Under the pieces are notes generated by a model. It ran no database searches. It had not been told where the DNA came from and worked only from the letters and a program-made list of their open reading frames with translations. A stretch of DNA of 54,500 nucleotides from an uncultured Chloroflexota bacterium. GTDB lineage: Bacteria; Chloroflexota; Dehalococcoidia; UBA2979. The position numbers and the translations under genes were made by a program. Within the stretch, counting starts at the first letter, position 1, and each line of letters opens with the position of its first letter. The stretch is taken from positions 1 to 54,500 of the forward strand of contig CAIXBH010000093.1 of the NCBI GenBank assembly GCA_903917615.1, read 5' to 3'. This document shows, in pieces, positions 1-54,500 of this stretch.

Positions 1-8348: not shown

Positions 8349-8791
8349 AGTTCGAACACACCATCACCGTCGAGGCGCCGATCGACGCCGTGCGCACGTT
8401 CTTCGAGGACGTGCCCGCGGTCGCCGCATGCGTGCCAGGCGTCGAGGACACCACCGCGGTCGAGCCGGACACGTACGAGGGCCGGCTGCGCATCCGCGTC
8501 GGGCCGCTCGCGTTCACGATCGCGGGCCGCGCGCACGTAGAGCAGGACGCGGACGGCACGTGGCGCATGAAGGGCGAGGGACGCGACGGCCGGATCGGCG
8601 CAGGCGTGAGCGCCGCCCTCGAGGCACGCCTGCGCGAGGTATCGCCCTCCACCACCGAGGTGCAGGCGACGGCCGACCTCCAGTTCTCGGGTCGCCTCGG
8701 CGAGCTCGGACAGCCGCTGATCCGCCGCAAGGCCGACGCCATGCTGGAGGAGTTCACCGAGAACCTGCAGCAGCGGTTCCGCTCGGCCTAG
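8345..8791 (+). CDS. SRPBCC/CoxG-family protein
   Basis: MKFEHTITVEAPIDAVRTFFEDVPAVAACVPGVE is a CoxG-like N-terminus. There is a 4-nt overlap with the upstream gene. Confidence 0.75.
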   Translation: MKFEHTITVEAPIDAVRTFFEDVPAVAACVPGVEDTTAVEPDTYEGRLRIRVGPLAFTIAGRAHVEQDADGTWRMKGEGRDGRIGAGVSAALEARLREVSPSTTEVQATADLQFSGRLGELGQPLIRRKADAMLEEFTENLQQRFRSA

Positions 8792-8815
8792 CGCCGAGCC
8801 GGAGAAGGTAGCGCG

Positions 8816-9892
8816 ATGCTCGATCGATTCAAGGTCCCCGAGGCCGACCAGGTCATCGTCCCGGAGCATGAGGTCCGGGACGCAACGCAGGCCATCTTCG
8901 AAGCCGTCGGACTCGAGGCGGACGACGCCCGCGTTGCAACCGATGTGCTGATCGCGAACGACCTCCGGGGCGTCGAGACCCACGGCGTCTCCAACCAGCT
9001 GCGCCTCTACCTGGCGAGCTACAAGGCGGGCGACCTCGTCGCGCGGCCGAAGATCGCCGTGGAGCGCGAGACGATGACCACGGCCGTCCTCGACGGGGGC
9101 GGTGGCCTCGGGCTGCACGTCGCGCCGTACGCGATGCAGCTGGCGATTGCGAAGGCGCGCGAGGCCGGCATGGGCGCGGTGAACGTGCACAACGTGGGGC
9201 ACATGGGCGGCGCTGGCTACCACGCCATGCTCGCGCTCCCGCACGACATGATCGGCGTCGCGATGTCGACGAGCGGCCGCGCGACCGTGCTGCCGACCTG
9301 GGGTGCGGAGCCGCGCCTCGGCACCAACCCCATCGCGTGGGCCGTCCCGGCCGCGACGATGCCCGCATTCGTCTTCGACATCGGGACGTCGCAGGTCGCG
9401 GTGAACAAGATGCGTCTCGCCGCTCGCGTTGGCGCGAAGATCGCGCCCGGCTGGATCGCAAAGCCGGACGGCACGCCGATCATGGACGAAGTCGACATGC
9501 CGGCGGAGTACCACCTGCTTCCGTTCGGCGGTACGCGCGAGCTGGGATCGCACAAGGGCTACGGGCTCGGCGCCGTCGTGCACATCCTCGGCGCGACGCT
9601 CTCGGGAATCGGACCAGGATTCATGAACGCCAGCCCGGGCTTCCACCTCATGGCGTACCGCATCGACGCCTTCACCGACCTGGCGAAGTTCAAGTCCGAC
9701 ATGGATGCGCTGCTGCGCGGGCTCATCGAGACGCGTCCGGCGCCCGGCGAGGCGCGCGTGGTGTACGCGGGACTCCTCGAGGCCGAGGAAGAGGCGCATC
9801 GCCGCGCGGTGGGGATCCCCTACCACTCCGAGGTGATCGAGTGGTTCCGCAGCGCCGAGCGCGAGTACGGCCTGCACTTCGCGTTCACCTAG
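8816..9892 (+). CDS. Ldh2-family (malate/L-lactate/sulfolactate/ureidoglycolate-type) dehydrogenase
   Basis: DLRGVETHGVS..LRLY and HKGYGLG motifs of the Ldh_2 family. GGAGAAGG RBS. Confidence 0.8.
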   Translation: MLDRFKVPEADQVIVPEHEVRDATQAIFEAVGLEADDARVATDVLIANDLRGVETHGVSNQLRLYLASYKAGDLVARPKIAVERETMTTAVLDGGGGLGLHVAPYAMQLAIAKAREAGMGAVNVHNVGHMGGAGYHAMLALPHDMIGVAMSTSGRATVLPTWGAEPRLGTNPIAWAVPAATMPAFVFDIGTSQVAVNKMRLAARVGAKIAPGWIAKPDGTPIMDEVDMPAEYHLLPFGGTRELGSHKGYGLGAVVHILGATLSGIGPGFMNASPGFHLMAYRIDAFTDLAKFKSDMDALLRGLIETRPAPGEARVVYAGLLEAEEEAHRRAVGIPYHSEVIEWFRSAEREYGLHFAFT

Positions 9893-9924
9893 CGCCGCAG
9901 ACGAACGCATGCGCAGGAAATAAC

Positions 9925-9950
9925 GTGCGGGCCGATTGCTCGGCCCGCAC
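9925..9950 (-). terminator. Stem-loop between convergent genes, probable intrinsic terminator of the minus-strand operon
   Basis: Perfect 10-bp stem gtgcgggccg/cggcccgcac with a 6-nt loop. On the minus strand it is followed by GTTATTTCC; on the plus strand there is no U tract. Confidence 0.6.
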
Positions 9951-9992
9951 GCCCCGGAGGGAACCGGGTCACAACGGTGGTGGGAGCGCGGG

Positions 9993-10382
9993 CTACATTC
10001 CCACGGGCTTGAACAGCGGGATCACGTAGTCGCCGTGCCGGTCGTGGCTCTCCTCCCAGACGAGCTCCATCGGCATCGCATCCGCGAGTTCGGTCTCCTC
10101 GAACTCCTTCGGCATGCAGCAGACGAAGATCGGCCCCTCGTCGAGTTCGACCGCGACGGCAGTGTGCAGCGCGGGGTACTCAGGGAAGTACTGACGGTGG
10201 AACACGATCCACGACAGCACGTGTCCCTTGCCGGAGATCGGCACCCACGAGTAGTCCGGCGAAAGGCAGTGGTCACAGACCGCGGCGGCGGGCCAACGAA
10301 GCTTCTGGCACTCGTCGCACTGCTGCATCCGGAACTCCCGCTGGTTCGCGTAGTCCCAGAACTCGGTCGCGAACGGGTCCAT
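9993..10382 (-). CDS. DUF35 OB-fold/zinc-ribbon protein (thiolase partner)
   Basis: MDPFATEFWDYANQREFRMQQCDECQKLRWPAAAVCDHC is a rubredoxin-like zinc ribbon followed by an OB-fold region. The listed ORF's upstream extension is Arg/Pro-rich and overlaps the thiolase gene. Confidence 0.8.
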   Translation of the reverse strand: MDPFATEFWDYANQREFRMQQCDECQKLRWPAAAVCDHCLSPDYSWVPISGKGHVLSWIVFHRQYFPEYPALHTAVAVELDEGPIFVCCMPKEFEETELADAMPMELVWEESHDRHGDYVIPLFKPVGM

Positions 10383-10408
10383 CACTCGAGGTGGACGTTC
10401 GGTTGCCA

Positions 10409-11626
10409 CTATCGGTCTCCCCTCGTGTAGATGACGCTGAGGCACTTGCCGGCGACGTCGTGGACGTACTGGCCGACCTGCGCGCCCTGCACCTGGCGCT
10501 CGGTGCCCTCGTACGAGTGGCGCAGCTGGCGGATCAGCTCCGGCTGGTGGTTCCACGACTGCATATATGACTCGGACAGCATGCCGCCCGAGGTATTGCA
10601 CGGGATCTCGCCGCCGATCTCGATGCGCCCGTCCTGGATGAACGCGCCGCCTTCGCCGTCGCCGCAGAAGCCGAAGCCCTCGAGGCTGAACAACAGGTGC
10701 GTGCTGAACGAGTCGTACGTGGCATAGACGTCCACGTCCTTCTGGGTCACGTCCGCCATCGGGTACAGCTGCTCGCGCACGGCGTGGTGCGCCGGCTTGT
10801 AGAAGTCCTTGAGCCGCGGGCGGAGCTGCGTCGAGTCGACATCGAGCTCAGACCAGCCGATCCCACTGACGTTGATCGGCAGGTTCTTGCCGTCCTTCGC
10901 CATGTCGGCGCGCTGGATGATGAACGCGACCCCGCCGTCGTTGATGAGGCAGTAGTCGAAGAGGTGGAACGGCGCGCTGATGTAGCGCGACTCCATGTAG
11001 TCCTCGATGGTGATCGGCTTGCCGTACATCACCGCGTTCGGGTTCATCGAGGCGTGCTTGCGGAAGGCGACCGCGACCGCGCCAAGCTGTTCCTCGGTGG
11101 TGCCGTACTGGAGCTGGTGCCGGCGGAACATCATCGAGTACAGGCCGCCCTGCGAGGTCATGCCCCAGGGCGCGTAGTAGACGTATGAGAGGATGCCGGC
11201 GTCCGTCACGCGTGGGCCGCCGTAAGCGGTGTCCATCGACCGCTGCGCGTTGCCGTACACGAGCGCGACCGTGTGGCAGAGGCCCGCGTTGATCGCCTGC
11301 ACGGCCGCGATGATTCCGCGAGGGGCGTCCCCGGACACGCACCAGGAGGCGTTGATGCCGAGCACCTCGCAGGTGCGCTCGGTGGACATCGGCCCGCCGA
11401 CGACGAGGCCGTCGATGGCGCTTTTGTCGATGCCGGCGTCGTCGAGCGCGCGCTTCAGCGCCTTCGCGGCGAGCTGGTAGGAGTTGAGCGTGCCGGAGCC
11501 CTTCTCCGTCGCGTTCCCGCGCGCGCCTGCGCGGTAGTCCTCCCGGTAGTCCGTTTCCCCGACGCCGATCACGGCGACGGTGTCCTTCAGTCGCTTCAGT
11601 CGGTCGAGCTCAACTACGCCCGCCAT
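10409..11626 (-). CDS. Thiolase-like protein (SCP-x / lipid-transfer-protein type)
   Basis: VAVIGVGETDY N-terminus, NTSGGMLSE near the C-terminus, and an adjacent DUF35 gene. GGGAG lies 6 nt upstream of ATG 11626; ATG 11632 has no spacer. Confidence 0.8.
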   Translation of the reverse strand: MAGVVELDRLKRLKDTVAVIGVGETDYREDYRAGARGNATEKGSGTLNSYQLAAKALKRALDDAGIDKSAIDGLVVGGPMSTERTCEVLGINASWCVSGDAPRGIIAAVQAINAGLCHTVALVYGNAQRSMDTAYGGPRVTDAGILSYVYYAPWGMTSQGGLYSMMFRRHQLQYGTTEEQLGAVAVAFRKHASMNPNAVMYGKPITIEDYMESRYISAPFHLFDYCLINDGGVAFIIQRADMAKDGKNLPINVSGIGWSELDVDSTQLRPRLKDFYKPAHHAVREQLYPMADVTQKDVDVYATYDSFSTHLLFSLEGFGFCGDGEGGAFIQDGRIEIGGEIPCNTSGGMLSESYMQSWNHQPELIRQLRHSYEGTERQVQGAQVGQYVHDVAGKCLSVIYTRGDR

Positions 11627-11754
11627 GTGCATCTCCCTAGACTGCTGCTCTCAGCCGATCGCGCCGAATGGCGCCATCCCGGCCACGACGTCCCCGCGTT
11701 GTTCGTCCCTTGCGTGCCCCCTCCCGACGACGCTCCCCCCGGTGCGCGGAAAGA

Positions 11755-14163
11755 CTACTCCCCGCCACCCGACGCGACAGCCGTCGAGGCGAATGTCCCG
11801 GCTGCGGTCAGTCGCCGAATGTCGGCGTCGCTGAACCCGGCCGTCCGCGCGATCTCCTCGGTGTGCTGGCCGAGCAGCGGTGGCGCCGTGCGCAACGCCG
11901 CGAGCTCCGTGTCGAACATCCACGGGGTGTTCACCACCCGGATGAGCCCGGCCGCGGGATGCGCCATCGTGCGGATCATGTCCAGCGCGTGCGTTTGCGG
12001 ATGCTCGACGACTTCGCCCAGGTCGAGCATCCGCCCGAACATCCCGCCCGCCTCGTCCTCGACGACGCGGCGGATGTCCTCCCAGTGCCACGTGGCAAGC
12101 GTCCGGTTGATCTCCACACGCACATCATCGAGGTACGCGAAGATCGCCTCGCGGCTCGAGAACCGCGGATCCTCGAGGAGGTCGGCGCGCCCGATGCCGT
12201 TCAGGAACGGGATCCAGCCCTTCTCGTAGTCACGGAAGTTGCTGATGTAGATGGGACCATCCGCGCACAGGTAGCCGTGATCGGGCTCCGCGTTGAGACC
12301 GGTGACCGCGTTCGAGATCTGGTCGGCCGGGTGCCGCTCGGCCGTGAACGTCCACTGATACACGCCGACCTCAGAGCCAAGCAGCGAGACGTCCGCGTGC
12401 TGCCCGAGTCCCGAGCGCTCCCGCCAGATGAGCGCCGCGAGGATGCCCTGGAAGCCCGACATCCCGCCGGACATGCTCGCCTGGTCCAGCCCGAAGCGCA
12501 GCGGCTCCTCGCCCGGGACGCCGAGGTGCCGGTTGGCCCCCACTGCCGCCTGCACGTCGAGTTCGGTCGCCGGCTGGTCGGCCAGCGGCCCGGTGGTGCC
12601 GTTGCCCGTGATCGAGCAGTAGATCAGCCGCGGATTGAGCTCGCTCAGGGTCGCGTAGTCGAGGCCGAGCCGCTTCATGACCCCGGGCCGGTACCCCTCC
12701 ACGACGATGTCGGCGTCCTGTACGAGGCTGCGCGCCAGCGCGAGGCCCTCGGCGGTCTTGAGGTCGATCGCCGCGCCACGCTTGTTCCGGTTGAGCTGCA
12801 GGAACAGCGCACTCTCGCCGCCCTGGAACGGCGGCACCTGGCGCAGCCAGTCGCCCTCCGGCGGCTCGACCTTCACCACCTCCGCGCCGAGGTCACCCAG
12901 CTGCATCGCAGCGAGCGGACCTGACATGCCCTGAGAGAAGTCCACGACCTTCAGCCCGGAGAGCGCGAGACCCTGGAGCGGACGCTCAGGAGACGGAGCA
13001 GGCGGCTCGAAGGCCTGCAGCTCCGCCATCACCTCGTCCTGGTGCTCGCCGAACTTCGGCGCCGGACGCACGATGCGCGCCTCGGTCTTGTCGAAGTGCC
13101 AGTGCGGCTCTGCCGTGACGATCTCGCCGCCGTCCATCGGCAGCACCGAGACCATGTGTTCGGCAGCGACCTGCGCGTTGTCGAGGAGCGAGTCGGCGAG
13201 CGTCGGTAGCTTCTGGAACTCGCCAACAGGCACGTGCGCCTCGCGCAGCCGTGCGATCCACGCCGCGGAGGTCTGCGCGCGGAAGCGTTCCTGCAGCGCC
13301 GGCACGAGGTCGTCGCGGTGCTCGACACGCGCGGCCAGCGAGGTGTAGCGCGAGTCGCTCGCCAGGGCGTCTGCCCCGAGCGCCTCGCACAGTCGATGCC
13401 AGATCCGGTCGGTCGGCGCGCTGACCGTCACCCAACCGTCGGCAGTTTCGAAAGCCTGGTCCGGCACGATATTCGCCCGGGCGCTGCCGAGACGAGCCGG
13501 AGCCTTCCCCGTCGCGAGGTACTCCGCGATGCGCGTGGTGCCGGCAAGCAGCGTCGACTGGAATTGCGACGTCTGGACGCGCAGCCCCCGGCCGGTGCGC
13601 TCGCGCACGTAGAGCGCGATGAGCATCGCCTCGGTGTTCACCATCGCGCCGTTCCAGTCGAGCGACGAGGTACCGCGAGAGAACTCCGGTGGCCCGCCCG
13701 CGGGCCCCTGCATGCTGCTCGCGCCGCCGTACGCCTGCGCGATCCACTCGACGCTGGGACGACCGTCCAGCGGCCCTCGCGGGCCGAAGGCGCTGCTCTG
13801 AAGGTAGACGATGCGCGGGTTCGCCTCGCGCATGACTGACCAGCCCAGGCCGAGGCGCTCCATCACGGCCGGTGAGCGGAAGTTATCGACGACGACATCC
13901 GCCATCTGCACGAGTTCGAGCGCCGTCTGGCGATCCTCGTCGTTCTTCAGGTCGAGGATGATGCCGCGCTTGCCGATGTTGTTGCCGTTGAAGGTGTGGC
14001 CCGCCCAGTCCTGGCCGCCCTTGCCTCGGCGCACCATGTCGCCGGCGGGCGACTCGATCTTGATGACGTCCGCGCCGAGCCACGCGAGATACTCAGCGGA
14101 GATCGGGCCGACCGCCGCGATACCGAAGTCGAGGACGCGAATCCCGGCGAGCGGAGCTTCCAT
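11755..14163 (-). CDS. Tandem-fused double family-III CoA-transferase (CaiB/BaiF-type), 802 aa
   Basis: Two copies of the N-terminal signature: LAGIRVLDFGIAAVGPISAEYLAWLGADVIKIESPAGD, and LSGLKVVDFSQGMSGPLAAMQLGDLGAEVVKVEPPEGD starting near nt 12950. The listed 1125-aa ORF reads through the upstream permease gene in another frame. ATG 14163 is preceded by GGGAAGG. Confidence 0.85.
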   Translation of the reverse strand: MEAPLAGIRVLDFGIAAVGPISAEYLAWLGADVIKIESPAGDMVRRGKGGQDWAGHTFNGNNIGKRGIILDLKNDEDRQTALELVQMADVVVDNFRSPAVMERLGLGWSVMREANPRIVYLQSSAFGPRGPLDGRPSVEWIAQAYGGASSMQGPAGGPPEFSRGTSSLDWNGAMVNTEAMLIALYVRERTGRGLRVQTSQFQSTLLAGTTRIAEYLATGKAPARLGSARANIVPDQAFETADGWVTVSAPTDRIWHRLCEALGADALASDSRYTSLAARVEHRDDLVPALQERFRAQTSAAWIARLREAHVPVGEFQKLPTLADSLLDNAQVAAEHMVSVLPMDGGEIVTAEPHWHFDKTEARIVRPAPKFGEHQDEVMAELQAFEPPAPSPERPLQGLALSGLKVVDFSQGMSGPLAAMQLGDLGAEVVKVEPPEGDWLRQVPPFQGGESALFLQLNRNKRGAAIDLKTAEGLALARSLVQDADIVVEGYRPGVMKRLGLDYATLSELNPRLIYCSITGNGTTGPLADQPATELDVQAAVGANRHLGVPGEEPLRFGLDQASMSGGMSGFQGILAALIWRERSGLGQHADVSLLGSEVGVYQWTFTAERHPADQISNAVTGLNAEPDHGYLCADGPIYISNFRDYEKGWIPFLNGIGRADLLEDPRFSSREAIFAYLDDVRVEINRTLATWHWEDIRRVVEDEAGGMFGRMLDLGEVVEHPQTHALDMIRTMAHPAAGLIRVVNTPWMFDTELAALRTAPPLLGQHTEEIARTAGFSDADIRRLTAAGTFASTAVASGGGE

Positions 14164-14177
14164 CGGACGAGCCTTCC

Positions 14178-15092
14178 CTACCGCGATCCGCGCAGGCGCG
14201 GGTCGAGGACATCGCGCAGCGCATCGCCGAACATGTTTGCGCTGTAGACCGTCGCGGCCAGCACGGCGCCCGGCCAGATCACGATCCAGGGATTCGCGAC
14301 CATGTTCTGCACCGCGCTGCCGGTCAGCATCCCGCCCCACGTCGGCTGAGGAGGCGGCACGCCATAGCCGAGGAACGACAGGCCGGCCTCCGCGAGCACG
14401 AACCCGCCGAGGGCCGTCGTCGCGAGCACGATGAGCACCGGCATGATGTTCGGGAGAATGTGCCGGAGCAGCAGCCGAGCGTCGGTCGCGCCGAGCGAAC
14501 GCGCCGCATCGACGAACGGACGGTTCTGAATCTGCAGCACGCTCGACCGCACGACGCGGCTCTGCTGAATCCCGCCCGACACGCCGAGCACGACGATGAT
14601 GTTGAGCATGCTCTGTCCGAACAGCGACACGAGCAGCACGGCGATCACCAGCCCGGGTAGTGCCAGCCAGGCGTCGATCACGCGCAGGAAGAACAGGTCG
14701 AACCGCCCACCGACGTAGGCGGTGATGCCGCCGATCACCAGCGAAATCAGCGTCGCAACCACCACGCCGACGACGGCAATCGTGACCGAGATGCGCGCAC
14801 CGTACGTGACGCGGCTGAAGAGATCGCGCCCGAGCTCGTCGGTCCCGAAGAGATGCTCGATCGTTGGGCCCTCGAGGCGGCTCGCGAGGTCCGTTGCGTT
14901 GAACTCGTACGGCGCGATCTGCGGCGCGAACGCTGCCCAGAGCATCGCCATCGCGAGCAGCACCGCCCCCAGCGCGCCGAGCGGCTTCCGGCGCACGAAG
15001 CGCAGCACTTCGCCGCGCCAGTTCCGCTCCTTCGGCACCTGCTCGCCAAGCGTGACCGACTGGCCGACACCGGCGTCGATGTTCGAGGTCAT
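14178..15092 (-). CDS. ABC transporter permease (DppC/OppC-type), operon 1
   Basis: LFGTDELGRDLFSRV motif and multiple TM helices. ATGA overlap with the upstream permease stop. Confidence 0.85.
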   Translation of the reverse strand: MTSNIDAGVGQSVTLGEQVPKERNWRGEVLRFVRRKPLGALGAVLLAMAMLWAAFAPQIAPYEFNATDLASRLEGPTIEHLFGTDELGRDLFSRVTYGARISVTIAVVGVVVATLISLVIGGITAYVGGRFDLFFLRVIDAWLALPGLVIAVLLVSLFGQSMLNIIVVLGVSGGIQQSRVVRSSVLQIQNRPFVDAARSLGATDARLLLRHILPNIMPVLIVLATTALGGFVLAEAGLSFLGYGVPPPQPTWGGMLTGSAVQNMVANPWIVIWPGAVLAATVYSANMFGDALRDVLDPRLRGSR

Positions 15093-16054
15093 CGTCCGCC
15101 TCCGAGACGCACACGCGGATCGAGTACGCCATACGCGAGGTCGACCGTGAGATTCACGACCGCCGTGGAACACGCCATCACGATGACGATGCCCTGCACG
15201 AGCGGGTAGTCCCGTTTCGGCAGCGCCTGCGAGATCAGCAGCTGCCCCATCCCGGGGATCGCGAAGAGCGTTTCGAGGATCACGATGCCACCGATGCCGA
15301 CCACCACCTGGATGCCCATCAACGTGATCACCGGCATGAGAGCGTTCTTGAACACGTGCCGCCAGATGACCGCGCGCTCCTGCAGCCCCTTCGAGTAGGC
15401 CGTCCGGATGTAGTCCTCGCGCAGCACCTCGAGCATCGTCGTGCGCATCAGGCGCATAACCGGCGCGCCGAGGAACACCGCGAGAATGAGCGACGGGACC
15501 ATCAACAACTCGAGGTTGCTGATCGGGTCTACCCAGAGCGGCTTGAAGTCACGGAGCGGCGTCCAGCCGAAGAACTTCGCGGGCAGCACGATCGACATCG
15601 TGCCCACCCAGAAGATCGGGACGGACAGCCCGAGGATCGCAAGCGACCGGGCACCCTGATCGAGCCACCCGTCCGGGCGCCGCGCCGAGATGACGCCAAC
15701 GCCGACGCCCCAGATCCAGCCCATCGCCACGGAGAGCAGCAGCGTCTCGAGCGTCGTCGGAAGGCGTCCCTTGATCTCGTCGATCACCGGTCGGCGTGTC
15801 CAGATGGAGGTGCCGAGATCACCGCGCGCCGTGTTCGCCCAGAACTTCACGAACTGCACCGGCAGCGGATCGGCAAGCCCGAGACGCTCCTTGAGCGCCT
15901 GCACGTTGGCTGCGCTGAACGCCTCGCCGTTGTTTCCCAACATCATCGAGGCTGCGTCACCCGGCAGAATCCGGGTCATTCCGAAGATCAGCGTTCCCGC
16001 CAGGAACAGCGTCGGAATGATGAGGAGCACTCGCTGCGCCAGATACTTGGACAT
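15089..16054 (-). CDS. ABC transporter permease (DppB/OppB-type), operon 1
   Basis: MSKYLAQRVLLIIPTLFLAGTLIF N-terminus and EDYIRTAYSKGL motif. Confidence 0.85.
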   Translation of the reverse strand: MSKYLAQRVLLIIPTLFLAGTLIFGMTRILPGDAASMMLGNNGEAFSAANVQALKERLGLADPLPVQFVKFWANTARGDLGTSIWTRRPVIDEIKGRLPTTLETLLLSVAMGWIWGVGVGVISARRPDGWLDQGARSLAILGLSVPIFWVGTMSIVLPAKFFGWTPLRDFKPLWVDPISNLELLMVPSLILAVFLGAPVMRLMRTTMLEVLREDYIRTAYSKGLQERAVIWRHVFKNALMPVITLMGIQVVVGIGGIVILETLFAIPGMGQLLISQALPKRDYPLVQGIVIVMACSTAVVNLTVDLAYGVLDPRVRLGGGR

Positions 16055-16077
16055 CGAACCCTCGATGGGCCGCGAGC

Positions 16078-16113
16078 CCGGTCGGCCGCGCCACGAGTGG
16101 TACGGCCGACCGG
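16078..16113 (-). promoter_or_regulatory. Intercistronic stem-loop between the SBP and first permease gene (operon 1)
   Basis: 11-bp stem ccggtcggccg/cggccgaccgg with a 14-nt loop, in the 80-nt spacer. Confidence 0.5.
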
Positions 16114-16134
16114 TTCGCACGTAGACGCGAGCGG

Positions 16135-17919
16135 TTAGGCGTCCTTCCAGACGTACTTCATGATGTTCCAGTTCCAGCCCGGAGGCGGACGGAAGTTGTG
16201 CACCTTCTTGTTGGACACCACGGGGCTGTCCGGTGCCGGCCAGTAGAAGTTGAAGACGTTGCGGGCCCAGCGCTTCTGCATGTCGTAGATGAGCTCACGA
16301 CGGGCGTTGCGGTCCTGGGTGATGCGCTGCTTCTCCGCCACCTCGCGGAACGCCACGTACTCCGGGTCGTTCTTCGCGAGGACGCCGTAGACGTCCTTGC
16401 CGCCGACCGTGCCGCCGCCCATGCCCACCTGCGCGTACGCGTACGACTGGATGTCCGGCCGCACGATGAACGACTGGTAGATGCCGTTGTCCGGGAACGT
16501 CTTACCGCCGATGTGCGCCGCGTAGTCGACGATCTTCGTCTCCTGCGTGATGCCGACGTTCGCGAGCATCGACTGCATGAGGTCCGCGAACGGGTACGTC
16601 ACCGTGTACGCGCCGATGTTCGAGGTCTGCAGTGTGAACTTGAACTTCTCGACCCCTGCCGCGCTGAGCAGCTTCTTCGCCTCGGCCGCGTCGAAGGTCG
16701 TCAGGTACTTGCCGTCCTCGCCCATCTTCGCGGGGTCGAGCGCCCAGTAGGTCAGCCACGGCAGCACCATCGAGCCGCTCCGGCCACGGCCCTGCAGCAG
16801 GTTCTTGATCCATGACTGCCGGTCGATCGCGAGCGAGAGCGCGCGACGCACGCGCACGTCGTTGAACGGCGCCGCGGTCATGTCGAACACCCACGGGTTC
16901 CAGACCATGCACGGTTGCCAGTCCACCTGCAGGTTCGGGGACTTCGCCAGCTCGAGCCCCTGCTGCACCGAGAACTGCGTCAGCGGGCCGAACGCGTCGA
17001 TGGATCCCGCCTGCAGCGCCGCGGACGCCGCTGCGGTGTCGATGATGAACGGGTGCTCGATGCCATCCAGGTACGGCAGGTTCTTGTCGTAGAAGTTCGG
17101 GTTCCGCTTCATCTTGAAGCCGGAAGCCGGGACGTACTCCGAGGGGAAGAACGGACCGCCGCCGCGGATCTGCTCCGCCGACGTGATGTCGCCGTATCCC
17201 GGCGCGGTCTTCCCGAGGTCGGTCCCCTTCTTGGTGATGACCTCCTTGTGCTCGACGGCCCACCAGTGGGCGCCCATGAGCGGGAGGAAGTCGGCGTCCG
17301 GCCGCGCGAGCTTCACCTGCACGGTGTAGTCGTCGATAGCCTTCACCGCGGGCTTGCGGTCCGGGTACATGTCGCGGAGGTTCGCCTCGAGCACGCCGAG
17401 CGGCGTGCGGATCGCGGCCTGGCGCTCGAACGTCCAGACCACGTCCTCCGCCTTCACCTCGAGGCCGTCGGACGTCTTCACGCCCTTGCGCAGCTTGAAG
17501 GTGTAGGTCAGGCCCTGGTCGGGCGTCTCCCAGGACTCCGCGAGGTCAGGAATGACGGCCTCGACCGGCCCCGGGCTGTCGGGACGCTCGTCCCACTGGG
17601 TCAGCTTCACACCCGTGAGGTTCGAGATGGACCCCATCGCCGAGCCGTTGGTGCGGTCGTAGTCGAGGCTCGGCACGTCGCCGCCGAGCTGGCCCGCGAT
17701 GCGGAGCACACCGCCACGCTTCGCCGCCGATGCGTTCGCCACCGCCGTGGGCGTGCCCTGTACTGCTGACCCTGCGGGCGCGGCGGTCTTCGAACCGCTG
17801 CTGCAGCCGATCAGCGCCGCACCTGCCAGGCCCGCCCCCGCAAGGGCGGAAGTGCCGAGGAAGCGGCGGCGCGAGATCCCCCCGGCGCCTCGGGTCATCC
17901 AGTACTGCTGATCGCCCAT
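16135..17919 (-). CDS. ABC transporter substrate-binding protein, family 5 (peptide/nickel/opine type), Tat-signal lipoprotein
   Basis: ISRRRFLGTSALAGAGLAGAALIGCSS is a twin-arginine signal plus lipobox. Size and motifs fit SBP_bac_5. GGAGGGAACAC RBS. Confidence 0.85.
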   Translation of the reverse strand: MGDQQYWMTRGAGGISRRRFLGTSALAGAGLAGAALIGCSSGSKTAAPAGSAVQGTPTAVANASAAKRGGVLRIAGQLGGDVPSLDYDRTNGSAMGSISNLTGVKLTQWDERPDSPGPVEAVIPDLAESWETPDQGLTYTFKLRKGVKTSDGLEVKAEDVVWTFERQAAIRTPLGVLEANLRDMYPDRKPAVKAIDDYTVQVKLARPDADFLPLMGAHWWAVEHKEVITKKGTDLGKTAPGYGDITSAEQIRGGGPFFPSEYVPASGFKMKRNPNFYDKNLPYLDGIEHPFIIDTAAASAALQAGSIDAFGPLTQFSVQQGLELAKSPNLQVDWQPCMVWNPWVFDMTAAPFNDVRVRRALSLAIDRQSWIKNLLQGRGRSGSMVLPWLTYWALDPAKMGEDGKYLTTFDAAEAKKLLSAAGVEKFKFTLQTSNIGAYTVTYPFADLMQSMLANVGITQETKIVDYAAHIGGKTFPDNGIYQSFIVRPDIQSYAYAQVGMGGGTVGGKDVYGVLAKNDPEYVAFREVAEKQRITQDRNARRELIYDMQKRWARNVFNFYWPAPDSPVVSNKKVHNFRPPPGWNWNIMKYVWKDA

Positions 17920-18051
17920 CGTGTTCCCTCCAGGTGCGACTCCCGAGCCGGAGCACGCCCCGACTACTACGGAGGGAATATCTCACCCGTGTTGGGGCGT
18001 CAACTCGCCGCCCCCGGGCCTATCACGGCCGGCCCCGAGGTCGCTCGCAGG

Positions 18052-19005
18052 CTACTTGAACGCCAGAGCGTTCGGCGGAGAGCCAACACCTCGCTTGAGG
18101 TTGAGGGGCTTGGTCACCAGGAAGAACTCGTAGACACCGTCGCGGGCGCAATCCTCCGCAAGCTTGTCGAAGTACCAGAGCTCTCCGATCGGCATGCCGA
18201 ACATCGCCAGGATGCGTCGGTGCTGGAACGACGGGTCCTGGACCGGGGTCACCTCCATCGCGATGTTGTCCGCCGCGACGGCCGCGATGCGGTGGTCCCA
18301 GACCCACTCCGCCGTCTCGCGCTTGCCGTCGAGGCCCGGCGAGGGCGCTCGCGCGTCCATCGCCGCCGGATCCGCCCGCTCGGCGTCGCTGAGCGACAGA
18401 TAACGGGTCATCCATCCGGTGCGCAGCAGCAGAATGTCAGCGGGCTTCAGCTCGACGCCCTGCTTCGCCGCGATCGCCTCGATGAGCGGGCCGTCCATCT
18501 CGATGCGGTCCATCTTGAACGCGTCGCCCATGTAGCGCGGCAGGTCGATGAGCACGCCGCGGCCAGCGATGCCGTGCTCGCTCCAGTGATTGATGCCGAT
18601 GCGCTCAGTGTTCTCGATGTTGTCGTCCTGGAGCCCCTGGTAGTAGCCGTATTCCCGGAAGCGGATGTGCCGGAGCCCGTCCCACTGGCTGGAACCCTGC
18701 AGGAAGAAGTTGTCGAGGCTGTCGTCGCCCCCGCCGCGGTGGCGCGTCGGCTTGTGGACGTACGGGCCCCGACCGCGTTCGCCGGGCTGGACGGGCGGCC
18801 GGAGCGGCAGGTCGAGCGTCAGGTCGAGGTTGAAACTCTCACCGCGCCGCACCAGCGCGGCCGCGTCTCGGACGCGCTCCGGCGTGAGCAGGTTGATCGT
18901 GCCCAGGTCGTCGTCGGGCCCGAAGACACCCCACGCGTGACGCTCGTCCTGGCCATCGAACAACGGCAGGTCGCGGTATTTCGGCAGGTTCGATAGATCT
19001 GGCAT
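18052..19005 (-). CDS. Cyclase-family protein (putative hydrolase, kynurenine-formamidase-like fold)
   Basis: N-terminus YRDLPLFDGQDERHAWGVFGPDDDLGTINLLTPERV and SSQWDGLRHI are typical of ~320-aa proteins annotated as cyclase family. Recognised by eye only. Confidence 0.6.
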   Translation of the reverse strand: MPDLSNLPKYRDLPLFDGQDERHAWGVFGPDDDLGTINLLTPERVRDAAALVRRGESFNLDLTLDLPLRPPVQPGERGRGPYVHKPTRHRGGGDDSLDNFFLQGSSQWDGLRHIRFREYGYYQGLQDDNIENTERIGINHWSEHGIAGRGVLIDLPRYMGDAFKMDRIEMDGPLIEAIAAKQGVELKPADILLLRTGWMTRYLSLSDAERADPAAMDARAPSPGLDGKRETAEWVWDHRIAAVAADNIAMEVTPVQDPSFQHRRILAMFGMPIGELWYFDKLAEDCARDGVYEFFLVTKPLNLKRGVGSPPNALAFK

Positions 19006-19143
19006 GGCGATGACCTCGGAGACTCACGCACTCGATGGTTGACCGCGGGAGCACCCGCCGCGGCGCTACTTTATCGCCCCACTCGCAATGAGGCGCTCGG
19101 CCGAGGCGACGCGCGCAACGGGCGCCCAGTTCGCGCTTGCCAC

Positions 19144-20046
19144 CTATTGGCGCAAGCGCGGATCGAGGGTGTCGCGAAGGGCGTCGCCGAGCATGTTGAA
19201 GGCGAACACAATCGACCCGATCGCCACCCCGGGGGCGATGGCGAGCCACGGCGCGCGCTCCATGTACGCCCGCCCATCGACGCTCAGCATCGATCCCCAT
19301 GACGGCGTGGGCGGCGGAACGCCAAAGCCAAGGAAGCTCAGCCCCGACTCCGCGAGCACGAGGCCGCCCATGCTGACCGTGGCGCTGATGATCACGACCG
19401 GTGCGACGTTCGGGACCACGTGCTGCAACATGATGCGGATCGGATGCGCGCCCAGTACCCGGGCGGCCTCGATGTAGGGGTTCGCCATCGTGCCGATCAC
19501 GGCCGACCGCAGGATGCGCGACGTGCCGAAGCAGCTCACCACGCCGAGGGCCACCACGACCTGACCGAGTCCAGCGCCGAGCACCGCGACGAGCGTGATG
19601 AGCACGATCAGGCTCGGGAATGCGATCGCCGCGTCCACGAAGCGCTGCATCACCGCGTCCACCCAGCCGCCGAAGTAGCCGGACGTGGTCCCGATGACCG
19701 TCGCGAGAAGCACGCTGATCGTGATCGCACCGAACGAGACGGAAACGGATGTCCGCGCGCCGTACACGAGGCGGGCGAACTGATCGCGGCCGAACTGGTC
19801 CGTGCCCAGGATGTGCTCGGCGGACGGCGCGCGCAGCCGCTGCAGGCCGTTGAAGGCCGTGGGGTCGAGGTTCGTGAAGACGTGCGGAAACAACGCAGTG
19901 AACAGCAGCCCGAAGATCACCAGCGCGCCGAACGCCCCCAGCGGCTTGCGCCGCGCAAAGCGCCACACCGGTGCAAGCGGGTGGTGGCTGCGTGCTCGCG
20001 CTTCAGCCGTGAACGTGCCGATCGCGGTCGGAGGTTGCGCCGTCAT
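19144..20046 (-). CDS. ABC transporter permease (DppC-type), operon 2
   Basis: ILGTDQFGRDQFARL motif and TM helices. ATGA overlap with the upstream gene. Confidence 0.85.
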   Translation of the reverse strand: MTAQPPTAIGTFTAEARARSHHPLAPVWRFARRKPLGAFGALVIFGLLFTALFPHVFTNLDPTAFNGLQRLRAPSAEHILGTDQFGRDQFARLVYGARTSVSVSFGAITISVLLATVIGTTSGYFGGWVDAVMQRFVDAAIAFPSLIVLITLVAVLGAGLGQVVVALGVVSCFGTSRILRSAVIGTMANPYIEAARVLGAHPIRIMLQHVVPNVAPVVIISATVSMGGLVLAESGLSFLGFGVPPPTPSWGSMLSVDGRAYMERAPWLAIAPGVAIGSIVFAFNMLGDALRDTLDPRLRQ

Positions 20047-20993
20047 GCCGCCACCTTCGTCCGCGGATCGAGGTACCCATACGTCAGGTCCACGCCGAGG
20101 TTCACGAACACGACCGATGCCGCGACAAGGAGGTTCACGGTCTGAATGGTCGGGTAGTCACGCGTGTTGATCGCGTCGATCATCACGCGGCCGATGCCTG
20201 GCAGCCCGAAGATGATCTCGATGGTCAGCGTGCCACTGAGCAGGTTCGTCAGATGCAGCCCGATCACGGTAACGACGGGCATCATCGCGTTCCGGAGCGC
20301 GTGCTTGATGACCACCGACTGTTGCGTCAGTCCCTTCGCATACGCCGTGCGGATGTAGTCCTGCCGCAACACCTCGAGGAGCATCCCGCGCGTCAGCCGC
20401 ATCATGCTCGCCGATGTGGCGATGCCGAGGATGAACGCCGGCAGCAGGAACTGCGTCAGGTTCGCGATCGGGGAGACGAAGAGCGGGTGATACTCGAAGT
20501 CCGGTGACCACGCGAGGAACCGCCCGGCGAGCACGAGCACGACCGTCGCGATCCAGAACCCTGGCAGGGACGCCCCGAGCACGGCGCCGCCTCGCACGAA
20601 GTAGTCCGGCCACCGATCCTGCTTGACCGCGACGAGCGTGCCGATGGGGATTGCGGCAGCGATCGTGAATGTCAGCGCGAAGAGCGTCAGCTCCATGGTG
20701 ACAGGCAGCGCCTGTCCGACCTTGCGCGAGATGGGATCCTGGTTCACCAGCGAATTGCCGAGGTCGGCTCGCGCGATGTGCGTCACCCAGTCCACGTACT
20801 GGACAACGATCGGCCGGTCGATCCCGAGACGCGCGCGCAGTTGTTCCGCGTCCGTCTTGGAGTAGCGAACGTCCTGCAGGAGCACCTGCGTCACGTCGCC
20901 GGGCATCACCCGGACGATCACGAACACCAGCACGCTCACGATGAACAGCGTGGGCAGCGTGAGCAGCACGCGCCGGAGAAGGTATCTCGACAC
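20043..20993 (-). CDS. ABC transporter permease (DppB-type), operon 2
   Basis: MSRYLLRRVLLTLPTLFIVSVLVF N-terminus and QDYIRTAYAKGL motif. Confidence 0.85.
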   Translation of the reverse strand: MSRYLLRRVLLTLPTLFIVSVLVFVIVRVMPGDVTQVLLQDVRYSKTDAEQLRARLGIDRPIVVQYVDWVTHIARADLGNSLVNQDPISRKVGQALPVTMELTLFALTFTIAAAIPIGTLVAVKQDRWPDYFVRGGAVLGASLPGFWIATVVLVLAGRFLAWSPDFEYHPLFVSPIANLTQFLLPAFILGIATSASMMRLTRGMLLEVLRQDYIRTAYAKGLTQQSVVIKHALRNAMMPVVTVIGLHLTNLLSGTLTIEIIFGLPGIGRVMIDAINTRDYPTIQTVNLLVAASVVFVNLGVDLTYGYLDPRTKVAA

Positions 20994-21020
20994 TGAGCCT
21001 CCCCAGAATTCCAGGTGCCG

Positions 21021-21049
21021 CAGCGGGAGCGCCGGTGGCGCTCCCGCTG
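21021..21049 (-). promoter_or_regulatory. Intercistronic stem-loop between the SBP and first permease gene (operon 2)
   Basis: Perfect 13-bp stem cagcgggagcgcc/ggcgctcccgctg with a 3-nt loop. Confidence 0.6.
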
Positions 21050-21064
21050 GATGGTCGAGGTCCG

Positions 21065-22762
21065 CTACGCGTTATCGAGCCAGAGGTTTTCCCAGCGGTA
21101 GGTGAAGGGCCACTCTCCGGACGGCACGTAGTTCTTCACGAACGGCTGGGAGGCCAGCACCGCCTCCGCGGCGCCGAGCCAGATGTGATCGACCTCGGTC
21201 ATGCTGAGCTTCTGAGCCCGCTGCATGATCTCGGCGCGCTTCTTCGCGTCGAATTCGACGTCGGCATCATCGACGAGCTTGTCGTAGTCCTTGTTGCTGT
21301 AGCCGCCGTAGTTCCGGCTGCCCTTGGTGTACGCGTACTGGCGCAGGTGCTCATCCGGGTTGTAGCCGGACGTGTACCCGTCGGTCGTCGTGGTCCAGTT
21401 GCCGTCGTCGACGCGCTTCTTGTAGCTGGTGAACTCGATCAGATCGAGCTTCACCGTGACGCCGACCTTCTTCAGCTGGTCCTGCACGAACTCGGCAGCA
21501 GCCTTGTGCGGTGTCGGGTTGGTCGAGGACGAGAGCAGGTCGAACGACAGCTTGTCCTGCCCTGCCGCCTGCAGCAGCTTCACGGCTTCCGCCCGCTCCG
21601 GGCCCTTGTCCTTCTTGTAGCCCGGAATCGTCGCCAGCACGTCGGGCGGCGTCGCGAACGGCTCGAGCACCCAGGGCAACGTACCGGTCTGGCGGCCGAC
21701 GCCTGAGTAGATCACTTGGATCGCCTCGAAGCGGTCGATCGCGAGGTTCATCGCCTGCCGCACCCGGATGTCCGTGCCCCACGGCACCTTGCCGTCCATC
21801 CGCAGCGTGAAGGCGCCGCGCGACACGCCGCCGAACGACTGGAAGGTGTGTCCCTTCATGTCGCGCTTGAACTGGTCGATCTGGTCAGGCGGCACGTTGA
21901 GCGCGTGGATCTGCCCCGACCGGTACGCCGCGACGCCGGCTGCCGTGTCCAGGATGTTGATGTACTTCACCTTGTCGACCCACGGCTTGTCACCCATCCA
22001 TGAGTCCGGCCGCCGGGCGATGGTGAGCTGCACGTTGGGATCGAACGACTCGACGGCGAACGGACCGAAGCCGATCGCTGCCTGCGGGCTCTTCAGATCC
22101 TTGAACTTCGTCACAACCTCGGGCGCCACGATGACGTTGAGGCCGAACGCCAGGCCGTACATGAAGCCGACCGATGGCTTCTTGAGGATCAGCGAAACGT
22201 GCGTGTCATCGACCACCTCGACGCGGTCGAGCGCAGCGATCGTGCTGCCGCGCGTGAAGCCGGGCGCCGTCGAGCGGATCCGGTCGAGGGAGAACTTGAC
22301 GTCGTTCCCCGTCACCTTCCGGCCGTTCACCGGGTCCTTGTTCTCCCACTTGGCATCCGGAAGCGTGATGTTGATCCGCAACGGGTCAGGCGTCTCGACA
22401 CCCTTGGCGAAGTCGGGCGCCGGGGCGTTCGTCTTCGGGTCGATCTGCATGAGGCCGCGCGAGATGCTCGACCAGATGGACATCACCGGAGTGTTGGCCG
22501 CCGTGTGCGGGTCGAGGTCGGTCGTGCCGAGCAGATTCGAGTTGCTCGGGTAGACGAACGTGCCGCCGCGCTTCGGCGTCCCGGTCGCGGGCTTCGCCGC
22601 GGCCGCTGATCCGCCGGCCGGCGGCGCCCCCCCTGCCGGCTTGTCATTGGAGCTGCAGCCGATCAGCGCGATCCCCACCGCGCCGATGCCAAGCCCCGCC
22701 GTGCTGCGCAGGACCCCTCGACGCGAGATGCGCCCGCGAGTCCAGTATCCGTCCTGTGCCAT
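21065..22762 (-). CDS. ABC transporter substrate-binding protein, family 5, Tat-signal lipoprotein
   Basis: ISRRGVLRSTAGLGIGAVGIALIGCSS signal. Paralogous to 16135..17919. GGAGGGAATCCC RBS. Confidence 0.85.
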   Translation of the reverse strand: MAQDGYWTRGRISRRGVLRSTAGLGIGAVGIALIGCSSNDKPAGGAPPAGGSAAAAKPATGTPKRGGTFVYPSNSNLLGTTDLDPHTAANTPVMSIWSSISRGLMQIDPKTNAPAPDFAKGVETPDPLRINITLPDAKWENKDPVNGRKVTGNDVKFSLDRIRSTAPGFTRGSTIAALDRVEVVDDTHVSLILKKPSVGFMYGLAFGLNVIVAPEVVTKFKDLKSPQAAIGFGPFAVESFDPNVQLTIARRPDSWMGDKPWVDKVKYINILDTAAGVAAYRSGQIHALNVPPDQIDQFKRDMKGHTFQSFGGVSRGAFTLRMDGKVPWGTDIRVRQAMNLAIDRFEAIQVIYSGVGRQTGTLPWVLEPFATPPDVLATIPGYKKDKGPERAEAVKLLQAAGQDKLSFDLLSSSTNPTPHKAAAEFVQDQLKKVGVTVKLDLIEFTSYKKRVDDGNWTTTTDGYTSGYNPDEHLRQYAYTKGSRNYGGYSNKDYDKLVDDADVEFDAKKRAEIMQRAQKLSMTEVDHIWLGAAEAVLASQPFVKNYVPSGEWPFTYRWENLWLDNA

Positions 22763-22803
22763 GGGATTCCCTCCAGTTCGACGCTCGGCCCGAAGCCGAC
22801 GTG

Positions 22804-24141
22804 CTACGGGTGCAACAGACTCGTGAGCTCAGCGACATCCTTCGCGTCCTCGAGGCCGTGGATGACGTCGAGGCTCGCCTCCATGCGGTCGGTCGCGAGG
22901 TGCGAGAGCGGAAAGAGCGAGTGGTACTTGTAGTCGATATCCGACCACTCGATGCCGCGCGGCCCGGAGCCCTTGGGGGCCTCCATCGTGCTCGAGTACA
23001 CGCGACCGTCCGTCGTCGTGATCGTCACGCTGCCCCCGCCACGCTTGGCGTAAGGCGAGGCTTCGTCCTCGCCGACAACGAGGTCCTGCAATCGTCCGAT
23101 GACCGGGTCCATGTATTTCGCGGGCTCCGCGTGGCCCCACGAGTAGCCGCCATCGACGATCGCGCCTGCCAGCATGTAGGGCAGGCTGTGCGCAACGCCG
23201 ATGAGGTCAGTGGGGCGATACACCATGTGACCACCGCCGAACGCCCGCCCGGAGACGGAGATCTTCGCGACCTGGTCCGGCGTGACCTTGCCCTCGGCGG
23301 CGGCGGTCGCTGCGGCCTCCGCCAGTGACTGATAGGCCCACGTGCCGGGCATCAGCTTGATCGCGAGGTCTTCGACGATGCCCCAGGTCTTGCCGAAGTC
23401 CTGCCCGATCGTTTCGAGATCGTGGCCGCGGAACACATCGAAGTAGCCGCGCGGCATCTCGAACACACGGGTCTCCGACGTGAACCCGTTCGCCGCCGCA
23501 GATACCGCGGTGAATGCGAGGGTGGAGGCGATCCCCGCGTCGTACTCGCGTGCCCAGCTCGTGTTCGCCGCGACCCCATTGCCGCCGATCGAGGTCGCCG
23601 CGAGCGAGATCGCGTGCGTCATCTGCTCCGTACTCAGCCGCGCCACCTTCGCGGCGGCCACCGTCGCACCGAAGATCGTCATGACGCCGGCGTGGAACCC
23701 AACCTCGCTCGACCGGGAGCGACGGCCGATCCGGTTCGCGATTTCGTAACCGATCGCGATTCCCTCGATGACAGCGCGCCCGCTGGCGTGCTCACGCTCG
23801 GCCATTGCGATGGCAGACGTGGAGGTGACGTTCCCGACGTGGCCCGATCCGGAAAGGTCGGTGTCATCGGAGGCAGCGGCGTCGCACATCATCGCGTTCG
23901 TGCGGCCGGCATCCATGACCGGAAGGTTCGGGCCGTTGTCGAACCAGATGCTGGCCTGGGGCGTGCCGCCCCGCTCGCGCGCCATCGCGCGGAAGGCGTT
24001 CGCGGACCCGATGTCGCACCCCATCGCGGCGCTCGCGACGGTGCTCGCGACGATGACCTTGGCGTACTTGATCGCCAGCGGCGGTAGATCGTCGTAGGTC
24101 GTGTTCGTGGCGAACGCTGCGAGGTCGGCTGCGATGGTCAT
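22804..24141 (-). CDS. MmgE/PrpD-family protein
   Basis: Family-typical architecture: DLPPLAIKYAK.., DAAASDDTD, GFHAG, SLAATSIGG. Confidence 0.8.
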   Translation of the reverse strand: MTIAADLAAFATNTTYDDLPPLAIKYAKVIVASTVASAAMGCDIGSANAFRAMARERGGTPQASIWFDNGPNLPVMDAGRTNAMMCDAAASDDTDLSGSGHVGNVTSTSAIAMAEREHASGRAVIEGIAIGYEIANRIGRRSRSSEVGFHAGVMTIFGATVAAAKVARLSTEQMTHAISLAATSIGGNGVAANTSWAREYDAGIASTLAFTAVSAAANGFTSETRVFEMPRGYFDVFRGHDLETIGQDFGKTWGIVEDLAIKLMPGTWAYQSLAEAAATAAAEGKVTPDQVAKISVSGRAFGGGHMVYRPTDLIGVAHSLPYMLAGAIVDGGYSWGHAEPAKYMDPVIGRLQDLVVGEDEASPYAKRGGGSVTITTTDGRVYSSTMEAPKGSGPRGIEWSDIDYKYHSLFPLSHLATDRMEASLDVIHGLEDAKDVAELTSLLHP

Positions 24142-24177
24142 GACGCCTGCTCTCGGTCTGCCCGCGCCGGGCGCGGT

Positions 24178-25548
24178 CTACTGGTTCAGAATGCTGGTGA
24201 GTTCCGACATCGAGCGGACGCTCTCGAAGTCATGCACGACCTTCAGCGCGTCTTCCATGCGCTGCGCGCTCATGCCGGACAGCGGAACCAGCGTTCGGTA
24301 CTTGGCATCGACGTCCGCCCAGTCGATCCCACGCGCGCCGGAGCCACGGGGCTGCTCGACGTGGTCGGAGAACTCGCGACCGTCCTTGAGGCGGATCGTC
24401 ACCGTCGCGCCATGGCGAGGCGCGAAGCGGCTCGGCAGCGCCGGCGGGTTCGGGTTCACCTCGACGGTGTCGATGAGTTGGCTGATGGTGGCGTCGCTGA
24501 CCTTCTCCGGCGTCGCGTGGATCCAGCCGTAGCCGCGATCCGCGACGGCGCCGGCCACCATGTACGCCATGCTGTGGGCGACGCCGATGAGGTCCGTGGG
24601 GTGTCGAGGCCCGCTGAGCGCGCGCAGGTTGCCCTGTGTCACAGTGATCGACGCGACGTCAGCCGGCTGCACATCCCCCTTGATGGCGGCGTTCGCGGCG
24701 GCCTCGGCGGCGGCGTGGTTCGGGTGCCCGCCCGGGATCAACTTGATCGCCATGTCGGTGGTGATGTCCCACTCCCGACCGAGGTCCTTCGTCACGTCCG
24801 CGACGAAGTCGAGGCTCCCGAACGCGGAGAAGAAGCCCCGTGGGGCCTCGAGCACGGTTGGCTCCGCGGTGAAACCCTTCTGGGCGGCGATGGCGGCGTT
24901 GATGCCAAGCATCGCCGACAGCCCGGCGTGATACTCCCGGGCCACGCTGGTGTTCGCGGCGATGCCGATGCCGCCGATGGACGTTGCCGCGATCGCGATC
25001 GCGTGCTCCATCTGGTCGGCGGTCAGCCCGAGCAGACGGCCCGAGGCAACGGTGCCGCCGAATACCGTCGCGATCGATCCGTGGAAGCCCTTCTCGTTTC
25101 GTCCCGGTACCAGCGCCTCATCGACCCGCCCGGCGATTTCGTACCCCAGCACCATCGCGGCAAGCACGTCCATGCCACTACGCCCGAGGCGCTCCGCCAT
25201 CGCGATCGACGTGGGACAATGGTGCCGATGTGCGCGATGGCGCGCATGTCGCTGTCGTCGGAGGCCGCGGCATCGCTCATGACCGCGTTGGTGCGCGCCA
25301 CATCGGCGACGGGCAACTTCGCCCCACCGTCGAACCAGATCGACGCCTCGGGTGTGCCGCCCCCGCTCCTGTGCCATCTCGCGGATGATCCGCGAGGAAT
25401 CGATGTCCTTGCCCATCGCCGCGCTCGCGATCGTGCTCGCGATGCTCATCCGGGCTCGTTCGAGGCTGAGTGGCGGCAGGTCCTCGGTTCGGATGCCAGT
25501 CACGAACTGGGCCAGCGCGCCGGCAACGGTTGATTGCTTCGCGACCAT
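24178..25548 (-). CDS. MmgE/PrpD-family paralog carrying two compensating frameshifts (ORF stays open; ~50 codons are read out of frame)
   Basis: The annotated frame gives RHTRGVDLVRRWGEVARRRCGAHQRGHERCRGLRRQRHARHRAHRHHCP. The alternative frame there gives GTPEASIWFDGGAKLPVADVARTNAVMSDAAASDDSDMRAIAHIGTIV, which aligns with the paralog. AGGGGG RBS before ATG 25548. Confidence 0.75.
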   Translation of the reverse strand: MVAKQSTVAGALAQFVTGIRTEDLPPLSLERARMSIASTIASAAMGKDIDSSRIIREMAQERGRHTRGVDLVRRWGEVARRRCGAHQRGHERCRGLRRQRHARHRAHRHHCPTSIAMAERLGRSGMDVLAAMVLGYEIAGRVDEALVPGRNEKGFHGSIATVFGGTVASGRLLGLTADQMEHAIAIAATSIGGIGIAANTSVAREYHAGLSAMLGINAAIAAQKGFTAEPTVLEAPRGFFSAFGSLDFVADVTKDLGREWDITTDMAIKLIPGGHPNHAAAEAAANAAIKGDVQPADVASITVTQGNLRALSGPRHPTDLIGVAHSMAYMVAGAVADRGYGWIHATPEKVSDATISQLIDTVEVNPNPPALPSRFAPRHGATVTIRLKDGREFSDHVEQPRGSGARGIDWADVDAKYRTLVPLSGMSAQRMEDALKVVHDFESVRSMSELTSILNQ

Positions 25549-25753
25549 CGGTGCCCCCTGCTGTGACCTGACCACTCACCGTCATCGATCGGCGGGACAG
25601 TATCACAAAGCCGATTGATTCGGACGCCATGCCGGATCCGACGAATTACGCAGGACATTCCCATTCCGCCACGTGCACCGACGGTGTTGGGCCGCGCCTG
25701 ACCGATGGCCCTGACCGATAGCATGGTCATCCGAGGAGGTCAGGAACACACGA

Positions 25754-27418
25754 ATGCCCCGAGCGATTGCGGCCACGGTCATCGCCCTCCTCGCGGCATT
25801 CGCGGCCGCGGTAGACGGCGGCCTCGCGCAGACCCCACCGTCGCTCGCGTGGGCCGCGTGCGGCGGCCGGTTGCAGTGCGCCGCGGTGTCCGTGCCCCTC
25901 GACTACAGCCTGTCGGGTGGGCGCCGGATCGAGGTCGCCCTCATCCGCCAACCTGCTCGTGACCCGGCACGACGTATCGGCGTCATGCTGACCAATCCGG
26001 GCGGGCCAGGCGGCTCCGGCGTCGACTTCGTGCGCGCCTGGGCGGGTCAGCTCGGGTCGGAGATTCAGGACCGCTTCGACATCGTGGGATTCGACCCGCG
26101 CGGCGTGGGCGACAGCACCCCGGCGCTGGACTGCCACGACAACATCCAGCAGCTCGCCGGGCTCGATCCGAACCCGAGCACCCCTGCCACCTGGGCGGAG
26201 GTACAGCGGGTGACGCGGGCGTTCGCGGACCTCTGCGCCTCGCGCGCGAGCGACCTGCTCCCCCACCTCGGTTCGCTCGATGTCGTGCGCGACATGGATC
26301 AGATCCGCGCGGCGCTGGGCGAGCAGACGGTGACGTACCTGGGCTACTCCTACGGCACCGTCCTGGGCGCGCTGTACGCCGACCGGTTCCCGGATCGCGT
26401 GCGCGCGGTGGTCCTCGACGGCCCGGTGGACCTCACCCGTTCCGCGGACGACCTCGCAGCGACGCAGTCGTTGGGGTTCGAGGGCGAATTGACGCGCTAC
26501 CTCGACGACTGCCGGGCTGCGAAGTGCGCACTCGCGACGGGCGGCCGCGACCCACAGAACGCCGTCGACACGCTCCTCACGCAGGCGGGACGACAGCCCA
26601 TCCCCTCGGCGGCAGCGGATCGGCCAGCCGGCGCCGGCGAGACGCTGCTGGCGATCACCGCCGCGCTCTACTCGCCGCGCTCGTGGCCAGGGCTCACGCG
26701 TGCGCTGCAGCAGGGTCTCAACGGCGACGGCAGCGGCCTGATCCGGATCGCTGACCGATATCTCGATCGCTCGGGCAGCGGCTACGCGAACTCATCGGAG
26801 ATGAACGCCGCCGTGAACTGCCTGGACTACGGCGGCTACCGCGATCCCGCGCACTACGTCGCGCTCGCTGCCAGACTCGCGCGCGACGCGCCGCACTTTG
26901 GCGCGGCGAGCGCCGAGGCGAACCTGATGTGCGCCTACTGGCAGCCGACACCACAGCCGCTGGGCGTCCCACACGCGCACGCTGCCCCGCCCATCCTGAT
27001 GGTGGCTGCCACGCGCGACCCCGCCACGCCGCTGCCGTGGGCGCTCAACCTGCGCCTTCAACTCGACACCGCGGTCCTGCTGACCCGCGAGGGCGACGGA
27101 CACACCTCATACGCCTCGGGCAACGCCTGCATCGACAGCGTCGTGAACGCGTACCTCGTCAGCCTCGCGCTGCCGCAGGACGGCGCGACCTGCGCTGGCG
27201 GCCCGACACCGCAGCCGCCGGCGACGCCGCTCCCCGCTCGCGTGCAGCGCGACGTTGCGCCCTCTGCCGCCACACCTGTTGCCGCGCCTGCACCCGCTGC
27301 GCCGGGGCCGACGACCGCCCGGCTCGCCTCGACTTGGGCCGTGGTGGCAGCACTCGTGGTGCTCGGGGTCCTCGGGGTCGGCACGGCACTGCTGTGGCGC
27401 CGCACGCGAAGGCGCTAA
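25754..27418 (+). CDS. Secreted alpha/beta hydrolase (tripeptidyl-aminopeptidase/TAP-like, S33-type) with C-terminal Pro-rich linker and TM anchor
   Basis: Signal peptide MPRAIAATVIALLAAFAAAV, NPGGPGGSG, GYSYG nucleophile elbow and GDGHTSY. The C-terminal hydrophobic helix WAVVAALVVLGVLGVGTALLW is followed by RRTRRR. Confidence 0.8.
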   Translation: MPRAIAATVIALLAAFAAAVDGGLAQTPPSLAWAACGGRLQCAAVSVPLDYSLSGGRRIEVALIRQPARDPARRIGVMLTNPGGPGGSGVDFVRAWAGQLGSEIQDRFDIVGFDPRGVGDSTPALDCHDNIQQLAGLDPNPSTPATWAEVQRVTRAFADLCASRASDLLPHLGSLDVVRDMDQIRAALGEQTVTYLGYSYGTVLGALYADRFPDRVRAVVLDGPVDLTRSADDLAATQSLGFEGELTRYLDDCRAAKCALATGGRDPQNAVDTLLTQAGRQPIPSAAADRPAGAGETLLAITAALYSPRSWPGLTRALQQGLNGDGSGLIRIADRYLDRSGSGYANSSEMNAAVNCLDYGGYRDPAHYVALAARLARDAPHFGAASAEANLMCAYWQPTPQPLGVPHAHAAPPILMVAATRDPATPLPWALNLRLQLDTAVLLTREGDGHTSYASGNACIDSVVNAYLVSLALPQDGATCAGGPTPQPPATPLPARVQRDVAPSAATPVAAPAPAAPGPTTARLASTWAVVAALVVLGVLGVGTALLWRRTRRR

Positions 27419-27460
27419 CGACCGGAGTCGATCAGGCCCGGGAGGACGTCGGTCGGGGCG

Positions 27461-28417
27461 CTACCTGAGTCGCAGCCGCGGATCCAGCACGGCGTAGAGC
27501 AGGTCCACGGACAGGTTCGCGAGCGCAAAGACGAGCGCGAAGATGAACGTCGCCGTCTGCACCACCGGATAGTCGCGCTTGTTGATCGAGTCGACCATCA
27601 GCCGGCCGACGCCGGGCAGCGAGAACACGGTCTCGACGATCACAGTGCCGCCGACGATGTTCGCGAGTCCGAGGCCGATCACCGTGATCACCGGGAGCAT
27701 CGAATTCCGCAGCGCGTGCCGGACGATCACGTCGCTCTCCTTGAGCCCCTTGGAGCGAGCCGTGCGCACGTAGTCTTCGCGCAGCACCTCGAGCAGGCTC
27801 GAGCGCACGAGGCGGCTCACCAGTCCGGCCTGCGCGTAACCGAGGGCCATGATCGGCCAGATCAACTGCTGCATGTTCTTCACCGGGTCATCGAGGAGTT
27901 CGGCGTATCCGAGCGGCGCGGTCCAGTGGAAGAACTGGACCAGCACCAGGATCATCAGCATGCCCACCCAGAAGGTCGGCACCGAGAGCCCGGCCAGCGA
28001 GAAGATGCGCGCGGCGTAGTCCATCCACGTGCCGCGCTTCACCGCCGCGACCACGCCGAGTGGGATCGAGATCACCAGCGACGTCAGGGTGGCCATGAGC
28101 CCGAGTTCGAGCGTGACCGGCAGCGCGCGGAACAGCTCCGTGAACACCGGCTGACGGGTCACGAGCGAGTTCCCAACGTCGAGCCGGACGATGCCGAGCA
28201 GCCAGTCGAGGTACTGGATGGCGAGCGGGCGGTCGAGGCCGAGTTGCGCGCGCAGCGCCGCGATGTCCTCCGGACGCGGGGTGCCGGTCCCCTCCGGTCC
28301 GATCAGCATCATCTTCGCGACATCGCCCGGCAGCACGCGCATCAGCAGGAAGATCCCCGCGGAGGCAAGCAGCACCGTGGGGACGAGCGACGCGACACGG
28401 CTGGCGAAGTACTTCAC
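27461..28417 (-). CDS. ABC transporter permease (DppB-type), operon 3
   Basis: VKYFASRVASLVPTVLLASAGIFLLMRVLPGD N-terminus and EDYVRTARSKGL motif. GTG 28417 is preceded by GAAGGAG. The listed 618-aa ORF is a read-through extension. Confidence 0.85.
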   Translation of the reverse strand: MKYFASRVASLVPTVLLASAGIFLLMRVLPGDVAKMMLIGPEGTGTPRPEDIAALRAQLGLDRPLAIQYLDWLLGIVRLDVGNSLVTRQPVFTELFRALPVTLELGLMATLTSLVISIPLGVVAAVKRGTWMDYAARIFSLAGLSVPTFWVGMLMILVLVQFFHWTAPLGYAELLDDPVKNMQQLIWPIMALGYAQAGLVSRLVRSSLLEVLREDYVRTARSKGLKESDVIVRHALRNSMLPVITVIGLGLANIVGGTVIVETVFSLPGVGRLMVDSINKRDYPVVQTATFIFALVFALANLSVDLLYAVLDPRLRLR

Positions 28418-28449
28418 GGTCGGCTCCTTCGTGCGTGCGGGATGTCGAC

Positions 28450-29346
28450 CTACGAGCCGCGAAGGCGCGGGTCGAAGATGTCGCGCAGGGCATCGCCGAG
28501 CAGGTTGAACCCGAACACGCCGAGACTGATCGCAATGCCCGGGAAGATCGCGAGGTACGGCGCCGAACGGGCGTACAGCTGCGCGTTGCCGCTGAGCATC
28601 GTGCCCCACGATGGCTGGGGCGGCGGCGTGCCCAGTCCGAGGAAGCTCAGCGACGCCTCCGCGAGGATCGCCCCGCCGAACCCCGCCGTCCCGATGACCA
28701 GCAACGGCGCCATGATGTTCGGCAGGATATGCCGCAGGATCACGCGTACCGAGGTCGCTCCCATGCAGGTGGTCGCCTCGAGATAGGGCTGCGCGATGAC
28801 GCTCATCGTCGCGGCCCGGGCGATCCGCGCGACCCGCGGGGTGCTCACGATCCCGACGGCGACGGTCACCGGGATCAGGCCTCGACCGATCACGGCGACG
28901 ATCGCGAGCGCGAGGATGATCGTCGGGAACGCGAAGAGCGCATCCACGACGCGCTGAATCGCGAAGTCCGCCCACCCTCCCTTGTACGCACCGACGATGC
29001 CGAGCGTCGCGCCGATTCCCTGGCTGATACCGACGGAGATGAAGCCGACCCAGAGCGAGATGCGCCCGCCGTAGACGATCCGCGTGAACACATCGCGCCC
29101 CAGGTCGTCCGTGCCGAGGATGTGCCCCGGCCCGGGCGGCTGCAGCCGACCGCTCGTGCTGATCGCATACGGGTCGACGCCACCGGTCACGATCGGCGCG
29201 AAGACGGACATCAGTGTCATGAGCAGCAGAATGACGAACGCCGCCGCGCCCAGCGGATTGCGCCGTGCCACACGCACAATGCGTTGCAGCCGACCCGGCT
29301 GAGGCGGCGCGAACCACACCTGCGCGCTCGCAGCTCCTACGGCCAT
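28450..29346 (-). CDS. ABC transporter permease (DppC-type), operon 3
   Basis: ILGTDDLGRDVFTRI motif. GAGGAA upstream of ATG 29346 (ORF opens at 29391). Confidence 0.8.
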   Translation of the reverse strand: MAVGAASAQVWFAPPQPGRLQRIVRVARRNPLGAAAFVILLLMTLMSVFAPIVTGGVDPYAISTSGRLQPPGPGHILGTDDLGRDVFTRIVYGGRISLWVGFISVGISQGIGATLGIVGAYKGGWADFAIQRVVDALFAFPTIILALAIVAVIGRGLIPVTVAVGIVSTPRVARIARAATMSVIAQPYLEATTCMGATSVRVILRHILPNIMAPLLVIGTAGFGGAILAEASLSFLGLGTPPPQPSWGTMLSGNAQLYARSAPYLAIFPGIAISLGVFGFNLLGDALRDIFDPRLRGS

Positions 29347-29427
29347 CGTTCGAAGTTCCTCACTCTGCGCGACGAACCGCGCGGCCTCCACCTACTGGCG
29401 CACCCGGCCCGCGAACATCTGCGCACC

Positions 29428-29464
29428 CTGGGTTGCCGGCGTCCTCGCAGTGCAGGCAACCCGG
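29428..29464 (-). promoter_or_regulatory. Intercistronic stem-loop between the SBP and first permease gene (operon 3)
   Basis: gggttgcc/ggcaaccc stem, extendable by 2 bp, with a 17-nt loop. Confidence 0.4.
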
Positions 29465-29504
29465 ACGTCGCGTCGGCACCCGCTCCACGGCTGAGAACCG
29501 GGGA

Positions 29505-31214
29505 TCAGGCCTCGAGCCACACGTTCTGCATCTGGTGGTTGGAACTCTGGTGGTTCGGCCAGATGAAGTCCTTCACCTTCTGGGTCACGATGCGGTTGCG
29601 GTAGTAGCGGAACACGAACTTGCTCAGCTGCGGCACCGCCTGGCGCTCCATGTCCCGCACCAGCTCGACGCGCTTCTTCGTGTCGAGCTCCACCGACTGC
29701 TTCAGGAAGAGATCGTCGACGGCCTTGCTGCCGAGCTTGTTGTAGTTCAGTGGCGAATTGGTCAGGAAGTGATCCGGGTAGACGGAGTCAGGGTCATCGA
29801 CAAAGAACGCCAGCGCGATGATGTAGGTGTCGAAGTTGCCCGCGTTGGCTGCGTCGTACTCCTTGGCGGTGGTCTGGATGTCGAGCTTCCCGACGAGGTC
29901 GATCTTCTTCATCTGGTCCGCGAGGAACAGCGAGTGCGACTCGCCCGAGCCGCCGCCGGCACCGGAGCCCTGCCGCGTCAAAATGGAGACGTTCGTGCCC
30001 GCCTTCACACCCGCTGCCGCCATGAGCTTCTTGGCTTCCGCAAGGCTCGCCTCGCTGTAGGGCCCGTAGCCGGGGATCTTCTCCAGCTCTTCCTTCGGCA
30101 GCGCCCATCCGCCGTTGGGGAACATGTAGCCACCGGTCACGCCTTCGTTATCCGTGAGCAGCTTGTTCCCGTCCTCCTTGTTGTATGCCAGCGCCATCGC
30201 GCGCCGCACCCGGTCGTCGTTGAACGGCGCGCGGTTGGAGTTCATCACGAGGGCGCTCACGGTCTGGAGCAGCACGCTCTGGAACTGCGCCTTCGAGCCC
30301 AGCGCCTGCTTGAGCGTCTTGAACTCCTCGGTGCTCGCGGCCGAGATGTTGATCGCCCCGGCCTGGATCTGCGCGAGCTTCGTGGATGCGTCAGGGATGT
30401 TGTAGATGTCGATGCCGTCGAGGTAGGGCCGATCCTTGACGAAGTAGTCCTTGTTCTTGTCGTAGGAGATCTTCGTCGTCTGGTCGGCGGACTTCAGACG
30501 GAACGGGCCGGTCCCGTTCATCTTCGTCACGAAGTCGAACTTCCCCTCGATGTCCTTCCGCGAGTAGATCCCCATCCAGTGCTGCGCGAGCACCTGCAGG
30601 AACGAGGACGGCGAGGACGGGCGGGACAGCTTCATCACGATGGTGTAGTCGTCGGGCGTCTCGAACGACTTCACGGCCTGGATCTGCGAGCCGCGCGGCA
30701 TCACCACGCCCGCCGGCGGGTTCTGCTGCCGCAGGAACGAGGCCTTCACGTCGGCCGACGTGAACGGCGTGCCGTCGTGGAACTTCGCGTTCTTGACGAG
30801 CTTGAACGTGTAGCTCTGGCCATCGCCCGCGATCTCCCACTTCTCGGCGAGGTCGGGCTGGACCGTCTTGAACTCCTGGAGCTCGACCGTCGTGTCGAAC
30901 TTCAACAGCGAGTTGTAGACCGGCATGGTGATCGTCGGGACGCCAGCGGTGACTTCGCGCGTGAAGTCGAGGCTCGGCGGGTAGGCGCCGACCTCGGTGA
31001 GCCGACCGCCCGTGCGGACGTTCGCCGCGGGTGCGCCGGATGCGGCGCTCCCGGCGCTCGCCCCTGGCTGCGTGGTCGCTGGCTTGCTCGCGCTGCTGCA
31101 CCCTACGAGCGCCGCGGCGCCAAGACCGGCTCCGGCGAAGATCGAGCTCCGCAGTACCTCGCGCCGACTGACCGCGCGCATCCCCAGGCGATCCCAGTAG
31201 TTCGAGTCGGTCAC
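29505..31214 (-). CDS. ABC transporter substrate-binding protein, family 5, Tat-signal lipoprotein
   Basis: VSRREVLRSSIFAGAGLGAAALVGCSS signal. GTG 31214 is preceded by GGAGGG and restores the N-terminal D-x-x-YW motif shared with the other two SBPs. Confidence 0.8.
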   Translation of the reverse strand: MTDSNYWDRLGMRAVSRREVLRSSIFAGAGLGAAALVGCSSASKPATTQPGASAGSAASGAPAANVRTGGRLTEVGAYPPSLDFTREVTAGVPTITMPVYNSLLKFDTTVELQEFKTVQPDLAEKWEIAGDGQSYTFKLVKNAKFHDGTPFTSADVKASFLRQQNPPAGVVMPRGSQIQAVKSFETPDDYTIVMKLSRPSSPSSFLQVLAQHWMGIYSRKDIEGKFDFVTKMNGTGPFRLKSADQTTKISYDKNKDYFVKDRPYLDGIDIYNIPDASTKLAQIQAGAINISAASTEEFKTLKQALGSKAQFQSVLLQTVSALVMNSNRAPFNDDRVRRAMALAYNKEDGNKLLTDNEGVTGGYMFPNGGWALPKEELEKIPGYGPYSEASLAEAKKLMAAAGVKAGTNVSILTRQGSGAGGGSGESHSLFLADQMKKIDLVGKLDIQTTAKEYDAANAGNFDTYIIALAFFVDDPDSVYPDHFLTNSPLNYNKLGSKAVDDLFLKQSVELDTKKRVELVRDMERQAVPQLSKFVFRYYRNRIVTQKVKDFIWPNHQSSNHQMQNVWLEA

Positions 31215-31366
31215 GGTGCCCTCCGGTGGTGCAACTGCCCTCGGCATCGCGCCAGGGCTCGCGGGCGGAGCATATCCATCATGCATGTTGTTCACAAGCG
31301 TAATCAGATACAGTCCGAGGCGACGCGGCCGCATGCGACTGCGCCGCGGGACAAGGAGTGCCGGCG

Positions 31367-32527
31367 ATGGGTGGTCCACTCGAGGGAATTCGTGTCGTCG
31401 ACGTCACAGAGGGCGCCCAGGGCCCGTGGGCCGGGGCCTTGCTCGGCGACCTCGGCGCGGACGTCATCAAGATCGAACGTCCGCAGGGCGAGATGACCCG
31501 GCACTCGGGCGCGCCGAAGAAGAACGGCATCCCCCTCTATCACGCCGGGATGAACCACGGAAAGCGCAACATCGTCCTCGACGCGAAGACCGAGGAGGGG
31601 CGCGAGACGATGCTCGCGCTGGTCCGCCGTGCGGACGTCTTCCTCGAGAACTGGCGCCGCGGCGTCGCCTCTCGCATCGGCTTCGACTACGAGACGCTTT
31701 CGACGATCAACCCCCGGCTCATCTACGCCTCGGCCAGCGGATTCGGCGAGCACGGCCGGTACAGCCACAAGGCGGCCGTGGACAACGTGTCGCAGGCGAT
31801 GGGCGGCTACGTCTCGATCAACGGCGTGCGCGGCGGCACACCGGAGAAGCCGCGGTTCATCGTCATCGACTTCACGTCGCCGCTGACCATCGCCCAGGCG
31901 ATCTTGATGGCGCTGTACACGCGCGAGGACACCGGCCGCGGCTCGCACGTCGGCACGTCCCAGTTGTCGACGATGGTCTCCGTGGGCCAGGTGCGCGCCA
32001 CCGAGTACTTCATGCGCGACGAGGTGCCGGAGCCGTGGGGCAGCGCGACGCCGTTCATCGTCCCCTCGCAGGCGTTCCGGACGGCGGACAAGTACATCGC
32101 CGTGGAATGTCCGGACGAGGCGTCGTGGCGCGCGCTCTGCGGCGCCCTCGACCTCCCCGCGCTCGCCGATGACGAGCGCTTCCGCACGAACGCGCTGCGC
32201 GTCGAGCACCGCGACGCGCTCGAGCCCATCCTCGCGCGCGCCTTCGTGCGCTTCGAGGGCGACCGCTGGATCGCGCGACTCACGGACGCCGGCGTCCCCT
32301 GCAGCACCTTCACGTGGGACATCGAGGACCTCTACTCGGATCCGCAGGTCGTCGCGAACAACCTCCTCGAGATCCACACGCACCCGGACATCGGGTGGGT
32401 CCGCACGAACGCAGTGCCGTGGAAGCTGAGCGAGACGCCCGCGCACTACGGCACGCTCTCCGGCGCGATGGACGAGAGCCATGATTCCGTCATGGCGGAG
32501 TTGCGCGCCGAAGAGTTGACCCGGTAA
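31367..32527 (+). CDS. Family-III CoA-transferase (CaiB/BaiF-type)
   Basis: LEGIRVVDVTEGAQGPWAGALLGDLGADVIKIERPQGE signature. AAGGAG upstream of ATG 31367. Confidence 0.85.
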   Translation: MGGPLEGIRVVDVTEGAQGPWAGALLGDLGADVIKIERPQGEMTRHSGAPKKNGIPLYHAGMNHGKRNIVLDAKTEEGRETMLALVRRADVFLENWRRGVASRIGFDYETLSTINPRLIYASASGFGEHGRYSHKAAVDNVSQAMGGYVSINGVRGGTPEKPRFIVIDFTSPLTIAQAILMALYTREDTGRGSHVGTSQLSTMVSVGQVRATEYFMRDEVPEPWGSATPFIVPSQAFRTADKYIAVECPDEASWRALCGALDLPALADDERFRTNALRVEHRDALEPILARAFVRFEGDRWIARLTDAGVPCSTFTWDIEDLYSDPQVVANNLLEIHTHPDIGWVRTNAVPWKLSETPAHYGTLSGAMDESHDSVMAELRAEELTR

Positions 32528-32548
32528 CGCGGCGCGGAGGCGACGAAC

Positions 32549-33769
32549 ATGACAGGCGCATTGGCGGGGCTCCGCGTGATCGATCTCACCCAGGGCGACG
32601 GTGCCCCCTTCTGCACGATGCAGCTCGGCGATGCCGGCGCCGACGTGATCAAGATCGAACCGCCGGGCGGCGACTGGGCGCGCCACCTCGGTCCACCGTT
32701 CGACCACGAGGACGGGTCGATGTACATGGGCATGAACCGCAACAAGCGGAGCGTGGTTATCGACATCGAGCAGCCCGAAGGCGCTGCGCTCGTGCGCGAC
32801 CTCATCCGCGGGGCGGACATCCTCGTGCACTCGTTCCCGAAGGCCGCGGACGCGGCCCGTCTGGGCCTCGACTACGCGACCGTCTCGCGCGACAACCCGG
32901 GGCTGATCTACTGCGACATCTCCACGCTGGAACGGTCGGGACCAGAGGCCGATCGGCCCGCGACCGACTTCACGCTGCAGGCGCGCGCCGGCATCCAGCG
33001 GTTCGTGGGACGCCGCGGCGAGGAGCCCGTGCGCTTCGGGTCGAACTACGTGGGCGTCACCGCCTCGATGTACGCGATGCAGGCAATCCTCGCCGCGCTC
33101 TACTGGCGCAAGAAGAGCGGGCGCGGGCAGCAGGTGGAAACCTCGTATCTGCGCGCGATCCTGGCCACGCAACAGAACTACATCACCTCATGGAGCGACC
33201 CCGAGACGATCGACGGGGGCGGACACTACAACAACCACCTCGACGAGCCGGCGTACGGCATCGCGACCAAGGACCGGGCGATCGAGATGGGCTTCGCCTA
33301 CGCGACCGATCCCGACGCGCCGCAGCACCTGATGGAGTGGCTCGGCATCTTCGGCGAGGTCCTCGCGGACCACCCGCAACTCGCCGGCCGGCGGATCGGC
33401 GGGCGTGGCGACCAGACGCTGGTCTGGCCGTATCTGCAGCGCGCGTTCAAGGAGCGCACGTACGCGGAGCTCTCCGAGAAGCTCGAGGAGCTCGGCATGC
33501 TCTTTGCGCCGATGCACGACTACCAGAGCCTGTTCTCTGACCCGGGCATCCTCGAGACCGGCGCGCTCTCGACCGTCACGCACCCGGTGCGCGGCGTCGT
33601 GCGTGAGGTGAGCCCACCGTGGACCTCGAACGAGACCACGGCATCGGTGCGCCTTGCCCCGCCGCTGCTCGGCGAGCATACGACCGAGGTCCTGACCGAA
33701 CTCGGCCTCGACGCCGCGCGCATCGAGGCTCTGCAGACCTCGGGGATCGTGAACCGAGGCGCGCGCTAG
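32549..33769 (+). CDS. Family-III CoA-transferase (CaiB/BaiF-type)
   Basis: LAGLRVIDLTQGDGAPFCTMQLGDAGADVIKIEPPGGD signature. GGAGG RBS. Confidence 0.85.
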   Translation: MTGALAGLRVIDLTQGDGAPFCTMQLGDAGADVIKIEPPGGDWARHLGPPFDHEDGSMYMGMNRNKRSVVIDIEQPEGAALVRDLIRGADILVHSFPKAADAARLGLDYATVSRDNPGLIYCDISTLERSGPEADRPATDFTLQARAGIQRFVGRRGEEPVRFGSNYVGVTASMYAMQAILAALYWRKKSGRGQQVETSYLRAILATQQNYITSWSDPETIDGGGHYNNHLDEPAYGIATKDRAIEMGFAYATDPDAPQHLMEWLGIFGEVLADHPQLAGRRIGGRGDQTLVWPYLQRAFKERTYAELSEKLEELGMLFAPMHDYQSLFSDPGILETGALSTVTHPVRGVVREVSPPWTSNETTASVRLAPPLLGEHTTEVLTELGLDAARIEALQTSGIVNRGAR

Positions 33770-33811
33770 CCGCCGTATCGACAGGCACGCTGAGTAGAAA
33801 GGCCGACCGCC

Positions 33812-34762
33812 ATGCCCGACCGCACGCAGATCGTCAACATGCACGCCCACCTCTGCCGCGATCCGCAGCAGGAGAAGCAGGTCTTCCCGATTCGCGGCCT
33901 ACCCGATGACTGGTACCGCGCGAACCCGGAGCGTCAGATCGCGTGGATGGACCTCAACGGCATCACCCACACCGTGCTGATGAACGTGATGAACACGAAT
34001 TCCATGACGGAGTCTCGCCTGCGGCGCGCGCGCACCCAGGGCGCGACCGACGCCGAGATCGCGCGGGCGCGCGTCGACCTCGCCGAGGAGATGCGCCAGC
34101 GGATCCGCGAGATGAACGATTGGTCGCTGGAGGCGCAGGCGAAGGAGCCTCGCTACCGCACCTACGTCTCCATCGACCCCACGCTGTTCGGTGAGGAGAC
34201 GATCGAGGAACTCGAGCGCTGCATCAAACTCGGAGCAACGGGTCTCAAGCTTCACCCCAGCATCAACCGCCACTTCCCGGACCACCGGTCGATGATGCCG
34301 GTGTACGAGCGGTGCCAGGAACTTGGCCTCGGCATCCTGACGGACAGCAACGGGCACGCAAGCGAAGACGGTGTTGCGTACGGCGCACCTCTCGGGTGGC
34401 GGCCCGTCCTGCAGCAGTTCCCGCACCTGCGCTTCATCATGGCCCACCTCGGCGACGACATGTGGGACGACCGCGTCGACATGGCGCGGGAGTTCGGAGA
34501 CAACCTCAAGTTCGACTTCTCCCACGGGCTGGTCGACGACCACCACCCGGCCGGTGGACACCACTGCATGCCGACCACGCAGGCCGTCCGCGTCTTCCGC
34601 AAGGTCGGCGTGGAACGGATTATGTACGGTTCCGACGGTCGCCCCGGCAGCGACGGCGAAGACCTCTACGGCGCGCGTCAGATCCTCTCGCTCCCCTTCA
34701 CGGACGCCGAGAAAGACCAGATCCTGCGCACCAACGCAATGGAGTTCTTCAACTTGAAGTAG
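33812..34762 (+). CDS. Amidohydrolase_2-family metal-dependent hydrolase/decarboxylase
   Basis: N-terminal NMHAHL (HxH), LKLHPS and MAHLG motifs. Confidence 0.75.
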   Translation: MPDRTQIVNMHAHLCRDPQQEKQVFPIRGLPDDWYRANPERQIAWMDLNGITHTVLMNVMNTNSMTESRLRRARTQGATDAEIARARVDLAEEMRQRIREMNDWSLEAQAKEPRYRTYVSIDPTLFGEETIEELERCIKLGATGLKLHPSINRHFPDHRSMMPVYERCQELGLGILTDSNGHASEDGVAYGAPLGWRPVLQQFPHLRFIMAHLGDDMWDDRVDMAREFGDNLKFDFSHGLVDDHHPAGGHHCMPTTQAVRVFRKVGVERIMYGSDGRPGSDGEDLYGARQILSLPFTDAEKDQILRTNAMEFFNLK

Positions 34763-34886
34763 CAGTGGGCACCGGCGACGAGCCTGGGGACGCCCCGGGC
34801 TCACGCCTGGGGCGTGCGGTGCGCTAGTGTCTCCCACGGCAGGCGAGCGCGCAGGACGTGGGCGCACAGCACAGGCGGAGGTCGAG

Positions 34887-36089
34887 ATGGCAGCAGCATT
34901 CAACCTGAAGGACCAGGCCGTTGTGGTCGGCGTCGGCGTGAGCGAGTTCGGGCGCGTCGTCGACAAGAGTCCCGCGATGCTGCAGGTGACCGCGTTCCGC
35001 AACGCCCTCGCAGACGCCGGACTCCAGCGCGACGACATCGACGGGTTCGTCACGGCGCACGGCGCGCCGAACGGCATGGACTACGACGAGTTCGCCCACC
35101 ACACCGGCATGAATCTGCGCTGGGCGAACCAGAGCTGGAGCCACGGACGCTGGGGCTCCACGAGCCTCGCCCAGGCTGCGGCCGCGGTCAGCACCGGCAT
35201 GGCGAACTACGTCGCGATCTGCAACACCACGCTGAGCGGCCACGGATACGCGCGCCACTTCGAGTCGGGCCGCCAGGGACGCGGGCACGCCGAGGGCCTC
35301 CGCGACTTCACGGGCGGTCACGGCGAGAGCAACATCGTCGGCCTCGACACCCCGGGCGCCGCGACGTCGCTAGTCGCGCGCGAGTACATGAGCCGCTACG
35401 GCGCCACCAGCGAGGAGCTCGGCACCGTCGCCGTGACCTTCCGCAAGCACGCGAACCTCAACCCGCAGGCCATCATGCACAGCAGGCCGATGACGCTGGA
35501 CGACTACATGGAGTCGCGCTTCATCACCCCGCCCTTCCGCCTGTTCGACTACTGCCTGGTCAACGAGGGCTCCACGTGCCTCATCGTGACCACCCCGGAC
35601 CGCGCGCGCGATCTGAAGCAGACGCCGGTCAACATCAGCGGCCTGCAGGGCGTGCAGACCAGCCGCGACTCCTCGAATCCGTACGCCCGGCCCGGCCTGC
35701 CGCTGAAGTTCCAGAGCGAATTCGACTACGTCGCGCCGCCCCAGCCTGTCTACGACATGGCGGACGTGAAGCAGGGCGACATCGACGGCCTCTACGTGTA
35801 CGACTCGTTCAGCACGAACCTGTGGATGGTGCTCGAGCGCTACGGCTTCTGCAAAGCCGGCGAGGCGCACGCCTTCATTCAGGACGGCCGCATCGCGCTG
35901 GGCGGCGAGCTGCCCGTGAACACGAACGGCGGCCTCATGTCGGAGGGCCACTACTCCGGCTACAACCACATGATCGAGATGGTGCGCCAGCTCCGCGGCG
36001 AATGCGGGCCGCGCCAGATCGCGGGCGCCGAAGTGCTCCAATGGGCGACCGGCTTCGGCGACTCGGCGATCATGACGAAGGCTCGCTAG
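34887..36089 (+). CDS. Thiolase-like protein (SCP-x type) without adjacent DUF35 gene
   Basis: AVVVGVGVSEFGR N-terminus and NTNGGLMSEGH near the C-terminus. Paralogous to 10409..11626. GGAGGTCGAG ATG. Confidence 0.8.
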   Translation: MAAAFNLKDQAVVVGVGVSEFGRVVDKSPAMLQVTAFRNALADAGLQRDDIDGFVTAHGAPNGMDYDEFAHHTGMNLRWANQSWSHGRWGSTSLAQAAAAVSTGMANYVAICNTTLSGHGYARHFESGRQGRGHAEGLRDFTGGHGESNIVGLDTPGAATSLVAREYMSRYGATSEELGTVAVTFRKHANLNPQAIMHSRPMTLDDYMESRFITPPFRLFDYCLVNEGSTCLIVTTPDRARDLKQTPVNISGLQGVQTSRDSSNPYARPGLPLKFQSEFDYVAPPQPVYDMADVKQGDIDGLYVYDSFSTNLWMVLERYGFCKAGEAHAFIQDGRIALGGELPVNTNGGLMSEGHYSGYNHMIEMVRQLRGECGPRQIAGAEVLQWATGFGDSAIMTKAR

Positions 36090-36137
36090 CCGACGGTCCA
36101 CTGAATCGGCGTCGCACACACTCTGGTTAAGACCGAC

Positions 36138-37106
36138 TCACGCGGTGAGACCGCGGTTCCCGCCGGGGCGAGACCCGACTGACACCGGCCTCGTTCCAAC
36201 CCGGGCCGGCGCCACCTGCTCCATCAGCGCGAGCACATCAGGGGAACCCACAGCGATCCTCGAGGCGATGCGCCGATCGCCGTCCACCAGCACGGCAGCC
36301 GGCGTGCCGGTCACACCGAATGCGCGCGCCGTCCGGTTGGCCGCGTCGAGCAGGATCGGCGTGTCGAGGTCAATCTCCTCGTGGTCCTCGACACGACCAG
36401 AAGAGACGACGACCAGCGCGGGCCTCGCCGCGCGACCGGCGTGAGCACGCAGGGCCGGCAGCAACCCGCGCGAGAACGGACAGTCCGGGCTCCAGAACAC
36501 GAGCAGCGAGGCATCGCCGCGACGGATATCGACTCCGGTGCGCCCGACGTTGTGGCGAGGCAGCCTCGGCGCACGCCATCCGACCGGCGTTGCCGGAAGT
36601 TCTCGGGCCCGCGAGCGGCCACCGAGCCACGCCCCGCCCGCCCCGATCGCCAGCGCGAGGGCCGCTGCGGCGACGCTCCGGCCCGGGTCGGCCGGCCACG
36701 GGCCCACCGCGCCGAGCGAGAGCACGGCGAGCGCCATCATCACCACGTTGCGCGCGATTGACGCTCCGAGAGATTCCAACCCAGGCGGCACGAGCGTGCC
36801 GAAACAGGCACAGAGTGACCGCCGCCCGCGAACGCCGTTGGCAGCGACCACGACCGTGAACGCCTCGAGTAGAGCGAGCGCCGCCACTGCGGCCCGTGGG
36901 GCCGACGAGGGCAGCACGAGCGCGAGAGCAATCGCGCCCTCGACGATCGGGAGGACGCGAGCGACGGTCCGCACCGCCGTATGCGGCACACCGAGGTCGC
37001 GGGCGGCGCGCCGAGTGCCCTGCGGGTCCCGCACCTTCGCGACCGCCGCGAGCCCGAAGAGCACCGCGAGGATCAGACGCGCCACGGTCGAGATCGCGAC
37101 CGTCAC
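36138..37106 (-). CDS. MauE/DoxX-like membrane domain fused to a TlpA/thioredoxin-like domain with a CPFS (monothiol) motif
   Basis: N-terminal TM helices with a CACFG motif (MauE hallmark as I recall it). The C-terminal LLVFWSPDCPFSRGLLPAL...GTPAAVLVD is a thioredoxin fold with Ser in place of the second Cys. Confidence 0.7.
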   Translation of the reverse strand: MTVAISTVARLILAVLFGLAAVAKVRDPQGTRRAARDLGVPHTAVRTVARVLPIVEGAIALALVLPSSAPRAAVAALALLEAFTVVVAANGVRGRRSLCACFGTLVPPGLESLGASIARNVVMMALAVLSLGAVGPWPADPGRSVAAAALALAIGAGGAWLGGRSRARELPATPVGWRAPRLPRHNVGRTGVDIRRGDASLLVFWSPDCPFSRGLLPALRAHAGRAARPALVVVSSGRVEDHEEIDLDTPILLDAANRTARAFGVTGTPAAVLVDGDRRIASRIAVGSPDVLALMEQVAPARVGTRPVSVGSRPGGNRGLTA

Positions 37107-37113
37107 GGCAGGA

Positions 37114-38535
37114 TCACCGGCAGCTCGGGTTCGGTACGTCGGCCGATTCGGTGCCCTTGATCGAACACGTCACGGACTGCCCCTGCTGATTTGTCACCAC
37201 GACAGTCATGGTGACCGCGTGATCCGGGCTCGCGTGCGCGCAGCGGTCGGGAGGCTCGCTCGAGTGGCTCCACGCCACCGACGTCCCGCTCTGCGTCCAC
37301 TTCGCTACCGGCGTGCCACACGCCTCGCTCGCCACGTCCGGCGTCAGCGTCCACGTGTACTTGAGTGCTCCACCCGCGGGATCCTTGGCGGTGATCGACC
37401 AGGTGGTAACCGGCGTCACGAAGACCTTGCGCAGGTCGGACACCACGGGCGCGCCCGCAGGTGGCGCGGCACCACCGGAGACCGGACGTTCGCCCGGGGC
37501 CGCGCTGAACCCCCCGCGGAGGAATACCCCGCCGATCACCAACAGCGCACCGAGGACGACCGTCGCGACCAGCACCCACCACTGCTGCAGCATCCAGCTC
37601 CACCAGTTGACCGCGTTGAACGGGCCCGGAAACGGCGTCGTGAAGTGCTCTTCGTCCGGCGACGGCGCGCAGGGCTTCGGTGGGGTGCGCTCGACCGCGA
37701 TCGCCATCCGCTCGAGTTCCTCGGGTGCGTCGTACGTCCCGACGAGTTCCCAGCCCTCCGAGATCTTCTCGGCGTCCTCCTGCTTCATGATCTCGGCCGT
37801 GCCGACGAACGCCGCCACGGCCACCCCGCTGATGACGGCCGCGGGCACCACGACCTGCGCCGCAAACGTCACGGCGGTACCGGTGGCGCTCAACACCGTC
37901 CCCGTCGCCCCGACGACCGCCGCACTCGCATCCGCGGTCGCGATCACGGCTGTGCCAACGACGCCAGTGCCCTCGGCGATCGGAATGCCAGTGCCGGCAG
38001 CCGTCGCCATGGTCCCGCCGAGCGTCTGCAGCGCCCCGCCCGAGCCCAGCACTGCCGCGGTCGCGCCGGCCTTGCCGGGCGGCGTCCATGAGGGCTGGTT
38101 CAGCCCCACCCGCGATCCGTCGCGCACGTTGTCACCGAACGAGTTCAGGAGGTCGCCGGCGGCCTTGTTCACGTCGTTGACGAACTCGTTGTAGATCTCG
38201 AGTGTCTTGTTCACGGCCCAGTACTCCACCCAGCGCTTCCGAATGAAGTGGCGGGTGACGTACGTGCTGATCTCGAATTCCTGTTCCTCCCAGCACATGC
38301 CGTTCTTCTGGTGCCGAATCGGCATGCTCTTGCTGTTCTTCACGGTGCGGCGCTTCGCCACCGTGGGGACCTCGTCGTCCTGGAACTTATTGAACTCGCG
38401 CTTCTCGACGACGTAGTCCTTCTTGATCCAGGTCGAGGGATGCAGCAATTCGCGTTCGCCGCTGTCGCCTGCGGCGTACGAGGACACGTCGATCGCGCCC
38501 GGGCTTCTCGTCGGGTCAGTGAATGGCTCGCCCAT
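37114..38535 (-). CDS. Hypothetical membrane protein: Lys-rich lower-GC N-domain, Gly/Ala/Thr/Val-rich segment, Trp-rich TM helix, Cys-containing Ig-like (DP-x-G-x-x-L-x-Y-x-W) ectodomain
   Basis: GAGGAG RBS. TM helix WWSWMLQQWWVLVATVVLGALLVIGGVF. KDPAGGALKYTWTL motif. Four Cys in the last ~70 aa. Stop lies 7 nt before the next gene start. Confidence 0.7.
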   Translation of the reverse strand: MGEPFTDPTRSPGAIDVSSYAAGDSGERELLHPSTWIKKDYVVEKREFNKFQDDEVPTVAKRRTVKNSKSMPIRHQKNGMCWEEQEFEISTYVTRHFIRKRWVEYWAVNKTLEIYNEFVNDVNKAAGDLLNSFGDNVRDGSRVGLNQPSWTPPGKAGATAAVLGSGGALQTLGGTMATAAGTGIPIAEGTGVVGTAVIATADASAAVVGATGTVLSATGTAVTFAAQVVVPAAVISGVAVAAFVGTAEIMKQEDAEKISEGWELVGTYDAPEELERMAIAVERTPPKPCAPSPDEEHFTTPFPGPFNAVNWWSWMLQQWWVLVATVVLGALLVIGGVFLRGGFSAAPGERPVSGGAAPPAGAPVVSDLRKVFVTPVTTWSITAKDPAGGALKYTWTLTPDVASEACGTPVAKWTQSGTSVAWSHSSEPPDRCAHASPDHAVTMTVVVTNQQGQSVTCSIKGTESADVPNPSCR

Positions 38536-38572
38536 GTCACGCTCCTCGTGCAGGCGTCGGGAGGTCGCACCA

Positions 38573-38598
38573 GCGGGCGACGCTGCGGCGTCGCCCGC
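38573..38598 (-). promoter_or_regulatory. Stem-loop ~40 nt upstream of the 473-aa gene, within the 254-nt spacer
   Basis: Perfect 11-bp stem gcgggcgacgc/gcgtcgcccgc with a 4-nt loop and no U tract on the minus strand. Confidence 0.45.
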
Positions 38599-38789
38599 AC
38601 TCTAGCGCGACCGGACAGAGCATGACACGGCTCCCCCGCACGCTCGGCGAGATACGACGCTGCCCGAGGGGGCGCGGTCTCTACCGAGCACCGGCTCGGC
38701 AACACTGCGGGACTGGTGACCGCACCGCTGAGGTCAGTCGGCTCCGACGGGGCGCCTCGCGCTCGTCCTGCGGACGCTCCGGGCGTGCG

Positions 38790-39524
38790 CTAGCGCCACG
38801 CGCCTTCCTCTGCGCGCACCTTGCGCCACTCGCGCAGGGGCAGCGAGCCGTCCTTCGAGAACACGTCTCGGTAGGCCTCGCGAAACACGCGCGCCACGTA
38901 CTTGCGCTGCTCGGCCGTGAGCCGGCGAGACAACGTCCCGTCACGCTTGCGCCACTTGAGGATCACAGAATCGTCAGGACAGACCAGCACATCCACCCAC
39001 GTGCACAGCCGCTGGTACTGCGTGTTGAGCAGGATGTACGCACCCCGCTCGAGGTGGCTCGGGTAATACTTCGGCTTCACGGGAAACGCGTCGCAGGGTG
39101 ACGGACGACGAGATTGCCAGAGTCCGCAGCGCGTCGTCCCGTCTGGATGATGCTGGAGCGCCTCGCAGCGGAACGCGGGCGGGCGGTCGTTGTTCGCATC
39201 CGCCGGTCGCCATGCCCTCGCCACCCCAGAGGGCGTCAACGGAATGATCAGCGGCTGCCCGCCGTTCATCGAACGCCACTGATGCTGCGGAATGCCCCCG
39301 AACGTGTACTGGCGAAGTGGAAAGCCGATCAGGTCGGCCTCCTCAGATCCGCAGCACTGCCCGCAGAGGTTGCACTCAAGCGACTGCGCCTCAGCGAGCG
39401 TCATGTACCGGGTGCCCGGCGGCGGATCGAAATCGCCGTCTGGGGAGTAGTCGTATATCTCGGGATCGCGACGGTCCCGCGCGTTGGACAACTGCCGCAG
39501 CGTGCGGTTCAGGGTCATGGACAT
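38790..39524 (-). CDS. CxxCxxCC (YkgJ/UPF0153-type) putative Zn/Fe-chelating domain protein
   Basis: CNLCGQCC, then later FRCEALQ..., then RCGLWQSRRPSPCDAFP. This matches the family pattern C-x2-C-x2-CC ... C ... C-x-(I/L)(Y/W)-x2-RP-x2-C-x2-(F/Y)P. Confidence 0.65.
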   Translation of the reverse strand: MSMTLNRTLRQLSNARDRRDPEIYDYSPDGDFDPPPGTRYMTLAEAQSLECNLCGQCCGSEEADLIGFPLRQYTFGGIPQHQWRSMNGGQPLIIPLTPSGVARAWRPADANNDRPPAFRCEALQHHPDGTTRCGLWQSRRPSPCDAFPVKPKYYPSHLERGAYILLNTQYQRLCTWVDVLVCPDDSVILKWRKRDGTLSRRLTAEQRKYVARVFREAYRDVFSKDGSLPLREWRKVRAEEGAWR

Positions 39525-39885
39525 CTCCCGACGAGCGCGAATGAGTGATTGTGCACAGCCCTCGCCACACTGTCACGCGGGCAGCCGTCTCGCGCACGGG
39601 CGCGGGACTCGAAGTCCCAGCGTCTCGCGGTCGGAACACGACTCCATCTCCCGCGACTGCATCGCTCCGGCCAGCCGCCGCCACCGCCCTAGACGTACGA
39701 ACCACATCCGTGATACAGCGCGGTATGACCGACGGGCGCGGACCCGCGGCCTTCGCTGCGCGTCAGACGTGCAGGTAACGGAGGCACAACAGGTCGGCGC
39801 GGACGGCAGAGGCCCGACAGCGTAAGGCTGACGACCAACACCGTCCGCGAGAACGAATGCAAATTGCCCAGGCGCCGGAGGAAAC

Positions 39886-42390
39886 ATGGTTCTCGAAGGT
39901 TTGAAGGTCATCGAGCTGGGAGACGGTTTCTCCGTGCCCTTCAGCGGGCTGCAATTTGCAGACGCTGGCGCCGAGGTAATCAAGGTGGAGTCTCCCGAGG
40001 GCGATCGGACCAGAGGGATCGGCCCGTACACGGACGGTGTCAGCCATCTCTTCCTCTCCCTCAACCGAGGCAAGAAGAGCGTCGTGCTCGACCTCAAGAC
40101 GGACCAGGGGCGAGCAGCCGCGAAGCAACTGATCAGCCGCGCCGACGTCGTCCTCACGCACTTTCCTCCCGGCATCGCCGAGGCGTACGGACTGGACTAC
40201 GACAGCGTCCGGGAATCCAACCCGCGCCTGATCTACGCCTCGATGTCCGACTTCGGCAGCCACGGGCCGCTCGCTGATCGGACGGGGTCGGAGTTGTCAG
40301 CACAGGCCTTCTCCGGCATCTGGCGCTACCTCGGCGACATGACCAGCCGCGAGGCGAGAGCCGCCCTTGTCGAGCCCATCCGATCCGGCAGCTACGTCGG
40401 CAGTGCGTGGGCCGGCAGCTACCTCTTCCAGGCGGTGCTCGCCGCGCTCCTCGCCCGGACGAAGCTCGGCGTCGGACAGAAGGTGGAGGCCTCACTCGTC
40501 GGCGCCGTCGTCGCGATGATGTGCAACACCTGGCCCGTGATGAGCAACCCCGACAAGTGGATCGGGTTCGAGATCATCGGCCCGATGGACGAGGCAGATT
40601 CTGGCTCCCTCGCGAAGGACGGCCGGATCAACGGCATGATCCGGCCGAACAGGCGGGCCAACAACGCCGAGCAGATCGCGAAGTTCTATCGCGACATCGG
40701 TCTGGATCCCGACGACCCTCGACTGAACCCCCAGTCTGGCCTCAGGTTCGTCAGGGGCGAGCCGGGCTACGAGCTGATCAGCAGCGCCTACCAGAAGTTC
40801 ACGCGCGCCGAGCTGTCGAGGATGATCAACGAGGAGGTCGGCACCCAGGCCGCCCCCGTGCACACCTACTCGGAGTTCCTCGGCCACCCGCAGACGCAGT
40901 ACATGAAGGTGGCGATCGAGGTCGAGCACCCGAATGGCGGGAAGTTCGAGACCTTGAAGGCGCCGTGGGTGCTGAAGAGCACCCCGATCGTCCCCGCAGG
41001 CCGACCGCCGCTCCTCGGCGAGCACACGGCCGAAGAGCTCCGCAAGGTCGGCTTCGCCGACGGGCAGCCCACGAGCGCCGGCAACGCCGCCCCGGGCCCC
41101 GAGAAGATCGCGCCCGTCGTCCGGCCGAACAACGAGCCGGTCGGCGCGACCACGGATGGCCCCGGCCCCCTGCAAGGCATCAAGATCGTGGACTTCTCGA
41201 TGTTCGAGGTCGGCCCGTACTCGGGGTCGATCCTGGGGCAGCTTGGCGCGCACGTGATCAAGGTCGAGTCCACGGCCGGCGACTCGATCCTGATGCGGGA
41301 ACCCACCCAGAACGGGGTCCCCACCCCGTACATCGGCTTCAACCAGGGGAAGAGCCAGACCGCCGGGCTGGACCTCAAGAATCCTGCCGACTGGGAGGTC
41401 GCCGTCGCCATCATCAAGGAGGCGGACGTCCTGATCGAGAACTTCCGGCCCGGCGTCGCGGAGCGGCTCGGAATCGGCTACGAGGCCATGTCCAAGCTCA
41501 ATCCGAGGCTGGTCTACTGCTCGTCATCGGGGTACGGCCAGGAAGGCCCGATTGGGTTCTACGGCTGCGCCGACGGCTTCGCGGCGGCCTTCACCGGCTA
41601 CTACTCGGTCAGTGGGCCAAAGGGAGGCGTCGCCGAGAAGCTCCGGGTCTCGACGCAGGACGCCACGACCTCGCTGTCGATCGTCTCCGGCGCCCTGCTC
41701 GGCCTGCACGCGCGGGCCGTGACCGGGCAGGGGCAGTGGATGCAGACCTCCATGCTCGAGGCGATTTCGTTCATCCAGACCCACCGCTTCGCGGAGTACT
41801 TCTCCACGAAGGTTGATCCGGCTGGATGGGGAAGCGCGCTGCCGAACGTCGTGCCTGACCAGGCCTTCAAGACGCACGACAGCTATCTGGCGGTGAGCGC
41901 GACGAGTCAGGAGGAATGGCGGAACCTGTGCGACGCCCTCGACATGTCGTCGATGGCCTCTGACCCGAAGTTCGCAACGAACGACGACCGCGTGGCGCAC
42001 CGCGATGAGCTGGTGCAGCTCCTGAGCGAGAAGTTCGAGGCGTTCCCGTCCTGGTGGTGGTCGCTGAAGCTGCACAAGCACGGCGTGCCGTGCGGGAGGT
42101 ACATCCCCCTGGAGGAGGCCTTCTATAACGAACAGCTCAGGGAGAACAAGTACATCGTGGACGTGGATCTGCCGGTCGCAGGGAAGCTCAGCCTCGGCGG
42201 CCCTCCGTTTCAGTTCAGCAAGACGCCCGCGAAGATCGTCCGACCTTCGATTGGCGTCATTCCGACGCCGAGTTTCAACCCCGTGCACGGTCCCCTGGAC
42301 CCGGACAAGTACCCCAACGGATACCCGGGCGAGCACACCGCCCTGCTGAAGGAGCGATACCACAAGGGGATGCCGCTGTTCGCCATGTGA
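39886..42390 (+). CDS. Tandem-fused double family-III CoA-transferase (CaiB/BaiF-type), 834 aa
   Basis: LEGLKVIELGDGFSVPFSGLQFADAGAEVIKVESPEGD at the N-terminus. A second copy, LQGIKIVDFSMFEVGPYSGSILGQLGAHVIKVESTAGD, starts near nt 41170 after a Pro/Gly-rich linker. GGAGGAAAC ATG. Confidence 0.85.
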   Translation: MVLEGLKVIELGDGFSVPFSGLQFADAGAEVIKVESPEGDRTRGIGPYTDGVSHLFLSLNRGKKSVVLDLKTDQGRAAAKQLISRADVVLTHFPPGIAEAYGLDYDSVRESNPRLIYASMSDFGSHGPLADRTGSELSAQAFSGIWRYLGDMTSREARAALVEPIRSGSYVGSAWAGSYLFQAVLAALLARTKLGVGQKVEASLVGAVVAMMCNTWPVMSNPDKWIGFEIIGPMDEADSGSLAKDGRINGMIRPNRRANNAEQIAKFYRDIGLDPDDPRLNPQSGLRFVRGEPGYELISSAYQKFTRAELSRMINEEVGTQAAPVHTYSEFLGHPQTQYMKVAIEVEHPNGGKFETLKAPWVLKSTPIVPAGRPPLLGEHTAEELRKVGFADGQPTSAGNAAPGPEKIAPVVRPNNEPVGATTDGPGPLQGIKIVDFSMFEVGPYSGSILGQLGAHVIKVESTAGDSILMREPTQNGVPTPYIGFNQGKSQTAGLDLKNPADWEVAVAIIKEADVLIENFRPGVAERLGIGYEAMSKLNPRLVYCSSSGYGQEGPIGFYGCADGFAAAFTGYYSVSGPKGGVAEKLRVSTQDATTSLSIVSGALLGLHARAVTGQGQWMQTSMLEAISFIQTHRFAEYFSTKVDPAGWGSALPNVVPDQAFKTHDSYLAVSATSQEEWRNLCDALDMSSMASDPKFATNDDRVAHRDELVQLLSEKFEAFPSWWWSLKLHKHGVPCGRYIPLEEAFYNEQLRENKYIVDVDLPVAGKLSLGGPPFQFSKTPAKIVRPSIGVIPTPSFNPVHGPLDPDKYPNGYPGEHTALLKERYHKGMPLFAM

Positions 42391-42481
42391 GACGGAGCGC
42401 CGCACCGCTGGCTCCGACCGCGCGCCGGCGACCCGGCCGCCAGCGGATCGCGATCCACCGTGCGACGCCGAGCACACGCGA

Positions 42482-42507
42482 AGAGGCCCGCCATCTGGCG
42501 GGCCTCT
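42482..42507 (+). terminator. Stem-loop between convergent genes (probable terminator)
   Basis: Perfect 11-bp stem agaggcccgcc/ggcgggcctct with a 4-nt loop, followed by CTTGAT. Confidence 0.55.
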
Positions 42508-42584
42508 CTTGATCCGGCGATACGCCACGGACGGCTCGAGGCCCCCGAGTCCGCTGCTCTTGAGGTCTGAGCGCCCTCGCCGTG

Positions 42585-43727
42585 TCAGCCCGCAGGTGCC
42601 TGCCTGGCGCGTGCGATCGCCTCGTCATGTTGCTGACGCAAGACCTGCGCGCTCGCTACGGCATCTCGGTGGGACGCCTCGAGGCCAACGAGTGCGCCCT
42701 GGAAGTGCGGCATGACGTAGCGCGCGAGTAGCTCATAGCTCTTGCGCACGGCTTCGCGGTCCGCCCATTCGACCGCCTGGATCATCAGGCCACCGAAGCC
42801 GCCGCTCCGCTCCATCATCATCTCAATGAACTCGATGAGATCGTCTGGCGTGCCGACGCACCATGACCCACGCCGCACCATCTCGGGCAGAATCTCGTCC
42901 GGCGTCAGTTCGGGAGCGGGGTCGTCGTGCCCGAGCGTCTCGGTGAAGTAGCCGCGCTGGTACTGGCCGGCCTTCACGCGCGTCTGTGCGAACGCCTCTT
43001 CGCGTGTTTCGGCCAGATGGCAGTGGATCACGATGCGCCACTCGTTGCGATCCATCGTTTGACCATGTTCTGCCGCCGACTCCTCGGCGATGGCCCAGAA
43101 TTCCTGAAGCGCTGACTCTCGCTTCTCCCCCCGCGGCAGCGCGAGTGTGAGCACTGACGCGCCATGCTTGCCTGCGAGCCGCATCCCCGCCGGCGACTGA
43201 ACGGCGGCGACGGCAATGAGCGGGTGCGGCGCCGTGTACGGCCGGAGTTGCAGACGGGCGTCGCGCAGGACGAACCAGTCCGTCTCGACGGTGATCGGAT
43301 CGACCTCCGTGAAGAGTCGCAGGATGACGTCTAGCGCCTCCTCCATGCGCGGACGCTGCGTGACCGCCTCGATCCCAAGCATCGCGGCGTCAGACGACAG
43401 GGCACCCGGGCCGACGCCGAACATGACTCGCCCCCGTGTCAGGTGGTCGAGCAGCACGATGCGGTCCGCCAGAATCAGCGGGTGGTGATACGGCAGCGAC
43501 ACGACGCCCGTCCCGAGCCTGATGTGCCTTGTGCGCTCCGCGGCGACTGCAATGAACACCTCAGGGGAGGCGATCAGCTCCCACCCTGCGCTGTGGTGTT
43601 CGCCCACCCACGCTTCGTCGTAGCCCAACTGGTCGAGCCATTCGATCAGCTCAAGGTCACGATGGATCGCCAGCGTCGGGTTTTCGCCGAGCGCGTGGAA
43701 AGGTGCAAGGAAGATGCCGAATTTCAT
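42585..43727 (-). CDS. LLM-class (luciferase-like) flavin-dependent monooxygenase
   Basis: MKFGIFLAPFH...LGYDEAWVGEHH is typical of LLM/limonene-monooxygenase-like proteins. The upstream TTG extension is considered unlikely. Confidence 0.8.
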   Translation of the reverse strand: MKFGIFLAPFHALGENPTLAIHRDLELIEWLDQLGYDEAWVGEHHSAGWELIASPEVFIAVAAERTRHIRLGTGVVSLPYHHPLILADRIVLLDHLTRGRVMFGVGPGALSSDAAMLGIEAVTQRPRMEEALDVILRLFTEVDPITVETDWFVLRDARLQLRPYTAPHPLIAVAAVQSPAGMRLAGKHGASVLTLALPRGEKRESALQEFWAIAEESAAEHGQTMDRNEWRIVIHCHLAETREEAFAQTRVKAGQYQRGYFTETLGHDDPAPELTPDEILPEMVRRGSWCVGTPDDLIEFIEMMMERSGGFGGLMIQAVEWADREAVRKSYELLARYVMPHFQGALVGLEASHRDAVASAQVLRQQHDEAIARARQAPAG

Positions 43728-43905
43728 ACGTGTGGTTTGAGGCAAGGCGGGATCCCAATCTCTCGACAACTCGGGCTCGGCCGCAACCGACGTGCTCCCG
43801 AAATGGTGCCTGGTCCGCGCGGACCATCTGCCGCGGTTGCCCCATCGCCGACTGGCTCGCGACTCAGGTCGACCGCTCGGGGCCGAGGGCCCGCGGATCT
43901 GAGCA

Positions 43906-45549
43906 CTAGCTGAACTCGAAGCCCTCGTACCCCTTAGCGGCGACCTCGTCGCAGATCGCCCGATAGCGTGCCAGCCCCCCCGGATAGGGCATGAAGACGC
44001 GCGGCTTGCCCGGGATATTGGCGCCCAGGTACCAGGAGTGGTGCGCCTCGGGAAAGAGCGTTGCGGCGGCGGTCTCGTTCACGTGCTCCACCCAGCGGTC
44101 GGTCGACTCGGGCAGTGCCTCGACACGCTCGATGCCACGTTCCCTCATGTACGCGATGCAGTCGGTGATCCACTCAACGTGCTGCTCGATCGCCACAGGC
44201 ATGTTGCAGAGGACCGACGGACTCCCCGGGCCGGTCACCGTGAACATGTTCGGGAAACCCGTCACCTGGAGCCCGAGGTAGTTCCGCGGTCCCGCCTCCC
44301 ACGCTTCGGTGAGGGTGAGCCCGTCTCGACCGCGAATTCCCATGCGCGTGAGTGTGCCGGTCATCGCATCGAAGCCCGTGGCAAACACGATTACATCGAC
44401 GGGGTACTCCGCGCCGCTGCGCAGGCGGATTCCGGCGGGCGTGATCGATTCGATGGGATCCGCATGGACGTCCACGAGGGCCACGTTGTCCCGATTGAAC
44501 GTCTCGAAGTAGTCCGTATCGATCGGCGGGCGCTTGGCGGCGTACGGATGGTCGATCTTGGCGAGTATCTCGGCAGTACCAGCGTCGTTCACGATCTCGC
44601 GGATCTTGTTCATCAGGAACTCGGCAGCCGTGTCGTTGGCCTTCCGGTCGGTGAGGAGGTCACGGAACGCGGCGCGAAATCGCAGCCCACCCGTTTCCCA
44701 TGCGGCCTCATAGATCCCAAGGCGCTCTTCTGGCGACACGTCGAACACGGAGCGGTCCGCGATCGTGAACGGATGACCGTTCGTCGTGCTCCGCATGATC
44801 CGCCGGATCTCGTCGAAGTTGTCCTTCACATACTGGCGAAACTCGGGCGTCAACGGCCCGTTCCTGGCGGGCACGCTGTAGTTCGGCGTGCGCTGGAACA
44901 CCGTGAGGTGGCTCGCTGACTCGGCGATGACCGGAGCCGCCTGGATGCCGGTGGAGCCCGTCCCGATCTGCGCGACACGCTTGCCGGAGAAATCGACGCC
45001 CTCGTGCGGCCAGAGACCGGTGTGGTACCAGGCGCCGGCGAAACTCTCCAGTCCGGGAATCGCGGGCACATTGGCGGTCGAGAGGCACCCGACTGCCGTG
45101 ATCAGATACCTGGCGGTGAACCGATCGCCTGCCTCGCTGGTCACGTGCCAGACGTTGCGCGCCTCGTCATACTCGGCGGCAGCCACTCTGGTGTTGAAGC
45201 GAATGTCGCGCTTCAGGTCGAGCCGATCGGCCACGAAGTTGAGATAGCGCATGATTTCCGGCTGGCCGGGATACCGCTCTGACCACTCCCAGTCCTGCAA
45301 GAGCTCCTCAGAGAACGAGTAGCAGTAGGAATGGCTCTCAGAATCGCAGCGGGCACCCGGATAGCGGTTCCAGTACCAGGTACCGCCCACACCGTCGGCT
45401 GCCTCCAGCACCTGCACCGACAGGCCGAGTCGATCCCTCAGTGCGTGGAGCTGATAGAGACCTGAGAACCCTGCGCCGACGATCACGGCGTCGAGCACGC
45501 CGGTCGTTTCGGTATCGCCTCCTGAGGCCGTCGTCGCGATGCTGTTCAT
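43906..45549 (-). CDS. Baeyer-Villiger (type I flavin-containing) monooxygenase
   Basis: GAGFSG and GTGSTG Rossmann motifs, GGTWYWNRYPGARCD, and the BVMO fingerprint FAGAWYHTGLWP. Confidence 0.85.
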   Translation of the reverse strand: MNSIATTASGGDTETTGVLDAVIVGAGFSGLYQLHALRDRLGLSVQVLEAADGVGGTWYWNRYPGARCDSESHSYCYSFSEELLQDWEWSERYPGQPEIMRYLNFVADRLDLKRDIRFNTRVAAAEYDEARNVWHVTSEAGDRFTARYLITAVGCLSTANVPAIPGLESFAGAWYHTGLWPHEGVDFSGKRVAQIGTGSTGIQAAPVIAESASHLTVFQRTPNYSVPARNGPLTPEFRQYVKDNFDEIRRIMRSTTNGHPFTIADRSVFDVSPEERLGIYEAAWETGGLRFRAAFRDLLTDRKANDTAAEFLMNKIREIVNDAGTAEILAKIDHPYAAKRPPIDTDYFETFNRDNVALVDVHADPIESITPAGIRLRSGAEYPVDVIVFATGFDAMTGTLTRMGIRGRDGLTLTEAWEAGPRNYLGLQVTGFPNMFTVTGPGSPSVLCNMPVAIEQHVEWITDCIAYMRERGIERVEALPESTDRWVEHVNETAAATLFPEAHHSWYLGANIPGKPRVFMPYPGGLARYRAICDEVAAKGYEGFEFS

Positions 45550-45792
45550 CGGTCGCCCCCGCACGTGATGTCCCGACTTGGCGGCGGTGACCGCCGCGCT
45601 CGGACGGTATCACGACGGCCGCGGCACTCAAGCGAGCACGGCTGAGCCGCGCTGACATCCATGCGTCCGTTCGCCTCGGCGAGGCCGCACGCGGGAGGGT
45701 GTACGTGACCGCGCGTGCAGCGGAGGGCGACGGCTGCAAGCGGCCCAAGGCGACCCCACCGGGACACACCCGGGTCGTCACTCGTGCGCGTC

Positions 45793-47412
45793 TCAGCGGC
45801 GCGCGGCGAGGTCTTCGAGAATCAGCTCGCTCGCTCGCTCCGCGATCATCATCGTCGGCGTGTTCGTGTTGCCGGAGGTCAGCGTGGGCATGACCGAGGC
45901 GTCCACCACACGGAGACCCTGAACGCCGCGGACCCGCAGGCGGGCGTCGACGACGGCCATCGGGTCGGTGTCGGGGCCCATCTTGCAGGTGCCCACCGGA
46001 TGAAAGATCGTCGCGCCGATATCGCCCGCGGCGCGGGCGAGTTCCTCGTCCGTCTGGTACGAAGCGCCCGGCAGGTACTCCTCGGGCGCGAACGGCCGCA
46101 TCGCCGGTGCGGCCATGATGCGGCGCGTCAGGCGCAGGGCATCCGCCGCGACGAGGCGGTCATCCTCATCGTCCAGGTAGTTCGGCGCGATGCTGGGCGC
46201 ATCGTGCGCGTCACTCGTCGCGATGCGCACCCACCCACGCGAACGCGGCTGCAGGTTGCATACGGATGCGGTGAATGCCGGGAACGTGTGCAGCGGCGAA
46301 CCGAACTTGTCGAGCGAGAGCGGCTGGATGTGGTACTCGAGGTTCGCGCGTGTCCTGGACGGATCGGAGCGGGTGAACGCGCCGAGCTGGGATGGCGCCA
46401 TCGTCAGCGGGCCACGACGCGTAAACGCGTACTGCAGCGCCATCTCGATGCGGCCCGTCGGGCGGTGGTACCACTCGTTCAGGGTGCGCACGTTCTGGAC
46501 CTTGTAGATCGTCCGCAGTTGCAGATGGTCCTGCAGATTCTCGCCGACGCCCGGGAGATCGACCGCCACCGGCACGCCGCGGTCACGCAACAACGAGGCC
46601 GGCCCAACGCCTGACAACTGCAGGATCTGCGGCGAACCGATCGATCCTGCCGACAGGATGGTCTCGACACGCGACTGCGCCGAGCGCTGAACGGCGCCTT
46701 CAAGAAACTCGATACCACTGATCCGCGTTCCCTCGAACGTGAGTCGCTGCACGAGCGCGCCGGTCACAACGGTGAGGTTCGGGCGTTGCATCGCCGGGCG
46801 AAGAAACGCCTTCGACGCACTCCAGCGAACACCGTTGCGCTGGTTCACCTCGAAGTAGCCGCAGCCCTCGTTGTCGCCGCGATTGAAGTCATCGGTTTCA
46901 GGGATGCCGGACTGCTTCGCCGCCTCGCGGAAGGACTCGAGGAGCTTCCACTTGAGGCGCTGCCGCTCCACCCGCCACTCGCCGCCCTCGCCGTGGAACT
47001 CGTCGGCGCCGAGGTGATAGTCCTCGAAGCGTTTGAAGATCGGCAGCACATCGTCCCAGCCCCAGCCTGGATTGCCGAGGCCTGCCCAGCCGTCGTAGTC
47101 CTCGCGCTGTCCGCGAATACAGAGCATCGCGTTAATTGACGAACTGCCGCCGAGCACCCGTCCCCGCGCGTAGCCGATCGCGCGCCCGTTCAGGCCGGGT
47201 TCCTCCCGCGTCGTATAGCACCAGTCGGTGCGCGGATTCCCGATGCAGTACAGGTACCCGACGGGAATGTGAATCCAGATCCAGTTGTCTTTACCGCCCG
47301 CCTCGAGCAGCAGCACGCGCACCTTTGGATCGCGCGTCAGCCGGTTCGCGAGGACGCATCCGGCGCTGCCCGCGCCGACGATGATGTAGTCAAAGGTGCC
47401 CAGAGACTGCAT
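45793..47412 (-). CDS. GMC-family FAD oxidoreductase (choline/alcohol dehydrogenase-like)
   Basis: [20 protein letters not shown]-terminus and HPVGTCKMG near the C-terminus. The listed 944-aa ORF runs through the tRNA and integrase antisense and is rejected upstream of ATG 47412. Confidence 0.85.
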
Positions 47413-47655
47413 GGGGGCCCCGATCTGCGCCACGATGGGATGCCACATCCTAAGAGGTTGGAGCATTGGAAGGGGCCCTGGAGTGCTCGGACTCCCTGGG
47501 GCATCAGGAGCACCGCCCGGACCGCTCTCAGCGCCAGCGCGTGAGCCGTGCGACCCCGATGGGACTCGGAGCACCCGAGGCATCTGCTGCAGGATCATCA
47601 GAGGGTCGCCAACTCGGGCCGTCGATCGGTATGATGTGCGCGAATCCGGAGCGAC

Positions 47656-47731
47656 GCGGGAGTAGCTCAGTTGGCAGAGCATCTGCTTCCCAAGCAGAGG
47701 GTCGCCGGTTCGAATCCGGTCTCCCGCTCCA
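47656..47731 (+). tRNA. tRNA-Gly (anticodon CCC)
   Basis: Folds by eye. Acceptor GCGGGAG/CTCCCGC, D arm GCTC-AGTTGGCA-GAGC, anticodon arm TCTGC-TTCCCAA-GCAGA, T arm GCCGG-TTCGAAT-CCGGT, discriminator T, encoded CCA. Confidence 0.9.
47687..47731 (+). repeat. att copy 1 (3' 45 nt of tRNA-Gly; attL of element 1)
   Basis: Identical 45-mer ttcccaagcagagggtcgccggttcgaatccggtctcccgctcca recurs at 52637 and 54446. Confidence 0.9.
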
Positions 47732-47838
47732 AACCACGAATCCCTTGCAAATAAAGGGGTTCCGGTACTTGAGAACGTACGTTCTACGAAGTACAGTGGT
47801 CCTGGAGCAGATAACTGACCTCTGCTCGGGAGCTCACC

Positions 47839-48774
47839 GTGCAGATCCAGAACCGCGTTCAGGAGCAGTCTGAGACAGATTCGCTCGCAAATTTCCGCTC
47901 TCTTGCGGAATCGTTCCGGCGCACACTTCTCGCCGAGAACAAGTCTCCTCGCACCGTCGCCACGTACACCGAATCGCTGAAGGCGTTCGGGAGCTTCGTC
48001 GCGTCGCAGGGCATGCCCAGCGACCCGGCGCACGTCAGGCGTGAACACGTCGAGGCGTTCATCTCGTATCTGCTCGAACGGTACAAGCCTGCGACGGCCA
48101 GCAACCGCTACCGAGGGCTTCAGGCGTTCTTCCGCTGGTGTGTCGAGGAAGGGGAGCTGAAGGCGTCGCCGATGGCGAAGATGAGCCCGCCGCACGTCCC
48201 TGAGACCCCGCCCGATGTGCTGAGTGATGCGGAACTCACGCGACTCCTGCGGGCTTGTGCCGGTGAGGGCTTCGAGGAACGACGCGACACCGCCATCATC
48301 CGGCTGTTCATCGACACGGGTTGTCGCCTGTCCGAAGTGACCGGCCTCAACGTCGAGGATGTGGACTTCGAGCAGAACGTGATCGTGGTGCTGGGCAAGG
48401 GACGGCGGCCGCGTGCGTGTCCCTTCGGTCGCAAGACGGCACGTGCACTCGACCGCTACCTCCGCAAGCGTTCGCAGCAACGCCTCGCAAGCGCGAAGGA
48501 ATTCTGGCTCGGGCACGCGGGACCGATGACGAGTTGGGGCATCGCCGATGTGATCCGACGGCGGGCAATCGTCGCAGGCGTGGAGGGTGTGCACCCGCAC
48601 CGCTTCCGTCACACCTACGCGCATCAATGGCTCGCGTCCGGTGGCAACGAGGGCGACCTGATGCGGCTCGCGGGGTGGCGCTCGCGCACGATGCTTTCTC
48701 GCTATGGGGCGAGTGCTGCGGATGAGCGAGCAAGGGCGGCGTACACGATGCGGTCGCCAGGCGATCGGCTCTGA
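47839..48774 (+). CDS. Tyrosine recombinase/integrase (XerC/D-like phage integrase family)
   Basis: SAM-like N-domain ([29 protein letters not shown]). Catalytic region with [23 protein letters not shown] and MLSRYG (R..HxxR..Y). GGGAG RBS before GTG. Confidence 0.9.
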
Positions 48775-48776
48775 AC

Positions 48777-49400
48777 GTGACCGACGACGCTGCGTTCGAG
48801 CGGTACCACGTCCTGTTGTTCCGACGACAGCCGCTCACGCTGCCATTGGTCGGACAGGTGGGGCTGCCTGGGGCCTACCCGGTCTTCAGCGTGTGGCCCA
48901 TCGAGGGCATCAGTTCGGACGCGCGAGTTGGGCGCTGGCGGCACTTCGAGGGCGATGTGCTGCGCGCCCACTTCGGCAAGCGTTGGCCGAAGGTGCTGGC
49001 GGACGAGCTCACCCCGGAGCGGCAGGCGTATCTCCGCATCGACGGCGAGGACGCCTCGGGCCAGCGGTATCGGCTCCCGCGTGTCGTCGTAGTCGAGTCG
49101 GCAGCGACCGAGGTTCCCGCGCGTCGTGGCGGGCGGCGCGCAGGGTCAGGTATGGGCGTCCTCGTGCGTCACCTTCGCGAGGTCGAGGGCATCGAGGACT
49201 ACCACGCCATCCTCGCGCTCTGCGAGCGCAGCGGCCTCGCGTGGGTGCACGAGGCGTTGGAGGCATCGGGGGCGCTGCCGAGTGACCGCGTAGCGATGCT
49301 GAGGAAGGCGTTCAGCAACGGGAAGCGGACGCATCAGGTGTCGTGCCCGTACTGCACGAACGGCCTGCCGGAGCCGTGGAGAACGCTGCTCGCGGCCTAG
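48777..49400 (+). CDS. Hypothetical protein (element 1)
   Basis: High-GC3 ORF starting 3 nt after the integrase stop. No recognisable motif apart from a C-terminal CPYC. Confidence 0.45.
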   Translation: MTDDAAFERYHVLLFRRQPLTLPLVGQVGLPGAYPVFSVWPIEGISSDARVGRWRHFEGDVLRAHFGKRWPKVLADELTPERQAYLRIDGEDASGQRYRLPRVVVVESAATEVPARRGGRRAGSGMGVLVRHLREVEGIEDYHAILALCERSGLAWVHEALEASGALPSDRVAMLRKAFSNGKRTHQVSCPYCTNGLPEPWRTLLAA

Positions 49401-49471
49401 AAATGGCCTCGGCGCGAATGTAGGTCGTATCCAGCGCAGACCGGCCCACGCTTCGCCGATAGGTTCGCTGC

Positions 49472-49714
49472 ATGGACAGCGCAGCGAGCCAACGAGCACG
49501 CATCGCCGCTTACACGCGGTGGTCGAGGACGCCCGACGCGGCGAGCGCGACAGCGCCGGCGCGGCGGGCGTTCGACCTACGTTTCGAGCGCGAAGTGGAC
49601 CCCGACGGCTCCCTGTCGCCCGAGGTGCGCCGCACCCTCGCGGAACGCGCCCGAAAGGCGTACTTCGCACGGCTCGCCTATGCCTCCGCAAAGGCTCGGC
49701 GGCACCGTCGATGA
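49472..49714 (+). CDS. Small basic protein of the kind commonly found next to rep genes in actinobacterial integrative elements
   Basis: The pattern YTRWSRTPD..ATAPARRAF..RFEREVDPDG.L.P..R...AE.ARKAYFARLA is recalled from such elements. ATGA overlap with the next gene. Confidence 0.55.
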   Translation: MDSAASQRARIAAYTRWSRTPDAASATAPARRAFDLRFEREVDPDGSLSPEVRRTLAERARKAYFARLAYASAKARRHRR

Positions 49715-50703
49715 CCCGCCATGACGACTCCACCCTGCCCCCGACCACTAACAGGGGGGCAGAAATTACCGACTCTATGGCCGGTATCGACTGGCTGGAG
49801 TTCTCCGTCACCGAGTCAGATTGGAACCGGATAGCGGAGCGGCTGACCTTTGACGGCGACGCATGGCGAGAGCTCGACCATGGGGCGCTCGGCTACGCGC
49901 ACTACGCGGTGAGCGACCGCGAGATTGACGTGATGTGGGACGAGCGGCGTCCAGAGGTTCACGTGCGACTCACCGGGAAAGCCTGCTCCCGGCTCGCCGA
50001 GGACGTACTGCTGTCGGTGGTGGGCTGGGTGACGAGTCAGGGTGGCGGCTTCTCGCGCATCGACGTACAGGCGACCGTCCCCTATGCCGTCGCGACCGTG
50101 GAGCAATTCGGCGAAGCCATCGAGCGCGGCGAACACGTGACCCGCGTGCATCAGGCAGGACTCACGCGACAGTTGTCGTTGCGACGCTCGGAGTTCGACC
50201 GACTGCTCGGACGGACGCTGTATGTCGGCTCCCCGACCAGTCGGCGGCGGCTCCGTGTGTACGACAAGGGCATCGAGTCGGGCGGCCTCATCGACGGCAC
50301 ACGCATCGAGCTCCAGGAGCGTGACGAGGCCGCGGACGAGTGCGCGCGGCAACTGCTCGGTTCGGAGCCGCTGGCGGTGGTGTTCGCCGGCAGACTCGCC
50401 GGGTTCCTCGACTTCCGCGAGCGGGACGGCGAGAACGTGACGCGCTGGCGTCGGTCAGCCTGGTACGAACGCCTCATCGGAGAAGTGGGACGAGCTCGCG
50501 CCGTCGCCCCGGTCGAGGACACCACGCCCGAACAAGCGGAGGAATGGGTACGGCGTCAGGTCTCACCGACCTTCGCCGCTCTCGCTCGGTTGGGAATGTT
50601 GGACGTCGGCGCGCTGCTCGACGAGGGACGGAAGCGGCTCAACCCGAAGCACCAACGCTGGCTGCGCGCGGCGCGGGTCAAGGCCGAACGAGGCGAGCCG
50701 TAG
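49711..50703 (+). CDS. Rolling-circle-type replication initiation protein (Rep_trans/RepSA-like)
   Basis: GIDWLEFSV, RIDVQATVP, LYVGSPTSRRRLRVYDKGIE and TRIELQERDE motifs. Confidence 0.7.
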   Translation: MTRHDDSTLPPTTNRGAEITDSMAGIDWLEFSVTESDWNRIAERLTFDGDAWRELDHGALGYAHYAVSDREIDVMWDERRPEVHVRLTGKACSRLAEDVLLSVVGWVTSQGGGFSRIDVQATVPYAVATVEQFGEAIERGEHVTRVHQAGLTRQLSLRRSEFDRLLGRTLYVGSPTSRRRLRVYDKGIESGGLIDGTRIELQERDEAADECARQLLGSEPLAVVFAGRLAGFLDFRERDGENVTRWRRSAWYERLIGEVGRARAVAPVEDTTPEQAEEWVRRQVSPTFAALARLGMLDVGALLDEGRKRLNPKHQRWLRAARVKAERGEP

Positions 50704-50709
50704 GGTGGT

Positions 50710-51777
50710 ATGAATGGCGCGCCAGTCAGACGCTGCTCGGTGCGCCAGTCGATGGACGCGGTTTCGGAGACTCAGATGGAAACAGTGGGAGTCCTGCTCG
50801 CACTAGTTGGAATGGTGGCCTTCGTAATTGGGGCTGTTTGCGTCGTCTACCCGATTCGCCGTCTGCGTGTGAGCAACCGGAGAATTGCGGCGGGGGTGCT
50901 GCTCGCCGGGGTCGTCCTGTTCGCGGTAGGTGGCGCGTTGCTCCCACCGTCGTCGCGAACGTCGGGGGGCACGGTAGCCGCGTCGCCGACAGCGACCCAG
51001 GTCGCCACAAACGTCCCAGTCAGCCAGGCAACGTCAGTACCGAACGCGAACGGCTCCGCTAGCCCGAGCGCCGGGAACGCCACCGGAAACATAGACACGG
51101 GCAGCCGTCCGGGCGTCCCGATGCCCGACCCGCGTCTCACGCCGGGCGATACGTTCACCGTGACGGTCACTCAGATCTGCGTATCCGGTTACAGCGCGAG
51201 TGTTCGCGATGTACCAGACTCAGAAAAGACACAGGTCTACGCGCAATACGGCATTACGTCGCATCCAACGGGAGCGTATGAGATCGACCATCTCATCCCG
51301 CTCGAAATTGGCGGGTCGAACGATATCCGGAATCTGTGGCCGCAGCCCGAGCAGGGTGACGCGGGTTCGCTCGTCAAAGACAAGCTGGAGAACAAGCTGC
51401 ACGCGCTTGTGTGCGCAGGACAACTCGACTTGGCGGTCGCGCAGCGCGAGATCGCGGGGGATTGGTACAGTGCTTATCTCCGGTATGTGCTGAATACAAA
51501 TGCGCCGTCCGCAGCGGGCAGTCCCGGTCCAGTCGCGGCAACGTCGGCGCCTTTGAATGTTCCGACAGCTCTCCCGACGCCGACGGATGCCGCACCAACC
51601 GCGACGCAGACTGCGGTTGCGCCCGCCGCTACCGCCGCTCCCGCACCCTCCCAGAACGTGGTAACGGCGGGTGCGTTCTGCAGCCCGGGGGGAGCCACGG
51701 GTGTCACCAAGACAGGGTTGCAGATGGTCTGCACCACCTCGGCAACCGACTCGCGCAATCGCTGGCGTCAGCCGTAA
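50710..51777 (+). CDS. Membrane-anchored HNH-like endonuclease-family protein
   Basis: Two N-terminal TM helices and a low-complexity linker. Then ICVSGYSASVRDVP...YEIDHLIPLEIGGSNDIRNLWPQP...KDKLENKLH, an HNH-like motif seen in actinobacterial exported proteins. Confidence 0.6.
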   Translation: MNGAPVRRCSVRQSMDAVSETQMETVGVLLALVGMVAFVIGAVCVVYPIRRLRVSNRRIAAGVLLAGVVLFAVGGALLPPSSRTSGGTVAASPTATQVATNVPVSQATSVPNANGSASPSAGNATGNIDTGSRPGVPMPDPRLTPGDTFTVTVTQICVSGYSASVRDVPDSEKTQVYAQYGITSHPTGAYEIDHLIPLEIGGSNDIRNLWPQPEQGDAGSLVKDKLENKLHALVCAGQLDLAVAQREIAGDWYSAYLRYVLNTNAPSAAGSPGPVAATSAPLNVPTALPTPTDAAPTATQTAVAPAATAAPAPSQNVVTAGAFCSPGGATGVTKTGLQMVCTTSATDSRNRWRQP

Positions 51778-52023
51778 GGCTAGGTTGGTCGCGGTTAGCC
51801 GCTGCATCCCGGCCACCGATGGCCGCGTGCGGCGCGGGTCAAGGCCGAGCGAAGCGAGCCGCAGGGAAGCCTTGATGCGCGTCGTACGCCTGCACGCTGG
51901 GCACGCGGCGAGTACCGGCGACAGTCGGCGCTCGCCGCTCCATGCTCTGCTATTCTCCTGACGCTCGACCTGCAGGCGGCCCTATCGAATCGGTACGCCG
52001 CGACAGCCGCGACGGAGGACAAC

Positions 52024-52536
52024 ATGACGCGATGGACTGGGATGGCGATCCTCTCGCTTGCGCTCAGTCTTGCGGTCGCAGCGTGCGACGGTGCAAGCGA
52101 CACGAAGGGCGCAAGCACCGCCCCAGCAACGAGCAGCACGACGGGTACAGCAACGAGTGGTCCGACGGGGGAGATATCTCCAGCGGCCCTCGCAGAACGT
52201 TTGAAGGGAAGTGCCGCTGCGGATGGTGAAGTCCGGGGAGCGTTCGTGAGTTGGCTCACCTCTACGGTCTGCGCACCTGGGTCGCCAGGCGACCCGCAAG
52301 CTAACTGGTGCGGGGGAATCCAAGGGGTCGCCTTCGCCAATCAAACGTTGACGGCACGGGTTTCACTCCCGAACAACAACGCCAAGCCCGATGCGGTTCT
52401 GGTATGTCAACGATTCTCAACGTTCGTCTTCAATAACCTGTATGCGAAGTACGGGCTCCAGAACGTGGTCCTCGTCTCGGACACGGACGGCAAGACGTTG
52501 GCGCAGCGTCGAGGCATTGCGGGCGGTTGCGGTTGA
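52024..52536 (+). CDS. Hypothetical lipoprotein
   Basis: Signal peptide with lipobox LAVAAC. Confidence 0.6.
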   Translation: MTRWTGMAILSLALSLAVAACDGASDTKGASTAPATSSTTGTATSGPTGEISPAALAERLKGSAAADGEVRGAFVSWLTSTVCAPGSPGDPQANWCGGIQGVAFANQTLTARVSLPNNNAKPDAVLVCQRFSTFVFNNLYAKYGLQNVVLVSDTDGKTLAQRRGIAGGCG

Positions 52537-52636
52537 ACGGGTTGACCGTCCCGCTCGACGCCTTTGCCGCCACCCGATAACTGGACCGATTCCGGCAGCA
52601 GTAGCACGTCTGCAGCACAGCGCATCGTATAAGATG

Positions 52637-52681
52637 GTTCCCAAGCAGAGGGTCGCCGGTTCGAATCCGGTCTCCCGCTCC
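52637..52681 (+). repeat. att copy 2 (attR of element 1 / attL of element 2)
   Basis: Exact 45-bp copy of the tRNA-Gly 3' end. No 5' tRNA half precedes it. Confidence 0.9.
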
Positions 52682-52803
52682 ATTACACACGATCCCTTGT
52701 AATTCCAAGGGATCCGGGCTTCCGGAGGGCCTCCGGAGGCCTTTTCCCGATATCCCCGATGGCGCGCGAGCCGATAACTGAACCTCGACCCGAGGAGGTT
52801 CAG

Positions 52804-53760
52804 ATGTCCCAGAGATCCCAGCAAACCAGCCAGATTCGCCCGTTCGGCACACCCGAAACCGACCCACTGTCGGAAAGTTATCGGGCCTTGGTGGCGAGCT
52901 TCCGCAGGAAGCTGCTCGCCGAAAACAAGTCGCCACGGACCATCCAGACGTACGGCGAAGCCCTTCGGCTATTCGACGCGTTTCTCGTCGAACAGGGCAT
53001 GCCGCTCGCGCTCCCGCACATCCGTCGGGAACACGTCGAAGCGTTCATGACCGACTTGCTCGCCCGGTATCGGCCGGCGACTGCGGCAAACCGCTATCGC
53101 ACGCTCAACCTCTTCTTCGCCTGGTGCGTGGCCGAGGGAGAGATCACCCGTTCCCCCATGCAGCGGATGCAGCCGCCGATCGTGCCGGTCGTGCCGCCTG
53201 CCGTGCTGACGGCGGATGAACTGACACGTCTGTTCAAGGTCTGTCAGGGCACGCTGTTCCGGGAGCGCCGAGATATGGCAATCCTCCGGCTGTTCGTCGA
53301 CACCGGCATGCGTGTCGGGGAGCTCGCGTGGATCCAATTGGAGGACCTCGATCGCGAGTACAACGTGGTCGCGGTCCTCGGTAAGAATCGCCGGCCGCGA
53401 CTATGCCCCTTCGGCCGGAAGACGGCGCTCGCGCTGGATCGCTACCTCCGCCTCCGTGCGCAACGGAAAGACGCGCACCAGCCCACACTCTGGCTCGGGA
53501 GCGGTGGTCCCATGACCCTGAACGGCATCGCGCATATGGTGCGCCGGCGAGCGGCCGAGGCCGGCCTCGATCACGTCCATCCGCACCGGTTCCGCCACAC
53601 GTTTGCGCACGAATGGCTGGCCGCCGGCGGCGCCGAGATCGACCTGATGCAACTCGCCGGGTGGCACTCCCGGACCATGCTCGCGCGCTACGGCGCAAGC
53701 GCCGCTGCCGAGCGCGCGCGGGATGCCCATCGCCGTCTGGCGCTCGGCGATCGGTTCTAG
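52804..53760 (+). CDS. Tyrosine recombinase/integrase, paralog of 47839..48774
   Basis: Collinear similarity to integrase 1 ([55 protein letters not shown]). GAGGAGG lies 5 nt upstream of ATG 52804 (ORF opens at 52759). Confidence 0.9.
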   Translation: MSQRSQQTSQIRPFGTPETDPLSESYRALVASFRRKLLAENKSPRTIQTYGEALRLFDAFLVEQGMPLALPHIRREHVEAFMTDLLARYRPATAANRYRTLNLFFAWCVAEGEITRSPMQRMQPPIVPVVPPAVLTADELTRLFKVCQGTLFRERRDMAILRLFVDTGMRVGELAWIQLEDLDREYNVVAVLGKNRRPRLCPFGRKTALALDRYLRLRAQRKDAHQPTLWLGSGGPMTLNGIAHMVRRRAAEAGLDHVHPHRFRHTFAHEWLAAGGAEIDLMQLAGWHSRTMLARYGASAAAERARDAHRRLALGDRF

Positions 53761-53869
53761 AGGTGAGTTGCGAACCTGCCAGCGTTAGCGGAACCTGCGA
53801 TGGCCGGCGCGGCGAACCGGGGCCCGGTCCCGCGAACGCCAACGAGACAGCGTCGGGGAGGCGTGACTG

Positions 53870-54100
53870 ATGCCCGAGCGGCTTCCCCGGGTCACCTCGT
53901 CGGAGCTGCTAGCGGCACTGCGTCGCGCCGGTTGGGGAATAGTGCGCCAACGGGGCAGTCATGCACGGCTGGCCCATCCCGAGCGAGGTGGGCGTGTCAC
54001 GGTCTCCGTGCATGCCCGCGACATCGTGAAACCCGGCACGCTCCGCGCCATCCTGGAGCAGGCTGGCCTCACAGTCGACGAACTGGTTGAGTTACTTTAG
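53870..54100 (+). CDS. hicA: HicA-family mRNA interferase toxin
   Basis: 76 aa. The pattern LLAALRRAGWGIVRQRGSHARLAHPERGGRVTVSVHARDIVKPGTLRAILEQAGL is typical of HicA/YcfA. Confidence 0.85.
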   Translation: MPERLPRVTSSELLAALRRAGWGIVRQRGSHARLAHPERGGRVTVSVHARDIVKPGTLRAILEQAGLTVDELVELL

Positions 54101-54122
54101 AGGCGCATCCGTGGAGGAAAGC

Positions 54123-54350
54123 ATGAAGCGCTACACGGTGGTTCTGATTCCCGAGCCCGAGGAGGGCGGCTACTCCGTGACAGTGCCCGCGTTGCCGGGA
54201 CTGTTCACCCAAGGTGAGTCGAAGGACGAGGCACTGCAGGCCGCCCGCGAGGCGATTGCGTTCCACCTCGAATGCCTGGCAGAAGAAGGCGCGGCGATCC
54301 CCGAGGACGACGGTGTCGTTTTCGAGCACGTGGACGTTGCGGTCGCCTGA
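54123..54350 (+). CDS. hicB: HicB-family antitoxin (UPF0150 fold)
   Basis: MKRYTVVLIPEPEEGGYSVTVPALPGLFTQGESKDEALQAAREAIAFHLE. GGAGGAAAGC ATG. Confidence 0.85.
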   Translation: MKRYTVVLIPEPEEGGYSVTVPALPGLFTQGESKDEALQAAREAIAFHLECLAEEGAAIPEDDGVVFEHVDVAVA

Positions 54351-54445
54351 CGCCTGAATGCGTCAGCGGGTTCATTGAGGCCCGATAACTTTGGTGACTT
54401 CCGCGGCACCAGCGAATCTGGACCGCGGTGGAAGCGAGCCATGAG

Positions 54446-54500: not shown

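Follow-up and report, generated by a model that had tools for sequence, protein, structure and literature searches.

Three minus-strand genes and the strain-variable CxxCxxCC gene

Three genes lie in succession on the minus strand of the window, the whole of a 54,500-nucleotide stretch of DNA. In the direction of transcription these are the gene for a 244-amino acid (aa) YkgJ-like CxxCxxCC protein (38790-39524), recognized from its open reading frame (ORF) and motif; the gene for a 473-aa membrane protein of an orphan family (37114-38535), identified by its ORF and a family alignment; and the gene for a 322-aa MauE-thioredoxin fusion (36138-37106), identified by its ORF, Pfam and NCBIfam matches and a homolog alignment. 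The first two genes are separated by 254 nt and the last two by 7 nt; the three ORFs and both spacers, which we re-derived, are as given in a preliminary description of this DNA. Because GC3 is 0.82-0.88 across the three genes and dN/dS is ~0.08 for the 473-aa gene, we consider all three to be real. The flanking genes that were scanned encode CoA-transferases, an amidohydrolase, a thiolase-like protein, a luciferase-like monooxygenase and a BVMO. The trio had also been called foreign-looking, a label that we abandon: the GC content, GC3 and synonymous codon usage of all three genes match the host, falling inside the range of neighboring and host genes. A mobile or foreign island was considered and rejected, the composition being native, without flanking repeats, and a search for relatives on viral contigs or plasmids having found none.

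The 244-aa protein resembles the YkgJ/UPF0153 family (PF03692) in being small and soluble, with an N-terminal CxxCxxCC motif (C51-x2-C54-x2-C57-C58, residues 51-58; 39351-39374, minus strand) followed by more conserved cysteines. It differs from that family in that its Pfam score, 19.4 bits, falls short of the gathering threshold of 23, and in that it belongs to a tight subfamily of ~242 aa, whose named source records are all Dehalococcoidia MAGs. The motif is invariant in its homologs, one of which (P0054) carries a precomputed PF03692 match, and nine cysteines are invariant across 14 homologs of 57-87% identity. Of the earlier proposal that the upstream gene encodes a cytoplasmic, cysteine-rich metal-binding protein, the motif stands, with the PF03692 score remaining under its cut-off. 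At the three distinct loci available, the homologs adjoin TfoX_N, GyrI-like or MFS genes.

The CxxCxxCC gene lies within a strain-variable segment of 1213 bp (38614-39826, no strand), delimited by blastn and by alignment of the window with a sister-strain contig (L002). The two are 98-99% identical on both flanks, and in L002 the segment is replaced by 258 unrelated bp, such that the CxxCxxCC gene is absent and the 473-aa gene is kept. A repeat scan of the segment found no flanking target-site or terminal repeats. A promoter-like site, GTGACA-17-CACAAT (39548-39576, minus strand), lies 24 nt before the start codon (ATG) of the CxxCxxCC gene; it is a consensus match only, one such site being found versus 0.3 expected in shuffles. 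On the other side, in the 5' flank of the 473-aa gene (38-63 nt from its ATG), is a perfect 11-bp stem with a 4-nt loop (38573-38598, minus strand; z = -3.2) within a larger predicted structure. This hairpin flank is also kept in L002, and the hairpin could be a terminator of the CxxCxxCC gene or a 5'-UTR element of the 473-aa gene, which has a Shine-Dalgarno sequence, GAGGAG, 6 nt before its ATG.

The 473-aa membrane protein family

Along its length, the 473-aa protein (all features on the minus strand) comprises an N-terminal beta-rich domain (38206-38535), a Gly/Ala-rich hydrophobic insert (37786-38085), a beta hairpin with an AEKISEGWE motif (37666-37773), a single transmembrane (TM) helix (37519-37608) and an Ig-like ectodomain with four cysteines (37117-37449). 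Searches of Pfam, NCBIfam, PHROGs, PADLOC and PDB sequences found no match to the protein, and Foldseek returned only Ig/FnIII-like matches. Those of the C-terminal domain are to Ig domains associated with GH proteins, FnIII domains and CsgC/CsgH (E 1e-3 to 1e-2). An AF2 model, built from an input of 24 sequences, has a mean pLDDT of 68.5, with values above 90 for the N-terminal domain and the hairpin. The protein is like single-pass or bitopic surface proteins with Ig/FnIII-like ectodomains in that its C-terminal domain is an Ig-like beta sandwich. Unlike in them, what its family conserves lies elsewhere, in the N-terminal beta-rich domain, the Gly/Ala-rich hydrophobic insert and the beta hairpin, and this conserved part has no match in the same five resources or by Foldseek.

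The family is under strong purifying selection. It is also rare, a search of 1.8 billion cluster representatives yielding 12 at E ≤ 1e-30, and its carriers so far are all high-GC environmental MAGs and metagenome contigs; the lineage of the window itself is Chloroflexota-like. Two cysteines, C81 and C289, are the only ones invariant family-wide, and W262 is invariant as well; this cysteine pair had been overlooked in the preliminary description. The cysteines that were noted there, at residues 406, 432, 457 and 472, are at the positions given, although all four belong to a single alternative type of ectodomain, which had likewise escaped notice. Ectodomain types differ among family members, and the four-cysteine Ig-like domain is one of several. 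Every member with this type, namely the orthologs P0069 and P0076 and the probable paralog P0117, keeps all four cysteines.

The Ig-like domain is most likely extracytoplasmic, as had been proposed, judging from a positive-inside charge count that is heuristic only: over 24 family members there are 52 Lys and Arg residues before the last TM helix versus 18 after it, and the net charge family-wide is +35 before versus -10 after. The window protein is uninformative by itself (0 versus 2 Lys and Arg), and Pro/Thr/Ala-rich linkers follow the TM helix in the family. In the topology that these features suggest, the N-terminal beta-rich domain would reside in the cytoplasm, the Gly/Ala-rich hydrophobic hairpin would dip into the membrane, and the conserved beta hairpin would come back to the cytoplasmic domain. 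One TM helix would then lead to the extracytoplasmic domain, which varies between members and whose four cysteines, in the Ig-like type, probably form two disulfides.

Domains and motifs of the MauE-thioredoxin fusion

The gene 7 nt downstream had been described as a MauE-type CACFG domain fused to a thioredoxin fold, and the Pfam matches bear this out, the thioredoxin match being weak. The MauE domain (36714-37097, minus strand, as are the features that follow) scores 83.2 bits with Pfam MauE (PF07291) over residues 4-131 (cut-off 27; E 2.5e-23). Its CACFG active-site motif (C99-A-C101-F-G, residues 99-103; 36798-36812) is invariant in 11 aligned homologs and present in 38/38. A fifth TM helix (36606-36665) is followed by a TlpA/MauD-like thioredoxin fold (36240-36542), for which the matches at residues 193-289 are weak (AhpC-TSA and Thioredoxin_2, ~25 bits, just under curated cut-offs). 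From these domains, the fusion is predicted to be a membrane thiol-redox module.

MauE proteins are reported to carry a CXC-F-G motif in the loop that joins TM3 to TM4, with a conserved Lys on TM1 and a Glu on TM2 near a predicted quinone site; MauE acts like DsbB in disulfide bond formation and replaced DsbB experimentally (10.64898/2026.03.05.709764). The same preprint describes MauE as a generalist and counts thioredoxin fusions as 8.2% of MauE entries. Like these proteins, the 322-aa protein has four hydrophobic helices, CACFG in the TM3-TM4 loop, and K24 and E56, both of which are invariant columns in our alignment of MauE-thioredoxin homologs; their match to the Lys and Glu of the preprint is by position, without a joint alignment. 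No mau (methylamine dehydrogenase) genes were seen among the scanned flanking genes (neither mauA nor mauB, nor a MauD equivalog), in line with MauE being a generalist. TOPCONS places the CXC loop of other MauE proteins outside (10.64898/2026.03.05.709764), whereas a crude Lys and Arg count for the MauE-thioredoxin proteins (CXC loop, ~4 per sequence; loops 2 and 4, 0.5) does not favor that placement. Most Lys and Arg residues are in the CXC loop and loop 1, and by the positive-inside rule the CXC loop and the thioredoxin domain would be cytoplasmic, at odds with the published topology.

The thioredoxin domain departs from its relatives in several respects. It resembles membrane-anchored thioredoxins of the MauD/TlpA/ResA type in its weak matches to MauD (NCBIfam TIGR02661, E 5.9e-6), AhpC-TSA, Thioredoxin_2 and Redoxin; unlike them, it scores only 25.9 bits for MauD against an equivalog cut-off of 188.6, lacks the resolving cysteine, and is joined to MauE in place of a signal-sequence anchor. 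The active site is CPFS (36471-36482) in the window protein only, whereas all 37 other homologs have CxxC; the preliminary description did not remark on this substitution. In addition, the window fusion has one thioredoxin domain and most of its closest homologs have two. Functional analogues are the DsbB-DsbA pair and the VKOR-Trx fusions, which the 322-aa protein resembles in tethering its thioredoxin fold by an extra TM helix and from which it differs in its CPFS site.

Relation between the three genes

We surveyed the gene neighborhoods of 473-aa homologs at ~10 distinct loci and of CxxCxxCC homologs at three, the rarity of the 473-aa family keeping the sample small. No MauE, thioredoxin or CxxCxxCC gene was found near the 473-aa homologs, apart from one contig of the same species (L008), where the 473-aa and MauE-thioredoxin genes are collinear at 98.3% identity; neither partner was found near the CxxCxxCC homologs. 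When the three proteins were searched by tblastn against 26 loci, MauE-thioredoxin was recovered only in L008, and the CxxCxxCC protein was never found beside a 473-aa homolog. The neighbors of the 473-aa homologs are instead unrelated (polA, PALP, leuB/NUDIX, adh_short, aldo-keto reductase and ArsR genes), and neither the orthologs P0069 and P0076 nor the probable paralog P0117, which share the four-cysteine ectodomain, have an adjacent MauE-thioredoxin gene. Thus, the pairing of the 473-aa and MauE-thioredoxin genes survives only within one Chloroflexota species.

These results bear directly on the earlier view that the three genes form one coherent redox or maturation system, in which a cytoplasmic Cys-cluster protein and the MauE-thioredoxin fusion would mature a single client, the 473-aa protein. 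The genes are adjacent and on the same strand, and all three products are cysteine-centered, as such a system would have it. Against this, no two of the genes are syntenic at any other locus examined, the same-species L008 pair aside, and a ~98%-identical strain has the 473-aa gene but no CxxCxxCC gene. The CxxCxxCC gene is also set apart by the 254-nt spacer and strong hairpin that follow it and by having a promoter-like site to itself, and its family is a highly conserved singleton found in varied contexts. A single three-gene system is thus exceedingly improbable, and the claim falls; its proponents had themselves named a lack of synteny among homologs in other genomes as evidence against it, and that lack is what we observed. 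We favor, with some confidence, a division of the region into two independent units, a solitary CxxCxxCC gene and the 473-aa/MauE-thioredoxin pair. The former would be a housekeeping-type gene for a YkgJ-like metal-binding protein, under its own promoter-like site, present or absent between strains and without a functional tie to the two downstream genes. The latter would be a recent, species-level arrangement, which the 473-aa family at large does not require.

Within the pair, the 7-nt gap contains no terminator-like site that we could find, and the two genes are probably co-transcribed, with which so short a junction is consistent. The fusion most likely carries out thiol-disulfide chemistry on exported proteins. 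In the mechanism we propose, the quinone-linked CXC of the four-TM MauE module would exchange its disulfide, at the outer face and in the presumed redox direction, with Cys209 of the tethered thioredoxin fold, and the thioredoxin domain would next act on cysteines of exported proteins. The CxxS site would limit this domain to mixed disulfides, as a monothiol relay or an isomerase/holdase, and would preclude classical CxxC oxidase activity. The neighboring four-cysteine ectodomain is a plausible substrate.

Two more specific accounts of the pair differ in what they make of the unusual fusion. It might have been recruited, as a monothiol protein with a single thioredoxin domain, to act on the upstream four-cysteine ectodomain alone, as its disulfide isomerase or chaperone. 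The 7-nt junction is kept in two strains, the client cysteines are on the outer face by charge count, and the catalytic CXC, K24 and E56 are all kept; the combination of CPFS with a short, one-thioredoxin architecture, found in this lineage only among 38 homologs, would fit neofunctionalization after recruitment. However, the three other proteins with the same ectodomain have no MauE-thioredoxin neighbor, MauE is reported to be a generalist (10.64898/2026.03.05.709764), and constraint on the fusion is relaxed: its dN/dS is ~0.52, compared to 0.08 for the putative client and 0.04-0.08 in neighboring genes, which is unexpected for an essential dedicated partner. We regard such recruitment as rather unlikely. 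The relaxed constraint leads to the other account, in which the fusion is a decaying or redox-inactive paralog whose position beside the 473-aa gene is coincidental. The ratio of nonsynonymous to synonymous differences is 16.5/13.5, versus 11/54 pooled in neighbors (Fisher p ~5e-4), and divergence peaks locally at this gene, with 7-18 differences per 200 nt versus 1-4 in the flanks. Its C-terminal length varies between strains as well (303 versus 322 aa), and the CPFS site, the single thioredoxin domain and a dN/dS of ~0.5 could all reflect a fusion that is losing function rather than a monothiol mechanism. Nevertheless, the ORF is intact in both strains with a GC3 of 0.82, all MauE catalytic hallmarks and Cys209 are kept, and dN/dS is still below 1; decay with a chance position is thus very unlikely, and the division into two independent units remains the reading we prefer.

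Had the trio held together, it would have represented a new kind of maturation system, which it does not. A more far-reaching idea, which we consider distinctly unlikely, is that the 473-aa protein defines an undescribed family with a new cytoplasmic beta-fold that the two invariant cysteines staple or regulate, a membrane insert resembling a glycine zipper and surface domains that can be exchanged, and that in this lineage it has captured a monothiol (CxxS) MauE-thioredoxin as its private disulfide isomerase or chaperone. If true, a client-dedicated MauE would be known for the first time outside methylamine dehydrogenase, and such a CxC-to-single-Cys relay would likewise be without precedent. 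MauE has only just been recognized as a widespread analogue of DsbB, and a natural CxxS MauE-thioredoxin fusion offers a test case for distinguishing a single-cysteine relay driven by the MauE CxC from decay of the fusion. The 473-aa family is rare and unannotated, with swapped ectodomains and a conserved module that is confidently modeled without a structural analogue. It is a reasonable target for structural or functional studies of the cell envelope in the uncultured, apparently Chloroflexota-like bacteria that carry it.

Synteny of the three genes

Three minus-strand genes encode, in order of transcription, a CxxCxxCC protein (244 aa; 38790-39524), a 473-aa membrane protein (37114-38535) and a MauE-thioredoxin fusion (MauE-Trx, 322 aa; 36138-37106), separated by spacers of 254 nt and 7 nt. 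The preliminary description of these genes and their cysteines was accurate, with ORFs, spacers, domain matches and cysteine positions all reproduced. It also placed them correctly inside a catabolic island, because the flanking genes encode family III CoA-transferases, an amidohydrolase, a thiolase-like protein, a luciferase-like monooxygenase and a BVMO. The genes do not look foreign, as had been claimed: in this high-GC window (GC ca. 0.68) their GC3 is 0.82-0.88, their synonymous codon usage falls within the range of the 17 other window ORFs, and no relatives were found on viral contigs or plasmids, including a plasmid search with MauE-Trx.

To find a syntenic region, we searched with the 834-aa double CoA-transferase of the island; a single Chloroflexi MAG (contig L027) was returned, with an ortholog of 80% identity. 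An IS6-like transposase fragment lies upstream of this ortholog, and the downstream genes are homologous to window 10425-14163 (L027 1-849 and 3462-11229). This rearranged order, together with the transposase, shows that the gene order of the island is fluid between relatives; it is uninformative on whether the 473-aa/MauE-Trx pair is an insertion. Elsewhere in the window (47656-54490), genes for a tyrosine integrase (47839-48774) and a Rep_trans replication initiator (49519-50703) come after tRNA-Gly(CCC) (47656-47731). Beyond them lie an exact 45-bp copy of the tRNA 3' end in direct orientation (ca. 52637-52682), a second integrase (52759-53760) and, at ca. 54446-54490, the repeat again, as its third copy. 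The arrangement resembles a tandem insertion of two small integrative elements at the tRNA gene. The contig of a sister strain, L002, ends exactly at tRNA-Gly(CCC).

The three genes had been proposed to form a single redox or maturation system for one client protein, yet at the loci surveyed beyond this species their homologs are not syntenic. We examined the genomic context of homologs P0002-P0005, P0069, P0072, P0074, P0075-like, P0076 and P0117. Neighbors at loci of the 473-aa family include polA, a PALP enzyme, leuB/NUDIX, a short-chain dehydrogenase, an aldo-keto reductase and ArsR/ArsM, and none recurs except the PALP gene, at two loci. In this survey, and when the three window proteins were compared with 26 loci by tblastn, MauE-Trx occurred only in L008, a contig of the same species that is collinear with window 38421-34125 at 98.3% identity, and the CxxCxxCC gene was never found beside a 473-family gene. 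A metagenome scan for relatives of the 473-aa protein gave five loci, two of them already known, and none of the five carries a partner gene.

The most direct evidence against the trio comes from L002, which is 97.9% identical to window 47732-39827 and 98.8% identical to window 38613-37106, but has 258 unrelated bp in place of the 1213-bp window segment that holds the CxxCxxCC gene. No flanking repeats, as a mobile element might leave, were found around this strain-variable segment. The two versions of this segment, which lies upstream of the double CoA-transferase gene, are otherwise unrelated and have only an exact 16-mer in common, GCTGTATCACGGATGT (window 39704-39719, L002 7995-8010), which could be left over from homology or could act as an operator.

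Separate signals also flank the CxxCxxCC gene. A promoter-like site lies upstream of it, a perfect 11-bp hairpin separates it from the 473-aa gene, and the latter is preceded by its own GAGGAG Shine-Dalgarno sequence. The motif occupies residues 51-58 of the protein, which scores below the PF03692 threshold in Pfam. The family is tight (ca. 25 clusters, 57-87% identity, nine invariant cysteines), its named source records are Dehalococcoidia MAGs only, and homologs adjoin TfoX_N, GyrI-like or MFS genes. The gene is probably a solitary, strain-variable YkgJ-like gene. Thus, because the homolog loci are unlinked, L002 lacks the segment and the CxxCxxCC gene has separate signals, the proposed new three-gene system does not exist as such, and despite the adjacency of the genes we regard their function as one system as highly improbable.

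A family with a conserved module and variable ectodomains

Relatives of the 473-aa protein are very few. A word-indexed search of 5.8 billion proteins gave five matches, and an exhaustive profile search, covering 1.84 billion cluster representatives, gave 12 at E <= 1e-30, plus weaker matches to the N-terminal module; a scan of genome contigs with a 5-sequence alignment found none. No significant match emerged from Pfam for the 473-aa protein, for its subdomains or for 24 family members, from NCBIfam, PADLOC and PHROGs for the window protein, or from PDB sequences for the family profile. For the N-terminal module, a MACPF/ClyA-like pore former, a bacterial PH domain and a holin or other phage protein were each considered, without a significant match; a cupredoxin-like copper site in the ectodomain drew just weak PmoD and azurin matches (E 0.1-0.15). 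The family remains an unannotated orphan, with a conserved module that has no detectable analogue in these searches.

The 24-member alignment comprises a conserved module, from residue 1 to ca. 340, followed by non-homologous C-terminal domains. Of the six cysteines (81, 289, 406, 432, 457 and 472), C81 and C289 are invariant, as is W262. A first AlphaFold2 model, from five sequences, was too poor for use (pLDDT 52); with the 24-sequence alignment, mean pLDDT was 68.5. This model has an N-terminal beta-rich domain (1-20, 41-110) and a beta hairpin (255-290) at pLDDT >90, a Gly/Ala/Thr-rich stretch (143-232) at <50, a transmembrane helix (310-338) and an Ig-like sandwich (364-462) at ca. 80-88. 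Foldseek searches of the PDB and BFVD with two AlphaFold2 models matched only the C-terminal domain, to generic Ig/FnIII folds. By a charge-count heuristic rather than a dedicated predictor, the most likely topology has the conserved module in the cytoplasm and the variable domain outside, because across the family K+R is higher before the last transmembrane helix (52 in the preceding 15 residues vs 18 in the following 15), as is net charge (+35 vs -10). Between strains, the gene has 3 nonsynonymous and 12 synonymous differences (dN/dS ca. 0.08); it is under strong purifying selection.

Between Cys289 and the transmembrane helix lies an EEHWTTP motif (EEHFTTP in the window protein; residues 294-300, window ca. 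37640-37670). Some homologs (compare P0070, P0074 and P0076) carry two or three copies of it, so that it could serve as a linear binding motif facing the cytoplasm.

The ectodomain of the window protein, with all four cysteines, is also found in its orthologs P0069 and P0076 and in a probable paralog, P0117. The latter, a distant family member, is encoded on contigs L015-L017, whose three ENA samples (ERZ1079234-6) also yielded the sister strains of the window. It is 30% identical to the window protein in the N-terminal module and 66% in the ectodomain, nearer there than the true orthologs (52-53%), which suggests ectodomain exchange or concerted evolution between putative paralogs. An alternative ectodomain, with the motif ...DPxGH...TATGxGTVAG...LPxGxxITF, occurs in P0003, P0004, P0005, P0071, P0072, P0075, P0077 and P0080. 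The family profile matched 443 cluster representatives (132 at E <= 1e-10), most of them in this ectodomain alone and in many different architectures. Although several of the 24 aligned members carry it, Pfam did not match it in any of them. It seems to be an extracellular domain that is widespread yet unannotated.

The MauE-thioredoxin fusion and its neighbor

Pfam places MauE at residues 4-131 of the fusion (E 2.5e-23), with weak thioredoxin-like matches at 193-289; a MauD match in NCBIfam is weak and far below the cut-off. According to a 2026 preprint (doi 10.64898/2026.03.05.709764), MauE from two phyla substitutes for DsbB in Escherichia coli, and MauE is a generalist, not linked to methylamine dehydrogenase; its active site lies in the loop joining TM3 to TM4 and reads CXC with F-G behind it, conserved residues include a Lys on TM1 and a Glu on TM2, and thioredoxin fusions, analogous to VKOR-Trx, make up 8.2% of MauE entries. 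The window protein has the corresponding CACFG, K24 and E56, all invariant among aligned homologs. In contrast, most of the 38 MauE-Trx homologs found are 470-520 aa long with two thioredoxin domains, whereas the window protein has one, and its thioredoxin site is CPFS, as in the same-species copy P0006, instead of the CxxC of all 37 others. Its only cysteines are 99, 101 and 209. Because MauE-Trx fusions are already known, the gene appears from its sequence to be a monothiol, single-thioredoxin variant rather than a new type.

MauE-Trx is unusually variable between strains, with 16.5 nonsynonymous and 13.5 synonymous differences (dN/dS ca. 0.52) vs 11 and 54 in the pooled neighboring genes (dN/dS 0.04-0.08; Fisher p ca. 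5e-4), 7-18 differences per 200 nt vs 1-4 elsewhere, and a C-terminal tail of varying length. The maximum in the 4.3 kb compared, 18 per 200 nt, falls at window 36000-36199, which covers the last ca. 60 nt of the gene and the 48 nt that separate it from the convergent thiolase-like gene. Such divergence and the altered thioredoxin site are what a decaying paralog, adjacent by coincidence, might exhibit; given the intact MauE residues, we consider this decidedly unlikely. A dedicated client-enzyme pair, in which MauE-Trx serves the 473-aa protein, would fit the 7-nt spacing, but MauE-Trx is absent next to the genes for P0069, P0076 and P0117, which share the four-cysteine ectodomain, and we judge such a pair rather unlikely.

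The best-supported reading is a lone YkgJ-like gene plus a two-gene unit specific to this species: the gene for the 473-aa membrane protein, with that for a DsbB/DsbA-like MauE-Trx fusion 7 nt downstream. The fusion most likely carries out thiol-disulfide exchange on the outer face; because its site is CxxS, it would have to act through mixed disulfides. A crude and indecisive charge count of its topology, if anything, points away from external placement. The external Ig-like domain of the 473-aa protein probably needs two disulfides; this neighbor is a plausible, but not a necessary, substrate. The 473-aa protein itself would be membrane-anchored, a conserved cytoplasmic and membrane scaffold displaying interchangeable surface domains.
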